Source: Bacteroidota bacterium
GTDB lineage: Bacteria; Bacteroidota; Bacteroidia; Bacteroidales; WCHB1-69
NCBI GenBank assembly: GCA_023413895.1
Contig: JAEZOU010000014.1
Coordinates: 8,066-72,065, forward strand
DNA length: 64,000 bases
Direction of reading: 5' to 3'
A program made the translations under genes and the position numbers. Below are positions 1 to 64,000 of this stretch, piece after piece. Under the pieces are notes generated by a model. That model was given only the letters and a program-made list of their open reading frames with translations. It ran no database searches and was not told the DNA's origin. How positions within the stretch are numbered: position 1 is the stretch's first letter; every line of letters begins with the position of its first letter.

Positions 1-3000
1 ATGCTAAAATTTCAGAATCTATTGGATTGATATTAAATAAGATTAGTACATACTTAGATAATACTACTGAAATTTCGTTAGGGATTACGGGATCGATAGG
101 GATGGGCATAGCAAAGCGTGGTTCTTTTCCATTTGTACAAGAGGTTGTTGCGGTAACACACGCTATTAAAATGATGAACCTACAAGTAACAACAATGATT
201 GATATTGGTGGTGAAGACACGAAAGTAGTGTTTTTCAACGAGTGCGGAGAGACCACTGATATGCGTATGAATGGTAATTGTGCAGGTGGAACAGGGGCTT
301 TTATCGACCAAATGGCAATAATTTTAAATGAGGAAATTGACAACCTAAATCGAGCAGCATTGCAAGCTCAAAAAACACATCCTATTGCTTCTCGCTGCGG
401 TGTATTTAGCAAAACTGATGTTCAAAACCTTATTGCTAAAGGTGTTGCGCGTAACGAGGTTGCTGCTTCCATTTTTCATGCAGTAGCTGTGCAAACCATA
501 ACTACTTTAGCACACGGCTGCGAAATTAAGCCTCCACTTCTATTTTGCGGTGGAACACTTACCTTAAATTCTGCACTACAGAAAGCATTTTTAAACTACT
601 TAGATATTTCAGAAAGTGACGCCATCATATTGCCCGAAGGAAATCTACTACCTGCCATAGGAGCGGCAATAGCTCACTCCGAATACTATATGTCACTAAA
701 TGATTTGAAAACAAGGCTAAAAAGCTTATCGGAAAAAACAACTTTTTCTACAAAATTATCGCCTCTATTTTCAGATAAAGATAATTATAGAACGTGGTTG
801 CAAAAGTTCAAGTTAGAAAACATAGCAAATGTCACTCTACCTAAAGGGTATCAAGAGGCATTTTTAGGCGTGGACTCAGGTTCAACAACAACAAAAGTAG
901 TACTTTTGAATGAAAAACGGCAGATGCTGTTTCATTACTACGCACCAAACGGAGGAAAACCTATTGAAGCCGTTACAATGGCATTGCAACAACTCGCAAC
1001 TCAATGTCAAAAATCTGGCACTGATTTAAACATCGTGAGGGCGTGCGCAACAGGCTATGGCGAAGAACTTATTAAACAAGCATTTGCTATGGACTATGGA
1101 GTAATTGAAACCATTGCACATTTTATTGCTGCACAAGAGATAACTCCACAAGTTTCATTCATTTTGGATATTGGAGGACAAGATATAAAGGCGATATATG
1201 TAAGAAATGGTGTAATTAACCAAATTGAGATTAATGAAGCATGTTCATCGGGCTGCGGCTCATTTTTGGAAAGTTTTGCACAAACAACAGGTTATACAAC
1301 AGAACAATTTGCGCAAATTGCTTGCCTCGCCCCATCGCCTTGCGATTTGGGCACTCGATGCACTGTTTTTATGAATTCTAAGGTTAAAAACGCTCTAAGC
1401 AACGGGCACTCTATAGAAGATGTTGCTGCAGGATTGGCCTATTCTGTTGTTAAAAATTGCTTGTATAAAGTACTAAGGCTCAATGACATTAGCACACTTG
1501 GAACTCATATTGTAGTACAAGGAGGAACTATGAAAAATGATGCCGTAGTACGCGCACTTGAAATAGAAACAGGAGCAAAAATTTTCCGTAGCGAATTTCC
1601 TGAACTGATGGGCGCTTATGGCTGCGCTCTCTACGCATTGAAACATAACAAAACTTCTAAAGAAAAAAAATCTCTACAACAATGGATTGCAAATGCAGCC
1701 TTTAAACAGAGTAATATCAATTGTAATGGTTGCGAAAATCAATGTTTAGTAACATTATATGATTTCGGAAACAAACGAAAATTCTACTCCGGAAATCGCT
1801 GCGAACGAATTTTTTTCAATACCGATTCTACACAATCGAAAATTGGTGAAAATATCTACCCTTTTAAAACACAACTTATTTTTTCTCAACCATCCTCAAC
1901 AAAAGTCACAGAAAAACATAAAATCGGAATTCCTCGATGCTTGAATATGTACGAAGACTTTCCATTTTGGCAGAGATTGTTTTCTGAATCTGGTTTCATC
2001 GTAGAGCTATCATCTCCCTCAAATTATACCAAATATGAAAAAGACGCGCAACTCGTGATGTCTGATAACATCTGTTTCCCTGCGAAACTTGTACACAGCC
2101 ATATTACCAATTTGGTTGAAAAAAAGGTGAACAGAATATTTTTACCATTTGTCGTTCATAGCCGCAAAAACGGAGGCGAAAACAGCTATAATTGCCCTAT
2201 AGTAACGGGCTATTCCGAAGTAGTTAAAAATGTTCAACGCCTTCCAATTCCGATGGACACGCCCACTTTTTCAATGCAAAATCACACACTTTTTAAGAAA
2301 CAATGTGTGAAATATTTGACAAAGTTAGATGTTTCAACTTCGGTTGCGGAGAAAGCTTTTAGATCTGCACTCCAAAGCTATGAAGCTTATGAACGAGAAA
2401 TTGCTGCTCGCGCAACAGAAATTTTTGCAAATGCTTGCAACAACGGAAAATTGACAATTTTGCTGGCAGGTCGCCCATACCATACCGACTCGCTAATTCA
2501 ACACGACATCTCTCGCATGATTGCCTCTATGAATGTAAATATAATATCGGAGGATATAGTACGCGGCAACGAAAAAAATCTTCTCAAAGAGGTTAATTTC
2601 GTTTCACAGTGGAGTTATACCAATCGGATTTTGCAAGCCGCTCGCTGGTGCGCTAAACAAAAACAAGAGGTACAGTTTGTTATGATGACCTCTTTTGGTT
2701 GTGGTCCCGATGCTTTTCTTATTGACATAGTTCGCAATATTTTAATGCAAGCAGGAAAATCGCTAACTCTCCTAAAACTTGATGACATCAACAACCTTGG
2801 TGCGATGAGGCTGCGAATCCGCTCATTAATAGATAGTATTCGTCTAATAAATGAAAAAACAAAAAGCAACGATCTTACAATTCAGAAAAGCACACCTCCG
2901 TTTTCAAAACAAGACAGAAAAAAGACGATTATTATTCCCTTTTTTACCCCTTTTATATCTCCTTTAATACCTGCCATTGTAAACAAATTAGGTTATAAGT

Positions 3001-4112
3001 TTGAAAATCTACCTATCAGTGATGAAAAATCTGTTGAATATGGTTTGAAATATGCAAATAATGAAGTGTGCTATCCTGCAACGCTCGTGGTGGGAGATTT
3101 TATTAAAGCTTTCAAGGAAGGAGGTTACGATCCCGAACAAACAGCGGTTGCTATGACACAAACAGGCGGACAATGTCGAGCAACAAACTACCTTCCTCTT
3201 ATCAAGAAAGCTTTAGTGGACGCCGGATTTGCTAATGTTCCTGTTATTTCTGTCTATTTCGGCGCAAGTATCTTAAATGAACAACCTGGATTTAAGGTAT
3301 CGTGGGCAAAAATTTTACCGTTAGCCCTCTATGCGCTACTTTTTTCTGACGCAATGGCAAAGATGTATCATGCGTGTGCAGTACGCGAAAAAACTCCAGG
3401 AGAAGCAACTCGTCTAAAAGATAAATTCCTAACTCTCGGTGCTGAATTGATAGAGAAAAATGAGTGGAAAAAACTGCTGCAACTAACGGAACTAGCGGCT
3501 CAAGAATTTGACAAAGCAACTCTTAATAGAGAAATGAAAAAGGTGGGAGTAGTTGGAGAAATTTACCTTAAATTCAATCCGTTTGCCCACAAACATGTAT
3601 TAGATTGGTTGATGGAAAGAGGCGTAGAAGTGGTCCCACCAATGCTAACAGACTTTTTCACCCAGTTCTTTGTCAATCGAAAGACAAAGAAAAAGGCTAT
3701 GATCAATAGTAACTTCATTCCTGATTGGATTTTTGATAAAACCTATTTTTATTTGAAGAAAATTGTACATCTCTTTGATATTGCAGGCTCAAAATTCCGC
3801 TATTATATTCCTTTCAACGATATTTTTGAAGAAGCAGAAGAGGGTGAAAAAATCATCAATATGAATGCACAATTTGGCGAAGGTTGGCTACTTCCCGCAG
3901 AAATTGCTACCTATTACAAACAAGGTGTCCACAACGTTATTTCCCTGCAACCTTTTGGATGCATTGCCAATCATATTATTGTTAGAGGAATTGAAAAGAG
4001 GTTAAAATTACTATTCCCCGACCTTAATCTACTTTCGCTCGATTTTGATAGTAGCGTGAGTGAAGTAAATATTACAAATCGTATGTTGTTATTTATAGAT
4101 AATTTAAAATAG
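1..4112 (+). CDS. Acyl-CoA dehydratase activase-related fusion protein (two BcrAD/BadFG-type ATPase domains plus an HgdB/DUF2229-like dehydratase-component region), 5' partial
   Basis: The reading frame stays open back to base 3, so the N-terminus lies upstream of the window. Actin-fold ATPase motifs appear twice (MIDIGGEDTKVV; FLGVDSGSTTTKVVLL with ILDIGGQDIKAI). A Cys cluster NCNGCENQC follows. The long C-terminal half has the architecture of YjiL/YjiM-type fusions. Confidence 0.8.
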   Translation, partial: AKISESIGLILNKISTYLDNTTEISLGITGSIGMGIAKRGSFPFVQEVVAVTHAIKMMNLQVTTMIDIGGEDTKVVFFNECGETTDMRMNGNCAGGTGAFIDQMAIILNEEIDNLNRAALQAQKTHPIASRCGVFSKTDVQNLIAKGVARNEVAASIFHAVAVQTITTLAHGCEIKPPLLFCGGTLTLNSALQKAFLNYLDISESDAIILPEGNLLPAIGAAIAHSEYYMSLNDLKTRLKSLSEKTTFSTKLSPLFSDKDNYRTWLQKFKLENIANVTLPKGYQEAFLGVDSGSTTTKVVLLNEKRQMLFHYYAPNGGKPIEAVTMALQQLATQCQKSGTDLNIVRACATGYGEELIKQAFAMDYGVIETIAHFIAAQEITPQVSFILDIGGQDIKAIYVRNGVINQIEINEACSSGCGSFLESFAQTTGYTTEQFAQIACLAPSPCDLGTRCTVFMNSKVKNALSNGHSIEDVAAGLAYSVVKNCLYKVLRLNDISTLGTHIVVQGGTMKNDAVVRALEIETGAKIFRSEFPELMGAYGCALYALKHNKTSKEKKSLQQWIANAAFKQSNINCNGCENQCLVTLYDFGNKRKFYSGNRCERIFFNTDSTQSKIGENIYPFKTQLIFSQPSSTKVTEKHKIGIPRCLNMYEDFPFWQRLFSESGFIVELSSPSNYTKYEKDAQLVMSDNICFPAKLVHSHITNLVEKKVNRIFLPFVVHSRKNGGENSYNCPIVTGYSEVVKNVQRLPIPMDTPTFSMQNHTLFKKQCVKYLTKLDVSTSVAEKAFRSALQSYEAYEREIAARATEIFANACNNGKLTILLAGRPYHTDSLIQHDISRMIASMNVNIISEDIVRGNEKNLLKEVNFVSQWSYTNRILQAARWCAKQKQEVQFVMMTSFGCGPDAFLIDIVRNILMQAGKSLTLLKLDDINNLGAMRLRIRSLIDSIRLINEKTKSNDLTIQKSTPPFSKQDRKKTIIIPFFTPFISPLIPAIVNKLGYKFENLPISDEKSVEYGLKYANNEVCYPATLVVGDFIKAFKEGGYDPEQTAVAMTQTGGQCRATNYLPLIKKALVDAGFANVPVISVYFGASILNEQPGFKVSWAKILPLALYALLFSDAMAKMYHACAVREKTPGEATRLKDKFLTLGAELIEKNEWKKLLQLTELAAQEFDKATLNREMKKVGVVGEIYLKFNPFAHKHVLDWLMERGVEVVPPMLTDFFTQFFVNRKTKKKAMINSNFIPDWIFDKTYFYLKKIVHLFDIAGSKFRYYIPFNDIFEEAEEGEKIINMNAQFGEGWLLPAEIATYYKQGVHNVISLQPFGCIANHIIVRGIEKRLKLLFPDLNLLSLDFDSSVSEVNITNRMLLFIDNLK

Positions 4113-4116
4113 AATT

Positions 4117-4722
4117 ATGGAACTAAGTGTTGAAGAAAAAATTGTAAAAGCCGCAAAAGAGGTTTTTCTTAAAAAAGGATATAATGAAACCAATATGGCT
4201 GATATTGCAGAAGTTGTCGGGTTAACGCGACCCACTTTAAACTACTATTTCAGAACGAAAGAGCGACTCTTTCAAGCTGTTTTTAGTGAAATTTTGCGAA
4301 GTTTCATTCCCAAAATCAAATCACTAATTTCAGCAGATTTACCTTTAGAGGAAAAAATAGAACAAATTGTGCAAAATTACTTTCAAATTGTTATGCAATC
4401 CCCGGAACTTCCTCTCTTTATATTGAAAGAAGCAAATAGAGATAGTTCGGGATTTATTGATAATGCGATAGATATTTTCAGCCTATTAAATGGAGTAAAA
4501 GAGGCAATTCTAATAGAGATGGAAAAAGGATACATGCGTAAAATTCCACCTTTAGAAGTTTTCTATACTTTCTACAGCTTAATAACTTTTCCCTTTTTGA
4601 CAAAACCATTTCTTTCTCAGATAATTAATCCTGAAATAATAGATAAAGAATTGAATGAGCATTGGCGGCACAATATTGTACGTCAGATGCTATTTTTGCT
4701 AAAACCAGAGCCCCAAAATTAG
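4117..4722 (+). CDS. TetR/AcrR family transcriptional regulator
   Basis: N-terminal helix-turn-helix GYNETNMADIAEVVGLTRPTLNYYFRTKERLF. 201 aa. Starts 4 nt after the upstream stop. Confidence 0.85.
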   Translation: MELSVEEKIVKAAKEVFLKKGYNETNMADIAEVVGLTRPTLNYYFRTKERLFQAVFSEILRSFIPKIKSLISADLPLEEKIEQIVQNYFQIVMQSPELPLFILKEANRDSSGFIDNAIDIFSLLNGVKEAILIEMEKGYMRKIPPLEVFYTFYSLITFPFLTKPFLSQIINPEIIDKELNEHWRHNIVRQMLFLLKPEPQN

Positions 4723-4755
4723 CATATTGGCAGCATTAGAAATAAAGAAAAAGAT

Positions 4756-4763
4756 TATCTTTG
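4756..4763 (+). promoter_or_regulatory. -7 box TAtcTTTG for the methyltransferase gene
   Basis: Exact TAnnTTTG, ending 9 nt before ATG 4773. The mRNA would be almost leaderless unless ATG 4782 is used. Confidence 0.45.
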
Positions 4764-4772
4764 CGCTCTAAA

Positions 4773-5519
4773 ATGACAATTATGCAAAAGAATACACTTT
4801 TCGTTGCTGATGACCCGATGGGTGCTGCTATTTATGACTATCATAAAAATGGAAAAGCAGATAAACTACGTGTATTTTCCTCTTGTATGGAGGAGGACGA
4901 AATCCCTGTTTCGGAGTTATTTCGGACCTTCTCCGAAATGCCAAATTTAGAGCAAATAGCTTTAAAAATGGCAATAGGGAACATATTAGATGTTGGCGGT
5001 GGAAGCGGTTGTCACTCTCTGGCACTCAAAGAGATGGGGAAAGAAACTTTGGCAATTGACATCTCACCTTTAGCTGTAGAGGTAATGCGTGAACGTGGCA
5101 TCAATGCGCAAGTAACCAATCTTTATGATGAAAATTTTTCAGAAAAATTCGATACTATACTCCTGCTGATGAATGGTTCGGGAATTATTGGCAACCTCGA
5201 GAATATGGAGCATTTCTTCACTCGAATCCGCACCTTACTCAACCCAGGAGGCTGTGTATTAATGGACTCCAGCGACCTGCGCTATCTTTTTGAAGAAGAG
5301 GACGGAAGTTTTTCTATCAACCTTGCCGACGAATACTACGGACAATTTGACTATCAAATGCAATATAAAGAGATTAAAGGTCAACCTTTTGATTGGCTCT
5401 ATATCGATTTCGACACACTAAGTTTCTATGCCGAGAAATATGGCTTCCGTGTAGAGTTAGCCGCATCGGGAAATCACTACGACTACCTTGCCAAACTCGC
5501 TCCTATTGAAGATAGGTAA
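4773..5519 (+). CDS. Class I SAM-dependent methyltransferase
   Basis: SAM-binding motif I ILDVGGGSGCHSLAL, followed by an acidic loop (AIDIS). The ORF track starts at TTG 4761, but that codon lies inside the -7 promoter box at 4756-4763, so ATG 4773 (or 4782) is more likely. Confidence 0.75.
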   Translation: MTIMQKNTLFVADDPMGAAIYDYHKNGKADKLRVFSSCMEEDEIPVSELFRTFSEMPNLEQIALKMAIGNILDVGGGSGCHSLALKEMGKETLAIDISPLAVEVMRERGINAQVTNLYDENFSEKFDTILLLMNGSGIIGNLENMEHFFTRIRTLLNPGGCVLMDSSDLRYLFEEEDGSFSINLADEYYGQFDYQMQYKEIKGQPFDWLYIDFDTLSFYAEKYGFRVELAASGNHYDYLAKLAPIEDR

Positions 5520-5522
5520 ACT

Positions 5523-6179
5523 TTATCTGTCAATATATTTGAATTTGCTTTTGTCGCGTGGCTTGGCATCTGGTGTTTCATCTGCATAACCAAAACCTAC
5601 ACATAGGCAAAGATCGTAATTTTCACTAAAATCTAGCATCTCAATTTGTGATTGACAAAGTTCGTTATCTTTCAGAAAACGAATTGGACTTCCCAAACAG
5701 ATAGAACCTACACCTAACGACCAGGCGGAAAGCATCATATTTTCTGCTAATAGACCGCAATCATATTCTGAAAAATCATAAGTAGTATCACGCGCAATAA
5801 AAACCATTGTAGGCGCACCTCTGAAACAGCCTTTCACCTCATCTGGATTCATTTCTGGATGCGCTTGCGCCATCTTCTCTTTCATCTCCTCCATAAGTTG
5901 GGCATCGTCAATAACACGAATCTCCCACGACTGCAAATTACGACCATTCGGTGCATTAATTCCGCACTCCAAAATCTGATTCATGATAGCCCTTTCTACA
6001 GGTTGCGCTTTATACTTACGGATACTTCTCCGAGCCATAATATTCTCAATTACAGCATTTTCATTGTTCATAGTGGTTTCCTCCATTTCTTTTGTGATAG
6101 GTTCCTCTTGCTTCTGTGGCGTGCAAGATGATAAAATGGCAATACAGAAAATTACCATAAAACTTTTAATGATTTTCAT
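5523..6179 (-). CDS. Nitroreductase family protein with an N-terminal lipoprotein-type signal peptide
   Basis: RRSIRKY motif and a nitroreductase-like fold sequence (INAPNGRNLQSWE). The N-terminus MKIIKSFMVIFCIAILSSC has a lipobox. A perfect -7 box sits 26 nt upstream of ATG 6179. Confidence 0.75.
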   Translation of the reverse strand: MKIIKSFMVIFCIAILSSCTPQKQEEPITKEMEETTMNNENAVIENIMARRSIRKYKAQPVERAIMNQILECGINAPNGRNLQSWEIRVIDDAQLMEEMKEKMAQAHPEMNPDEVKGCFRGAPTMVFIARDTTYDFSEYDCGLLAENMMLSAWSLGVGSICLGSPIRFLKDNELCQSQIEMLDFSENYDLCLCVGFGYADETPDAKPRDKSKFKYIDR

Positions 6180-6204
6180 ATCTTTAATTTTTGTTTTATG
6201 GGTG

Positions 6205-6212
6205 CAAATATA
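6205..6212 (-). promoter_or_regulatory. Bacteroidota sigma-A -7 box (TAtaTTTG) for the nitroreductase gene
   Basis: The plus strand reads CAAATATA, the reverse complement of TAnnTTTG. It lies 26 nt upstream of the ATG. Confidence 0.5.
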
Positions 6213-6252
6213 TCTTTTTTTTCATTGCTGTACGATATAAAACGATGTGATG

Positions 6253-6290
6253 CAAAACAAAAAAGGAGACGTACCGCAGCACGCCTCCTT
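6253..6290 (-). terminator. Rho-independent terminator after the giant gene
   Basis: On the minus strand: AAGGAGGCGT-GCTGCGGT-ACGTCTCCTT, a 10-bp stem with one G-U pair, followed by TTTTGTTTTG. Confidence 0.75.
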
Positions 6291-6312
6291 GAAGTTATCG
6301 ATAATTCAGAAA

Positions 6313-9300
6313 TTATCTCTTTACAAATCTCTTTGTTACCATTCCTTCAGCAGCATTGATACGTACCATATACATACCATTTGCTAATTGAGAAACGTCA
6401 ACTTGAGTTGTTAGTGTTTCGATTGTAGTGTTAGAAATCAATTTTCCATAAACGTCGAAGATTTGCATTTCAGCGCCGAGGAAACGACTATCTGCCACCT
6501 GAATTTGAATTTGTGAAGTTGCTGGGTTTGGATAGAGAGCAACAGCAGCATTCAAATCGATCTCTTCGATACCTGTTTCTTCAACAAATTCAACAGCAAT
6601 TGTGTGGTTAGCTACAACGGCAGAGAATGTGTATTCGTTGTTTGCAGGAATAGCTGTTTCGGCATCGTCAACTAACAATCTGTCAACTACAGCGCCAGCG
6701 TTAGCAGCAAAGGTGAAGGTTACATCGCTACCTTCTTGAACGGTAACGGTTCCGTTTGGTGTGATGGTTCCAGGACCAGAAGCAGAAGCTGTAATCACGT
6801 AAGTAGTAACTTGACCTGCAAGGGTTGTAAATGGAATTTCAGCAGACCAATCACTTTCAGTATCGGTATCGCAGATTGCTTTTACGCGAACTAAGTAATC
6901 AGTAGATGGTGTTAAACCTGTAATATTATATGTTGCAGATGTCAATGTTGGAGAAGCTGTCCAGTTTTCTGCAGTAGCCTCTTTGTATTCAACAACCCAA
7001 GCATCAGCAGTGCTTACCCAAGTAACAGTAGCAGCGGTTTCTGTTGGTGAAACCTGAACGTTTACAGGAGCATCGCAAGGTTCTTCAGTAACAAGAGCTG
7101 TAACCACAACATCATCAATATTACAAGAGTAGTATGAAGATCCTGTATAGTTCCACAAGAAAGTAATTCTTCCAGCAGTAGCTGTAACTGAAGTGAAATC
7201 AACAGAATCGTTGGTTATAGTCGTAGTATTTGTTAGGGTTGCAACTTCTACAAAAGAGGTTGCCAAGTTATTTACATCTGTAACATAACCCACTTTTAAA
7301 GTTCCACTAGTAGCGCTTTCCATTCTAAAAGCAAATGCTACCTGAAGTGTATTCAATGGAGCTGAGAACTCAGGAAGAACAGCGTACGCATTGGTAGCAG
7401 GTGAAGAACCAACAAATGAAAGTGCATTAGGTTGAGACACTGGATACCAATAGCTACCGCTTCCCACAACGTGTGGTGCAGGACGAGTATCGTTATCTGT
7501 ATAGGTAGCCCAGCAAAGTGGAATAGGACCTTCTGTATTATATGTAGTACCTGAATAACTATCAAAATTTTCAGTATATGGTAAGGTGCTAATTACACCA
7601 CATTCTGTAGCGAAAGTAGCTACATTTGACCAAAGCGATACATCTGTTGCACTACAAGCAGTTTGAACATATACATCATACATTGTTGAAGGAGTCAAAC
7701 CTGTTAAAGTATAAGGATTAGTAACTCCACTTACTACTGTTCCTTGTCCCTGTTCAAAACCTATAGGACCATACTCAATATTCCAAGAGGTTGCATCATT
7801 TCGTTCTGTCCAAGAAAGAGTTACTGTTGTAGTTGTTTCATTAGAAGCTATAACATCTTTAGGACGAATACAAGTAGGAATAATTTCTACTTTGAAATCA
7901 TCTAAAAACATGTAGTTTGCAGCATCTCTTTCTGAAAGGAATGCAATATATTGTGCAGTTCCCGTATAGTTATTGAAATAAACTTCAAACTCTTCCCAAT
8001 TAGAAGTTGCAGTTGGAGATAAGGTTTCAATTGGAACAAAAGTATTTCTATCATTAGGATCTGTCATAACACCAACCACAATATTATATGCAGCAGAAGC
8101 TTTTCTCAATTTGAAAGTAGCCATTAATGTATTGATTGGCAATGTTGAAGAGATAGCAGGAGTTGTAGCAATAGTATAATTATTTGCAGTAGAATAGAAA
8201 TAGAGACTTCCTGCTCCATTAGGCGTTGCTTGCGTTGTATTGATATACGGATAATCAGTAGTAGAAACAACAGAAGTATTTCTTCCCCAACAAGTTGGAT
8301 ACGCTAAGGTTCCAGTTCCGTAAGTGTCGAAACTATCAGTATAAGGCAATTGTGTAATCTCTTCACAATCAGTTCTGAAATTATATACGCTACTCCATTC
8401 ACTGTTTCCATCATCGCCTCCACACATAGTACGAACATAAACATCATACATGGTACCAGGAAGAAGGTTGGTCAATGTGTAAAGTGTAGAGGTAGCAGTA
8501 ACCACATTAGAACCTGTAGTTTGTACATTAGGGTTGAAACCTTCTGGACCATATGCTACTTCCCAGCTAGTTCCTACGTTGCCTGAATTCCAACTCAATT
8601 CTGCAGTAGTCAACGTAATGTTATCACAAGCTACTTGGGTTGGTTTCACACAGATTGGAGCATAATCCACAACTAAATTATCCATTTGGAGATAGTTGCT
8701 TGTTGTTGACTGAGAACGAATTGCAATATAACGACCAGTACCTTGGTAGTTGTTCAACGGAATACTGAATGAGTTCCAAACCAGTGTACGAGGCTCGATA
8801 CGACTTACAAGTTCAAAAGTAGAAGTATCTGTTGGATCTGTCATCACACCCAAATCTACATAATAACTCATGTTGGTAAATTTACCAAAGAAGTTCACTT
8901 GCAACTGGTTAACATCAACATTAAATTCAGGAAGAACTGCAAATACATAATTAGAAGATGTAGTATAGAAATACAAACCTCCAACTCCATTAAATTTGTT
9001 AGTTGCGTGGATATAGTTGGTTCCAGCACCTACTTTAGTCCAACAATCTGGGAATGCACTTGTACCCGTTGCACCATCATCAAAACTATTAGTGTATGGA
9101 ATTGATTTGGGCGCACAGGTTGTAGTGAAAGTAACCACTTGTGAATAAGCACTAGTTTCACCATTTGAACAAATAGTTCTTACGTAGAAATCGTAAGTGG
9201 TTTCTGGTTGTAATCCTGTCAAAGTAAATGGATTATCAAGTACTGAAATTGGAAATACGGTATCAATAGAGAAACCTGTTTCTGAATAAAGCACTTCAAA

Positions 9301-12300
9301 GTTGGTTTCAGATTCGCTTGCATTCCAAGATAAGGTAGCGCTGTTATATGTTATTTGGTCAACAGTTACATATTGAGGTGTTATACATTCTTCTGCTTGC
9401 TCAATTACAAGATCATCAAAATAATAGCTATTAGTAGCGCTAAGGTCTCCGCACTTAAACGCGATATAGCGATCGTTTTCATTGCAGCCCATCAGATAAA
9501 CCACCTTGTCTTCCCAAGTATTAATTTCATCTACATATACTCTTCCTACTTCGTGGAATGTGGTTGGATCCAAAGGATTGGTCATTGTACCCACAACCAT
9601 TTCGTAAGTTGCTGTTCCGGTACGCATTTTGAATGAAAGTTTCAAAGTACGCAAATCGATTGATTCTTCAAATTCAGGAGTAATTGCAATTGTATAGTAA
9701 GAGGTTGTTCCATACATATACATTGAACCTGGAGAAGAACTATAGTTAGAACTATTGATATATGGATAAGTTGTTGTTCCACTATTATATTTTGTCCAAC
9801 AAGTTGGATATGTTCCAGTACCTGTTCCGTAGGTATCGAAACTTTCCATATAAGGAAGTGTCGCAACAGGGAGACAATTAGTAGCTTCGGTAATAGCATA
9901 ACTATATTCGGTTACTTCACCATTACATACTGAACGAACTTTGATGTTATAAGCCGTTCCTGGTTGCAAATTGTTGATGGTATAGAATGTATCGGTAATA
10001 AATTCCACAATAGTCCAATCTGAAGAATCTATTGGTTGGTAAGCCAAATTCCATTCAATTTCGTCAGCACCTGGAGTCCAAGCAATATCGATACTATTTT
10101 CAGTTTTTGCAGTAACCGTAACATCGGTAGGTCTGAAGCAAGTTGGAATCAAATCCAACATCACATTATCAAGATAAGTAGCACCCTTATGAGATTTGAA
10201 TGCAATGTAACGGCCCGTTCCTTGGTAATTTGCAAAAGAAACCATCAATTCTTCCCATACATTGGTTGCAGAAGTTGTTACTGTGTCAACAGGAACAAAT
10301 GAACTGATTGAATCTGGATGACTCATCACACCTACAATAAGGTTATAGGTTGCTGTTCCTTTTCTCAACATAAATGAAACTGCCAAGGTGTTCATATTAA
10401 TAGTTGGATCCACCTCAGGCATAATTGCTAAAGAATAATTTGTTGAAGAGCCATACATATACGCTGAACCAGGAGCAGAAAAATTGTATGTAGCATAAAT
10501 ATAAGGATAGTTGCCAGATGTACTATAATATTTATCCCAACAGGTTGGGAAAGTTCCTGATCCTGTTCCATAAAGGTCAAAATTTTCAGTATATGGGAAT
10601 GAAGAGATAGCTCCACAACTTGTTGCAAAAGTTTCGGCAATTGAGTAGAAGCTTTCCTCTGTACCACAATAAAGTTTCACCTCAATCTCATAATGAGTAT
10701 TTGGATTCAATCCTGTAAGAGATATATTGTTGTTGTATGCAGGAACTTCTGTCCAAGTATCGGTATCCAACTGACGATATCTTACATTCCAACCCGTTGC
10801 AGCTGTATTTGCACTCCAAGATACATCTGCTGTAGTTCCTGTAATATTAGCAATAGTAATATCTGTTGGACGAGGACAAGATGGAATATAATCAATCATA
10901 ACGTCATCAATCCAATAAAACCAAGATGTATTGTTAGCAATAGTTGGAACCATACGGAAAGCGATGTGATTTCCTGTACCTGTTAATAAAGTGCTATCCA
11001 AATTGAATTCTGCAAAATACCAAGTTTTGTATGAAGTTCCTGGGTCAAGAACACCTACTACTTCAAAGGTTGATGTATCAGCAGGATTGCTCATTACACC
11101 TACCTCTAAAACACCTGACGTTGCGCCTTCTTTATTGTAATAGAAGGAGAGTTGTAATCCGTGTAAATCGGCATCAATAGCTTGTGTAGCTGCCCACGCT
11201 CTATTACTTTGTAAACGTAAACTATTAGGAGCACTTACCGAATATGCATTAACAATGTAAGGAGCAATGGTAGTACCTGAAATATAGGTTAATGGACGTG
11301 TCCAGCAGTATGGGAATGCGCCATTGTTTACACCATAATCGTCAAAATGTTCAATATATGGCAATTCTGAAATAGGATTACAAGCGGTTCTAAAAGAAAC
11401 ATTTTCAGTCCAATAACTATGGGTTTGGTCATCACAATATGCTCTTACTCTGAAAGAATATTCTGTATTAATAGACAAACCCGTAGCCACGTATGAGGTG
11501 TCTTGAATACCTGTAACGTTGGTTACTATACTATCGCTCATATTCATTATTTCTAACTCGTAAGAAGCCACGTTAGTTCCTGTTGGAGCCCACGCTACAG
11601 TGATTGAGTTAGTCAAAGATTCTACCAACGTAACATCGCCTGGCATTACACAAGTTTGGGTTTCTGCCAAGAACAAGTTATCAATATAAAAATTATTTGT
11701 AGTATCTGGAGTACAGAATGCGATATGGCGTCCGTTTCCAGTATAACTACTAAAATCAACAGTTTGAGGTGTCCAAGTGTTTGTTGTTTCAATAGTTAAC
11801 GTATCTACAACTACAAATGTACTCAATGAATCTGGATTGGTCATCACACCTACTAACAAATGGTAAGCTACATTGGAAGTTCTTCCATCCAAAGTCATAA
11901 ACAATCTGTTTACTTGGATAGATTCATCTAAAGCAAAAGATGCAGCAGTTGTTGCAGTTGTTGTTGAGTAAAAATATAGAGAACCTACACCACCATTGTT
12001 GGTTGTGTTGATGTACGGATAGTAAGAGTAGCTTCCTGGAACAATTGTCCAACAAGGATGGTGAGCACTTGAACCTGTTCCATAATCATCAAATCCTTCT
12101 GAATAAGGAATTTGAGAGATTGGTTCACAGAAAGTTGTAAAATCAATTTCACCTTCCAAATATTCACTTTCTCCATCAGTACAAATAGTTTTTACGCGTG
12201 CCAAATAGGTATAATTTGTATTGGCATCCAATCCTGTGAATTCATAATAAGGTGTTGTCAAGTTCTCTACTACTGTCCAAGGATCTAACTCCGACAATCT

Positions 12301-13890
12301 GTATTCAAAGGTCCAAGTTGTAGTATTAGGGGCTGGAGTCCATACAACTCTTGCAGTATGGCTTCCTGTTACAGAAGTTAACAAATCATCCATCGGTTTG
12401 CGACAAGAAGGAATTATATCCCATCTAAAATCATCCATATAAACAGTGTTGATGGCTGAACCGCTTCCTGATCTGAAAGCTATATATTTTCCATTTCCTT
12501 GATAAGAATCAAAGAAAACAGTAAACTCTTCCCAAACAGAGGATGTAGAAGGTGCTAATGTATCGATAGCCACAAAAGAGGATAAGGAATCAGGATGATC
12601 CATAATACCCACAATCACTTTATAAGCAGAAGTACTTGATTTATACAACATAAAATTAATGTATGTATTGTTCATAGGAATCTCGGGAGATAACATTGGT
12701 GAAATTCCCATTACCCAATAGGAAGAACTTGCATATAAGTATAATGAGCCTGAACCAGAATGATAGTAAGTTGAACTAATGTAAGGATAGGTAGTTGTAG
12801 TTCCGCTATAGTATCTTGACCAACAATCAGGATAGGTTCCTGTACCTGTTCCGTATGTATCGAAATTTTCTTCGTATGGGAAAGTAACCACTACACAAGG
12901 ATCAAGAGGTGTAGTAACACAAGCTGGTGCACTAGATGCTGTAACGTTGTTGGCATATACTGCCTCTACTACATAACAATATTCTGTTGATGGTACAATA
13001 CCTGCAGTATCTGTATAGGTAAAGTTTTCTAACATTTGAGTGTTCAATTGGATTCCATCTTTATACACATTGAAACCCAAAAGATTTTCATTGACATACG
13101 AACCCTGAATTGTAAATGGCAAGCCCATTTGTTCTAAACTGGTTCCATCTTCCCAAGCAGTCCATTCCCAAACTTCTGCTTCACTATTATATGCATATTG
13201 CATAGCATTACCTGTACTTACTTCATTCAAATCACAACGTGGATTTACCCAAATGCTTTTAGTATTGTCAGAATTTTCCATAGAGATTGCTACCCAATAG
13301 TTACCTGCTGGCAAAGTGGTATTGATATTGGCTTCTACTGCCATAATAGGTCTTTCAACATTTGCCAAGTAGGATGCAGTTGTTCCCTGAACACGATAAA
13401 TTCCTGTCCAATAGGTATTTCCAATCACATTGGTGGAAGTATCACCCCAAATTGGAGTGGAGGTCGTTGTAGGCTGATGATCAAAGATAGCCACATAAAT
13501 TGCAGTAAAAGTAGATGTATCAATTGATGCACCTGTTTCATACGCATAAAATGTCATCTTACTGATTTGTGCTGCAGCATTCAACTCAAAATCATCAGCA
13601 ACCATAAACCCAGAGGAGTGTCTGACATTGTTACCAAAGTTACCTTGACCGCCATACATAGCACTCACATCAGCACCGTTGGCACCGACCCCATAATGAG
13701 TAACCATATCCGCTTGGTTAAACAAATTTAAACGCGCAGGATTTGTTGTGCCTTCTGGCACACCCCAATCCACTCGCACTGAAGAATACGAAAGGGCTGT
13801 TGCCACCACATTTGATGGCGGATTGCTCTGTGAGAATATCGCTAACGGCAACATCAACAATAAACTCAACAAAATTGTCATTCTTTTCAT
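6313..13890 (-). CDS. Giant (2525 aa) modular cell-surface protein, T9SS cargo
   Basis: Signal peptide MKRMTILLSLLLMLPLAIFSQ. An N-terminal lectin/adhesin-like region is followed by eight tandem modules of lectin-like plus FN3-like domains. A divergent InlB-B-repeat-like Ig domain (aa ~2362-2435) comes next. The type A T9SS CTD reads LYPNPATSQIQIQV...ANGMYMVRINAAEGMVTKRFVKR. Confidence 0.9.
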   Translation of the reverse strand: MKRMTILLSLLLMLPLAIFSQSNPPSNVVATALSYSSVRVDWGVPEGTTNPARLNLFNQADMVTHYGVGANGADVSAMYGGQGNFGNNVRHSSGFMVADDFELNAAAQISKMTFYAYETGASIDTSTFTAIYVAIFDHQPTTTSTPIWGDTSTNVIGNTYWTGIYRVQGTTASYLANVERPIMAVEANINTTLPAGNYWVAISMENSDNTKSIWVNPRCDLNEVSTGNAMQYAYNSEAEVWEWTAWEDGTSLEQMGLPFTIQGSYVNENLLGFNVYKDGIQLNTQMLENFTYTDTAGIVPSTEYCYVVEAVYANNVTASSAPACVTTPLDPCVVVTFPYEENFDTYGTGTGTYPDCWSRYYSGTTTTYPYISSTYYHSGSGSLYLYASSSYWVMGISPMLSPEIPMNNTYINFMLYKSSTSAYKVIVGIMDHPDSLSSFVAIDTLAPSTSSVWEEFTVFFDSYQGNGKYIAFRSGSGSAINTVYMDDFRWDIIPSCRKPMDDLLTSVTGSHTARVVWTPAPNTTTWTFEYRLSELDPWTVVENLTTPYYEFTGLDANTNYTYLARVKTICTDGESEYLEGEIDFTTFCEPISQIPYSEGFDDYGTGSSAHHPCWTIVPGSYSYYPYINTTNNGGVGSLYFYSTTTATTAASFALDESIQVNRLFMTLDGRTSNVAYHLLVGVMTNPDSLSTFVVVDTLTIETTNTWTPQTVDFSSYTGNGRHIAFCTPDTTNNFYIDNLFLAETQTCVMPGDVTLVESLTNSITVAWAPTGTNVASYELEIMNMSDSIVTNVTGIQDTSYVATGLSINTEYSFRVRAYCDDQTHSYWTENVSFRTACNPISELPYIEHFDDYGVNNGAFPYCWTRPLTYISGTTIAPYIVNAYSVSAPNSLRLQSNRAWAATQAIDADLHGLQLSFYYNKEGATSGVLEVGVMSNPADTSTFEVVGVLDPGTSYKTWYFAEFNLDSTLLTGTGNHIAFRMVPTIANNTSWFYWIDDVMIDYIPSCPRPTDITIANITGTTADVSWSANTAATGWNVRYRQLDTDTWTEVPAYNNNISLTGLNPNTHYEIEVKLYCGTEESFYSIAETFATSCGAISSFPYTENFDLYGTGSGTFPTCWDKYYSTSGNYPYIYATYNFSAPGSAYMYGSSTNYSLAIMPEVDPTINMNTLAVSFMLRKGTATYNLIVGVMSHPDSISSFVPVDTVTTSATNVWEELMVSFANYQGTGRYIAFKSHKGATYLDNVMLDLIPTCFRPTDVTVTAKTENSIDIAWTPGADEIEWNLAYQPIDSSDWTIVEFITDTFYTINNLQPGTAYNIKVRSVCNGEVTEYSYAITEATNCLPVATLPYMESFDTYGTGTGTYPTCWTKYNSGTTTYPYINSSNYSSSPGSMYMYGTTSYYTIAITPEFEESIDLRTLKLSFKMRTGTATYEMVVGTMTNPLDPTTFHEVGRVYVDEINTWEDKVVYLMGCNENDRYIAFKCGDLSATNSYYFDDLVIEQAEECITPQYVTVDQITYNSATLSWNASESETNFEVLYSETGFSIDTVFPISVLDNPFTLTGLQPETTYDFYVRTICSNGETSAYSQVVTFTTTCAPKSIPYTNSFDDGATGTSAFPDCWTKVGAGTNYIHATNKFNGVGGLYFYTTSSNYVFAVLPEFNVDVNQLQVNFFGKFTNMSYYVDLGVMTDPTDTSTFELVSRIEPRTLVWNSFSIPLNNYQGTGRYIAIRSQSTTSNYLQMDNLVVDYAPICVKPTQVACDNITLTTAELSWNSGNVGTSWEVAYGPEGFNPNVQTTGSNVVTATSTLYTLTNLLPGTMYDVYVRTMCGGDDGNSEWSSVYNFRTDCEEITQLPYTDSFDTYGTGTLAYPTCWGRNTSVVSTTDYPYINTTQATPNGAGSLYFYSTANNYTIATTPAISSTLPINTLMATFKLRKASAAYNIVVGVMTDPNDRNTFVPIETLSPTATSNWEEFEVYFNNYTGTAQYIAFLSERDAANYMFLDDFKVEIIPTCIRPKDVIASNETTTTVTLSWTERNDATSWNIEYGPIGFEQGQGTVVSGVTNPYTLTGLTPSTMYDVYVQTACSATDVSLWSNVATFATECGVISTLPYTENFDSYSGTTYNTEGPIPLCWATYTDNDTRPAPHVVGSGSYWYPVSQPNALSFVGSSPATNAYAVLPEFSAPLNTLQVAFAFRMESATSGTLKVGYVTDVNNLATSFVEVATLTNTTTITNDSVDFTSVTATAGRITFLWNYTGSSYYSCNIDDVVVTALVTEEPCDAPVNVQVSPTETAATVTWVSTADAWVVEYKEATAENWTASPTLTSATYNITGLTPSTDYLVRVKAICDTDTESDWSAEIPFTTLAGQVTTYVITASASGPGTITPNGTVTVQEGSDVTFTFAANAGAVVDRLLVDDAETAIPANNEYTFSAVVANHTIAVEFVEETGIEEIDLNAAVALYPNPATSQIQIQVADSRFLGAEMQIFDVYGKLISNTTIETLTTQVDVSQLANGMYMVRINAAEGMVTKRFVKR
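6316..6555 (-). other. T9SS type A C-terminal sorting domain of the giant protein
   Basis: The last ~80 aa read LYPNPATSQIQIQVADSRFLGAEMQIFDVYGKLI...LANGMYMVRINAAEGMVTKRFVKR. Confidence 0.85.
6823..12900 (-). repeat. Eight tandem ~252-aa protein modules inside the giant ORF (diverged, protein-level repeat)
   Basis: The motif PY-x-E/D-x-FD...YP-x-CW recurs at aa 338, 595, 844, 1099, 1346, 1598, 1849 and 2104, giving periods of 247-257 aa. Each copy is followed by an FN3-like segment (W...Y...TGL.P.T.Y...V...C). Confidence 0.85.
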
Positions 13891-14568
13891 AAGTAAATTA
13901 ATTTGTTAATAGATTTAAAGGTGCAAAAATGGAGAAATTTTTTTTGCACAATCTGTCTCCGTTCCCGACATTAACATTTTTTAAGAATTTTAATCTCTTT
14001 TTTATTTCATCGCTCTCTGATTGCAGTTCTTTCAATTTATATAGTTTATTTTTAAAGAAAAAAAAGGGAAATTTAGCATTATTGGAAAAATCACCCCAAC
14101 AATAATATATAACACAGAATAAGCTAATGAAAGTAACTTTCAAAATTTATCATTTTTTTCTCCAATTTTGCGCAAAGTAAAACTATAAAAAACATTTTAT
14201 AACCTAAGTTTTCTATTCTCCTCCAATCACTTTCACCCAAAACATAAATTCTATATTTACCTAAAATTATATTGAAAAACTTGTTAACTTTACAATAGAA
14301 AAATCATCACGACACAACACATTAAAAGTATAAATTCTACGCCCCACTAACTTCATATATAGGGAGATATCTGTTCTATATTTGTCAATGACGTGATATA
14401 ATATCTCATTAACGCTCTCTTCCACTCTTTGTGCTGTGCACCTCATCACGTACTTTCACGATACTCACAAGTTTTGGCCATTTTTTAAATTGGACCAAAT
14501 TTCCCCCTCCCGGACTAAAAAAAGGAAAACTTTGAAATTATTTTGGTGCGTTTGCCGTGAAAAAATTG

Positions 14569-14576
14569 TACTTTTG
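14569..14576 (+). promoter_or_regulatory. -7 box TActTTTG
   Basis: Exact match to TAnnTTTG, 60 nt upstream of ATG 14637. Confidence 0.5.
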
Positions 14577-14636
14577 CATAGTGATAAAAGTTCTATTCTA
14601 TTATATCATAAATAATTCTATATCAAAAAGTAACAT

Positions 14637-16709
14637 ATGAAAAAGTTAGTAGCCTTCATCATTTTTTTTGCTATATATTCTGCTTCTATTGCGCAAAGTC
14701 TAAGCAAAATAAATAATACAACTGCAGAAAACAACCAAGTATTAACAGATAATACAATAGTTGTTGCATACAACGGAACTACTGCTACTGTAACTGTAGC
14801 CGACAATATTGCTCAACAAGTTACACAAATAGTCTCGGGCGCTCACGTATCTATAACTTCAAACAATACTTCTACCGAAATTACATACATTCTAAATGGT
14901 AGCTCTACCGATGGCGAGTTCTTTTTAAATAGTGCATACAACTGCACTATTATTCTTAACGGTCTTACATTAACCAATACTACGCCTAATTTTTGCAGCG
15001 CTGCCATTAAAATCCAAAACAGCAATCGTACCAATATAAATGTTGCTTCAGGTACTACTAATACCATTACCGATGCATCTTCTGGCTCGGATAAAGGATG
15101 CCTCCTCGTAAAAAGTGAGGCTATATTTAATGGAAACGGAACACTTAATATCATAGGAAACCTTAAACATGGTATTAAAACAGATGAATATGTTGTAATT
15201 AATGATGCTACAATAAATATTACTTCTGCTGCTGGTGACGGAATCTCTTGTAATCAATATCTTCTTGTAGAAAGTGGCACTATTAACATCAGCGGTACCG
15301 ATGACGATGGCATTCAATGCGATATTGATGGCAATGCTTCTACCGGCTCAACCAACAACCACGAAAACGAGGATTCTGGAAATATCTATATCTGCGGCGG
15401 AAATATTAATATCAACTGCCCCGCAACTGCTGCAAAAGGAATTAAAAGCGAAGGAAATATCTATATATCTGACAATGCTAATATTAGCATTACAACAACT
15501 GGAAATGGATCTTGGGATGAAGATGACTTGGAAACCAATGCCGCTTGCGGAATTAGCGCTGACGGAGATATTGATATTAGTGGTGGTAATATATCTCTTA
15601 CCGCTACTGGTGCCGGTGGAAAAGGTATTAAATGTGATGGCTTCTTAATGGTTAGTGATGGCTATATCTCTATCTCCACCTCTGGAAATATATATTATAA
15701 TAATGGAACTACCGAAAATAATAACTATACCGGAAATACCGATAATATTGACAACGACCTTTACTCCTCACCAAAAGGTATTAGAGTGGGTGTGAAAACA
15801 GAAAATGGAAACAGCTATACCTATAGTGGAGGAATAGTTATCAGCGGAGGAATCATCAAAGTAACTACTAGCGGAGTAAATGGCGAAGGTATCGAAAGCA
15901 AAAATAGCTTGGAAATCAGTGGTGGCGAAATTTTTGTTAATGCATACGATGATGGTATAAATGCAGGACAAGATATTAACATTACCAACGGATATATCTA
16001 TTCTCGATCTACAAACAACGATGGAATTGATGCTAATGGAAACCTTTACATTAACGGAGGGTTAGTGTATGCTATCGGTGGAAACGCACCCGAAGTGGCT
16101 ATCGACGCCAACTCCGAAGAGGGTAAACATCTCTACCTGAACGGCGGAACCATAATCTCTATTGGAGGATTAGAACAAGGTAGCTTTCTGTCTCAAACTT
16201 GTTACCAAACCGCTATCGTAAATAGCAATACTTGGTATTCAATAACTTACAATAACAACACCATCGCTTTCTTTACTCCTTCAATTAATACTAGTGGTCC
16301 CGGTGGTGGTCCTGGTGGTGGCCCCGGTGGCTGGCCAGGCAGCAATTCATCTTCGCTAATAATTTCCACTCCATCAACTCCTACTCTCTATAGCGATGTT
16401 ACGCCTATAGGCGGCACTGCAATCTTTGAAGAAAATTGCTTCCTCAACACTTCGGTAAGTGGCGGAAACTTCGTTAATATTTCCATTTATGGCAATAGCG
16501 GGGGTGGAAACTCAATCCAAAATGTTAATGCCGAAAACATTACTATCAAAACCAAAAATGGAAACATTGTAGTAGAGGGTTGCGATAATTGCGATGTAAA
16601 AGTATTCGATATCAAAGGACGATTAGTTGGAAAATCAGGTCTCGCCTCTGGTATTTACATCGTTAAAATCAACAATCACCAAGCTTATAAAGTAATTGTT
16701 TCAAGATAG
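14637..16709 (+). CDS. Cthe_2159-like (PF14262-type) beta-helix carbohydrate-binding protein, T9SS cargo
   Basis: Signal peptide present. Periodic beta-helix rungs (GTLNIIGNLKHGIKT, INITSAAGDGISC, INISGTDDDGIQC, AAKGIKSEGNIYIS, GGKGIKCDG, GEGIESKNSLEISGG, DGIDANGNLYINGG). A Gly/Pro linker GPGGGPGGGPGGWPG follows. The CTD ends in GIYIVKINNHQAYKVIVSR. Confidence 0.75.
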   Translation: MKKLVAFIIFFAIYSASIAQSLSKINNTTAENNQVLTDNTIVVAYNGTTATVTVADNIAQQVTQIVSGAHVSITSNNTSTEITYILNGSSTDGEFFLNSAYNCTIILNGLTLTNTTPNFCSAAIKIQNSNRTNINVASGTTNTITDASSGSDKGCLLVKSEAIFNGNGTLNIIGNLKHGIKTDEYVVINDATINITSAAGDGISCNQYLLVESGTINISGTDDDGIQCDIDGNASTGSTNNHENEDSGNIYICGGNININCPATAAKGIKSEGNIYISDNANISITTTGNGSWDEDDLETNAACGISADGDIDISGGNISLTATGAGGKGIKCDGFLMVSDGYISISTSGNIYYNNGTTENNNYTGNTDNIDNDLYSSPKGIRVGVKTENGNSYTYSGGIVISGGIIKVTTSGVNGEGIESKNSLEISGGEIFVNAYDDGINAGQDINITNGYIYSRSTNNDGIDANGNLYINGGLVYAIGGNAPEVAIDANSEEGKHLYLNGGTIISIGGLEQGSFLSQTCYQTAIVNSNTWYSITYNNNTIAFFTPSINTSGPGGGPGGGPGGWPGSNSSSLIISTPSTPTLYSDVTPIGGTAIFEENCFLNTSVSGGNFVNISIYGNSGGGNSIQNVNAENITIKTKNGNIVVEGCDNCDVKVFDIKGRLVGKSGLASGIYIVKINNHQAYKVIVSR

Positions 16710-16743
16710 TTATAACTTACCATTATACATTTTAATTGTCTGT

Positions 16744-17174
16744 TTTTTGGATTATGATTTGGGCGTTCCGGCTCTTTCTACGCACATTTTGCTTGCAAAT
16801 ATAAACGATCATGCAAGTTGTCTTGCCATACTATAATTTAAGCATCTTGCGCTTGGCCCCACGCGCACGCCGTCGGGCTTTCCGCTCAAATTTCGCAGCG
16901 CCAGCCCGCGCCACCAATCCGCAAAAACAAAAACTCCGAGCACTAACTGCAACATAGCTCGCGCCACACTTAGCCGCAATTTCTCCTCGTCCAACCATCA
17001 TTCCTAATGCCTCACTCATAACTCCTAATTCCCTATTCATTCTTGGCGCTGCTCATAACCGCTGCAATCCCTAACGCAACGCGCTGAACGATAATGTTGG
17101 CAGGGCGGCGACAGCTCACCTTGGCTCCGAAGCACTCGCTCCCCGCGCCGCCTAAAAGAATCAAAAACCAAAAA
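16744..17174. other. GC-rich, C-skewed non-coding island bracketed by 16-nt imperfect inverted repeats (possible MITE-like element or structured RNA)
   Basis: By hand count, 16861-16920 is 41/60 G+C (C 27, G 14), far above the AT-rich surroundings. TTTTTGGATTATGATT (16744-16759) matches the reverse complement of AATCAAAAACCAAAAA (17159-17174) at 14 of 16 positions. Only Arg/Ala-rich low-complexity ORFs are present. Confidence 0.4.
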
Positions 17175-17249
17175 TCAACCTTCAAATTTTATGTCATCGG
17201 TTGAATAGATCTTTGCAAACAATGGCTCTGCACATAATTAAAAAAAGAG

Positions 17250-17257
17250 TATCTTTG
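17250..17257 (+). promoter_or_regulatory. -7 box TAtcTTTG
   Basis: Exact TAnnTTTG, 57 nt upstream of ATG 17315. Confidence 0.5.
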
Positions 17258-17314
17258 CAATTGAAAATTCAAATTCGTTAATTATAAAATTTTGTTGTTA
17301 TACAATACATTATT

Positions 17315-19981
17315 ATGAGAAAAAACTACATTATTCCACAACTAGGAGCTATTATTCTCGCTATTTTTCTCTCCTCTTGCAACAAAGAGGAGCACCTAAT
17401 CAACGATAAAAGCTATCGCGAAACCGTTCACCAAGATTTCTTGGCGCGCCAAGAGTTAGCAAAAAATCGCTCCACAGAACTCTTTTCTATCTTTGAAACT
17501 GAAAATCTAACACTGCAAGAGCGCGAAGCTTTGGAGTTTTTATACGCTTATATGCCTCTTAGCGACTTAGCAGATTATAACGGAGAATTTTTTCTCAACC
17601 AAACACGCTATGCGTTGCGCGCCCGCGATACTTTTGCTTGGGGGAAAACTATTCCTGAAGAGATTTTCCGCCACTTTGTCCTTACCTACCGAGTTAACAA
17701 CGAAGACTTGGATACTGCCAGAATGTTCATTTTCAACACTTTAAAAGATAGAATTAAGAACATGAGTATGTACGATGCGGCTTTAGAGGTAAATCACTGG
17801 TGCCACGAACACGTTGCTTACCGTCCTGCCGACATTCGCACCTCTGCGCCATTAGCAACCATCCGCACCTCGTTGGGTCGCTGCGGCGAGGAATCTACAC
17901 TGACGGTTACGGCGTTGCGCGCTTGCGGCATTCCCGCACGACAATGTTACACCCCACGCTGGGCACACTGCGACGACAACCACGCATGGGTAGAAGTTTG
18001 GGTGGACGGAAAATGGTATTTCCTCGGCGCCTGCGAACCCGATCCCGAACTCGATATGGGCTGGTTTGCTTTCCCATCTACACGTACAATGATGGTACAT
18101 ACAAATGCTTTCGGAAAATATAACGGCTCTGAAGAGATTAACAAACAAAGCCATCTTTACTCATGCCTCAATCTTATGCCTAACTATGCAGAAACCCGCA
18201 TTGTTACGATTACTGTGAACGACAAAAACGGACAACCCGTTCCAGATGCTGCTGTCAAATTTAAACTCTACAACTACTCCGAATACTATCCGCTAGCAAC
18301 CATCAATACCAACAACGAAGGAAAAGCTTCCCTAACAACGGGAATGGGCGATCTTTTGGTTTGGGCTTCCAAAGAAAATCTTTATAACTATGCCCAAATC
18401 AACGTTAGAGAAACCGAAAATCTAACAATTACCTTAGACAAAGAAGCTGGAAAAGAGTATGTGGAAAACTTTAATATGACACCTCCTATGGGAAAACTCA
18501 ACAAAAAAGAGGTTTCCGAAGAGAAGGTAAAAATCAACACTCAACGTCTGCAATACGAGGATTCGCTCCGAACCGCTTATATGAATACATTTATGACGGA
18601 AGAAAAAGCAAAAACTATTCTCAACGAAAATCTTACTCCTGAAGAGGTTTGGACCTTTTTGCATAAAAGTGAAGGAAACCACGCAGAAATCGTGAAGTTT
18701 ATGAACCAGCACAAAACCAAAAACAGTAAAATCGACTTTAAAGGATTTTTAGCTGCTTTGGCAGATAAAGACCTGCGCGATACTCCTGCAGAAATTCTTA
18801 ACGACCACCTAACCCCAATCGGCAAATTCTCTACCCATTTTGCACAAGATGAAAATATTCCTGAAACAGAACGTATTGATATTTACAACAAAGGAATTTT
18901 GCCTGCTCGTATCTCTAACGAGTTGATTCGTCCTTGGAGAAGCTATTTAGCTGAAAAGATGGCTACTGAAGTGGGTAACGACGCTACATATATAAAAATA
19001 AAGGAGTGGATTTTGAAAAATATTACCATAAACGATGAAGAGAACTACTCTCGCTGCCCAATCTCTCCTCGCGGCGTTTTCGACCTTCGCGTTAGTGATG
19101 CTCACTCTCGCGACATCTTCTTCGTGGCTGCTTGCCGCTCGTTAGGTTTACCTGCCTACTTAGACAATGCCAACGGACAACTTTATGCATTTGGCGAAGG
19201 AAATTGGCAAAAAGTAAACTTTGAAGAATCTGACAAAAACAACGTGACCAACGGAACTCTAATTATAAACTTGCCAGAAAATTTAGGCTTTAAACCTGAA
19301 TATTGGATTCACTACACTTTGGCCCGCTTTGAAAATGGAGATTTTGTAACTTATGACTTTGAAAACGACCCGCGCGTGGCTGAATTTCCCGTGAAACTCT
19401 CTCTAACTCCTGGTTATTATATGCTCTCTACAGGCAACCGCTACAGCGATGGCGCTGTGGTTTCACGTCTCGAATTTTTCAATGTAAAAGAGGGTGAAAC
19501 TATTGAAAAAACGTTAACTATAAGAGAGTTAGAAAGAAGAGATGTGGTTTATGCAACGCTCAATACCAATCACAATGCAATTTTGAATGGTGAAATTATG
19601 CCAATTTCACAACTCCTGCCATCCAACAACAACATATTCTGCTTCATTGACCCAACCCGCGAACCGACTAAACATCTATTAAAAGATATCGCTACGCATA
19701 AAACTGAATTTGAAAAATGGAATGGAAAAATTAATTTCATTGTTCCAGAAGATAAAAATGCACCTGATTTCAATATTGACAAATGGAATCTTCCTAAAAA
19801 TCGTAACTTCACCATTGATCAAAATCGCGAATTGATGAATTCCATCATTAAAGAAGCCAATTTTGAATTTAAAGATGAATACCCTTTGGTATTGATTATA
19901 AAAAATGATGGAAAAATAACCTTCAAGAGTGAAGGTTATCGCATCGGAACTGCTTCGCTAATATATAAAACGTTGGAATAA
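17315..19981 (+). CDS. Transglutaminase-like (papain-fold cysteine) domain lipoprotein, 888 aa
   Basis: Lipobox LAIFLSSC. Transglutaminase core GRCGEESTLTVTALRACGIPARQCYTPRWAHCDDNHAWVEVWVDGKWYFLGACEP carries Cys, His and Asp candidates. The C-terminal ~150 aa look thioredoxin-fold-like. Confidence 0.75.
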   Translation: MRKNYIIPQLGAIILAIFLSSCNKEEHLINDKSYRETVHQDFLARQELAKNRSTELFSIFETENLTLQEREALEFLYAYMPLSDLADYNGEFFLNQTRYALRARDTFAWGKTIPEEIFRHFVLTYRVNNEDLDTARMFIFNTLKDRIKNMSMYDAALEVNHWCHEHVAYRPADIRTSAPLATIRTSLGRCGEESTLTVTALRACGIPARQCYTPRWAHCDDNHAWVEVWVDGKWYFLGACEPDPELDMGWFAFPSTRTMMVHTNAFGKYNGSEEINKQSHLYSCLNLMPNYAETRIVTITVNDKNGQPVPDAAVKFKLYNYSEYYPLATINTNNEGKASLTTGMGDLLVWASKENLYNYAQINVRETENLTITLDKEAGKEYVENFNMTPPMGKLNKKEVSEEKVKINTQRLQYEDSLRTAYMNTFMTEEKAKTILNENLTPEEVWTFLHKSEGNHAEIVKFMNQHKTKNSKIDFKGFLAALADKDLRDTPAEILNDHLTPIGKFSTHFAQDENIPETERIDIYNKGILPARISNELIRPWRSYLAEKMATEVGNDATYIKIKEWILKNITINDEENYSRCPISPRGVFDLRVSDAHSRDIFFVAACRSLGLPAYLDNANGQLYAFGEGNWQKVNFEESDKNNVTNGTLIINLPENLGFKPEYWIHYTLARFENGDFVTYDFENDPRVAEFPVKLSLTPGYYMLSTGNRYSDGAVVSRLEFFNVKEGETIEKTLTIRELERRDVVYATLNTNHNAILNGEIMPISQLLPSNNNIFCFIDPTREPTKHLLKDIATHKTEFEKWNGKINFIVPEDKNAPDFNIDKWNLPKNRNFTIDQNRELMNSIIKEANFEFKDEYPLVLIIKNDGKITFKSEGYRIGTASLIYKTLE

Positions 19982-20041
19982 AGCAATATACGATGATATA
20001 AAAAAACATCATTTTTTATCTCATCGTATTCAAAAAAAAAT

Positions 20042-20049
20042 TATCTTTG
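20042..20049 (+). promoter_or_regulatory. -7 box TAtcTTTG, directly preceded by an A9 tract (20032-20040)
   Basis: Exact TAnnTTTG, 36 nt upstream of ATG 20086. Confidence 0.5.
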
Positions 20050-20085
20050 CACGTTAAATTTATTATTCACAAAAAAACTACTATT

Positions 20086-20787
20086 ATGAAAAAGATTTTT
20101 ACAATTTTATCTTTAATGGTTGCAGTTTTCGCTTTGAATGCTCAACAAGCAAGAATCGTTTTAGAAGCTGGTGACGTTTGGGGTGATGGTACTGGCTACC
20201 AAATCCTTATCGATGCTGATTGCAATACTACAGCACAATATGCACAAGGAAACTTATCTTGTGGTCAATCTTATGCTGATTGGGAATACACTATTCCTAC
20301 TAATGCTGCTGCTAATGACGAAGCTGTTTGCGTAAATGCTTTCATGGATATTCTTATCCCTGCTGGTACTTATGACTATCTTGTAACTAACCCAGGATGT
20401 AATTCTTATGGCATTGTTTACGTTGCTTCTAACCAATGTGGCGAAACAAGAGGTGAAAGTGTTACTTTCGAAGCTAACAAAACTTATTACTTCGTTCCTT
20501 CTATGAATGGCCAAAACGACTGCGTTACGATTACTGTAACTGATGGTCTTACTAGCATCGAAGAAAACAGCAACTCTTTCTCAGTTTATCCAAACCCAGC
20601 TAATGACGTACTTAACATCAATGGTGAAAACATCAACACTATTGAAATTATCAACTTAGTAGGTCAAGTTGTTGCTACAACTAACTCTACTTCTGTTAAC
20701 GTTGCTAACTTAGCAAATGGTGCATATTTTGTACGCGTTAACTTCAACAACGGTGAAGTTGCTGCTCAAAAATTCATTAAGAAATAA
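20086..20787 (+). CDS. Small T9SS-secreted protein with a gingipain-adhesin (DUF2436-like) N-terminal domain
   Basis: Signal peptide MKKIFTILSLMVAVFALNAQQ. RIVLEAGDVWGDGTGYQILIDAD resembles, from memory, the DUF2436 motif of gingipain/HagA adhesins. The CTD reads VYPNPANDVLNI...ANGAYFVRVNFNNGEVAAQKFIKK. The ORF-track TTG at 20047 lies inside the promoter box. Confidence 0.65.
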   Translation: MKKIFTILSLMVAVFALNAQQARIVLEAGDVWGDGTGYQILIDADCNTTAQYAQGNLSCGQSYADWEYTIPTNAAANDEAVCVNAFMDILIPAGTYDYLVTNPGCNSYGIVYVASNQCGETRGESVTFEANKTYYFVPSMNGQNDCVTITVTDGLTSIEENSNSFSVYPNPANDVLNINGENINTIEIINLVGQVVATTNSTSVNVANLANGAYFVRVNFNNGEVAAQKFIKK

Positions 20788-20808
20788 TTTGAAGTTTGCA
20801 TAATGGAA

Positions 20809-20836
20809 AAGGCTACTCATTGAGTAGCCTTTTTTT
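20809..20836 (+). terminator. Rho-independent terminator
   Basis: AAGGCTACTC-att-GAGTAGCCTT (10-bp stem) followed by a T run. Confidence 0.8.
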
Positions 20837-20877
20837 GTATTTCAAATACAAACTAATACGTATATATACAAAAAAAA

Positions 20878-21285
20878 TTACAACTCCTCGAAGGCTACTA
20901 TTCTTTCTCGATATAACGGATTGATAGGACGGGAAATTCCTGTTTCTCTATCAAACGAAACCAATACCGAGTTACAAACACTCTTCACCCGATTAGTATC
21001 CGCATTTCTGAGTTGTTGAACCATCTTAATACTTGCATTTCCCAACTCCACTATTCGAGTTTCACATACTAAATTTTCTCCATACATAATCGGCTCCTTA
21101 AAATCTAATCCCACGTGCGCCAAAACAATATCCATCGTCAACCAATCGATCTTTTCGCCAAAAACCGCCTCAAAATAGTGCGCCCGTCCACAATCAAAAT
21201 AGTTACATTGAACTCCATTGTTCACGTGATTAAATGGGTCTAAATCACTCATTCTCATTTGTATAGGAACTTGAAATCGATACAT
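20878..21285 (-). CDS. Acyl-CoA thioesterase, hotdog fold (4HBT/YbgC-like)
   Basis: 135 aa. The motif MSDLDPFNHVNNGVQCNYFD is typical of the 4HBT family. Confidence 0.75.
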   Translation of the reverse strand: MYRFQVPIQMRMSDLDPFNHVNNGVQCNYFDCGRAHYFEAVFGEKIDWLTMDIVLAHVGLDFKEPIMYGENLVCETRIVELGNASIKMVQQLRNADTNRVKSVCNSVLVSFDRETGISRPINPLYRERIVAFEEL

Positions 21286-21310
21286 AATCCTCTTTTTTAA
21301 AATTAGTCAG

Positions 21311-21318
21311 CAAAAATA
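21311..21318 (-). promoter_or_regulatory. -7 box (TAttTTTG on the minus strand) for the thioesterase gene
   Basis: The plus strand reads CAAAAATA. It lies 26 nt upstream of ATG 21285. Confidence 0.45.
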
Positions 21319-21397
21319 GAGAATTTACGACTATACACATCATTATTTTTCACATTTAAAAAATAGAAGAAAAAAGATGGAATTAAAAAAAATTATG

Positions 21398-21405
21398 TAG
21401 ATTTG
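21398..21405 (+). promoter_or_regulatory. -7 box TAgaTTTG for gcvP
   Basis: Exact TAnnTTTG, 51 nt upstream of ATG 21457. Confidence 0.5.
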
Positions 21406-21456
21406 CAAGTTCTATTATAGAAAAGTCAAATACAATATAACTTAATAATAATCAAT

Positions 21457-24306
21457 ATGTTAAGAGACAACTTTACCCATAGACACAATGGTCCTCAAGG
21501 TGAGGATCTTGAAAAGATGTTGAAAACTATCGGCGTTCAAAGTATGGACGAACTGATTGAGAAGACTATTCCACAAGCCATTCGCTTGAATGCTCCTATG
21601 CCACTTCCTGAAGGAATGACTGAAGGAGAATATTTAGCACACGTAAAAGCTTTATTTTCCAAAAATAAAATGTACAAATCATACATCGGTTTAGGTCATT
21701 ATAACACCTATACACCCGCTGTAATTTTGCGTAACATTTTTGAAAATCCAGGTTGGTACACAGCATACACACCTTACCAAGCAGAGATTTCTCAAGGTCG
21801 TATCGAAGCACTTCTCAACTACCAAACCATGATTTGCAGCCTTACAGGAATGCCACTTTCTAACGCATCTCTTCTTGACGAAGGTACTGCTGCTGGTGAA
21901 ATGATGTTGATGTTCTTCCACGCAAGAAGTCGTGAAGCCGTAAAGAACAACGTTAACAAATACTTTGTTTCTGAAGATGTTTTCTCTCATTCATTGGCAG
22001 TTATCAAAACCAATGCTGCACCTCTCGGCATCGAGGTTGTAGTTGGCAAAGCTGACCAAGTAGAACTTGACGGTACTTTCTTCGGAGCAATGGTTCAATA
22101 TCCAAATCAACATGGCGCAATCCATGATTATAGTGCATTTGTTGCTAAAGCTAAAGAACACAACATCTTTGTTGGTGCTGCTGCCGACTTGATGTCATTA
22201 ACATTATTAACTCCTCCAGGCGAATGGGGTGCTGATTGTGTAATGGGTTCTACTCAACGCTTCGGAAACCCAATGGGATTTGGTAGCCCTGCTGCAGGCT
22301 ATTTTGCATGTAAAGAAGAATTTAAACGCCAAATGCCAGGTCGTATCATCGGCGTTTCTGTTGATGCTATGGGTAACCGCGCTGTTCGTATGGCTTTGCA
22401 AACTCGCGAACAACATATCAAACGCGATAAAGCAACCTCTAACATCTGTACTGCAAGTGCACTTACCGCTATTATGGCAGGTTTCTATGGTATGTGGTTT
22501 GGCGCTGATGGCTTAAGAAAAAAAGCTACTCGCATCAACGTGTTGGCTGGCGTTTTAGCAAAAGAAGCTGAAAAATATGGCTACAAACAACACAATGAAT
22601 ATTTCTTCGACACATTATGCTTCGAAGTTCCTGCAGGTGTTACTATCGCAAAAGTAAAAGAAACTGCTTTGGCACACAAAGTAAACTTCTGCTATTGGTG
22701 CGATTCTTGCTTCACCGTTGCCCTCGACGAAACTGTAAACCTTGAAGATGTAAACCTAATCCTTCAAATCTTTGCAGAAGCTGCACAAAAAGAGTTTACT
22801 CCTTACGTTTGCCAAAAATGTGCTACCCCAGCATTAAATATTCCGGAAACACTTAAGAGAAGCAGCGCTTTTATGACGCAAGATATTTTCAATAAATATC
22901 ATTCAGAAACTGAAATGATGCGTTATATGAAACGCCTCGAAATTATGGACCTCTCTTTAAATCGTGCGATGATTCCACTTGGCTCTTGCACAATGAAGTT
23001 GAATGCAGCTGCAGAGATGTTACCACTCAGCTGGCCAGAACTTTGCTCAATTCACCCATTTGCTCCTGCTGACCAAGCAGAAGGCTACCTCGAAATGATT
23101 AAAGAGATGGAACATTGGATGAGCATTATCACTGGCTTTAAAGCGGTTTCTTTCCAACCTAACTCTGGCGCTGCTGGCGAATATGCAGGCTTGACTGTAA
23201 TCCGTAACTATCATATCGCTAACGGAAATGGACATAGAAACATCTGCTTGATTCCTGCTTCCGCACACGGTACCAATCCTGCTTCATCAGTGAAAGCTGG
23301 TAACAAAATCATTGTCGTAAAATCTACCGCTGAAGGCGAAATCGATATTGAAGATTTAAGACAAAAAGCTGAAGAAAACAAAGAAAACCTCTCTTGCATT
23401 ATGGTAACTTACCCTTCTACTCACGGAGTTTTTGAAGAAGGAATTACTGAAATCATCAAGATTATCCACGAAAACGGCGGTTTAGTCTATATGGATGGTG
23501 CAAATATGAATGCTCAAGTTGGCTTGACCTCTCCAGGATTTATGGGCGCAGACGTTTGCCACTTGAACTTACACAAAACCTTTGCAATGCCTCACGGCGG
23601 TGGCGGCCCTGGCGTAGGTGCTATCGGTGTGGCTGAAAAATTAGTTGACTTCTTACCAAATCACGTATTGGTGAACACTGGAGGCGAGAAAGGAAACCAA
23701 GTTTCTACCGCTCCTTATGGTAGCGCATATCTATTGCCTATCACTTACGGATACCTTAAAATGCTCGGCGGAACTGGCTTGACAGAAGCTACTCGATACG
23801 CAATCTTAAACGCAAACTATATCAGAACTCGTTTGGCAAACTCATACAAGATTCTTTACACGGGAACCAACGGAATGTGCGCACACGAAATGATTTTGGA
23901 TTGCAACGAATTTGAAAAAACTGCTAACGTTCAAGTAGGTGATATTGCAAAACGTTTAATGGACTATGGTTTCCACGCACCTACTGTAGCTTTCCCTGTT
24001 CATGGAACTTTGATGGTTGAACCTACCGAAAGCGAACCTCTCAGCGAAATAGATAGACTTTGCGACGCACTTATCGCTATCAGAGAAGAAATTAGAGCAA
24101 TTGAAGAGGGAAAAGCAGACCGCGAAAATAACGTCATCAAAAATGCACCTCATACAATGCAAGTGGTGTGCGCTGACGAATGGAATAAACCATACACTCG
24201 CCAACAAGCAGCATTTCCACTCCCTCATAACGACAAATATTGGCCTACTGTCAGCAAAATCAACGATGCCTTCGGCGATAGAAATTTGGTTTGCTGCTTA
24301 GACTAA
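21457..24306 (+). CDS. gcvP: Glycine dehydrogenase (decarboxylating), glycine cleavage system P protein
   Basis: 949 aa single-chain P protein. TAYTPYQAEISQGRIEALLNYQT, and the PLP-lysine region HLNLHKTFAMPHGGGGPGVG. Confidence 0.95.
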   Translation: MLRDNFTHRHNGPQGEDLEKMLKTIGVQSMDELIEKTIPQAIRLNAPMPLPEGMTEGEYLAHVKALFSKNKMYKSYIGLGHYNTYTPAVILRNIFENPGWYTAYTPYQAEISQGRIEALLNYQTMICSLTGMPLSNASLLDEGTAAGEMMLMFFHARSREAVKNNVNKYFVSEDVFSHSLAVIKTNAAPLGIEVVVGKADQVELDGTFFGAMVQYPNQHGAIHDYSAFVAKAKEHNIFVGAAADLMSLTLLTPPGEWGADCVMGSTQRFGNPMGFGSPAAGYFACKEEFKRQMPGRIIGVSVDAMGNRAVRMALQTREQHIKRDKATSNICTASALTAIMAGFYGMWFGADGLRKKATRINVLAGVLAKEAEKYGYKQHNEYFFDTLCFEVPAGVTIAKVKETALAHKVNFCYWCDSCFTVALDETVNLEDVNLILQIFAEAAQKEFTPYVCQKCATPALNIPETLKRSSAFMTQDIFNKYHSETEMMRYMKRLEIMDLSLNRAMIPLGSCTMKLNAAAEMLPLSWPELCSIHPFAPADQAEGYLEMIKEMEHWMSIITGFKAVSFQPNSGAAGEYAGLTVIRNYHIANGNGHRNICLIPASAHGTNPASSVKAGNKIIVVKSTAEGEIDIEDLRQKAEENKENLSCIMVTYPSTHGVFEEGITEIIKIIHENGGLVYMDGANMNAQVGLTSPGFMGADVCHLNLHKTFAMPHGGGGPGVGAIGVAEKLVDFLPNHVLVNTGGEKGNQVSTAPYGSAYLLPITYGYLKMLGGTGLTEATRYAILNANYIRTRLANSYKILYTGTNGMCAHEMILDCNEFEKTANVQVGDIAKRLMDYGFHAPTVAFPVHGTLMVEPTESEPLSEIDRLCDALIAIREEIRAIEEGKADRENNVIKNAPHTMQVVCADEWNKPYTRQQAAFPLPHNDKYWPTVSKINDAFGDRNLVCCLD

Positions 24307-24330
24307 GCATTCGTTACAATAACTTTAAAA

Positions 24331-24357
24331 AAACTGCCTCAAAAAGGCAGTTTTTTT
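24331..24357 (+). terminator. Rho-independent terminator after gcvP
   Basis: AAACTGCCT-caaaa-AGGCAGTTT followed by TTTTTTT. Confidence 0.8.
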
Positions 24358-24527
24358 ATCTCTATAAATGAATTATAAATTCGTAATTGATAATTGACCC
24401 TAACTATAAATCAATTATTAAAATCATCTCTAAAGATATAAATACTAGATACACAACGCTTTATAATAATTGACATCTAACAACCAATTTGCACTAAAAT
24501 TCCTTTGAAAAGGTTGAAAATTTGATG

Positions 24528-24535
24528 TATTTTTG
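24528..24535 (+). promoter_or_regulatory. -7 box TAttTTTG for sufB
   Basis: Exact TAnnTTTG, 21 nt upstream of ATG 24557. Confidence 0.5.
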
Positions 24536-24556
24536 CACACTTAAATTTTGTGAAAA

Positions 24557-25990
24557 ATGTCAAAGGATATAATCAACGATATTACTGAAAATGAATATAA
24601 ATACGGCTTTGTTTCCGATATTGAAATAGAAGAATTTCCTCGCGGAATTAATGAAGATGTGGTACGACTAATCTCCAAACGAAAAAATGAACCCGAATGG
24701 ATGTTAGAATTTCGCTTAAAAGCCTATAATATTTGGAAAAATATGGAGGAACCTGATTGGGGTCATCTCGATTTTCCAAAACCTAACTACCAAGATATTA
24801 TCTATTTGGCAATTCCTAAAAAGAAAACTGCACAATCGTTAGATGAAGTTGACCCAGAACTAATCGAAACTTTTAATAAATTGGGAATTTCATTAGAGGA
24901 GCAGAAAAATCTAACTGGTGTTGCCGTTGACGCAGTAATGGATTCTGTTTCTGTAAAAACTACATTTTCAGAAACACTTGAAAAACAAGGAATTATATTC
25001 TGTTCTTTCGGTGAGGCAATTCAAAAATATCCCGATTTAGTAAAACAATATATCGGTACAGTAGTTCCTGCTGCTGACAACTTCTACGCAGCCCTGAACT
25101 CTGCCGTTTTTAGCGAAGGTTCCTTCTGCTACATTCCAAAAGGAGTACGCTGTCCAATGGAACTTTCTACCTATTTCCGTATCAATGCAGCAAATAGCGG
25201 CCAGTTTGAACGTACACTTCTCGTTGCCGACGAAGGTGCATACGTTAGCTATATGGAGGGCTGTACTGCTCCCCAACGCGACGAAAATCAACTCCACGCT
25301 GCAGTGGTAGAACTTATCGCAATGAAAGACGCTGAAATCAAATATTCTACCGTCCAAAATTGGTACCCTGGTGACAAAAACGGGAATGGAGGTATATACA
25401 ACTTAGTGACTAAGAGAGGTTTATGTAAGGAAAATGCCAAAATCTCTTGGACTCAAGTAGAAACAGGATCCGCTATCACTTGGAAATACCCTGGTTGTGT
25501 TTTGCAAGGCGACAACTCTGTAGGCGAGTTTTACTCTGTGGCGCTTACCAACAACTACCAACAAGCAGACACCGGTACCAAAATGATTCATATCGGCAAA
25601 AATACTAAAAGCCTTATCGTTTCCAAAGGTATCTCCGCTGGAAAAAGTCAAAACAGCTACCGCGGACTCGTTAAAGTGGCTAAACAAGCTACCAATGCCC
25701 GAAACTTCTCACAATGCGACTCCTTGCTTATGGGAGACCAATGCGGTGCTCACACTTGGCCCTACATCGACTGCAATAACAAAAGTGCTGTTGTAGAACA
25801 CGAAGCTACTACATCGAAAATATCCGACGAACAACTATTCTACTGCCAACAACGCGGCATCGATAAAGAATCTGCTATCAGTTTAATCGTAAATGGTTAC
25901 GCAAAAGATGTTCTTAATAAACTTCCAATGGAGTTTGCCGTCGAAGCTCAACGATTGCTATCCGTAAGTTTAGAAGGTAGTGTTGGTTAA
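24557..25990 (+). CDS. sufB: Fe-S cluster assembly protein SufB
   Basis: 477 aa with typical SufB length and sequence ([48 protein letters not shown]). Confidence 0.93.
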
Positions 25991-25994
25991 GCCT

Positions 25995-26414
25995 ATGAAA
26001 AAATTGATATTACTATTCACCATTTGTATCTTGTGCTTTACCCTCTCCGCACAAACCATCTACCAAAAAGATAAATGGGGCGAAAAACTATTTTACATAG
26101 AAGGAAATATACTGAAAATCAAGGATAAATGGGGAAAACCAATCTATTATTTCGATGGACAAACAATCCGTATAAAAGATAAATGGGGCGAAGCACTTTA
26201 CTATTTAGATGGAAACGTGCTGAAAATTAAGGATAAATGGGGAACTCCCCTACTCTATTTCGATGGACAAACCATTCGACAGAAAGATAAATGGGGTGAG
26301 GCTCTTTATTATTTAGATGGTAATGTACTGAAAATTAAAGATAAATGGGGCGAACCCATCTACTACTTCGAATATATACCTCATCGCTGGATTTTGGCAC
26401 TTCTTGCATTATAA
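25995..26414 (+). CDS. Small secreted protein made of six 18-aa KDKWG repeats
   Basis: Signal peptide MKKLILLFTICILCFTLSAQ, then repeats of KDKWG-x-x-x-Y/F-Y-x-D/E-G-x-x-L/I-K/R-I. ATG 25995 is preferred over the ORF-track start at 25980, which overlaps sufB. Confidence 0.7.
   Translation: MKKLILLFTICILCFTLSAQTIYQKDKWGEKLFYIEGNILKIKDKWGKPIYYFDGQTIRIKDKWGEALYYLDGNVLKIKDKWGTPLLYFDGQTIRQKDKWGEALYYLDGNVLKIKDKWGEPIYYFEYIPHRWILALLAL
26067..26375 (+). repeat. 54-nt (18-codon) tandem coding repeats with two alternating subtypes (108-nt super-period)
   Basis: Units start at 26067, 26121, 26175, 26229, 26283 and 26337. Units 26175-26228 and 26283-26336 encode the identical peptide KDKWGEALYYLDGNVLKI with 7 synonymous third-position differences. 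Confidence 0.85.
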
Positions 26415-26438
26415 GATCCCCTATTCCAATATTTTATG

Positions 26439-26446
26439 TACCTTTG
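26439..26446 (+). promoter_or_regulatory. -7 box TAccTTTG for the xseB operon
   Basis: Exact TAnnTTTG, 28 nt upstream of ATG 26475. Confidence 0.5.
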
Positions 26447-26474
26447 CAACCCAATTCTATTGAAATAAAAAACT

Positions 26475-26669
26475 ATGAAGGAGAAAAATATCAACTACAC
26501 GCAAGCTTTTGAAGAACTACAATCCATTGTGAAAAAGATGGAAAATGCTGAAATTTCAGTAGATGAACTTTCTGAAATTATCAAAAGGGCTTCTTTTCTC
26601 ATTACTATCTGCAAAAATAAATTGACGCAAACTGAGGAGGAAGTGAATAAAATTATTGACGAATTATAA
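26475..26669 (+). CDS. xseB: Exodeoxyribonuclease VII small subunit
   Basis: 64 aa helical protein. FEELQSIVKKMENAEISVDELSEIIKRASFLITICKNKL fits the XseB pattern. Confidence 0.8.
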   Translation: MKEKNINYTQAFEELQSIVKKMENAEISVDELSEIIKRASFLITICKNKLTQTEEEVNKIIDEL

Positions 26670-26671
26670 AA

Positions 26672-27322
26672 ATGCCACTACTATCATTAATTCCTGAGGA
26701 AATTGAAGAATATTGTGAGTTGCATACAACTCCTGAATCGCAATTATTGAATAGATTGAATCGAGAAACAAACCTCAAAGTATTGAGACCTAGAATGTTG
26801 TCTGGAAAATTACAAGGCACATTCCTTGCTATGATTTCTCGAATGATAAAACCTTCCTCTATCTTGGAAATCGGCACTTACACAGGTTACTCTGCACTAT
26901 GCCTAGCAGAAGGGTTAACACCATCTGGTGAACTCCATACTATAGAAATTGATGAAGAACTAGAAGATATAAGTCGGAAATATTTCAAAGAATCTTCATT
27001 TCATTCTCAAATTCACCTTCATATTGGAGATGCAAATACCATTATTCCGACTCTACCTCATCAGTGGGATTTAGTTTTTATTGATGCAGAAAAAAAAGAT
27101 TATAAAAAATATTTCGATCTTATTTTTCCTAATGTGAAAAATGGAGGTATAATTTTGATTGATAATGTTTTATGGAGTGGAAAGGTAGTGGAAGAAGTTG
27201 CTCATAACGACTACGACACGCAAGCAATTCTTGCTTTTAACGATTATATTCAACAATACGAAGGTGTGATAAATCTAACTTTACCATTCCGTGATGGTAT
27301 CCTAATGGTTGAAAAAATTTAA
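26672..27322 (+). CDS. Class I SAM-dependent O-methyltransferase (caffeoyl-CoA OMT / YrrM-like family)
   Basis: [18 protein letters not shown] (motif I), [12 protein letters not shown] and [13 protein letters not shown] are typical of PF01596-type methyltransferases. Confidence 0.75.
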
Positions 27323-27324
27323 TT

Positions 27325-28029
27325 ATGAGAATAGATATCCTGACACTTTTCCCTGAGATGTTTCCAGGTGTTTTTGAACAATCCATCATCAAAAAAGCGG
27401 TGGATCGCAATATTTTATCTCTACACCTTCACAATATTCGAGATTACTCGTTAGACAAACACAAACGTGTTGACGACTACCCTTTTGGAGGCGGTGCAGG
27501 TATGGTGATGAAGATTGAACCTATTGCTCGCTGCATTGAAAAACTAAAATCAGAGCGCAACTATGATGCTGTTCTCTTTATGGCTCCTGATGGAAAAACG
27601 TTCAACCAACAGCACGCCAACAGACTCTCAATGCTCGAAAACTTAATTATTTTGTGCGGACATTACAAAGGAGTAGATGAACGCGTACGAGAACTGTTTG
27701 TTACAGAAGAAATTAGCATTGGTGATTATGTCCTTTCTGGTGGTGAAATCGCAGCAATGACTATTGTTGACGCCATCGCTCGAATTATTCCTGGTGTACT
27801 TAACGATGAAACTTCTGCTCTCACCGACTCTTTCCAAAACGGACTTCTTTCCCCACCCGTTTACACACGACCGGCCGACTACCAAGGACACAAAGTTCCA
27901 GAAATTCTTCTTTCTGGACACGAAAAAATGATCTCCGATTGGCGATTTGAACAGCAACTAAAAAGAACTCAAGCACGACGTCCTGACCTTCTCATAGAAG
28001 ATGAAACTATAGGTAACGAGAAACCATAG
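27325..28029 (+). CDS. trmD: tRNA (guanine37-N1)-methyltransferase
   Basis: [52 protein letters not shown]. Confidence 0.93.
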
Positions 28030-28615
28030 GTCCTTCATTAAAGAGAAGATCTAAAACTGACATCTGCTCAACAAATCCAAATTTATCTTGAAAAACTTGC
28101 GAATAGGAAGGTGTAGCAATCGGAGCCTCACGCTTCGGGTGGATGGTTTGCCTTAAATCTATCAAATCTTCTCCCCTTTCAATTGCTTGCAAACGAGAAA
28201 ACTCTATCGGCGTATTAATTTTCAATAACTTCAACAAAACCTTCAAAATATTACTATTGAAGTCAACCAACAATTCTGGCTTATCTTCAAAAAATCCTGA
28301 TATATAATCTTGATAATAAAGAAAATATGGACTGTTATTATAGGCTGCAGTTAGCGCACGCCAATGATTTCTTTGCCACGGCATCTTATAATCTATACGT
28401 ACCTCAGATATAGACGTTGTAAAAGGCGCAACCTTTTTTATGGGTACAATCAACGATAGTGGACCATTAGCCGATAAAATAACAGTCCTACTGCGGTAGG
28501 ACTGTTTTTGATAACATTCATTCAAATCCACTGTAACCTTTTCCGCTTGTGCAATTGCGCTAAAATAACAAACGGGAGGAAAATAAGCGGACGAAAGTAT
28601 TACATGTTTACTCAC
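28007..28615 (-). CDS. WbqC family protein
   Basis: 202 aa. [13 protein letters not shown]...[11 protein letters not shown]...[22 protein letters not shown] matches my memory of WbqC-like proteins. Convergent 23-nt overlap with the trmD 3' end. Confidence 0.65.
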
Positions 28616-28617
28616 AA

Positions 28618-30267
28618 CTATTTATCAATCACCATTTTAGTTCTATACATTTTCCCTTCTACATTCAATTCTACAATATAAACCCCATTGTTAAGGTTTC
28701 CAAAATTGATGGTGTTGTCTCCAGAAATATCAACTCTAGAATTATAAACTCTTTTCCCTAAAAGGTCGTAAACAGAGCAGATTGCATTTTCAGCAAGGAA
28801 ATTACCTTTAATCATTACTTCTCCATTAGATGGATTAGGAACCACATTAAAAGAGTAAATTTGCTCAATATATTCATTAATATCTACTTCTTGATTATAA
28901 AACTTACCATCTATCATTGTAATTCCTGTGTTATCTGGATCTAACCAAGGTTGTAATTTCTTTGCGTCTTGAGAGTTGTTATTATTAGTCCAAGAGTGGG
29001 AAAATTTTCCATAATAGTCGTATCCTGAAGGACCACTTGTGCCTTCTGGTGTTCCAGCCACACAACTACTACTTCCACAACAGAGGGAACCCACAATACG
29101 TTTATCCGCATTAAAGAGAGGAGAACCTGAAGAACCCTGTTCTGTTACCCCTTTGTTAGCCGCTCCTGTGTACCAAGTTGCACCCCAGAATTTATTATAA
29201 CCACCACTTCCGTTAACAACTAATCTTGGAACACTGATTTTTTTGTAATCCCCGCCTGGATGGTGAATTCCAACTCCTTTAGGAGAAAGAGTCGCGCTTC
29301 TATCCCAACCTGCAAAGTAAAGATTGTTTTTGATTACGTCAGTAAGGTTACCTGTAATCTTCAAAAGCATAAAGTCAGAACTTACTGTTCTATTATCGCG
29401 AGCCATTACAGAGCCTCCGATGGCCATACGATTAGCAACTCCTGCCATTCCGTCACACTCGTATGTTTCATAGTTGAAAACAAACTTCCATGTAGCACCA
29501 GATTCAAAACAGTGCTCTGCAGTAAAAACATAAGGTGTATTATCTTGGCGTGCATTGTTAATCATTGCTCCAGAACACATATACGTATATCCACCAGCAG
29601 TTAACTTAATTAATACCACAGATTTAATTTGGTCACGCCAATCATCACCCTCTTCACAAATTGTATTAATATGGCAATCACCTTCAGCACTTCCGTGATA
29701 ACCTTTCAACGCATTTCCTTTGTATGAGTGATCTACAGAACTGATTGCAATTTCTCCGCTAAAATCTACATCTGCAGGCTCATAATACTCCAATATCATC
29801 TCGTCACCTACAATATCTTGCGTATAGAAAGAGCCATCTGGCAATACAGAACGAGAATCGAACATTCCTATAATTTGTTGAAAGTCTGGTGAATAAATAT
29901 AAACCTCTCCACCTTCAGGAATTTCAAATTTGGAAAAATTAAAACTTACAGCCAATGCCCCTTCCGATTTCACACCCACACGCCACAAACGGTCGCCATT
30001 AGGCAAAATATCCCAACGACCTGAATTTTCCATATTAAGATTCACCTCTTGAATAACACCCACACGCAATAAATCTCCCTTCTCTGCTCTCTCTTGATCT
30101 TCCTTTAATAAAGCGGCTTGATCCACTTTTGCAAGTTCTTGAATAGGAACATTAAAAGAGATATTTTTTTGCTTTAAAGAGTAAGGATAACCAGGTGCGC
30201 AATACTGTGCAAAACCTTGTAAAGATAAAAAAATAAAACTAATAAAAAGTAAAGATATCTTTCTCAT
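28618..30267 (-). CDS. Trypsin-fold (S1) serine endopeptidase, lysyl-endopeptidase-like, T9SS cargo
   Basis: Catalytic His (FTAEHC), Asp (DFMLLK) and Ser (GSSGSPLF) motifs. The CTD reads VVPNPSNGEVMI...NNGVYIVELNVEGKMYRTKMVIDK. ATG 30267 is preferred because the TTG at 30291 lies inside the -7 box. Confidence 0.8.
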   Translation of the reverse strand: MRKISLLFISFIFLSLQGFAQYCAPGYPYSLKQKNISFNVPIQELAKVDQAALLKEDQERAEKGDLLRVGVIQEVNLNMENSGRWDILPNGDRLWRVGVKSEGALAVSFNFSKFEIPEGGEVYIYSPDFQQIIGMFDSRSVLPDGSFYTQDIVGDEMILEYYEPADVDFSGEIAISSVDHSYKGNALKGYHGSAEGDCHINTICEEGDDWRDQIKSVVLIKLTAGGYTYMCSGAMINNARQDNTPYVFTAEHCFESGATWKFVFNYETYECDGMAGVANRMAIGGSVMARDNRTVSSDFMLLKITGNLTDVIKNNLYFAGWDRSATLSPKGVGIHHPGGDYKKISVPRLVVNGSGGYNKFWGATWYTGAANKGVTEQGSSGSPLFNADKRIVGSLCCGSSSCVAGTPEGTSGPSGYDYYGKFSHSWTNNNNSQDAKKLQPWLDPDNTGITMIDGKFYNQEVDINEYIEQIYSFNVVPNPSNGEVMIKGNFLAENAICSVYDLLGKRVYNSRVDISGDNTINFGNLNNGVYIVELNVEGKMYRTKMVIDK

Positions 30268-30288
30268 TTTTGTGATTTTTTGAACTCG

Positions 30289-30296
30289 CAAAAGTA
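30289..30296 (-). promoter_or_regulatory. -7 box (TActTTTG on the minus strand) for the S1 peptidase gene
   Basis: The plus strand reads CAAAAGTA. It lies 22 nt upstream of ATG 30267. Confidence 0.5.
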
Positions 30297-30386
30297 CATT
30301 TTTTTTTATTCACTCAAACAAATTACATTAACAATTGTTATTGAAAAATTCATTCTTGATTTTTGTTGATATTCTGCGAAATTTTA

Positions 30387-30394
30387 TATCTTTG
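30387..30394 (+). promoter_or_regulatory. -7 box TAtcTTTG for the rsfS-ftsH operon
   Basis: Exact TAnnTTTG, 22 nt upstream of ATG 30417. Confidence 0.5.
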
Positions 30395-30416
30395 CGAGTT
30401 ATTTTAAATACTCTAT

Positions 30417-30797
30417 ATGATTAAACCAAAAAAAGTAAAAAAGAGCAATACCGTCTTTACCGGAAATTTAGAAGAACTTATTATTCAATCTCTTATAGAA
30501 AAAAAAGGAGAGAATATAGTTTGTATTGATTTAAAAAAAATGAATCATGTGCTGTTTGATTATTTTATCATCTGCACAGGAAATTCAAAAACTCATGTTG
30601 AAACTTTGAGTGATTTTACCCAGTTTAACGTTAAAAGTACCACTGGAGTTCATCCTGCTTATGTAGAAGGTAGAGCAAATGGAGAATGGATCCTCCTTGA
30701 TTATTTCAATATTATCGTCCATATTTTCCAACCCGAAACTCGCGAATTCTATAACATAGAGCAACTTTGGAGTGATGCTCCTATTCAAAAATTTTAA
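30417..30797 (+). CDS. rsfS: Ribosome silencing factor
   Basis: 126 aa. DYFIICTGNSKTHVETL and WILLDYFNIIVHIFQPETREFYNIEQLW (iojap/DUF143 signature). Confidence 0.88.
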   Translation: MIKPKKVKKSNTVFTGNLEELIIQSLIEKKGENIVCIDLKKMNHVLFDYFIICTGNSKTHVETLSDFTQFNVKSTTGVHPAYVEGRANGEWILLDYFNIIVHIFQPETREFYNIEQLWSDAPIQKF

Positions 30798-30802
30798 ATT
30801 CA

Positions 30803-32839
30803 ATGGCTTTAGAAAATAAAAAAAATAAAGGAGAAAAAATCCCTAACACCGAAAAGAAAAATCAGAAAAAATTCAATATTGCTTGGCTGTATATCGGCAT
30901 CACATTGATTTTCTTTCTTATTTATATGCAAACTGGTAGCAACAATTTTGCTGCGAAAGAGGTGTATAATACAAAAGTTAAAGAACTTGTAACCGATAAA
31001 GAGATTGACCACATGGAGTATGTCCGCAAAGATGATAGAGTGAATATCTTCATCAAAAGTGGTCTTATCAATAATGACGAAAAATATAAGGAATTTAAAG
31101 AGGGAAATAATATTAAAGGACCTCACTTCTTTATAAAAATTACAGACTACAAAGCTTTTGTTGACGATATTACTCGTTATCAAGATGAAGCAATTGCTAA
31201 TGCCATCCGTAAAGACTCAACTATAGTGGCTTCTAAACTTCGAGAGTCATACGATTTCGACATTAAACAAAATACTAGTCACCGCTGGGGTGGAGATTTC
31301 TTCTTTATCTCTTTTATGATTTTGATTACCATTTTCTTCATTATGCAGATTCGCGCATTTCGTGGAGGTGCTAACGGAGGTGGTATGTTCAGTATAGGAA
31401 AATCAAAAGCTCAACTCTTTGATAGTAAGAAACAACCAAGCGTATCTTTTAAAGATGTTGCAGGTCTTGAGGGCGCTAAATATGAAGTTGAAGAGATTGT
31501 AGATTTTCTGAAAAATCCGAAAAAATATACAACATTAGGAGGTAAAATTCCGAAAGGAGCTCTTTTAGTTGGCCCTCCAGGAACAGGAAAAACCTTGTTA
31601 GCAAAAGCTGTTGCTGGCGAAGCGCAAGTGCCTTTCTTTTCACTTTCTGGCTCCGATTTTGTAGAGATGTTTGTCGGAGTAGGTGCTTCACGCGTTCGCG
31701 ACCTTTTTAAAAACGCAAAAGAGAAAGCTCCTTGTATTATTTTTATTGACGAAATCGATGCTATAGGCCGCTCACGGGGCCGCAATTCTATTTCTGGTGC
31801 TAATGATGAAAGAGAAAACACGCTTAATCAGTTGCTTACAGAAATGGACGGCTTCTCAACTAACAACGGAATTATCGTTCTTGCAGCAACTAACCGCGCC
31901 GATGTTCTCGACCGTGCACTGCTCCGCGCAGGCCGATTCGACCGCCAAATTCATGTTGAACTTCCTAACTATAACGAAAGAAAAGGAATCTTTGAAGTTC
32001 ACGTCCGTAACTTGAAATTAGCAGAAGATGTTGATTTGGAATTCTTCTCTAAACAAACACCTGGCTTTTCTGGTGCAGATATCGCAAATGTATGTAACGA
32101 AGCCGCTTTAATCGCCGCTCGAAACGGAAAACAAAGTATCGAAAAAAGCGACTTCTTGGCGGCTATTGATAGAATTATTGGCGGCTTAGAAAAACGCGGA
32201 AATATTATCTCTCCAGACGAGAAAAAAACTATCGCTATCCACGAATCTGGACACGCAACCGTAAGCTGGATGTTAAAACACGCATCACCTCTAGTGAAAG
32301 TAACCATTGTACCTCGTGGAAAATCACTTGGCGCTGCTTGGTACTTGCCTGAAGAACGCCATATCACCACAACAGAACAACTAATGGACGAAATGGCGGC
32401 ACTTCTTGGTGGACGCGCAGCAGAGGAGGTGCTCCTCGGAAAAGTTTCTACAGGCGCACTTAATGACCTCGAACGCGCAACAAAACAAGCTTACGCAATG
32501 GTAGTATATTATGGCTTGAGCAAACTCGGTAACATCAGCTATTACGATTCATCTGGTGAACGTGAATACAACTTCTCAAAACCTTATAGCGAAAAAACTG
32601 CTGAAGAAATCGATAGAGAAGTTCATAACATTATTGATGAAGCTTACCAAACCGCAAAGAAAATCCTTTCCGAAAATAAAGATAAACTGACACAATTATC
32701 TAAACAACTTCAAGACAAAGAGGTTATCTTTACTGAAGATATGGAAAAAATCTATGGTAAAAGAACTTTTGAAACAGAAAACATTGAGCAACCTAAAGTG
32801 GATAAAAACACAGAAAACTCGGAAAATATTACAGCGTAA
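30803..32839 (+). CDS. ftsH: ATP-dependent zinc metalloprotease FtsH
   Basis: Two transmembrane segments, Walker [18 protein letters not shown], Walker [13 protein letters not shown] region, zinc site HESGHA. Confidence 0.96.
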
Positions 32840-32850
32840 AACCTATAGCT

Positions 32851-33504
32851 ATGAGCAGAAGTAATGCAGAATCACCAGACCATATCACAAATAAAGAGAC
32901 GATTAAGCGACAAATCCGTCATGCTCTTAATGAAAACAAAAATAGTTCTAACGAAAACCTTTCTCGTCTCTCCTTCTCTTATCTGAATTATTCTGATAAA
33001 GAGGAACTTAAAAACATATTTCTTAATAATTTTCGTGCTGCTGGCGGACTTTATATAGGGTGTACTGCTGAAGATTGCGAAGAGAAACTTGTTCGACTTC
33101 TCAAAGCTCAAAATCTACAAAACTTAATCGTAACAGGTCAAAAATTATCTGAAAAATTAAAAACACAAGGATTTCATATATATACATCAATTCCAAAAAA
33201 CTTTCCTCCCGATGCTGCCGTTGTAAATTCTCACATTTTAGTCGCTTCTAATGGAAGTATCCTATTTTCTCCCTCATTTTCTCACTACCCTACCATCAAA
33301 AATATCTCCAAAAACATCATCGTTATTGCAAAAGAAAAGTATATCTTACCAGATTTTAAAACTACTATTGAAATGATGGATATGAGAGAAGAACAGAAAG
33401 GAATAGCTTGGAATTTACTCGAGTTTATTAGACCGAACGCTGGTAATGATAATAAATTCTTGCCTGAAAACCCTCGTATTATTTTACTGCTAATTGCTGA
33501 ATAA
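32851..33504 (+). CDS. LUD-domain (LutC/YkgG-like) protein
   Basis: 217 aa. Its position between ftsH and cdsA, and the segment AAVVNSHILVASNGSILFS, fit my recollection of LUD-domain proteins. Weak call. Confidence 0.45.
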   Translation: MSRSNAESPDHITNKETIKRQIRHALNENKNSSNENLSRLSFSYLNYSDKEELKNIFLNNFRAAGGLYIGCTAEDCEEKLVRLLKAQNLQNLIVTGQKLSEKLKTQGFHIYTSIPKNFPPDAAVVNSHILVASNGSILFSPSFSHYPTIKNISKNIIVIAKEKYILPDFKTTIEMMDMREEQKGIAWNLLEFIRPNAGNDNKFLPENPRIILLLIAE

Positions 33505-33506
33505 AG

Positions 33507-34331
33507 ATGAAAAATTTCATAATACGTGCCTTAACAGGTATTGTTTATGCTGGAGTAATGATTGGAATGTTTTTCATTCCTCACTACCTTTTCCTCGTTC
33601 TACTTGCTCTTTTTACACTTATCGGTGGATATGAGTTTTTTAAAATTACTCACCATAAATTTGAAAACATCTCTACAACCCCATTTCTCCTCTTTGCCAT
33701 TTCCCTTTTCCTTGCATTTATTTTCATCCCAAAAGAGATTATTCCTATTACACTGATTCTACTTACTCTAACAATAATTATCTCTTTATCAATCAAGGTG
33801 TTTAAAGTTTCAAATAATCCCATTTTAGAAACTGCAATATCACTATTCCCAATTTTTTGGATTGCAATTCCTATGGGAATTTTATCCTTTTGGCATCTCA
33901 ACTTCGATTGCAAAACCACAATTTTATCTACACTTATTCTCATTTGGCTTAGTGATACTTTTGCCTATTGCGGAGGCTCACTCTTCGGAAAACACAAAAT
34001 GATTGAACGAATATCACCCAAAAAAACTTGGGAAGGTTTCGGAATCTCACTTATTCTAACTATTGCTACCGCAATTGGAATCAGCTTCATTCCATTTTTC
34101 CACGATGCAAATTTCTCTACAATAGGAAGATGGATTGGTTTTGCCATTGTTGTTAACCTAAGCGGAACTCTTGGAGATTTGGTAGAATCTATGGTAAAAC
34201 GAAACGTTAACGTAAAAGATAGTGGCAATTTCTTGCCTGGCCACGGTGGCTGGTTAGATCGTTTTGACTCAATCCTTTTTGCCATTCCATTAGGTTTTTT
34301 ATACTGGATTACCTTTTATCTTATCCATTAA
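33507..34331 (+). CDS. cdsA: Phosphatidate cytidylyltransferase
   Basis: Polytopic membrane protein with the C-terminal signature SMVKRNVNVKDSGNFLPGHGGWLDRFDS. Confidence 0.92.
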   Translation: MKNFIIRALTGIVYAGVMIGMFFIPHYLFLVLLALFTLIGGYEFFKITHHKFENISTTPFLLFAISLFLAFIFIPKEIIPITLILLTLTIIISLSIKVFKVSNNPILETAISLFPIFWIAIPMGILSFWHLNFDCKTTILSTLILIWLSDTFAYCGGSLFGKHKMIERISPKKTWEGFGISLILTIATAIGISFIPFFHDANFSTIGRWIGFAIVVNLSGTLGDLVESMVKRNVNVKDSGNFLPGHGGWLDRFDSILFAIPLGFLYWITFYLIH

Positions 34332-34540
34332 ATATAGATTTTTTTCATACAATAAAAAATTCTATTTTTTCTAATCTGAAATTGCATTTTTAAGAGAAAA
34401 AACTTCTATTTTAACGTGAAAATAGAGATAGATTTATACAAGAAATAGGATTCTATAGTCCTAATATTGTATATATTTTACTGAAAATCAGTTGTTTTAT
34501 AAAAAATAGAGCAAAATAGCATTTGTAATTAAAATTATTG

Positions 34541-34548
34541 TATTTTTG
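34541..34548 (+). promoter_or_regulatory. -7 box TAttTTTG for the tRNA
   Basis: Exact TAnnTTTG, ending 11 nt before tRNA position 1. Confidence 0.55.
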
Positions 34549-34559
34549 CAGGACAACAT

Positions 34560-34634
34560 TGCGGGGTAGAGCAGTGGCAGCTCGTCGGGCTCATAACCCG
34601 GAAGTCATAGGTTCGAATCCTATCCCCGCTACCA
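34560..34634 (+). tRNA. Initiator tRNA-Met (anticodon CAT), CCA encoded
   Basis: Hand-folded cloverleaf: D stem GAGC/GCTC, anticodon stem TCGGG/CCCGG with three consecutive G-C pairs next to the loop CTCATAA, T arm ATAGG-TTCGAAT-CCTAT, acceptor GCGGGG/CCCCGC. Close to E. coli tRNA-fMet. Positions 1:72 are unpaired (U-U). Confidence 0.9.
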
Positions 34635-34640
34635 AAATAA

Positions 34641-34670
34641 AAGGCGACTTTTCAGTCGCCTTTTTCTTTT
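34641..34670. terminator. Bidirectional rho-independent terminator between the tRNA (+) and nspC (-)
   Basis: AAGGCGACT-tttc-AGTCGCCTT, flanked by TTTTTCTTTT on the plus strand and TTTTATTTT on the minus strand. Confidence 0.75.
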
Positions 34671-34684
34671 TATCAATAGGACAA

Positions 34685-35848
34685 TTATCCTAATTTCGAT
34701 TTATAATCTTGAAAACTTCCAGGTTCTGAGAGCAAAAGAAACTCGCCATCACTCTTTACAACCCCAATAGCAGGATGCTTTACACCATTAAAAAATGTAG
34801 TTTTTACCATCGTATAGTGAATCATATCATCAAAAACAATTCTATCTCCAACCTCCAACGGTTCTTCAAAAGCAAAATCTCCCATTCCAATATAGTCTCC
34901 TGCCAAACAAGAACAACCACCTAAACGATATACAAACTTGCTGTTTTCGGTGGGTTCGTGCGCCGAAAGCACAGTGGGCTTATAAGGCATTTCCAAACAA
35001 TCTGGCAAGTGACAGGCAAAAGAAATATTCAACATCGCAATATTAATTCCCTTATTCTCAATAATATCCTCAACTGTAGAAACCAAAACTCCTGTTTGCC
35101 AACCTACAGCCTCACCTGGCTCGAGAATTACCTCTTCAATATTAGGGTAACGCTTACGGAAATTTTGAAGTAACTCAATAAGGTGTGCTACATCGTAATC
35201 TGCACGCGTAATGTGGTGTCCGCCACCAAAATTAACCCATTTACACTGCTTTATCCAAGGGGCAAAACGTGCCTCAAAATGCTGTAAACAACGTTCTAAA
35301 GCATAACTATCATTCTCACATAAAACATGAAAATGCAATCCCTCAATTTCAGGCGGAAGTTGCTCTGGCATCTGTTCGGCTAAAACTCCTAATCGAGAAC
35401 CTGGTAAAGCTGGATTGTAAAGATCGGTCTCTATTTCTGAATACTCAGGATTCACGCGCAAACCAAAACTTACACGTTTCTTATATTTATCCCTACGATT
35501 TTTATATTTTTCAAACTGCGACAAAGAATTGAAAGTAAGATGACTACTATAAAGCATCAAACTATCAATCTCCTCCTCCAAATAAACGGGTGCAAATGTA
35601 TGAGCCTCACAATTCATCTCCTCAACTATCAAGCGGGCTTCATTCAACGAACTTGCAGTAGCCCCAGAAAGATATGCTTTTACCATCGGAAATGAGTGCC
35701 AAAAAGCAAACCCTTTTAGCGCACAGATGATTGATACATCTGCTTCGCGCTGCACCAAATCTAACAACTGCAAATTAGCTTCCAATGCCTCTTCGTACAT
35801 TACAAAACAAGGAGAAGGAAGCGCCTCATATTGATTCATATTTACCAT
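34685..35848 (-). CDS. nspC: Carboxynorspermidine/carboxyspermidine decarboxylase
   Basis: 387 aa. PSPCFV start, LEPGEAV, GGCSCLAGD, TMVKTTFFNGVKHPAIG resemble NspC. Confidence 0.8.
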   Translation of the reverse strand: MVNMNQYEALPSPCFVMYEEALEANLQLLDLVQREADVSIICALKGFAFWHSFPMVKAYLSGATASSLNEARLIVEEMNCEAHTFAPVYLEEEIDSLMLYSSHLTFNSLSQFEKYKNRRDKYKKRVSFGLRVNPEYSEIETDLYNPALPGSRLGVLAEQMPEQLPPEIEGLHFHVLCENDSYALERCLQHFEARFAPWIKQCKWVNFGGGHHITRADYDVAHLIELLQNFRKRYPNIEEVILEPGEAVGWQTGVLVSTVEDIIENKGINIAMLNISFACHLPDCLEMPYKPTVLSAHEPTENSKFVYRLGGCSCLAGDYIGMGDFAFEEPLEVGDRIVFDDMIHYTMVKTTFFNGVKHPAIGVVKSDGEFLLLSEPGSFQDYKSKLG

Positions 35849-35857
35849 AATATCAAT

Positions 35858-36763
35858 TTAAAATGTCAACATTCTCTCTAAAGGAAGACGCGCCGCACTC
35901 ATTAGTGCTTCGTCCATTACTAGTTCTGGTTGCTCTGTTTGTAAAGCGTTATAAATATTCTCCAAACTATTATATTTCATATATTCACAATTCAAACAAT
36001 ATTGTTCTTGCTCTAAAATGGAGTAAAATTTCTTATCAGGATTTTGCTTCTGCAATTCATACAAAATTCCATTTTCGGTAACCATCAAAAACTCCTTGTC
36101 ATTACTTTCGCGCACAAAAGTAAGCATAGCAGCTGTAGAACCCACAAAATCAGCGTGTTGTAAAACCTCTTGCGGACATTCCGGATGCGCAATCGTAACA
36201 GATTGCGGATATTTTTGCTTATGCGACAACACTTTTTCTGCCTTCAATTGGTCGTGTACATGGCATGCTCCGTTCCACAAAACCATTTCTCGTCCCGTCA
36301 TCTTATTGATATAAGCACCTAAATTTTTATCTGGAGCAAAAACAATCTTTGCATCTTTAGGAAGTGAATTGACAACTCTTAAAGCGTTTCCCGAAGTTAC
36401 AATTATGTCTGACAACGCCTTCACTTTTGCCGAACAATTTACATAACTCAACACCGTATAATCAGGATAATTTTTTAAAAAAACCTCAAAATCTCCATCA
36501 GGACAACTATCTGCTAATGAACATTTTGCTGATAGATCAGGAATGAGAACCTTCTTAGTAGGATTAATAATTTTAGCTGTTTCTGCCATAAAATGAACAC
36601 CAGCAAAAAGTATAATGTCAGCATTCGTCGAAACGGCTTTCTGCGCCAACGCCAAACTATCTCCTATAAAATCTGCAATCGCTTGCACTTCTGGACGCGT
36701 ATAATAGTGTGCAAGGATTATCGCATTTTTCTCATTTTTTAATTTCTGAATTTTATCTTTCAT
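35858..36763 (-). CDS. nadA: Quinolinate synthase
   Basis: 301 aa. ILAHYY, VHFMAETAKI, HPECP and similar stretches fit the NadA pattern. Confidence 0.85.
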   Translation of the reverse strand: MKDKIQKLKNEKNAIILAHYYTRPEVQAIADFIGDSLALAQKAVSTNADIILFAGVHFMAETAKIINPTKKVLIPDLSAKCSLADSCPDGDFEVFLKNYPDYTVLSYVNCSAKVKALSDIIVTSGNALRVVNSLPKDAKIVFAPDKNLGAYINKMTGREMVLWNGACHVHDQLKAEKVLSHKQKYPQSVTIAHPECPQEVLQHADFVGSTAAMLTFVRESNDKEFLMVTENGILYELQKQNPDKKFYSILEQEQYCLNCEYMKYNSLENIYNALQTEQPELVMDEALMSAARLPLERMLTF

Positions 36764-36779
36764 ATTTTCATAAAATAAT

Positions 36780-37856
36780 TTACAAAATTACTCCTCCTCC
36801 AACAACACAATCTTCTTGATAGAAAACTACTGATTGGCCAGGTGTTACCCCCCAAACGGGTTCCTCAAAGGCAAGTTCTGCACAATCTCCACAAATAGCA
36901 ATTTTCGCTTTTGTTGCTGGACTTTTATAACGAATTCGTGCATAAATCCACGGATTTTTTTCCAATCTAACTTTATCTGGGAAAATACAATTTTCTGCTT
37001 TTAAGGTTAGCGATAGCAAATCTTCCCGTTCGCCAAGCATTACCGTATTATTTTCAGCTGAGATTTGCGTTACATATTTCGGTGTTCCAAAAGCCACTTT
37101 CAAACCTTTACGCTGACCAATAGTATAGAAAGGAAAGCCTTCGTGACGCCCCAACTTTTCACCTTCAGCATTGATATAATCTCCAGGAAAACATTTTGTG
37201 CTGAAATCGGGTATATTTTCCGATAAAAAACGGCGATAATCATTATCTGGAATAAAACAGATTTCCTGACTCTCTTTCTTCTTTGACAACTCTACAAAAC
37301 CATTCTCAGAAGCTATTTTTCGCACTTCCATTTTGGTTAAATTACCTAATGGAAAAAGAGTTCGTGCTAGCTCTTCTGTTTTCAATTTCCACAAAAAATA
37401 GGTTTGATCCTTAGCAGAATCTTCAGCTTTTGCCAAAAAATGAACTCCATTTTGATTTAGAATTCTTGCATAATGTCCTGTTGCAATATAATCACATCCC
37501 AATTCATCAGCTTTTTCCAACATCATGCCCCATTTTATTGAAGAATTGCAAACCACGCACGGATTGGGCGTACGCCCTTGCATATATTCGTTTATAAAAT
37601 CAGTTACAACATAATTCTGGAAAATTTGGCTAAAATCTAAAATATGATGCTCAATACCCAATTTTTTTGCCAAACTTGCTGCTTCTTCTATCACCTTAGA
37701 ACTACAACAGTTTTTTTCTGATTCACCATTTTTAGGAAGTGATTCAAACGTTTGAAAAGTTGCGCCAACCAATTCATAACCTTGATTTTTCAACAACAAA
37801 GCAGATACCGTGCTGTCAATTCCACCGCTCATCGCCATCAAAACTCGTTTTCTCAT
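36780..37856 (-). CDS. mnmA: tRNA 2-thiouridine(34) synthase
   Basis: PP-loop AMSGGIDSTVSA, NPCVVCN, ATGHYAR, DQTYFL. Confidence 0.92.
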   Translation of the reverse strand: MRKRVLMAMSGGIDSTVSALLLKNQGYELVGATFQTFESLPKNGESEKNCCSSKVIEEAASLAKKLGIEHHILDFSQIFQNYVVTDFINEYMQGRTPNPCVVCNSSIKWGMMLEKADELGCDYIATGHYARILNQNGVHFLAKAEDSAKDQTYFLWKLKTEELARTLFPLGNLTKMEVRKIASENGFVELSKKKESQEICFIPDNDYRRFLSENIPDFSTKCFPGDYINAEGEKLGRHEGFPFYTIGQRKGLKVAFGTPKYVTQISAENNTVMLGEREDLLSLTLKAENCIFPDKVRLEKNPWIYARIRYKSPATKAKIAICGDCAELAFEEPVWGVTPGQSVVFYQEDCVVGGGVIL

Positions 37857-37882
37857 TTGATCTATCTTTGGAATAAATGATT

Positions 37883-38923
37883 CTACTTTTTGTAATCTCC
37901 TCGTTCAATGGCTAACTCGTAACCTATTGTCTGCACTCTATTTTTAATATCGGAAAGAGATTCTGCGGCTTCATCTCCTGTACTTATCTTATTGTCGTAC
38001 AACATATATTTCTCTCGCACCTCCAATGGTGATAAATTAGGCATAATCACATTTGCTCCATGCAAGATTCCCGCTTCTCTGCCTTTCGAATTGATAGTTC
38101 CTAATGCCGTTGTTGCCGGTAATAATACTTTTGGACGAAGCAAACGAATAATGGACAGTAATCGCAACGTTTGTTCCATCGTGCCCGATTTTTCTTGTGC
38201 AAAAGGAGTATTCTGTTCTGGTATAAACGGTCCAATTCCTACCATTTCTGGCTGCAACTCTCTAATAAACTGTAAATCTTCATATAATGTTTCAATGGTT
38301 TGTCCTGGACTTCCTACCATAAAACCACAGCCTACCTGAAAGCCAATTTCTTTTAAATCGTACAAACATTTTTTACGTGCTGTGAGCGACATCTTCGCTG
38401 GATGTAAGATTGAATAATGGTACATATTTGCTGTTTCGTGGCGCAAAAGATAACGGTCTGCACCAGCATCACGAAATCGTTGATAGCTCTCACGGGAACG
38501 CTCTCCTATCGACAAGGTTACAGCACAATCAGGGTATTTTTCTTTGATTGATGATACTATCTCGCAAACATAATCATCTGTAAAAAACATATCTTCACCT
38601 CCCTGCAATACAAAAGTACGAAAACCTAACTCGTAACCTTGACAACAGCAAGCCAAAATTGTTTCTTTCTCTAACCGATAGCGATCTACGCATCGATTAC
38701 TTTTTCTAATTCCACAATAGTAGCAATCGTTCTTACAATAATTTGTAAATTCGATTAATCCTCTGATAAAAATCTTATTTCCATAAACGGATTGTGCAAT
38801 TTCTTGCGCAACTTTCCTCAATTTTTCTATCAAATCCCTATCATCTGTACTTAACAAATAATCAAGTTGTTGCAGTGAAATATTCTGAGTTTGAGTAATA
38901 TGTTCAATCAATTGTTCCATCAT
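37883..38923 (-). CDS. hydE: [FeFe]-hydrogenase H-cluster radical SAM maturase HydE
   Basis: Radical-SAM CKNDCYYCGIRKSN...RYRL. Long stretches match Thermotoga HydE as I remember it (AGADRYLLRHETAN, MVGIGPFIP, GANVIMPN). Confidence 0.75.
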   Translation of the reverse strand: MMEQLIEHITQTQNISLQQLDYLLSTDDRDLIEKLRKVAQEIAQSVYGNKIFIRGLIEFTNYCKNDCYYCGIRKSNRCVDRYRLEKETILACCCQGYELGFRTFVLQGGEDMFFTDDYVCEIVSSIKEKYPDCAVTLSIGERSRESYQRFRDAGADRYLLRHETANMYHYSILHPAKMSLTARKKCLYDLKEIGFQVGCGFMVGSPGQTIETLYEDLQFIRELQPEMVGIGPFIPEQNTPFAQEKSGTMEQTLRLLSIIRLLRPKVLLPATTALGTINSKGREAGILHGANVIMPNLSPLEVREKYMLYDNKISTGDEAAESLSDIKNRVQTIGYELAIERGDYKK

Positions 38924-38944
38924 GCTTAACTAACAGCGATCCCG

Positions 38945-40825
38945 TTAATAATGTTTTCTTATTAAATCAGCAATTCCTTTTTTATCCATTCCCAACTGGG
39001 CATATAATGAATCTGCCGAACCATGTTCAATAAATTTATCTGGAAGTGCAATTTTATATAGTTTGTTCTGTAGATGATTTTCCGAAAGATATTCTGAAAC
39101 TGCAGAATATAAACCTCCTAACTCTGTTCCATCTTCAACTGTGATTAAAGTATTATATTGTGATGAAATCTCTTTTAACATACTATAATCTAGAGGCTTT
39201 AGAAAACGCATATTGATATGTGCAGGCATAATATTCTCCTTCCTTAATGTTTCGAGGGCTTCTGCGACAAAATTTCCTAATGGACCCAACGAGAGTATAG
39301 CCATTTTCTCGCCTTTCTTCAATATTTGAGCTTTACCAATGGGAAGTTTTTCAAAAGGAACTTTCCAATTTTGCAACACGCCTCGCCCACGCGGATAACG
39401 AATAACAAAAGGCTTTTCTCGTTGACAATAGGCTGTATAAAGCATCTGACGCAACTCTATCTCATTCATAGGTGATGCAATAATAAGATTAGGAACTGCG
39501 CGCAAAAAGGCTAAATCGAATGCTCCGTGGTGCGTTGGCCCATCTTCTCCTACAATTCCAGCGCGATCAAGACAGATTACAACTGGTAAGTTTTGTAATG
39601 CAATATCGTGAATTACTTGGTCATATCCACGTTGAAAAAATGAGGAATAGATATTACAAAACGGAATATATCCGTTGATGGCTAATCCTGCTGAAAAGGT
39701 AACCGCATGCTGTTCTGCTATCCCAACATCAAAAACTCGCTCTGGAAACTCTTTGCGCATTATAGTCAAAGAACATCCTGTTGCCATTGCCGGTGTTATT
39801 CCTACAACCTTAACATCGCCACGTGCTAACTCCAATATTGTTTCACCAAAAACATCTTGATATTTAGAAGGTGAATCATTGTGTGAGGTATCTAAAATTG
39901 TTCCTGTTTCAGGGTCAAATTTGCCTGGTGCATGGAATTTTACCTGATTGGCTTCAGCATATTCTAATCCTTTTCCTTTTACTGTAATAATATGTAACAA
40001 TCGTGGCCCTTTGATATTTTTAAGATTGGATAAAATTTTAACCAAGGAAATTACATCATGACCATCAGTAGGACCAAAATATCGAAATCCCAACTGATTG
40101 AACATATTACTCTGATTACTGATTCCTCCTTTTATAGAATTTACCCAATTTCGTATCATACGGGTAAAAGCATTTGATTTTTGCGTATTTAGGGTGAAAA
40201 AATTCCACAGTTTCTCCTTAAACTGATTATATTTGTATGATGACGTAATTCGCAACAACTGCTGGCTCATTGCACCCACACTCTCATCTATAGATATTTT
40301 GTTGTCATTTAGAATTACTAAAAGATTCTCTTTTGAATCTCCAGCTTGATTTAGTGCTTCAAAAGCCATTCCACCCCCCATTGCTCCATCTCCAATTACA
40401 GCAATGTGATTAACTTCCGTATTGCCGGCTAAACGATCCGCAACTGCCATTCCTAATGCAGCAGAAATCGAGGTAGAGGAATGCCCTGTTCCAAAAGCAT
40501 CATACTTACTCTCTGCTATTCGCGGAAAACCACTGATTCCTCCTAGCTTCCTATTCGTTGAAAAACGATCTTTTCGCCCTGTAAGAATTTTATGCCCATA
40601 CGCCTGATGACCTACATCCCAAACTAATTTATCATTAGGGGTGTTAAAAACGTAATGAATTGCAACCGTTAACTCAATAGTACCTAAACTCGCTCCTAAA
40701 TGCCCTGGATTTTTTGCCGTTTGTTCAATAATAAAAGCCCTTAGCTCTCGACATAATTGCGGCAACTCTTCCAACGAAAGTTTTTTTATATCTGCAGGAA
40801 AATTTATATTCGCTAATAAATTCAT
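38945..40825 (-). CDS. dxs: 1-deoxy-D-xylulose-5-phosphate synthase
   Basis: GHLGASLG, GHSSTSISAALGMA, TPP motif IGDGAMGGGMAFEALN, GEDGPTHHG. Confidence 0.95.
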   Translation of the reverse strand: MNLLANINFPADIKKLSLEELPQLCRELRAFIIEQTAKNPGHLGASLGTIELTVAIHYVFNTPNDKLVWDVGHQAYGHKILTGRKDRFSTNRKLGGISGFPRIAESKYDAFGTGHSSTSISAALGMAVADRLAGNTEVNHIAVIGDGAMGGGMAFEALNQAGDSKENLLVILNDNKISIDESVGAMSQQLLRITSSYKYNQFKEKLWNFFTLNTQKSNAFTRMIRNWVNSIKGGISNQSNMFNQLGFRYFGPTDGHDVISLVKILSNLKNIKGPRLLHIITVKGKGLEYAEANQVKFHAPGKFDPETGTILDTSHNDSPSKYQDVFGETILELARGDVKVVGITPAMATGCSLTIMRKEFPERVFDVGIAEQHAVTFSAGLAINGYIPFCNIYSSFFQRGYDQVIHDIALQNLPVVICLDRAGIVGEDGPTHHGAFDLAFLRAVPNLIIASPMNEIELRQMLYTAYCQREKPFVIRYPRGRGVLQNWKVPFEKLPIGKAQILKKGEKMAILSLGPLGNFVAEALETLRKENIMPAHINMRFLKPLDYSMLKEISSQYNTLITVEDGTELGGLYSAVSEYLSENHLQNKLYKIALPDKFIEHGSADSLYAQLGMDKKGIADLIRKHY

Positions 40826-40879
40826 ACACTTTTATACGCTCTCCTAAGTAAGGATTTCGCTTAATCATTATTTATGTTG

Positions 40880-40887
40880 CAAAATTA
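40880..40887 (-). promoter_or_regulatory. -7 box (TAatTTTG on the minus strand) for dxs
   Basis: The plus strand reads CAAAATTA. It lies 55 nt upstream of ATG 40825. Confidence 0.45.
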
Positions 40888-40974
40888 ATAAAAAAACGAC
40901 TTTTAATCGATAAAATTTTATACAGAAAAGCTTTTTCTTTTTATCTAACAACACTTCAATTATCTATTCCAAAT

Positions 40975-42180
40975 CTATTGTAATAAATCTTGGAAGTAAC
41001 TTACTATTCTACGAGTAATAATTTCATTATTATGATGAACAATCACAAAATCTTTTGCATTTTCTCCAATTATAGTACATAAATCTGGTGTTTGTACGCA
41101 TTTTCCAATTGCCAATATAAAATCTTCTGGTTCATCAGCAATAAAAATATTTTGTCCATCTGTAACATCTAACCCCTCGGCTCCAATAGTTGTGGTAATA
41201 ATTGTTTTTCCTAATGCCATTCCTTCAATAATCTTTATTCTAACCCCACTGCCCGAAAGAATAGGAACAATCATAATATCTTTGGATAACATAAAACTTT
41301 TAGCATCTTCAACTTCACCTAAAATTTTCAAATTTTCGGACGCCTTTGCTCTAAATTCATCTGGCATATCTCTGCCCGCAATAGTAAAAGTCACCTCTGG
41401 ATAAACCTTCAAAACCTGCTCCCAAACTTCATCTAAAAACCACTCTATTCCTTCCCTATTCGGCAACCAATTCATACTTCCTATATGAAATAGTTCCGGC
41501 TTATCTGATGGTAGATATTCCTCTTCACATTCATAATTATCAATATCCAAACCAAACGGTATCGTTATTCCTGGAATATTAGGATACAACTCGTGAAAAA
41601 AATTGTAATCAACTTCCGAAATAGTCATAAAACCATCTACTTTCGACAAAATTGAACTCTCATATTTTTTCAACAACTTGGTCATTCTTTTCAAAACCAT
41701 CTTTTTAAAAATATTGGTTTCATTATGTACCAAACGTTCCCATACTTTATGCTCAATATTGTGTAATCTGATAACAATTTTGGCTTTCGAATATTTCCGA
41801 ATTACAGAAATATAGGGGGCTACAAATAGAGATTCCAACAAAATAACATCATAGTGATTTCGAATGAGAATATCACTTAAAAGCTGTGAAAATTGTTTCG
41901 AAACGAAACGTTCAATATGATATGATCGTTGCAATAAAAGAGACTTGAAGGCTGCCCAATTATTTAACGAGGTATTGATAAATACAGACTCAAAATCAGT
42001 AGTAGCAGCATATTCTCTAAACTTTGGCGTATCCATCAATGGATGCTTTTGGGTATTTATAGCAACAACTTTTACCTCATTTCCCTGATTAATAAGACCT
42101 TGCGTAATACTATTAATAGCAATACAACCTCCATCAATAGGAGGATATGGAGGTTTATGACAAACTTGAAGTATTTTCAT
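40975..42180 (-). CDS. Glycosyltransferase family 4 (GT-B fold)
   Basis: 401 aa. The C-terminal E-x7-E region reads IEGMALGKTIITTTIGAEG. Its start overlaps the upstream stop (ATGA). Confidence 0.8.
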   Translation of the reverse strand: MKILQVCHKPPYPPIDGGCIAINSITQGLINQGNEVKVVAINTQKHPLMDTPKFREYAATTDFESVFINTSLNNWAAFKSLLLQRSYHIERFVSKQFSQLLSDILIRNHYDVILLESLFVAPYISVIRKYSKAKIVIRLHNIEHKVWERLVHNETNIFKKMVLKRMTKLLKKYESSILSKVDGFMTISEVDYNFFHELYPNIPGITIPFGLDIDNYECEEEYLPSDKPELFHIGSMNWLPNREGIEWFLDEVWEQVLKVYPEVTFTIAGRDMPDEFRAKASENLKILGEVEDAKSFMLSKDIMIVPILSGSGVRIKIIEGMALGKTIITTTIGAEGLDVTDGQNIFIADEPEDFILAIGKCVQTPDLCTIIGENAKDFVIVHHNNEIITRRIVSYFQDLLQ

Positions 42181-43619
42181 CTCTGTTTTTTTGAAAACAA
42201 TCTAAAATTCTTGATTTTTTTAAACCACTTAGTATATTCATCCATTGAAAATAGTGAAGAGTCAATAGTAGCTTTGTATGATAAAAAGATACATATAGGA
42301 ATTAAAATTGCAGTTGATAACCACATTCCTATTGCAACAGGAATATAATCTCCTTTTGCTATTTTTTCTCCAATAATGGAGATGATAAAATAGAATGTAA
42401 AAAATAAAACAGTAATTACCAATGGAATACCTATACCTCCTTTTCTAATAATGGATCCTAATGGTGCCCCAATAAAGAAAAAAAGAATACATGCTACTGC
42501 CAAGGTAAATTTTCGATGTAATTCAATCTGATAAGACCACAAACTTAGATGTTTGTACTTTACATCATCGTAATAGAAGTTTACACTATTAATAAACGTT
42601 CCTGCTCCCATTTGAGCATAATTCATTATATCTGCCTGTTTTTGAACTGGAAGATTTTCCAATTTATAAGTTACTGGCAAATTTTTATATTGTTCACAAG
42701 CAGTATCTTTTAATACTAAGTTATTGAAGAAAAACAAATAACCTAAAAACGCAGAGGATGCAGACTGCTCAGAATGAATGATTTTATGTTTAAGCGTATC
42801 AATATTAGCTTTTAACTCTTTTATCTGTAAAACTTGATTGCTTGATTTAAAAAAATCATCATCAGATTTTTCAAATTTAAAGGAAGATAAATCAAAACGT
42901 TTATATTGTTGCTTAAATTCAGCACGCATCAATGGATGCGAATAATCACTATTGTTGCGCGATTTACTTTCGTCCCAGAAAAATCCATCATTGAGAGTAA
43001 ATAACATATAATGTTTATCTTCTGTTACTCCCATGGCTCCGCTTTTGGCGTAGGTAACCGTGGTATTTCCCTGACTTTTGGAATGGTCATAGATAATTAC
43101 ATCCTCAATCGTTCTATTGTCAGAACCTTTTTTTCCTACTCGAATTACAAAATTATCAAATCCTGTATAAAAAACCCCCTCTTCAATATTAAGAGCTGGT
43201 TTCTGATCCTTAATATCAAAGAGGAGTGTACGCATTTTCAAAAACGCCTTGGGACTCACATTATTCGAGAACCAAAAGGTAAATCCCGATAACATAAAAA
43301 CTATCAACAACAACGATGAAAATAGTTTACTAATAGGAATCCCTGCCGACTTAACCGCTATAATCTCATATCTTTCTCCCATTCCTCCAAAAGTCATTAG
43401 AGATGAGAGCAAAATAGCTAACGGACAAGCTGTTGATACAAATGTAGCTGAAGCATAGAACAATAATTCCAATATAATTCTAATTTCCAAGCCTTTCCCC
43501 ACTAAATCATCAACATATTTCCATAAATATTGCATTAAAAGAATAAATAATGCAAATAAAAAAGTAAGGACAAAGGGTCCAAAAAATTTTTTAATGATAT
43601 AGCGGTACAGAATTTTCAC
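42177..43619 (-). CDS. LptF/LptG family permease (YjgP/YjgQ)
   Basis: N-terminus MKILYRYIIKKFFGPFVLTF, six predicted transmembrane segments with a large periplasmic insert, 480 aa. Confidence 0.8.
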   Translation of the reverse strand: MKILYRYIIKKFFGPFVLTFLFALFILLMQYLWKYVDDLVGKGLEIRIILELLFYASATFVSTACPLAILLSSLMTFGGMGERYEIIAVKSAGIPISKLFSSLLLIVFMLSGFTFWFSNNVSPKAFLKMRTLLFDIKDQKPALNIEEGVFYTGFDNFVIRVGKKGSDNRTIEDVIIYDHSKSQGNTTVTYAKSGAMGVTEDKHYMLFTLNDGFFWDESKSRNNSDYSHPLMRAEFKQQYKRFDLSSFKFEKSDDDFFKSSNQVLQIKELKANIDTLKHKIIHSEQSASSAFLGYLFFFNNLVLKDTACEQYKNLPVTYKLENLPVQKQADIMNYAQMGAGTFINSVNFYYDDVKYKHLSLWSYQIELHRKFTLAVACILFFFIGAPLGSIIRKGGIGIPLVITVLFFTFYFIISIIGEKIAKGDYIPVAIGMWLSTAILIPICIFLSYKATIDSSLFSMDEYTKWFKKIKNFRLFSKKQR

Positions 43620-43633
43620 AACAGCACAAGGAA

Positions 43634-44482
43634 TTAGAAGTCGCTGAGGGTTTCTGGTAATTGTGCCAATGCAGCTGCAGCTTGCTCATCATTAGGAGGG
43701 GTTCCGTGCCATTTATGAGTTCCCATCATAAAATCAACACCCATTCCCATCTCAGTCCTCATAAGAATTACTATGGGTTTACCTGCTCCTGTCATCGACT
43801 TCGCTTTCTTCAAAACTTCGACCGTTTCTGACATATTGTTTCCATCCATTGTAAGAACAATCCAATCAAAAGCCTCAAATTTAGCAGCTAAATTTCCTAA
43901 TGAACAAACATCATCTGTCGGCCCATCAATTTGTTTTCCATTGTAATCAACTGTCAAAATAAGGTTATCCACTTTATTGGCAGAAGCAAACATTATAGCC
44001 TCCCAATTTTGACCCTCTTGCAACTCACCATCACCCGTTAAAGTATAAACGATGTGGTTATCTTGGTTTCCCTTCTTGGCCAAAGCTGCCCCAATAGAAA
44101 CGGACAAACCTTGTCCTAAAGAACCTGATGCAACTCGAACTCCAGGCAAATTATGCGTAGGTGTAGGGTGACCTTGCAAACGAGTTCCTAATTCTCGGAA
44201 AGTAGCTAACTCGGAAACTGGGAAATAGCCTCTACGAGCCAAAACACTATAAAAAACTGGTGTTATATGTCCATTGGAAAGGAAAAACATATCCTCATCT
44301 CTTCCATTTTGTGCAAAATGGGCTGGGTCAGCCTCCAAAATTTCAAAAAACAGTGCTGTCAAATAATCAGCACAACCCAAAGAACCACCAGGGTGACCTG
44401 ACTTTGCTTTATGAACCATTCTAATAATATCTCTGCGTACTTGTGCAGCTATGGTTTCTAATGTGGCTTCTTTTTTCTCCAT
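43634..44482 (-). CDS. Transketolase, N-terminal (TPP-binding) subunit of a split enzyme
   Basis: 282 aa. SGHPGGSLGCADYL, GSLGQGLSVSIGAALA, TGDGELQEGQNWEA. Confidence 0.85.
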   Translation of the reverse strand: MEKKEATLETIAAQVRRDIIRMVHKAKSGHPGGSLGCADYLTALFFEILEADPAHFAQNGRDEDMFFLSNGHITPVFYSVLARRGYFPVSELATFRELGTRLQGHPTPTHNLPGVRVASGSLGQGLSVSIGAALAKKGNQDNHIVYTLTGDGELQEGQNWEAIMFASANKVDNLILTVDYNGKQIDGPTDDVCSLGNLAAKFEAFDWIVLTMDGNNMSETVEVLKKAKSMTGAGKPIVILMRTEMGMGVDFMMGTHKWHGTPPNDEQAAAALAQLPETLSDF

Positions 44483-44503
44483 AATTGACTTTTTTATGTT
44501 AAA

Positions 44504-44902
44504 TTATAAATTTACTGAACCTGAAATTGCTGATGATAAATTTAGCATCTCTTCCGAAGAAAGTTCAACGCGTTTTTTGGTAAAATCAAGATCACCTGCC
44601 TTTGAAATTGGTACCAGGTGAACGTGAGTATGAGGTACATCTAAACCTATAACCGCAACACCAATCCTTGCACACTCTACATTCTGTTGTATTGCTTTAG
44701 CTATTTTCTTAGCAAACACCATCATCTCTGCCAACATTTCATCTTCCAAGTCAAAGATATAGTCATTTTGCAATTTAGGAACTACCAATGTGTGTCCCTT
44801 TGCAACAGGTGAAATATCCAAAAAAGCAAAGAATCTATCATTCTCAGCAATTTTATAACACGGAATTTCTCCTTTTATTATTCTTGTAAAAATAGTTTCC
44901 AT
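44504..44902 (-). CDS. HIT family (histidine triad) protein
   Basis: 132 aa. IFTRIIKGEIP and the histidine triad HTHVHLVP. Confidence 0.88.
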   Translation of the reverse strand: METIFTRIIKGEIPCYKIAENDRFFAFLDISPVAKGHTLVVPKLQNDYIFDLEDEMLAEMMVFAKKIAKAIQQNVECARIGVAVIGLDVPHTHVHLVPISKAGDLDFTKKRVELSSEEMLNLSSAISGSVNL

Positions 44903-44911
44903 AATATATTT

Positions 44912-45385
44912 TTATCTTGAAACCTCCAATATTTCAAATTTCATAGTTCCTGCAGGTGCTTGCACAGCAACAACATCGCCTTTTTGATTTCCTAAAAGAC
45001 CCTTTGCAATAGGAGATGTAACCGAAATTTTACCCGATTTTAAATCTGCCTCAGACTCAGGAACCAATGTATAAGTAACTACCATATTATTTGCCAAGTT
45101 TTTAATCTTGACTATTGAGTAGATTAAAATTTTTGATACATCAATTTTTGATTCATCTAATAATCTTGCATTAGCAATAACATTTTTCAATTTTGAAATC
45201 TTCAATTCCAAAATTCCTTGCGCTTCCTTAGCAGCATCGTATTCGGCATTCTCAGATAAATCTCCCTTATCTCTCGCTTCAGCTATAGCTGCTGAAATTC
45301 TAGGTCTTTCTACAGACTCTAACTGTTTAAGCTCATCTTTTAATGCTTGAAGACTTTGTTCTGAATAGTATTTAACTTCGCTCAT
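44912..45385 (-). CDS. greA: Transcription elongation factor GreA
   Basis: 157 aa. ARDKGDLSENAEYDAAKEAQ coiled-coil tip, C-terminal globular domain. Confidence 0.92.
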   Translation of the reverse strand: MSEVKYYSEQSLQALKDELKQLESVERPRISAAIAEARDKGDLSENAEYDAAKEAQGILELKISKLKNVIANARLLDESKIDVSKILIYSIVKIKNLANNMVVTYTLVPESEADLKSGKISVTSPIAKGLLGNQKGDVVAVQAPAGTMKFEILEVSR

Positions 45386-45403
45386 TTCAACTATATTTGT
45401 TTA

Positions 45404-45437
45404 TAAAAAGAAATTAAAGAGGCTTATATTAAGCCTC
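45404..45437 (-). terminator. Rho-independent terminator ending the PorV-family operon
   Basis: On the minus strand: GAGGCTT-aatat-AAGCCTC followed by TTTAATTTCTTTTT. Confidence 0.65.
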
Positions 45438-45470
45438 CTTAATTTAAATTTTCAAGAAATATTCAGAAGA

Positions 45471-46655
45471 CTATAGAGTTATTCTTAAACTCATATAGTG
45501 ATTTCCATTATATTGTTTAGTAAATCTATAAGAGTAATCAATGTACAAACGTTGATTGCCTTTTTTAGAAAGAGGAGCAGCAAATGTTACACCTGCACTT
45601 GGTCCAGCATACATGTTATCAGGACTTAATACAACATGATCCAATTCACCAGCTTCATCTTTTACAAATGCTAAATTCTCCATAGCAAAACCAGCTCTTA
45701 CCATAAAGAATTGTTTTAAACCATACTCTAAACCGATAGCGAAAATATCTCTAGAATATGCGTTTGCAGTGAATGATCCAGCTAATGTAAATCTATGCTC
45801 AGCATCGTTTCTTGTCAAACCTTCTTGTTTCAAATCTTCCTTAGACATAGTTTTGTAGTCACCACCAAAAATCAAGAAATCATAAGAAAGACCTAAACAC
45901 AACATAGAAGGAAGTTCAGATGCAGCAGAACGTTGCTCTAATGATAATTCATAATCAGTATTAACAACCTCTCCACGAATGGTAAGACCATCACCTTTGT
46001 AGCTAATAGGAAGACCAATGTTTTTCAAAGTAATACCAATCTTAAAGTTTTCGTATGCACCAGATACATATTGAATACCTGCATCGATAGCAACACCATT
46101 AGCTTTAAGGTCAGAAATACTTTCATTAACGATTTTAACAGAAACACCTCCATGGATATAACGGTTAAAAGATTTCGCATAATGAATTCCAATATAGTTC
46201 AATTTTGGAGAGAAGATAGCTGATGTACCATCTGGTTGCTCAACCGTAGTTACTGGAATATTTCCAAAACCCATATTGAATACTGAGATTCCTATTGTTC
46301 CTAAATCTGTAACAGAACCTGTTTCTTTATTCGTCTTACGCAAACCTTGCGCAACACCAAAAGAGTTAATAGAAATTCCACAATTTGAGCCTGAAAAATA
46401 TTGCGTACGTGAGAATGCAAAATCAGTACCTTTGATAAATGCGATACCTGCTACGTTGGAATACAATGCTTCAATGCCTCTGATTTCTGCAATACAAGCA
46501 CCACTCCAACCATTTGAACGTGCCCATGGGTCAATTAGCAAATGCTGAGCACCAGCTTGTCCTGAACGGTCTTTATTTCCTGCATATCCTGAAAAGGATA
46601 CTACAGTGAGACAAACAGTCAAGCAAACTAATAATGTTTTATATATATTCTTCAT
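45471..46655 (-). CDS. PorV/PorQ family outer-membrane beta-barrel (FadL-like, T9SS-associated)
   Basis: Signal peptide present. The N-terminal signature GQAGAQHLLIDPWARSNGWSGACIAEIRGIEALYSNVAGIAF matches the G.aGa..L.i...aRa...GgA......ea...NpAGla pattern I recall for PorV-family proteins. Alternating beta-strand pattern. 394 aa. Confidence 0.7.
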   Translation of the reverse strand: MKNIYKTLLVCLTVCLTVVSFSGYAGNKDRSGQAGAQHLLIDPWARSNGWSGACIAEIRGIEALYSNVAGIAFIKGTDFAFSRTQYFSGSNCGISINSFGVAQGLRKTNKETGSVTDLGTIGISVFNMGFGNIPVTTVEQPDGTSAIFSPKLNYIGIHYAKSFNRYIHGGVSVKIVNESISDLKANGVAIDAGIQYVSGAYENFKIGITLKNIGLPISYKGDGLTIRGEVVNTDYELSLEQRSAASELPSMLCLGLSYDFLIFGGDYKTMSKEDLKQEGLTRNDAEHRFTLAGSFTANAYSRDIFAIGLEYGLKQFFMVRAGFAMENLAFVKDEAGELDHVVLSPDNMYAGPSAGVTFAAPLSKKGNQRLYIDYSYRFTKQYNGNHYMSLRITL

Positions 46656-46688
46656 TTTATAATTATTTACGTTTGTTATTTAATAATC

Positions 46689-49600
46689 TTAGAATGCATT
46701 TAAGTCGGTTGGACGCATTGCACAGAAGAATTTCAAAGTTCTCTCACCAATTCCGTCTGCTTTAACGTGGATAATATACATACCACCAGCAATTGGAATA
46801 TCTGCAGAGTTCTTCAAATCCCAAGTTACGTATGTAGATTCTGCATCACCCTTAGTAAGTTTACGTACTAGTACGCCACTTACCGTATAGATAGAGATAT
46901 CACACTTCTCAGGTAAGTTTGTAATCTTAACGTAGGTTTCGAGAGCTGTGCTTTCGTAAGTAGAATATCCATAGTATGGATTAGGAACAATATTGATGTT
47001 ATCTAATACTGTTTCGTGAGTTGTTACATCATTAGTTACAGGAGCAATATTCTTAGTTGTGAAAGAATATAATGGGTAACCATTGTTTGCTGCGTATGCT
47101 GTTGCATAATCAGCATCTGCTTCTGCTTGCGCTTCATTGAAGTATCTTGAGTTAAATCTCATATATGGACGAGAAACACGCAATTTAATAGTTGCTTTAC
47201 TGCTCATCCAATAATCAGATTGGAATTGTTGTGGCATAGCAATTGAGGTCCACATTACGTTGTTAAACAATTGCATTTTCCAAAGTTTACGTTTAGCATC
47301 GTTAATATTATCAATTCCTGTAAATTGGCTGAATTTACCAACTAACCATCTACATTCATCGTATGATCCACAATCATAATATGAGTTTTGCCATACATTA
47401 TTGCCATCCATAAATCCGCCACCACCATGGTGTACACCATTTGCAGTACGATCTATTCCATCGTCATCCCAATTACGGTGCACTGCTGATGGAGCAAGTT
47501 TATAGTAGTTTGCAGATGTATTACCTGAACTACCTACAATGTAAATATAGTGTCTTCCACCCCAAGCCAAAGTAGCTTTAAATTCTGGAAGTCCGTATGC
47601 CATATATAAATCTCTGTATGAGTTATAGGTAGCTTCGTTAATCTCTTCACCTTCTGGAGAATATGCATAAACATCTGTTGGATTGAATAACATATCATCA
47701 CCATTATTAGCAGTATCTGCAGAGTTTTCTGAGAACATAATATTTAATCTCTCACCTGTTTCTACATTGATAGCATAACCTGGGAACCAACCCATACCTG
47801 TTGTACCAGAACCATCTGGGTTACCATTTTTGTCAACTGATGGAGATTTTCTTGGTTCTTGTTTATATGCACCACCGATAGATAGAGCATTGTCTTCACA
47901 AGCTTCCAATACAATACAACGTGTCCACAATTCTGGTTCGTTAGGTGTTAATACAACATCAACAGAATATAAGTTGGTCATTGTTTGGTTATAACCAGGA
48001 CAGTAAGAATTTGTATAAAGAGTCAACTTATGAGTGAAATATGCTGGAAGTGGTTCATCGTAAGAGATAGCACCATTTGCAAAATCTGGTTCATCTGGAA
48101 CAACATATTTTGCTTGTGGACCACCATCGTATGGAGACGACAATACGTATGGAGACCAAGTACCATCAATAGCACCTTCAAATTGTCCTAGTGGATCTTT
48201 CCATGCTCTTGATTTCCAACTATCATTCAAAGAACCTTTTGGTGTTTCAACAAAGAAATCTTCAACACGCCATTTAATATATTCATCTTCAACACCATCT
48301 TGAACATCTGTTGCTTCTTCCCAAGCTCCAGCAGATTGTTGACCTGCTCTAATCCAGTTAGATGGATATTCACCTTCTGTATCTTGCAATCCGCCTAACC
48401 AAGGGTGATTTTCATCTTCAAATACTATTTCAGAACCTAAGAAATCAACTTGGGCAAATTTTAGTTTATTTTGATAATCATATCCTTGAACAGCTGAATC
48501 CAAATAGGTTTTCATTTCTGTTTGGTGTACTTGGAAATCATAGTTTTCAATAGAAACAGAGATACCCAATGGAAGGAAGAGTTGTTCGTTTCTTTGTGTA
48601 ATGGATTTATCTGAAGGAATAGCACGCAAAGCATTTCCTAAACTATCTTTATAACCTAAAGCAACGATATCTTCATCTGCAACATCTTCACCAAATTCAA
48701 GAACCCAAGTAGTAGAATCTGTTACATCAGCAGCTGCATCAACAAATCTGATTTTGTAATCAAATGGTTGCAATTTCAATGGGTCAATAACTTTAATAGA
48801 AAGTGGACCAGCATTGTTTTTGTAAGTAATAGAGTTAACTTTACCGTAGGTTAAAATTTCTTTGATAGACTCATCTGTTAAATCCAAATAGTTACCACCA
48901 TTACCTTGACCTTCGATACGAGTAATCATAGGTTGTGTACCATACTCAGCTCTTAAGGTTGTACCTGTATTATGAGACAATGCAGGGTGTGGAATAGCAG
49001 AATGAGCAGCAATAGCAGTACCACCTGCAGCTTTACGACCTGCAAGGTAAACTGTTTTTTGTCCAACCAATCCGTTTGGAACATCAGGGTCAATTGAGTA
49101 AGTTTGATAATTGTTATAAGCATAAGCAATTACCATAAAGTAGTAAGTCTTATAGTTAACAAGTGTATTTGAACCTGTTGCAAATTGATCTTGGGTAATT
49201 TTCAAAGAGTGGAAAAGACCATTATTAGCACCATTTACCATCTCTGTAGCTACTGATGTTCCTAATGCATCATTATAAACCCAATTTACAAGTTGACCAA
49301 TAGGGTTACCATTTTCATCATAATTTTCAATATCACATTGAGCAACTAGACGAGCTTTATCAAGATCATCCAAATCAGCTACACTGACAGAATTGTTCTT
49401 AAGTTGATAAATTTTGTAACCTTCGAATCTATATTTACGGTCATACTCTACAACATTAAGTTGAGATTCTACTCTATCATAATAATAAACAGAATCAGGA
49501 GTAACGATAGAATCTTGAACAATAACTAATTCTTCATCTGTACGAGATTCAGGAATTTGAGCATCTTCTTCTTCGTATGTTTCGTTAAAGTTGTTGCTAA

Positions 49601-51434
49601 GTGGGTCATCGTTAGAGATGTAAAGAATCAATTCTTTGTCTAATTCACGAATAACTACATCTGGAGCATCAGGACCATCCAATACTTTGAAACAATTTTC
49701 GAAAAGTGCTTGACATTTATCGTCAGCAATCTTCAATAACTCAACAGAAGCCCAAGCACCACCTTGAGAAGCGCGTGCCCATGGAATACCTACTGTAATA
49801 TAGTTAACAGCACCAGCTTCCAATGTGAAAGGACCAGCAGATTGCATAAAACGACGGTCACCAGGAGCATTATTTTCATTTGCTTCAGTCCAACCACCAT
49901 CTGTAGTATAGTTAGGATCAACACCTTTAGTACCCCAATTACAAGGGTCAGTCAAACCTGGGAACATGAAATCACATTCAGGACCTTGGGTTTGAGATTG
50001 GTGAGCATTTTTACCATATCTCATTTTGGTACCATCACCCCAAATACCTTGCAACATATAGTAATATTCGAATGCAACGCTAGGGTCACCAATTACAGAG
50101 TTATCGTTATTATGGTAAACGAAACGGCGCATACCGAAACGTTCGTTATCAACGATTCCATCACCGAAATTCACACCATTAATAGCCATTTGGTCGTTTT
50201 CGAATGAGCTATTAAGATATCTATCACAATAACCAGGGAATGAAGCTGAATCAACAAAGAATTTTGGATTATCTCTACCATCAGGATCAATATATGGTCC
50301 TTGGAAGAAATCAACACCAACTGCAGGTGGTTGAGATCCATAGTGTTGTGTCAAACCAGTACCATCAACATCTCTACCATTGTAGCAGTAACCTAAACCA
50401 CGAGCAACATCACAACCTACCATATCATCTTCTGCAAATCCCAAATCTGGGTCAACCCACTGTGAGAAGTAACAGTTAGTAAGTTTAAAGGTAGAACGGT
50501 TTACAATTTCGTAAGAGTAGAAAGTCATATTATTGATTTCGTCATTTGTAGCAAATGCGAAAGCTTGTCCACGGATTTCCAAACCGATTGGGTCACCTTG
50601 AGTTTCAGTGTGAGGACCACCTTTATCGTTGAACACCCAGAAAAGAGTTTCGTCACCTTTCAAAACGTGGTCAGCTAAGATCATTTTATTATCAATACCT
50701 GATCTTTCTTTGAACCAAGTTCTTTCAGGAGCCCATGGCAATCTATCTTGAGCAGCCAATTCAATATTAGCAGTAGTCCAAGGGCAATATTCATTATCTA
50801 AATCGTAGTATGGATAGTCACCACCTTCAGGAGTATAAAGTAAGTTTCCGTCCACATCATTATAAGGTGCGCAATACAAAGAGTAATCGTCACCAAAAAT
50901 TTCACTTGGATTAGCAACCTCTTTCCAGTTAGAGATACTAGCTGGCATAACGTAAGTAGGGTCATTAGTCAAGTGAGCAGCAATGTGAGCTTCTACCTCA
51001 GCACGAGTAACTTTATAGTGTTTGTCGTAGTAACTACATACATTTTGTAATGTTGAAGCTCCATCAACGGTAAGAGGGCCTGTCCAAAAGTCATCACCAA
51101 CTTGACGGAAACGAACAGCAGCCAAACGCAACTGACCAGAAACGTCACGACCCCCAATCCAAAGGGCAGCGGCAAACATTGAAGTTTTACCTGAACCTCT
51201 AGGAACCTCATACTGTGCGATTTCTTTAAACCACATAGTACCATTTGTTTCCACGTAGGCTCTTACGTTATTAATTGTAAGCTCATTTGAGTTTGTGGCA
51301 GGCAAACAAGTTGCAGACTCATCCTTTTGCATCGGAGCATGCACTGTGCCAACCCATTTTCTTGCGTAAGTAGCATTTGCTGCTACCAACACAAAAAGAG
51401 TCAATAAAACTATAATTTTGCTTCTTTTATTCAT
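46689..51434 (-). CDS. Uncharacterised 1581-aa secreted protein with an atypical CTD-like C-terminal beta-sandwich
   Basis: Sec signal MNKRSKIIVLLTLFVLVAANATYA, no lipobox, and no catalytic motif I can name. The last ~100 aa read VPNPYYGY...DISIYTVSGVLVRKL...WDLKNSADIPIAGGMYIIHVKADG...KFFCAMRPTDLNAF, which is like a T9SS or FlgD-Ig domain with an extra tail. Confidence 0.6.
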   Translation of the reverse strand: MNKRSKIIVLLTLFVLVAANATYARKWVGTVHAPMQKDESATCLPATNSNELTINNVRAYVETNGTMWFKEIAQYEVPRGSGKTSMFAAALWIGGRDVSGQLRLAAVRFRQVGDDFWTGPLTVDGASTLQNVCSYYDKHYKVTRAEVEAHIAAHLTNDPTYVMPASISNWKEVANPSEIFGDDYSLYCAPYNDVDGNLLYTPEGGDYPYYDLDNEYCPWTTANIELAAQDRLPWAPERTWFKERSGIDNKMILADHVLKGDETLFWVFNDKGGPHTETQGDPIGLEIRGQAFAFATNDEINNMTFYSYEIVNRSTFKLTNCYFSQWVDPDLGFAEDDMVGCDVARGLGYCYNGRDVDGTGLTQHYGSQPPAVGVDFFQGPYIDPDGRDNPKFFVDSASFPGYCDRYLNSSFENDQMAINGVNFGDGIVDNERFGMRRFVYHNNDNSVIGDPSVAFEYYYMLQGIWGDGTKMRYGKNAHQSQTQGPECDFMFPGLTDPCNWGTKGVDPNYTTDGGWTEANENNAPGDRRFMQSAGPFTLEAGAVNYITVGIPWARASQGGAWASVELLKIADDKCQALFENCFKVLDGPDAPDVVIRELDKELILYISNDDPLSNNFNETYEEEDAQIPESRTDEELVIVQDSIVTPDSVYYYDRVESQLNVVEYDRKYRFEGYKIYQLKNNSVSVADLDDLDKARLVAQCDIENYDENGNPIGQLVNWVYNDALGTSVATEMVNGANNGLFHSLKITQDQFATGSNTLVNYKTYYFMVIAYAYNNYQTYSIDPDVPNGLVGQKTVYLAGRKAAGGTAIAAHSAIPHPALSHNTGTTLRAEYGTQPMITRIEGQGNGGNYLDLTDESIKEILTYGKVNSITYKNNAGPLSIKVIDPLKLQPFDYKIRFVDAAADVTDSTTWVLEFGEDVADEDIVALGYKDSLGNALRAIPSDKSITQRNEQLFLPLGISVSIENYDFQVHQTEMKTYLDSAVQGYDYQNKLKFAQVDFLGSEIVFEDENHPWLGGLQDTEGEYPSNWIRAGQQSAGAWEEATDVQDGVEDEYIKWRVEDFFVETPKGSLNDSWKSRAWKDPLGQFEGAIDGTWSPYVLSSPYDGGPQAKYVVPDEPDFANGAISYDEPLPAYFTHKLTLYTNSYCPGYNQTMTNLYSVDVVLTPNEPELWTRCIVLEACEDNALSIGGAYKQEPRKSPSVDKNGNPDGSGTTGMGWFPGYAINVETGERLNIMFSENSADTANNGDDMLFNPTDVYAYSPEGEEINEATYNSYRDLYMAYGLPEFKATLAWGGRHYIYIVGSSGNTSANYYKLAPSAVHRNWDDDGIDRTANGVHHGGGGFMDGNNVWQNSYYDCGSYDECRWLVGKFSQFTGIDNINDAKRKLWKMQLFNNVMWTSIAMPQQFQSDYWMSSKATIKLRVSRPYMRFNSRYFNEAQAEADADYATAYAANNGYPLYSFTTKNIAPVTNDVTTHETVLDNINIVPNPYYGYSTYESTALETYVKITNLPEKCDISIYTVSGVLVRKLTKGDAESTYVTWDLKNSADIPIAGGMYIIHVKADGIGERTLKFFCAMRPTDLNAF
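46692..46997 (-). other. CTD-like C-terminal domain of the 1581-aa protein
   Basis: See the motif string above. It departs from canonical type A CTDs by a 10-aa extension that ends in Phe. Confidence 0.45.
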
Positions 51435-51454
51435 ATCTTTTTTTTTTATTTACA

Positions 51455-54400
51455 TTAGAAACCAAATTGAACACCTAAGCTAACGCGAGTTGGCAAGCTA
51501 TAGTTGTAAGGACTTTGCATAACCATTTTGTAATAGTCGATGTAGCCCGGAACATAAACTTGTTGATTGATATTTTGTTGATATTGAGCAGCTGATAAAT
51601 AACCGTCATCTTCTGGATTTCCGGTGTAAGTATAAACGCTAAGTACGTTTTTGAAGTTGAAAAGATTCATAACATCAAGATATACCATAATGCTACCTGG
51701 TTTCATTTTGCGTTTTTCACCTTCTGTTTTAGGTTTTGCAGCTAGGTTAAGAATCCATGATTTGTAAATGCGAAGGTCACATTGGAAAATCCAAGGTTTG
51801 TTAGAACCATTAATAGATCCTGACAATTGAGATTTACCAACACCTGCAATTGTAGAGAATGGAACACTTGAACGAGAATAAGGCATACCTGATGCAGCTG
51901 AGAAACGAATAGAAGCACCTGCATTTTGGAACCAATTGATAGATTTTTTCTTACCAGTTTTCTTGCTTACCCATTCGCTAACTACTTTTGAATCATCTTC
52001 AAAGTCGAAAGATAAGTCTGCGGTAATTCTATGTCTTTGGTCGAATTCCAAGTTTGTCAAAGTTCTTAAGTTTGGTTGACCAGAAGCGATGATTGCCAAG
52101 TTAGAACCTGCTGAAGAACCTGTTCCTTTTGCAAATTGGATAGTATAAGAAGCACGAAGGTTAACAAATTTCTTTGCTCTCAAGTTGAAACCTAAAGTAA
52201 AACCTTGTACTGTACCGAAGTCGATATTATCATATGAATAATATGTGCTAGGATATGCACCTGTATAACGATATGATTGGATTTGGTCACGTTTTTCAGA
52301 ATAGTAAGCAGCGATACTAATAGCAGCATTGTTACCCACTTTTTGACGGAAACCTAATTCATAGTCAATACTTCTTTGTGGTTTCAAGTTAGGATTACTT
52401 ACTTGGTTGCCTGCACTAGAACCAAATTTTTCAATGAATAAGTAACTAATTGGATCTAATTGCAAGTTAGAAGGACGATAAGTAATAATGTTATAGTGAG
52501 CATAGAACAATGAGTTGTCTGATACTGGGAATGAGAAAGAGATACGTGGCATTACTGACCATTGTGGTTTATAATCTTCAAATGCTTTACCACTTACTTT
52601 AGAGATATTGCTTGGATCGAAAGCTTCTTTAAGGATTGGACCACCATTAGCACCTAACATAGTTGTTGGGTCAGTAACCTCTTGTCCTAAAGCATTGTAC
52701 CAAGTTGTACCGCTACGGTAACCAATAATGTTTTGAGTAGATGGGTCTAAAGTAGAACCTTTTTGATCAACATAAACTACCCAATCACCTTCTGCATTAG
52801 GAACGATTTTGTCTCCAAAAGCACCATTCAAAGAACTTACAGTATGAGCTTCACGGAAAAGGAATGGGTCTGATAATACTTGTTGGTTAGCATCGAAACG
52901 GTCAACGCGTAAACCTACGTTGAACAACATACTCTTGATAGAGAATTTATCTTGAATATACATTGCTAAATATACAGGTTCGTATGCACCAATTTCATAT
53001 CTTCTATCTACAACTTGATTTCCTTCATCATCATAAATAATGTTTCCATTATTGTCTGTTCTTGCAACACCATCAAAGAAATCAGAGATATTTGTTTTGT
53101 TACGATTAATGCTGCTACCGGTGTAGTCATATCCATAATAACTTACAAGTGGTCCACTAATACCTACCAATAACTCATCAGCTGAGAACATATTCAAATC
53201 GAATGTAGATGGATCATAACTATCAATATCCAACCAATCGCTTCCATTAGGATCTAAACCTAAAGCAATACGAAGGTTTCTATCGAAATTAGTTTGAGAA
53301 TTCAAATCCACCAATTGATTATAAGTAATTGTATCTTCAGAAAGATAGATAGGATTGTTAACATCTAATTGTAACATGTGAGAGTTTTGTTTTGCTCTCA
53401 TCAAAGTCCACAAAGAGTAAGGAGAGATACCCCAAGCGCGGTAGGTTAATTTTTCAAATTCAAAACCTAATTTCAACTCATGGTTACCCAAACTCATAGA
53501 AAGGCTTGCTTTTGCACCAATACTTTGCGTTGAAGATTTGCTATAGCTTGACATTACAGTACCTGGCATATAGAACATTCCATAAACAGTAGATGGAGAA
53601 GAACCATTCAACAATGAACCAAATTGTTGATACAACTCGTAATTGTAAGGAATATTTGATCCATACAAATCGTAGAAGAATTCCGGGGTATAATTATCCA
53701 CAAAATTTTGTGTGTACCAAGCTAAATCAGGGTTAGAAGAGGTAGATGGATCGAAAGTAATAATTGAATCATAAACAGAAGACAAAACGTTTACGTCATA
53801 AATCACAATACCATCAGGATCTGTAAGAGATTCTACTGGTAAATACATTTTTGCTTTTTTTGTTGTATATCTACCAATGTGACCATAATTAAAGAAATTA
53901 TCTTTATGTCTTTCATCTTCACTCACACCATTATTTAATGTATAATTTATATTAATATCGTACATTAAGTTTTTAAGCAAAGAGGTATCACCAGCGGTAG
54001 CAGTTTTTACTCTATGATTAATACGAGCATTCAAACGAAGTGTAGAGGCTGTTGAAATGGGGTGATTTGCACTATTGAACAAAGCTGAAGCTTGACCACC
54101 ACTACTATGACCTTTATCATATTGGTAAGAAGCACCAATAGAGATTTTCATATTATTTTTAGGTTTTCCATTAGCATCTTTACCGCCTGCAAGGAAGTCT
54201 AACTTACCTTGAACAACATAACCCCAAGAAGCTACATTTTCGCGAACTCTTTTTCTGTAGAAGTTTGTACCATCGTTGGTTAAGTATTCTGCATTATTAT
54301 AAGTTGCACCCAATTGTAATTGGTCATAACGAAGAGGATTTTTTGTCAAAGACTCAATCAAATCATCGTTTGCAACCCAAAGACCGCCTCTTGCTGGAGC

Positions 54401-55240
54401 GCCTTCTTGGCTATAATTACCTTCTGCAACAAGAAGGAAACCAACTCTTGCAGGATCGGTTTCATTTTTACTTCTCATAATAGGACCTGAGAGAGAAACA
54501 GCTGCCAAGAAATTGTTATAACCATCTAAAGATCCGCTAACCTCAGCAGAACCATGATACTCTCTTGATACACCTTTAGTGGTAATTACAGTAAAAGAGG
54601 TACCATCACCATATTCAGCTGGGATACCACCTTGGATAAGTTCAGCGCCTTCAATAGCTTGCATAGAAACACTTGAACCACCACGAACGCGCACACCATC
54701 GATAATCATTTGTTGACCATCAGGACGGTTACCACGAACGGCAGAAATACTACCATCAACACTAGATACACCTGAGAGGTTTGCCAATGCTGCTGAAATA
54801 GAACGACCCGCTTGTTTACGTACATCAGCTCCTGAAATTACGTCTGAAGATTTTGTGTTATCCGCATCAAAAATTGGTGCTTCATACACAATCTCTACAG
54901 TTTCAAGAACTGTGGAAGAACAATCCAATGTAAAGTCAATAAACTTTGTTTCTGAACCTCCAATTGGAATTCCACTTTGTTTTTGGGAAGCAAGACACAA
55001 ACCGGAACCTCCGGCAACAATGTCATAAGTTCCTGCTGAAACACCAAAAATTTGGTATTCCCCCTTGTCATCGGTGTAGGCTCCGTTCACAACACGATCT
55101 TCGGACTTCAAAACAACCATTACTCCAGAATTTGGAACTCCTTTGGCGTTTTTCACACTTCCTTTAATAGTGCTCTGAGAATAAGCAACACTACCGAAAA
55201 GGATAATTACACTAAGTGTAAAGAGTAACTTTTTAATCAT
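51455..55240 (-). CDS. Oversized TonB-dependent-receptor-like outer-membrane protein (CarboxypepD_reg-like N-terminal domain, plug and barrel), 1261 aa
   Basis: Signal peptide present. TIKGSVKNAKGVPNSGVMVVL...DDKGEYQIFGVSAGTYDI is a carboxypeptidase-regulatory-like sandwich. Plug-like region ISAVRGNRPDGQQMIIDGVRV...GGIPAEYGDG. Long alternating beta pattern. Terminal VSLGVQFGF. Confidence 0.75.
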   Translation of the reverse strand: MIKKLLFTLSVIILFGSVAYSQSTIKGSVKNAKGVPNSGVMVVLKSEDRVVNGAYTDDKGEYQIFGVSAGTYDIVAGGSGLCLASQKQSGIPIGGSETKFIDFTLDCSSTVLETVEIVYEAPIFDADNTKSSDVISGADVRKQAGRSISAALANLSGVSSVDGSISAVRGNRPDGQQMIIDGVRVRGGSSVSMQAIEGAELIQGGIPAEYGDGTSFTVITTKGVSREYHGSAEVSGSLDGYNNFLAAVSLSGPIMRSKNETDPARVGFLLVAEGNYSQEGAPARGGLWVANDDLIESLTKNPLRYDQLQLGATYNNAEYLTNDGTNFYRKRVRENVASWGYVVQGKLDFLAGGKDANGKPKNNMKISIGASYQYDKGHSSGGQASALFNSANHPISTASTLRLNARINHRVKTATAGDTSLLKNLMYDININYTLNNGVSEDERHKDNFFNYGHIGRYTTKKAKMYLPVESLTDPDGIVIYDVNVLSSVYDSIITFDPSTSSNPDLAWYTQNFVDNYTPEFFYDLYGSNIPYNYELYQQFGSLLNGSSPSTVYGMFYMPGTVMSSYSKSSTQSIGAKASLSMSLGNHELKLGFEFEKLTYRAWGISPYSLWTLMRAKQNSHMLQLDVNNPIYLSEDTITYNQLVDLNSQTNFDRNLRIALGLDPNGSDWLDIDSYDPSTFDLNMFSADELLVGISGPLVSYYGYDYTGSSINRNKTNISDFFDGVARTDNNGNIIYDDEGNQVVDRRYEIGAYEPVYLAMYIQDKFSIKSMLFNVGLRVDRFDANQQVLSDPFLFREAHTVSSLNGAFGDKIVPNAEGDWVVYVDQKGSTLDPSTQNIIGYRSGTTWYNALGQEVTDPTTMLGANGGPILKEAFDPSNISKVSGKAFEDYKPQWSVMPRISFSFPVSDNSLFYAHYNIITYRPSNLQLDPISYLFIEKFGSSAGNQVSNPNLKPQRSIDYELGFRQKVGNNAAISIAAYYSEKRDQIQSYRYTGAYPSTYYSYDNIDFGTVQGFTLGFNLRAKKFVNLRASYTIQFAKGTGSSAGSNLAIIASGQPNLRTLTNLEFDQRHRITADLSFDFEDDSKVVSEWVSKKTGKKKSINWFQNAGASIRFSAASGMPYSRSSVPFSTIAGVGKSQLSGSINGSNKPWIFQCDLRIYKSWILNLAAKPKTEGEKRKMKPGSIMVYLDVMNLFNFKNVLSVYTYTGNPEDDGYLSAAQYQQNINQQVYVPGYIDYYKMVMQSPYNYSLPTRVSLGVQFGF

Positions 55241-55295
55241 AGCCTTTTTTTTATATTAAACTTAAATTTCGCTTTTTTTCAAGGTGGTAAAAGTA

Positions 55296-55321
55296 CAAAA
55301 AATATCCACTATAAAGTGGGT
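55296..55321 (-). terminator. Weak hairpin plus T-run ending the upstream (exonuclease) transcription unit
   Basis: On the minus strand: CCACT-ttat-AGTGG (5-7 bp) followed by ATATTTTTTG. It overlaps a near-consensus -7 box (TA-ttt-TTTG, spacer one nt too long) for the TBDR-like gene. Confidence 0.35.
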
Positions 55322-55357
55322 ATTTTGTTCATATTGTTAATAAATAATGTTAAGATA

Positions 55358-55777
55358 CTAAAAATCAGGACGTTTCAATATTTCTGAATAAATTATTCCT
55401 CGTTTAATTTCCTCTTCATCAAAATTCAATTCAACATTTGTAAACTCCTCATCTTCTGATAGTTCAATTTTATTTTCTGTTGTAGGAATCCTGTTTTTTG
55501 CTCCTAAATTATCTTCATAACTAAAATGCCTTGCAACAGTATTGTTTTCTGAATGAAGAGGATTTACGGAAGTTTTAGAGATTTTTTGCCGCAAATTTTG
55601 ATAGGATTCTTCCTCCAAAGTTTCAATTTCTTCGGAAAAATTTTCTTCTATTTCCTCATCTTCAATTGCTTCTGATTGTTGCTTTGCACGTGCTACCGCT
55701 TTCTTTTTTTCTTCCTTGTAAGATTTATAAACAGAGAATAAAATTATTAATATAGCAATTAAAACTTCTATATTCAT
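55358..55777 (-). CDS. Small membrane-anchored, highly acidic hypothetical protein
   Basis: N-terminal transmembrane segment IEVLIAILIILFSVY, then Glu-rich low-complexity sequence, ending in GIIYSEILKRPDF. Its ATG overlaps the upstream stop (ATGA at 55774-55777). Confidence 0.55.
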   Translation of the reverse strand: MNIEVLIAILIILFSVYKSYKEEKKKAVARAKQQSEAIEDEEIEENFSEEIETLEEESYQNLRQKISKTSVNPLHSENNTVARHFSYEDNLGAKNRIPTTENKIELSEDEEFTNVELNFDEEEIKRGIIYSEILKRPDF

Positions 55778-56625
55778 TTGTTAAATTTGTTTTGTAATTT
55801 TTCAAAATTTACCTCATCCATAATCTGCGTAATCACTTTTTTGGTGTTATACGGGAAGTCAGCTTTCATCATCCAATCGTAATAAGCGGGTTCTTTAAAA
55901 AAGATTTCACGCACATTTTGACCCTTATATTTTCCAAAATTGAAAACTTCTTGGTCTTTGTCATTAAAAATGATATGATTTGCCAAATCTACATTCCGAT
56001 GGTCGGAGGAGAAATGGCTTAGCATATTAACATCGTTTTCAAAAATAATCTCCCTACCAGACTTGGCATCTTTATAAGTTGCTCCTTCATACATTTTAAT
56101 TTGACTTTTGAACACCTCGTATGTTGCTCTTGTATCGGCAGATGCTTGGTGAGCATCCTCTAAATTTGCGTGACAATAATACTTGTAAGCGGCAACCAAT
56201 GTACGAGGCTCCATCTTATGAAAAATGTTCTGAACATCAATAAACTTTCTGTTTCGCAAATCAAAGTCGATACCTGCACGGAAAAATTCTTCTACAAGTA
56301 AAGGAAGGTCAAATTTATTGGAATTAAAACCCGCCATATCAGAATCTCCAATAAATTGAAGAATTTCTTGTGCTTTTTCTCCAAAAGTGGGCTTATCTTT
56401 TACATCTTCGTTTGTAATATTATGGACTGCAATACAAACATCTGGAATTATAATCTGATTACCAAATTGATCTTTCCCAGGATTAAGCAACATTGTCAAT
56501 TCCTGCTCTGTTCCATCTGGAAATACTTTTAGCATAGCAATTTCCACAATTCTATCTTTACCAACATTAAGACCTGTTGTTTCTAAATCAAAAAACAACA
56601 ATGGCTTTTTCAAATTTATATTCAT
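55774..56625 (-). CDS. DEDDh 3'-5' exonuclease domain protein (DnaQ/epsilon-like) with a C-terminal extension
   Basis: Exo I FFDLETTGL, Exo II MAGFNSNKFDLPLL, Exo III HQASADTRATYEVF. Confidence 0.8.
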   Translation of the reverse strand: MNINLKKPLLFFDLETTGLNVGKDRIVEIAMLKVFPDGTEQELTMLLNPGKDQFGNQIIIPDVCIAVHNITNEDVKDKPTFGEKAQEILQFIGDSDMAGFNSNKFDLPLLVEEFFRAGIDFDLRNRKFIDVQNIFHKMEPRTLVAAYKYYCHANLEDAHQASADTRATYEVFKSQIKMYEGATYKDAKSGREIIFENDVNMLSHFSSDHRNVDLANHIIFNDKDQEVFNFGKYKGQNVREIFFKEPAYYDWMMKADFPYNTKKVITQIMDEVNFEKLQNKFNK

Positions 56626-56628
56626 AGA

Positions 56629-58578
56629 TTAATATTTTACGATTTTCAATGTTTTTTGTCTTCTATTATCTGCTATTTTTAATAAATATACTCCTTTGGG
56701 ATAATCACTCAAATTTAAAGAAAAATGAGGTTGGTCAGTTCGACCCAAGAGCAGTTTTTTCCCACTAATATCAAAGAGTGTATAAGTTGCTGAAAGATAT
56801 GATTCGCTAGTTACACTTACATTTAGTGTAGAGTGTGTAGGATTTGGATACACAGACACAAAAACATCCTTTGTAACATCATCAATATCAACAGGTTCTA
56901 TATATCCTCCCACCACAGCTCTCACCATCGGTGAACCTTTGATGAATGGTTCTTCCCAATCTGTCATCACCTTATAAAAGAAATGCCCGCGCGCGTCAGT
57001 ATTTTGGTCAAAACCAATATTTAACTGTACATTATGGTTTTGATAAAAGCCCACATAAAAAGTATCGCCAACCGCAATTGGTTCATCAAGAAAATAGGTA
57101 ATAAAGTCGTAATAATCTTGATTATGCATAGGTTGCTGTGCTTGTTGTTCATAAATTATTTGACCAGGTTTTCCATTAGCATCATTCCAGACCATCAGCG
57201 TAAAAGGGGCGAAATTCTCATCATTTTTGACAGCATTAAACCAAATTTTTACAGCACGCAATGTATCGGGGTGAGAAGTCACAAAACGAACAGCTAAGTA
57301 AGTTGCTGGTGTTTGCATTGTTGAATAGATGGAGTAACCTGCCTCTGCTGTTCCATCATCATAGGCAAAATAATTTTCAAAAGATTGATAATGTACAATC
57401 GTGTCATTATTTTTCATTATATCGCCTGCATTACCATCTACTTCGTATACATGAATTACTGTAAAATGTGCACTTTCAGTTCCATCGGGAGCTATTGTAA
57501 AATTTATAGAGGGTTCAACTTGCAATGCTGCCGATTGAAGGCCGTTATCATAATAGGGTGCAATATTTTCGTTACTTGATGGATGATTATAAATCACATT
57601 TTGGTCATTTTTAATGACTGAATAGGTATATTTACTATTTTTAGTTACTTGAGAAAGGTTTGCCATCTTATTTTCAAAATTTTCCTTTAAATAAGAGGAT
57701 TGAAAATGAGACCAAGGCATTGTATAATAGGTGTGTAAAAACGTTGTAGTAGGAGTTACAAAAGCAATATCATCAGGATATTTATCTTCACAAGTTCTAT
57801 TTTTATTTAGACGCATATAATCGATGTGCCATTGGTCGCAATTACCATCCCAACCTTGTACACCATTTCCTTCTAAACTTGCATAATTTCTAAAACGGAA
57901 TCGAAAGTTATTCGACAAATAATTAGGATCTATAATTGGAATTAAAACCTGTTTAAAATAGGTAAGATGATTAGGATCCTCTTCTATCCATTCATCAACA
58001 CTTTCACCTTCTGTACTCCACACTTCACTCCAAACCATAGCAGTATCTTGCAAATACCCAAACTCTAAAATTAATTTATCGTATCTTTCGGGTTGATTTC
58101 CAATTCTTTCCCACTGTACGTATGGGTAAGTTGTAGAAGCACCGCCTGGTTGATAATAGAAACTGAAATAGAGAGAATCTGCGGGAGAGCAAGAGCCTAA
58201 GAGAAAGGGTTGCGATGTTAACGTATCAGCAGAAAAATTATCTGAGGATGCGTGCACATAAATTTCACCATTTTCATCTAAAGCATCAAGGGTTATAGCA
58301 CCGATAGTTGGCGGTATTACGGGATAGGTATTATTTACATAAGCCTGTCTATCAGCAAAATACTTAGGATTTGGGAAACCACAATAGTTTGAAAAATCTT
58401 CATAAAAAGGCAAAGAGACGGGTGAAACCTCATCCTTAACTCCATTATCTTTCAACAACAAAGCTTCTTTTTGAATTTTCACATCTCTCTGCAAACCTGT
58501 CAAACGCTCTTGAGCCTGAACAGATATAGCAGTAGAAAAAATAAAAGTTGTAAGAAGCAGAAAAAATTTTTTATTCAT
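56629..58578 (-). CDS. Hypothetical T9SS cargo protein, 649 aa
   Basis: Signal peptide MNKKFFLLLTTFIFSTAISVQAQ. The CTD reads VYPNPTHSTLNVSV...YPKGVYLLKIADNRRQKTLKIVKY. Confidence 0.7.
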   Translation of the reverse strand: MNKKFFLLLTTFIFSTAISVQAQERLTGLQRDVKIQKEALLLKDNGVKDEVSPVSLPFYEDFSNYCGFPNPKYFADRQAYVNNTYPVIPPTIGAITLDALDENGEIYVHASSDNFSADTLTSQPFLLGSCSPADSLYFSFYYQPGGASTTYPYVQWERIGNQPERYDKLILEFGYLQDTAMVWSEVWSTEGESVDEWIEEDPNHLTYFKQVLIPIIDPNYLSNNFRFRFRNYASLEGNGVQGWDGNCDQWHIDYMRLNKNRTCEDKYPDDIAFVTPTTTFLHTYYTMPWSHFQSSYLKENFENKMANLSQVTKNSKYTYSVIKNDQNVIYNHPSSNENIAPYYDNGLQSAALQVEPSINFTIAPDGTESAHFTVIHVYEVDGNAGDIMKNNDTIVHYQSFENYFAYDDGTAEAGYSIYSTMQTPATYLAVRFVTSHPDTLRAVKIWFNAVKNDENFAPFTLMVWNDANGKPGQIIYEQQAQQPMHNQDYYDFITYFLDEPIAVGDTFYVGFYQNHNVQLNIGFDQNTDARGHFFYKVMTDWEEPFIKGSPMVRAVVGGYIEPVDIDDVTKDVFVSVYPNPTHSTLNVSVTSESYLSATYTLFDISGKKLLLGRTDQPHFSLNLSDYPKGVYLLKIADNRRQKTLKIVKY

Positions 58579-58604
58579 TATTATAATTGATTTCTTGGTA
58601 TTAA

Positions 58605-59195
58605 TTACAGACTATCCGCAATAATTTCTCCAACAACGGGCAACTCTTCAATATCTTTTCCTACCACTAAAGTTATAGATTCACCCATACTGATTTCCGT
58701 ACCTGGTGCAATAGCTCTTCCTTTATACAATTGTTCTAAAACCACATCTTCATACGGACTTGGTTTATTAATCACGTTGGTAAGTTTCAAACCAATAGCT
58801 TCCAACATTATTTCTGCTTGACGGCGTGAAACATCTTTCAATGCTGGCATTTTTACTTTGGGAGGAACGGAGGATGCCACCGTTAGATAAACTTTTCGTC
58901 CTCGTTTTACTTTTTCGTTTGGAAGAGGATTTTGCGTTAAAATAGTTCCAGCTTCATGTTCTTTATCATATACATAATCAGAAACTACAATAATAAAGTC
59001 TTTTGACAAACTATCTTTTAGCAGCACATCGGCATCTTGTCCGATAAAAGTGGGCATCTCAATTTCATTTCCATGACGCGTATAGACACGCGTGCCCCAA
59101 CTAAAGAGCAAAATTAAAACGATAGTTACAACAACAGCAAGAACAAGGTGAAAGCCTAATCCCTTCGGTTTAAAAAAGTCAATAAATTTACCCAT
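58605..59195 (-). CDS. PASTA domain-containing membrane protein
   Basis: N-terminal transmembrane segment, then two PASTA-like units (MPTFIGQDADVLL...; VKMPALKDVSRRQAEIMLEAIGLKL). Confidence 0.7.
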   Translation of the reverse strand: MGKFIDFFKPKGLGFHLVLAVVVTIVLILLFSWGTRVYTRHGNEIEMPTFIGQDADVLLKDSLSKDFIIVVSDYVYDKEHEAGTILTQNPLPNEKVKRGRKVYLTVASSVPPKVKMPALKDVSRRQAEIMLEAIGLKLTNVINKPSPYEDVVLEQLYKGRAIAPGTEISMGESITLVVGKDIEELPVVGEIIADSL

Positions 59196-59251
59196 ATTAA
59201 ACTATAAACAAAATATGTAACAACAAAAACACCAATTTATTTTTCTGCCCA

Positions 59252-59259
59252 CAAAAATA
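59252..59259 (-). promoter_or_regulatory. -7 box (TAttTTTG on the minus strand) for the PASTA/T9SS/exonuclease unit
   Basis: The plus strand reads CAAAAATA. It lies 57 nt upstream of ATG 59195. Confidence 0.4.
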
Positions 59260-59284
59260 ATAGTTTTTTTATTATGTATAGAAA

Positions 59285-59317
59285 TATAAAAAAGAGTTGC
59301 TAACTATTGAGCAACTC
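59285..59317 (-). terminator. Rho-independent terminator after metK
   Basis: On the minus strand: GAGTTGCT-caatagtt-AGCAACTC (8-bp stem) followed by TTTTTTAT. Confidence 0.75.
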
Positions 59318-59324
59318 CTTATTT

Positions 59325-60614
59325 TTAGTTCAATACTGGGAATAAATCTTTGATTTTATCAACATAATCGGTTTCTTCCCAAGCGAAGAATTTCACATTT
59401 TTAAAAATTCTCTCTTTACCATCTAAAACTTTCTTATATGTATTTTTATCTTCATAGAACACTTCTACCTCTTGTGTATAAGGGTCTCTTCCGAAGTGGC
59501 CGTATGAAGCAGTGGGTAAATAGATAGGATTTTTCAACTGGAATCTTTCGATAATATCAAAAGGTTTTAAAGAGAATATTGTTTTGATTTTTTCTGCAAT
59601 TTCTCCATCTGACATATTTACCTTTGCTGTATTGTAGGTATTGATAAAAAGGCCAACAGGTTCAGCCACACCGATTGCATAGGCCAACTGTACCAGCACC
59701 TCATCACAGATTCCTGCAGCTACCATATTTTTAGCGATATGGCGTGCTGCATACGCTGCAGATCGATCCACTTTTGAAGGATCTTTTCCTGAAAATGCGC
59801 CACCACCGTGTGCACCTCTTCCTCCGTAAGTATCAACAATAATTTTTCTTCCGGTAAGTCCTGTATCACCATGAGGTCCTCCAATTACAAACTTTCCTGT
59901 AGGGTTTACATATAATTTATACCCTTTATCAAACAATTTTTGAATATTGACAGGACATTCAGCAATTACTTGAGGAATTAGAATATTTTCAACGTCTTCA
60001 CGAATTTTGGCCAACATAGTATCATCATCAGCAAATTCATCGTGTTGAGTAGAAACAACAATTGCATCAATTTTCTCAGGAGTTTTATCATCAGCATATT
60101 GGATGGTAACTTGAGATTTTGCATCGGGGCGTAAATAGGTCATCACCTTTCCCTCGCGTCTGATTTCAGCTAACTTTTGAAGAATTATATGTGCGAGTTC
60201 CGAAGTTACAGGCATAAAATTATCCATTTCGCGACACGCATAGCCAAACATAATTCCTTGGTCTCCAGCTCCTTGATTTTCAGCCTCTTCACGTTCAACG
60301 CCTTGGTTAATATCTGAAGATTGACCATGAATAGCTGTTAGCACAGCACAAGATTTGGCATCAAATTGATAATCGCTCTTATTATACCCGATTTGGTTAA
60401 TTACTTTACGAGCAATATCATCTACTGCCACATAGCCTTTTGTTTTTACTTCACCGGCAGACACCACAAGTCCGGTAGTTACTAATGTTTCACAAGCTAC
60501 TTTTGAGTTAGGGTCATTCGCAAGAAATGCATCTAATAATGCATCTGAAATTTGATCACTTACCTTATCCGGGTGTCCTTCGGAAACAGATTCTGATGTA
60601 AATAAATAACTCAT
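59325..60614 (-). CDS. metK: S-adenosylmethionine synthetase
   Basis: [52 protein letters not shown]. Confidence 0.96.
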
Positions 60615-60739
60615 CTTTACAAAATTAAAACGTTAATAATTAAACTGTTGCCGTAAAAAATAGGAGGGATTATCAATGGTTTAGCATTTTTTCAAGTGGT
60701 TGCAATCATAACAAATCTTTCCACATTTTTTTGGCTCGG

Positions 60740-60747
60740 CAAAAATA
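60740..60747 (-). promoter_or_regulatory. -7 box (TAttTTTG on the minus strand) for metK
   Basis: The plus strand reads CAAAAATA. It implies a ~120-nt leader. Confidence 0.45.
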
Positions 60748-60770
60748 CATTTTTTTTCACACAAATTTTG

Positions 60771-60778
60771 TACTTTTG
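60771..60778 (+). promoter_or_regulatory. -7 box TActTTTG for sufCD
   Basis: Exact TAnnTTTG, 17 nt upstream of ATG 60796. Confidence 0.5.
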
Positions 60779-60795
60779 CACCCAAAATTTTTACT

Positions 60796-61560
60796 ATGCT
60801 TAGAATTGAAAACTTACATGTTTCCATTAAGGGAAAAGAGATTTTAAAAGGAGTCAATCTTCATGTGCAAAGGGGTGAAGTTCACGCAATTATGGGTCCT
60901 AACGGAACAGGGAAAAGCACTTTAGCATCTGTTATTGCAGGAAAAGATCTTTTTGATGTTACCGAGGGACAAATCATATATAAAGAGAAAAATCTTCTTG
61001 ATCTTTCTATTGAGGATCGAGCCAGAGAAGGCATTTTTATTGGATTTCAATATCCAGTAGAGATTCCTGGCGTTAGCATTAATAATTTTATGCGCACAGC
61101 TTTGAACGAAATCCGCCAATATAAAAAACTTCCTCCACTAACTGCATCACAATTTATCACTCTTATGGAGGAAAAAAGAAAAGTTGTTGAACTCACTTCA
61201 AAACTTAGTGATCGTTCTGTTAATGAAGGTTTTTCAGGTGGAGAAAAGAAGAGAAATGAAATTTTCCAAATGGCAGTTTTAGAACCAGAACTTGCTATTT
61301 TGGATGAAACCGATTCTGGGTTGGATATTGACGCCTTAAGAATTGTTGCTAATGGTGTAAATCAACTAAAAAGCAAAGATAATGCTACCGTTGTAATCAC
61401 CCACTACCAACGCCTTCTTGATTACATTGTTCCCGATGTTGTACATGTACTTTTTGACGGAAAGATTGTAAAATCTGGACCTAAAGAGTTAGCTTTGGAA
61501 TTGGAAGAAAAAGGCTACGATTGGATTAAAACTGAGTATGAACAAGGACTTATCAAATAG
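60796..61560 (+). CDS. sufC: Fe-S cluster assembly ATPase SufC
   Basis: Walker A GPNGTGKST, signature FSGGEKKRNEI, Walker B LAILDETDSGLD, H-loop ITHY. Confidence 0.94.
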   Translation: MLRIENLHVSIKGKEILKGVNLHVQRGEVHAIMGPNGTGKSTLASVIAGKDLFDVTEGQIIYKEKNLLDLSIEDRAREGIFIGFQYPVEIPGVSINNFMRTALNEIRQYKKLPPLTASQFITLMEEKRKVVELTSKLSDRSVNEGFSGGEKKRNEIFQMAVLEPELAILDETDSGLDIDALRIVANGVNQLKSKDNATVVITHYQRLLDYIVPDVVHVLFDGKIVKSGPKELALELEEKGYDWIKTEYEQGLIK

Positions 61561-61563
61561 AAA

Positions 61564-62940
61564 ATGCAAGATTTTACCCAATTTATAAAACAAACTTTTG
61601 AAGCACGAAACGATTCTTCTCCATTTGAGACTCTCCGAAAAGAAGCGTTTACTAAATTCTGCGAACAAGAGTTGCCCACCCAAAAAATTGAACAATGGCG
61701 TCATAAGGCAATTGATAAGTTGGTAGAACCTCAATATGCATTGCAAAGCGAGCCACTTCCTTATATTCCTATAGAGAAATTTTTCAAATGTAATGTGCAA
61801 AATATTAATACTCAAATGTTTGCATTTCTAAATGGTTGGTTTGTTCACGATGAACAGCCACTTCTTACATTTGAAAATGGAATTATAGTTGGAACTATTT
61901 TAGAAGCAGTAAAACAATATCCAGAGCTTGTTCTTCAACATTTTTCCAAAATTCGTCCAAACCAAACAGATGGTCTAATTGCTTTGAACGAAGCTCTTTT
62001 CTGCGATGGTATTTTTATCTATATTCCTGATAATGTACAAGCAAAAATGCCTATTCAAGTAGTTTCGTTAATTGAAAGCGACCAAAACTTGATGCTGCAA
62101 CATCACAACCTAATAGTAATGGGGAAAAATGCTGCGTTATCATTCATTCAATGCGATGACTCGTTGCGTAATGAGAAAAGTTTCATTAACAATGTTACTG
62201 AAATTTTTATGGACGAATATTCTCAATTGGATTATTACAAAATGGAGAATAAATCCTCCGAATCATTATTGGCTAATAGTATATATGTAAACCAACAGGC
62301 AAATTCTCAATTTTTCTCTAATGTTACCACTTTTAATGGTGGATATGTTCGGAATAACATACACGTTGAGATGAACGGAGAATATTCAGATGCTAAGTTA
62401 TATGGTTTATATTTGGTTGACAGAAAGCAATATGTTGACAATCAAGTAGAAGTTATTCACAACCAACCCAATACATCAAGTAATCAACTTTATAAAGGTA
62501 TTGCTGATGATGAAGCTGGAGCAAACTTTAATGGACATGTTATAGTGAAACCACAAGCACAAGGAATAGCTGCATATCAAATCAACAAAAATATTGCGCT
62601 TACTGATAGTGCGAAAATTACAACACATCCTTTTTTGGAAATTTATGCTGATGATGTGAAATGTAGTCATGGTGCCACTATCGGTCAATTAGACGAAGAT
62701 GCAATGTTCTACTTGCGTTCTCGTGGAATCTGCAAACGCAATGCGCGTATGTTGTTAATGTATGCATTTGCCAACAATGTAGCAGACTACGTTAAAATCC
62801 CTGAACTAAGAACTCGTCTTAACGAAATGATTCAGAAAAGACTAAGTGGAGAACTTTCTATCTGTGACCAATGCATACTACACTGCAGTAATAAAAAATC
62901 TTTCGATTTTGAATTTAAAATTAAACCATTTTCCAATTAA
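61564..62940 (+). CDS. sufD: Fe-S cluster assembly protein SufD
   Basis: 458 aa. Conserved C-terminal beta-helix region HPFLEIYADDVKCSHGATIGQLDEDAMFYLRSRGI. Confidence 0.88.
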   Translation: MQDFTQFIKQTFEARNDSSPFETLRKEAFTKFCEQELPTQKIEQWRHKAIDKLVEPQYALQSEPLPYIPIEKFFKCNVQNINTQMFAFLNGWFVHDEQPLLTFENGIIVGTILEAVKQYPELVLQHFSKIRPNQTDGLIALNEALFCDGIFIYIPDNVQAKMPIQVVSLIESDQNLMLQHHNLIVMGKNAALSFIQCDDSLRNEKSFINNVTEIFMDEYSQLDYYKMENKSSESLLANSIYVNQQANSQFFSNVTTFNGGYVRNNIHVEMNGEYSDAKLYGLYLVDRKQYVDNQVEVIHNQPNTSSNQLYKGIADDEAGANFNGHVIVKPQAQGIAAYQINKNIALTDSAKITTHPFLEIYADDVKCSHGATIGQLDEDAMFYLRSRGICKRNARMLLMYAFANNVADYVKIPELRTRLNEMIQKRLSGELSICDQCILHCSNKKSFDFEFKIKPFSN

Positions 62941-63011
62941 ATAAAAATCTGATTTAAAATTGTTTTTATTACAATAAGCAGTAAAAAACCTCGTTAAAAA
63001 TTTTCATCAAA

Positions 63012-63857
63012 TTGATTCTTGTGAGAAAATTAGGTACAATTCTTTTACTATTAATAATATCACTCGTTAGTATGGCGCAACGTTCCGAAATTGGTGGAAT
63101 GGTGGGTACTTCGTTCTATTTAGGCGATTTAAATCCCACTCGGCTTTTTGCTGCACCACGTGTTGCAGGTGGTATTGTTTATCGTTACAATTTCACGCCT
63201 AGATGGGCATTGAAAGCGGATATTTTATTTGCTGAAGTTACCGCTAGCGACATAAACAACAATAAAAATTACGATAGAAATTTAAGTTTTCGTTCGCCAA
63301 TAACCGAAATTTCCGCACAACTTGAACTTAATTTCTTCAAAATTTACAACATTCCAGCGCGCAACCGTTTCTCTCCATACATCTACGTTGGTATTACAGC
63401 TTTCTCCTTTAATCCTAAAGCACAATTGGATAGCGTATGGTATGATTTACAACCTTTAGGTACTGAAGGTCAGGGATTTGAAGGTGAAGAAGAAAGATAC
63501 TCTCTTTTCAACTTTGCTATTCCTTTTGGATTAGGTTTAAAGGTTAATATCGGAAAACATGTCTGCTTGGGCTTGGAATGGGGGATGCGCTATACTTTCA
63601 CAGACTATTTAGACGATGTTAAAGGTGAATATTACGATAATCAAATTTTAAGAAGAGAACGAGGAGACATAGTTGCAGACCTTGCAGACCGTTCAGAAAT
63701 ATTACACGAAGCTGGCACTGCACGCGGCAATATAAAAACCAAAGACCTCTACTCATTTGCCGTTTTTACAGCTACTTTTAAAATTGGAAATGAAGATCGC
63801 TCTTGCGACATCAGATACCAAGCAAAACCGCGTATCAAGAGAGGTAAAAAACACTAA
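63012..63857 (+). CDS. Outer-membrane beta-barrel protein (DUF6089-like)
   Basis: Signal peptide, alternating beta pattern. Its position immediately upstream of uppS is where I recall DUF6089 genes sitting in Bacteroidota. The start is uncertain (TTG 63012 or GTG 63021). Confidence 0.5.
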
Positions 63858-63868
63858 TTCTCAAGCTA

Positions 63869-64000
63869 ATGAATCTTTCTGCTATTAATAAAAATAACAT
63901 TCCTGCACACGTAGCCATTATTATGGATGGAAACGGAAGATGGGCAAAAAAACAGGGAAAAGCTAGAGTTTTTGGTCATCAAGCTGGCGCAGAAACTGTA
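63869..64000 (+). CDS. uppS: Isoprenyl transferase (undecaprenyl diphosphate synthase), 3' partial
   Basis: My translation is [44 protein letters not shown], which carries the UppS signature. It runs off the window end and is therefore absent from the ORF track. Confidence 0.88.

Follow-up and report, generated by a model that had tools for sequence, protein, structure and literature searches.

The window, a 64,000-nucleotide stretch of Bacteroidota DNA, carries on its minus strand three closely spaced genes, which encode a TonB-dependent transporter (gene 1, 51455..55240, 1261 aa), a secreted protein without annotated domain (gene 2, 46689..51434, 1581 aa) and a PorV/PorQ-family outer-membrane barrel (gene 3, 45471..46655, 394 aa). 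The intergenic gaps are 20 nt (gene 1/gene 2) and 33 nt (gene 2/gene 3). Coordinates, lengths, strand and spacing all reproduce the original prediction for this DNA, and the hairpin/T-run sites that it had placed on both sides of the triad were found as well. The site 3' of gene 3 is a terminator-like element (45401..45445, minus strand) consisting of a hairpin with a 16-bp stem (45445-45411(-)) followed by CTTTTTATAA. At the other end, between a small upstream open reading frame (g0) and gene 1, lies the short hairpin CCACTTTATAGTGG with a T-run (55296..55319, minus strand), in which a weak 5-bp stem (55319-55306(-)) is followed by ATATTTTTTG. In the region as a whole, 8 terminator-like sites compare with 5.6 +/- 2.5 by chance; the count shows no excess, and the sites are informative by position only.

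A promoter-like TACTTTTACC box (55286..55295, minus strand) is located 55 nt 5' of the gene 1 ATG and resembles TAnnTTTG, the -7 promoter consensus of Bacteroidota. Of 70 loci, 40 contain the related pattern TAnnTTTACC in the 200 nt preceding gene 1, at a median distance of 57 nt from the ATG, whereas it occurs in 1.5% of random 200-nt windows. The small open reading frame g0 (55358..55777, minus strand, 139 aa), next to gene 1 on its upstream side, is a probable fourth conserved gene; its product matches no Pfam family and consists of a transmembrane helix at the N-terminus, a low-complexity linker of acidic character and a C-terminus that is conserved (...GIIYSEILKRPDF), and a protein of this type directly precedes gene 1 in 46 of 69 loci, usually at a spacing of 100-117 nt. 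On the other side of the triad, Pfam matches identify greA (44912-45385, minus strand) and a HIT-family gene (44504-44902, minus strand), which are downstream context and not a proven part of the unit; greA is found downstream of gene 3 in 71 of 79 loci and the HIT gene in 68 of 79. The conserved g0, the conserved greA-HIT neighbours and the very wide distribution of the module go beyond what had been noted originally.

The original prediction had treated the three genes as one unit, and comparison across genomes bears this out. Contig ends permitting, the order gene 1-gene 2-gene 3 is retained in 77 of 79 species-level loci, at 40-65% identity (lowest about 40%), and it also occurs in a Flavobacteriales metagenome-assembled genome and in L085, in both of which the greA-HIT context recurs. 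Hundreds of Bacteroidota species have the three genes side by side, far beyond what chance would produce. An explanation by which the three genes are unrelated and became neighbours by chance or through local genome history is effectively refuted by the persistence of their arrangement at identities as low as about 40% and in different taxonomic orders. In about a third of the loci, a Reg_prop/Y_Y_Y sensor kinase and a LytTR regulator are encoded upstream; this pair is absent from the window. Co-variation of evolutionary distances, a mirror-tree approach and as such weak in any case, links the N-terminal domain of gene 2 to gene 1 (partial r 0.76, controlled for GreA and HIT) more than to gene 3 (0.59; bootstrap interval of the difference 0.05-0.30). 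The C-terminal domain (CTD) of gene 2 tracks gene 3 (0.66) slightly more than it tracks the other gene 2 domains, a marginal effect (intervals -0.01 to 0.23 and -0.05 to 0.18).

Gene 1 has the TonB-dependent-receptor architecture originally attributed to it. Behind a signal peptide, the Pfam models for CarboxypepD_reg (PF13620; aa 24-105, 41 bits, cut-off 32.3), plug (PF07715; aa 127-214, 33.5 bits, cut-off 23.9) and TonB_dep_Rec_b-barrel (PF00593; aa 621-1050, 53 bits, cut-off 27) are all matched above cut-off; the barrel is oversized and divergent, and the protein ends in a terminal Phe (...GVQFGF). Its N-terminal domain is of the CarboxypepD_reg/DUF4480 type, as in SusC-type receptors. Ahead of the plug lies a conserved stretch resembling a TonB box (..L...EVV.YK.P..; LETVEIVYEAP in the window), which may serve as such. 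When the PDB is searched with a profile built from 28 orthologues, the Cir and FepA plugs are matched (E 2e-11 to 1e-8), as are isolated SusC-type N-terminal domains (6ytc, 9hfj), but no SusC-like barrel. Among NCBIfam models (E<=0.01), no SusC/RagA model was matched, only three siderophore-receptor models weakly (20-24 bits). The missing SusD-like lipoprotein gene remarked upon originally is indeed not there, as the downstream gene has neither a SusD Pfam domain nor a lipobox. Membership of gene 1 in the SusC/RagA family was rejected for lack of both a family-model match and a SusD neighbour.

Gene 2 carries a Sec-type signal, has no lipobox and contains no assignable motif, in line with its first description. 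No Pfam family was matched, and six diverse members of its family also remained without a match at E<=0.5, save for a weak FlgD_ig match on the tail; neither the single sequence nor a profile has a relative among PDB sequences. The names of more than 5,500 homologues go no further than "hypothetical" or "T9SS sorting domain-containing". Conservation within the protein is highest in the N-terminal domain (aa 36-640; 49515..51329, minus strand), which is rich in invariant Asp, Cys, Gly and aromatic residues and has a median identity to orthologues of 55%, the same as the HIT protein; its family comprises 6,701 representatives at 50% clustering (E<=1e-3), with members typically of 1,300-1,600 aa. 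AlphaFold2 modelled the two halves of gene 2 with confidence (pLDDT 85/pTM 0.82 and pLDDT 87.5/pTM 0.84). With the N-terminal half, Foldseek yielded weak matches only (TM<=0.18), to the carbohydrate-active enzymes GH94, GH116 and dextran dextrinase; in our reading, these fall on the beta-sandwich N-domains of the enzymes, because the model has a low helix content. Matches to known structures are confined to the last ~90 residues, where they are type IX secretion system (T9SS) C-terminal domains (PorZ, NucA, PorU). Checked against PorU, PorZ, SprA and known enzyme families by Pfam, PDB and Foldseek searches, gene 2 belongs to none of them. The PorU identity was rejected because no C25 peptidase match was found in Pfam (six members, E<=0.5) and Foldseek aligns the 90-residue CTD alone. 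PorZ was rejected as well: only 127 PorZ columns align, which, judging from the neighbouring CTD-only matches, presumably represent the CTD region, and no other propeller structure is among the 50 matches listed for either half.

The gene 2 tail had been likened to a T9SS or FlgD-Ig sorting domain with an additional extension, and both elements were recovered. The CTD (aa ~1481-1570; 46725..46994, minus strand) is modelled with the seven-stranded beta-sandwich fold of type-A-like T9SS CTDs; Foldseek matches it best to PorZ (5m11, E 1e-5), with further matches to PorU (6za2) and to the CTD of translocon-bound NucA (8glk_D, TM on target 0.69). At the sequence level, PNP, G.Y and K1568 are invariant and align with the CTDs of three canonical type A cargo proteins encoded in the same window, whose presence implies that the organism has a T9SS. 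The role of the near-terminal Lys in type A CTDs has been described (PMC10994853). The gene 2 tail scores 18.3 bits against TIGR04183, under the cut-off of 23, with a weak FlgD_ig match and no match to the PF18962 sorting domain in Pfam; many homologues carry the NCBI name "T9SS type A sorting domain". With a median orthologue identity of 58%, unusually high for a CTD, this domain compares with 55% for the HIT protein and 31-35% for the adjacent regions of gene 2, and such slow evolution is expected of a permanent binding module rather than of a disposable signal.

The CTD is followed by a family-specific C-terminal tail (aa 1571-1581, CAMRPTDLNAF; 46692..46724, minus strand), so that the protein ends in ...KFFCAMRPTDLNAF; this tail is not present on the canonical CTDs in the alignment. 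Across the family, the pattern is …KWFG.LRP.DLN.F, with R1574, P1575 and D1577 invariant and L1578, N1579 and F1581 nearly so. Of 353 long family members, 287 fit a strict form of it, and conservative variants are seen in most of the remainder. None of the four tail-less copies adjoins a gene 3, and one of them has a canonical Por_Secre_tail, with neither gene 1 nor gene 3 nearby. In L086, a tandem pair of tail-bearing paralogues has no gene 1 or gene 3 within 8 kb, and four other such paralogues, located between greA and the HIT gene, likewise have no gene 3 nearby; the link between tail and gene 3 is therefore not one-to-one.

Gene 3 was originally assigned to the PorV family, and it passes the corresponding model (NF033709 PorV_fam) with 99.6 bits at a cut-off of 90. 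Among the equivalog models, it scores best with PorQ (NF033711; 42.8 bits, cut-off 220), followed by PorV (NF033710; 32.5 bits, cut-off 250) and PorV2 (28.3 bits, cut-off 325); since these values are far below the cut-offs, PorV proper and PorQ proper were both rejected as identities. The closest solved relative is PorV of Flavobacterium johnsoniae (6h3i_F, E 1e-15 with a profile of 28 orthologues), with the FadL-type TodX next. A PorP/SprF barrel paired with a type B CTD cargo was discarded too, because neither model is matched by the window proteins in Pfam or NCBIfam; a faint PF11751 match occurs on one orthologue only.

Taken individually, these features have parallels in several known systems. 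In the PorZ-PorQ and PorU-PorV pairs of Porphyromonas gingivalis, a surface protein keeps its CTD and is held by a PorV-family barrel (PMC12365241, PMC10202324), an arrangement that genes 2 and 3 may share: gene 3 passes the PorV/PorQ family model, and the gene 2 CTD is structurally nearest that of PorZ. Unlike those pairs, gene 2 has neither the C25 peptidase domain of PorU nor the beta-propellers of PorZ, gene 3 is not a PorV or PorQ equivalog, the CTD bears an extra conserved tail, and both genes are encoded beside a TonB-dependent transporter. In the pairing of type B CTD cargo with PorP/SprF, exemplified by SprB-SprF of F. johnsoniae, the cargo gene likewise adjoins a dedicated barrel gene, and the PorP/SprF-like barrel confers cargo specificity and surface anchoring (PMC12618676); here, however, the CTD is type-A-like and the barrel belongs to the PorV/PorQ family. 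With SusC/SusD (RagA/RagB) and utilisomes, the triad shares a transporter with a SusC-type N-terminal domain and an immediately adjacent gene for a surface-exposed partner, whereas gene 1 lacks the SusC/RagA match and the partner is, instead of a SusD lipoprotein, a T9SS-type protein of 1,300-1,600 aa with its own barrel anchor. Polysaccharide utilisation loci are variable, in contrast to the fixed core locus beside greA.

Being real, conserved in hundreds of species and without described counterpart, the triad probably encodes an unstudied cell-surface complex. The working model, to which we assign a probability of roughly 0.45, is a conserved outer-membrane complex in which gene 2 would be exported by the T9SS, anchored to gene 3 via its retained CTD and work together with the transporter gene 1. 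In this scheme, Sec would take gene 2 across the inner membrane, and the general T9SS of the organism, with the CTD as the signal, would take it across the outer one. Unlike in ordinary type A cargo, the CTD would then be retained, as no cleavage by PorU is predicted; together with the tail, it would bind non-covalently to gene 3 and thus tether the giant protein to the surface, possibly in the way PorQ holds PorZ and PorV holds PorU. Gene 2 would most likely be the extracellular capture or cap component and pass a ligand to gene 1, a SusC-type transporter without SusD, which may import it powered by TonB. The ligand is possibly a glycan, as hinted at by the weak carbohydrate-enzyme matches of the N-terminal half and by the regulator pair found at other loci. 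Upstream, g0, presumably the gene of a small inner-membrane protein, would be part of the conserved neighbourhood. Several points stand against this model: the gene 2 CTD of the window stays under the TIGR04183 cut-off, tail-bearing paralogues occur away from any gene 3, the co-variation of CTD and gene 3 is marginal, the hints of a glycan are weak, and a gene order fixed beside greA across orders resembles a core envelope function more than a nutrient role. More tentatively, the triad may represent a hitherto unrecognised, phylum-wide class of outer-membrane machine, in which the T9SS installs the giant, Pfam-less gene 2 on its own PorV-family anchor via the retained CTD and its tail, and gene 2 does the extracellular work of a TonB-dependent transporter that lacks SusD; fixed beside greA in many Bacteroidia, the module would then serve a core envelope function rather than constitute an accessory nutrient locus.

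The dedicated module postulated originally holds up in part. A dedicated cargo with a cognate PorV-like barrel is a reasonable reading, given that gene 3 is a family-level, non-equivalog member, that gene 2 has a T9SS-type CTD with its own tail, and that the unit is conserved, whereas a private T9SS branch is not supported, as no translocon or motor genes are found here. A similar idea has already been put forward for PorZ with PorQ and for type B CTDs with PorP (PMC10202324, PMC12365241, PMC12618676).

An unlikely alternative is that the triad is a late-stage accessory or attachment unit of the T9SS, functionally analogous to PorF-PorZ-PorQ of P. gingivalis, with gene 1 as a PorF-like barrel of TonB type, gene 3 as the PorQ-like one and gene 2 as a surface protein that retains its CTD and handles an anchor glycolipid or processes other cargo. 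P. gingivalis has the same three protein types, and its porQ, porZ and porF mutants are alike in forming beige colonies and losing about 90% of gingipain activity; PorF (PG0534), by its description a TonB-dependent-receptor-like T9SS component, resembles gene 1 as a plug-containing barrel tied to T9SS surface steps (PMC12704123). The best equivalog score of gene 3 (PorQ), the best structural match of gene 2 (the PorZ CTD) and the core-like character of the module, fixed beside greA and very widely distributed, point in the same direction. Against such a role, gene 2 shows no PorZ-like propellers, just 127 columns of PorZ being aligned by Foldseek, genes 1 and 3 score far under every equivalog cut-off, and the additional gene 2 paralogues, one with an ordinary CTD, suit cargo better than machinery. 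The triad is also not known from the model organisms in which the T9SS parts were defined, which likewise argues against this role, and in P. gingivalis porF is not known to adjoin porZ or porQ.

Adhesins and S-layer proteins are frequent among large T9SS cargo (SprB, RemA, TfsA/B), and genes 2 and 3 might accordingly make up an adhesin, a coat or a motility structure on the cell surface, with gene 1 merely co-transcribed and uncoupled from them both physically and functionally. Anchoring by a cognate barrel has indeed been described for type B CTD adhesins (PMC12618676), but adhesins and S-layers usually evolve fast, whereas the N-terminal domain of gene 2 is conserved like housekeeping proteins, co-varies with gene 1 and has gene 1 beside it in 77 of 79 loci, which makes this reading rather improbable. 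Even less probable is a T9SS-independent route, in which gene 1 would export gene 2 in the manner of Oar and gene 3 would act as a channel of the FadL type for a hydrophobic ligand. Oar of Myxococcus also carries a CarboxypepD_reg-type N-terminal domain, the gene 2 CTD misses the TIGR04183 cut-off, and the PorV family sits within the FadL superfamily. Like gene 1 in the working model, Oar is a TonB-dependent transporter functionally linked to a secreted protein, being needed for secretion of the protease PopC (PMC6434023). Oar, however, comes from another phylum and lacks a PorV-like partner, whereas gene 2 has the fold and motifs of a T9SS-type CTD; moreover, one member of the family, bearing a canonical T9SS tail, occurs alone with no gene 1, tail-bearing paralogues are found without gene 1 close by, and the organism has other T9SS cargo.

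If the working model of a T9SS-installed, barrel-anchored partner of a TonB-dependent transporter is true, the triad would add a third type of cargo-specific PorV-family anchor to the PorV-PorU/PorQ-PorZ and PorP-type B pairs, and type IX secretion would have a direct link to how a TonB-dependent transporter complex is assembled. The conserved CTD and tail would provide a testable handle on how some T9SS substrates avoid losing the CTD and remain attached to a barrel, and the parallel with PorF-PorZ-PorQ might also inform the role of PorF. Finally, a role would be found for a protein family that ranks among the largest without annotation in the Bacteroidota, has no Pfam domain and spans, for its N-terminal domain, 6,701 clusters at 50% identity.

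On the minus strand of the window, genes for a TonB-dependent transporter (gene 1; 51455-55240, 1261 aa), a giant secreted protein (gene 2; 46689-51434, 1581 aa) and a PorV/PorQ-family barrel (gene 3; 45471-46655, 394 aa) follow each other with gaps of 20 nt and 33 nt, respectively; re-reading of the window reproduced the three ORFs and their gaps exactly as originally described. The window itself derives from the MAG (metagenome-assembled genome) of an uncultured Bacteroidales bacterium (locus L002, 99% identity). Downstream lie greA and a HIT-family gene (44504-45385, minus strand), which are conserved 3' of gene 3. Among 79 related loci, the order gene 1-gene 2-gene 3 is retained in 77, the remaining two being interrupted by contig ends; greA is present downstream in 71 and the HIT-family gene in 68. 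The complete five-gene order recurs in a Flavobacteriales MAG and in a contig labelled KSB1, the flanks of which resemble Bacteroidota loci. The synteny of the triad across relatives, which the original prediction had singled out for checking, is thus borne out, and it rules out a chance adjacency of the three genes. Conservation of gene order to this depth is unusual for Bacteroidota. The gene 2 family itself is large: a search with its N-domain (aa 36-640) retrieved, among clusters formed at 50% identity, 6,701 at E<=1e-3 and 1,766 at E<=1e-30. In a one-genome-per-species collection, at least 600 stretches matched the search pattern, and 592 of the 600 listed encode a relative of gene 2.

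Hairpins resembling terminators flank the triad, a strong one 3' of gene 3 (45445-45411, minus strand; 16-bp stem and T-run) and a weak one upstream of gene 1 (55319-55306, minus strand; 5-bp stem and ATATTTTTTG). The region contains eight such sites compared to 5.6 +/- 2.5 expected; this total is not above chance and, therefore, only the positions of the sites are informative. Between gene 1 and the next ORF upstream, a TAnnTTTACC box (55295-55286, minus strand) resembles the -7 promoter consensus of Bacteroidota, TAnnTTTG. Of 70 loci, 40 have this box in front of gene 1, compared to 1.5% of random windows; its median distance from the gene 1 ATG is 57 nt, and close to this ATG many of the related loci L001-L077 carry a conserved CTAACATAAAAT-like leader. 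Box and leader probably constitute the operon promoter and 5' leader; as the box is conserved and promoter-like, it supports a transcription start for all three genes at the upstream boundary that had been proposed for the operon. An Rfam scan matched no riboswitch or other RNA in front of gene 1; it returned nothing but a tRNA and, at metK, a SAM-II element. The latter is a long-loop SAM-II riboswitch aptamer (60671-60730, minus strand; 60 bits, gathering score 44) preceding the S-adenosylmethionine synthetase gene (59325-60614). Elsewhere in the window, a 1361-aa protein (27-4112, plus strand) carries duplicated acyl-CoA dehydratase activase / benzoyl-CoA reductase-like ATPase domains.

The ORF upstream of the box, g0 (55358-55777, minus strand; 139 aa), encodes a transmembrane helix at the N-terminus, followed by an acidic linker of low complexity and a conserved C-terminus, GIIYSEILKRPDF, and matched no Pfam family. 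In 46 of 69 related loci, a small protein of this type is encoded immediately before gene 1; g0 is probably a fourth conserved gene of the neighbourhood, and a Lys/Arg-rich stretch past its helix suggests a largely cytoplasmic protein. In about one third of the loci, a sensor histidine kinase (Reg_prop beta-propellers, Y_Y_Y and a LytS-type kinase domain) and a LytTR response regulator are encoded upstream on the same strand (e.g., L034:22-3219, L028:2662-3477 and L085:1-3550, the last on the KSB1-labelled contig, besides about 24 further loci); the window lacks this pair.

Gene 1 starts with a signal peptide, ends on Phe and contains, all above curated cut-offs, the Pfam domains CarboxypepD_reg (aa 24-105), Plug (aa 127-214) and TonB-dependent receptor barrel (aa 621-1050). 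A TonB-box-like stretch, LETVEIVYEAP, is conserved among its orthologues. When 28 orthologues were combined into a profile, the plugs of Cir and FepA were matched, as were N-terminal domains of SusC-type receptors solved in isolation; the profile matched no SusC-like barrel, the NCBIfam scan did not match SusC/RagA, and no SusD gene follows. With ~1,050 residues beyond the plug, the barrel is oversized. Taken together, the domain, profile and NCBIfam results identify gene 1, at the level of sequence, as a TonB-dependent transporter with a SusC-like N-terminal architecture and a divergent, oversized barrel.

With 99.6 bits, gene 3 exceeds the cut-off of the PorV/PorQ family model (90) and stays far below the cut-offs of 220-325 of the equivalog models for PorQ (42.8 bits), PorV (32.5) and PorV2 (28.3). 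The best solved relative of its orthologue profile is F. johnsoniae PorV (E 1e-15), the next being TodX, which is of the FadL type. By these scores, gene 3 is classified as a member of the PorV/PorQ family that is neither the general shuttle PorV nor PorQ. BamG, the FadL-like component of the Bacteroidota BAM complex, where it is bound to BamA and BamH (PMC12578637), was considered as a counterpart and set aside, being part of that different complex; nothing else at the locus points to BAM.

Gene 2 carries a Sec signal but lacks a lipobox. Neither the protein alone nor a 44-sequence profile found a relative among PDB sequences, and a Pfam scan of six diverse family members, at E<=0.5, returned no family, only a weak FlgD_ig match and, in one of them, a BNR/YCF48 insertion. 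This insertion, an Asp-box propeller-like domain, lies in the poorly conserved middle region of P0379 (1687 aa, Bacteroidia MAG), an indication that inserted domains are tolerated there. None of the relatives listed bears a functional name: the 360 nearest, drawn from searches with three parts of the family, are all named generically, as are ten distant clusters except for one termed "YCF48-related" after its BNR-type insertion. A 147-aa TTG-start ORF antisense within gene 2 (49764-50207, plus strand) is most likely spurious. AlphaFold2 models of residues 30-830 (pLDDT 85, pTM 0.82) and 800-1581 (pLDDT 87.5, pTM 0.84) are both confident. In Foldseek searches against the PDB, the N-terminal half gave weak matches alone (TM<=0.18), to carbohydrate-active enzymes; since the model has few helices, these probably reflect the beta-sandwich N-domains of such enzymes, and they are not taken as evidence for an enzyme activity. 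In the C-terminal half, the last ~90 residues match the C-terminal domains (CTDs) of type IX secretion system (T9SS) proteins, PorZ (best, E 1e-5), translocon-bound NucA (TM on target 0.69) and PorU, and nothing outside this domain was matched. Thus, the description of gene 2 as a protein devoid of assignable motifs agrees with the empty Pfam and PDB sequence searches, and its T9SS-like end is supported by the CTD fold, although TIGR04183 scores only 18.3 bits, under its cut-off of 23.

Many gene 2 homologues carry the NCBI name "T9SS type A sorting domain-containing", and alignment of the gene 2 CTD with three canonical type A CTDs of the window shows that the PNP, G.Y and near-terminal Lys positions are kept. 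The tail beyond it (aa 1571-1581), CAMRPTDLNAF, is an addition absent from these three. In the family alignment, R1574, P1575 and D1577 are invariant, and L1578, N1579 and F1581 nearly so; 287 of 353 long family members possess the tail by a strict pattern and most others possess conservative variants, marking it as the sequence signature of the family. Type A CTDs are weakly conserved beyond their motifs. The CTD surface touching the translocon is also poorly conserved (PMC10994853). The gene 2 CTD has a median identity to its orthologues of 58%, comparable to GreA (64%) and the HIT-family protein (55%), the values for the other parts being 55% (N-domain), 35% (middle region) and 31% (C-proximal region), and those for gene 3 and gene 1 40% and 37%. 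A rate as slow as that of housekeeping proteins is unexpected for a disposable secretion signal, which argues that CTD and tail may form a permanent interaction module.

The distribution of the tail agrees with an association between tail and gene 3, though not decisively. Directly followed by gene 3 are 78 tail-bearing copies, compared to none of the four tail-less family copies in the related loci: second copies in L009 (L009:14049-18068) and in L082/L083 (L082:7001-11110), and a stand-alone relative (L081:3992-8113) that has a canonical Por_Secre_tail and neither gene 1 nor gene 3 nearby. Four tail-bearing paralogues are situated between greA and the HIT-family gene of the same locus (L018, L022, L026, L037), and tandem tail-bearing paralogues (L086:8001-16403) have no gene 1 or gene 3 within 8 kb. 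The association is thus not one-to-one, but it would fit several copies sharing a single gene 3. In a mirror-tree analysis of 59 loci, controlled for GreA and HIT distances, the gene 2 N-domain tracks gene 1 (partial r 0.76) more closely than gene 3 (0.59; bootstrap interval of the difference 0.05-0.30), a suggestive co-variation. That of the CTD with gene 3 (0.66), slightly above that of the CTD with the other gene 2 domains, is marginal (interval -0.01 to 0.23).

In the best-supported reading, the three components would act together in the following manner. Canonical T9SS type A sorting domains (42-56 bits) are present in three proteins of the window (6313-13890, 28618-30291 and 56629-58578, all on the minus strand), and the organism therefore has a T9SS, by which gene 2 would be exported as cargo; one of the three, 2525 aa long, also has a choice-of-anchor J domain. 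Gene 2 would then retain its CTD, which together with the tail may anchor it to its cognate barrel, gene 3, in parallel to the anchoring of PorZ to PorQ and of PorU to PorV (PMC12365241); cognate PorV-like barrels have been proposed to shield CTDs from cleavage (reviewed in PMC10202324). On the cell surface, gene 2 would serve as the extracellular partner of gene 1 in TonB-dependent import, a role suggested by the SusD-less SusC-type transporter being encoded immediately upstream, near-universally retained and co-varying with the gene 2 N-domain. A surface adhesin or coat, with no coupling to the transporter, is a less likely role for gene 2, as is export of gene 2 by gene 1 in an Oar-like manner, for which there is a precedent (PMC6434023). 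The N-terminal Foldseek matches and the Reg_prop/LytTR pair of related loci are weak hints at a glycan ligand.

The main alternative to such an import machine is that the triad represents an analogue of PorF-PorZ-PorQ, a module for late-stage T9SS attachment: the same three protein types occur in P. gingivalis, where mutants of all three share one phenotype (PMC12704123). We regard a distinct machine as a tentative reading, with a probability of roughly 0.35. No description of the triad was found in the literature on PorV-like and TonB-dependent operons, PorV2 and the PorV/PorQ family. The anchoring proposed here follows a known principle, according to which a T9SS substrate is held by its cognate PorV-like barrel; what is undescribed in the triad is the gene 2 family, its tail, a barrel that is neither PorV nor PorQ, the proposed coupling to a TonB-dependent transporter and the fixed position in the core genome.
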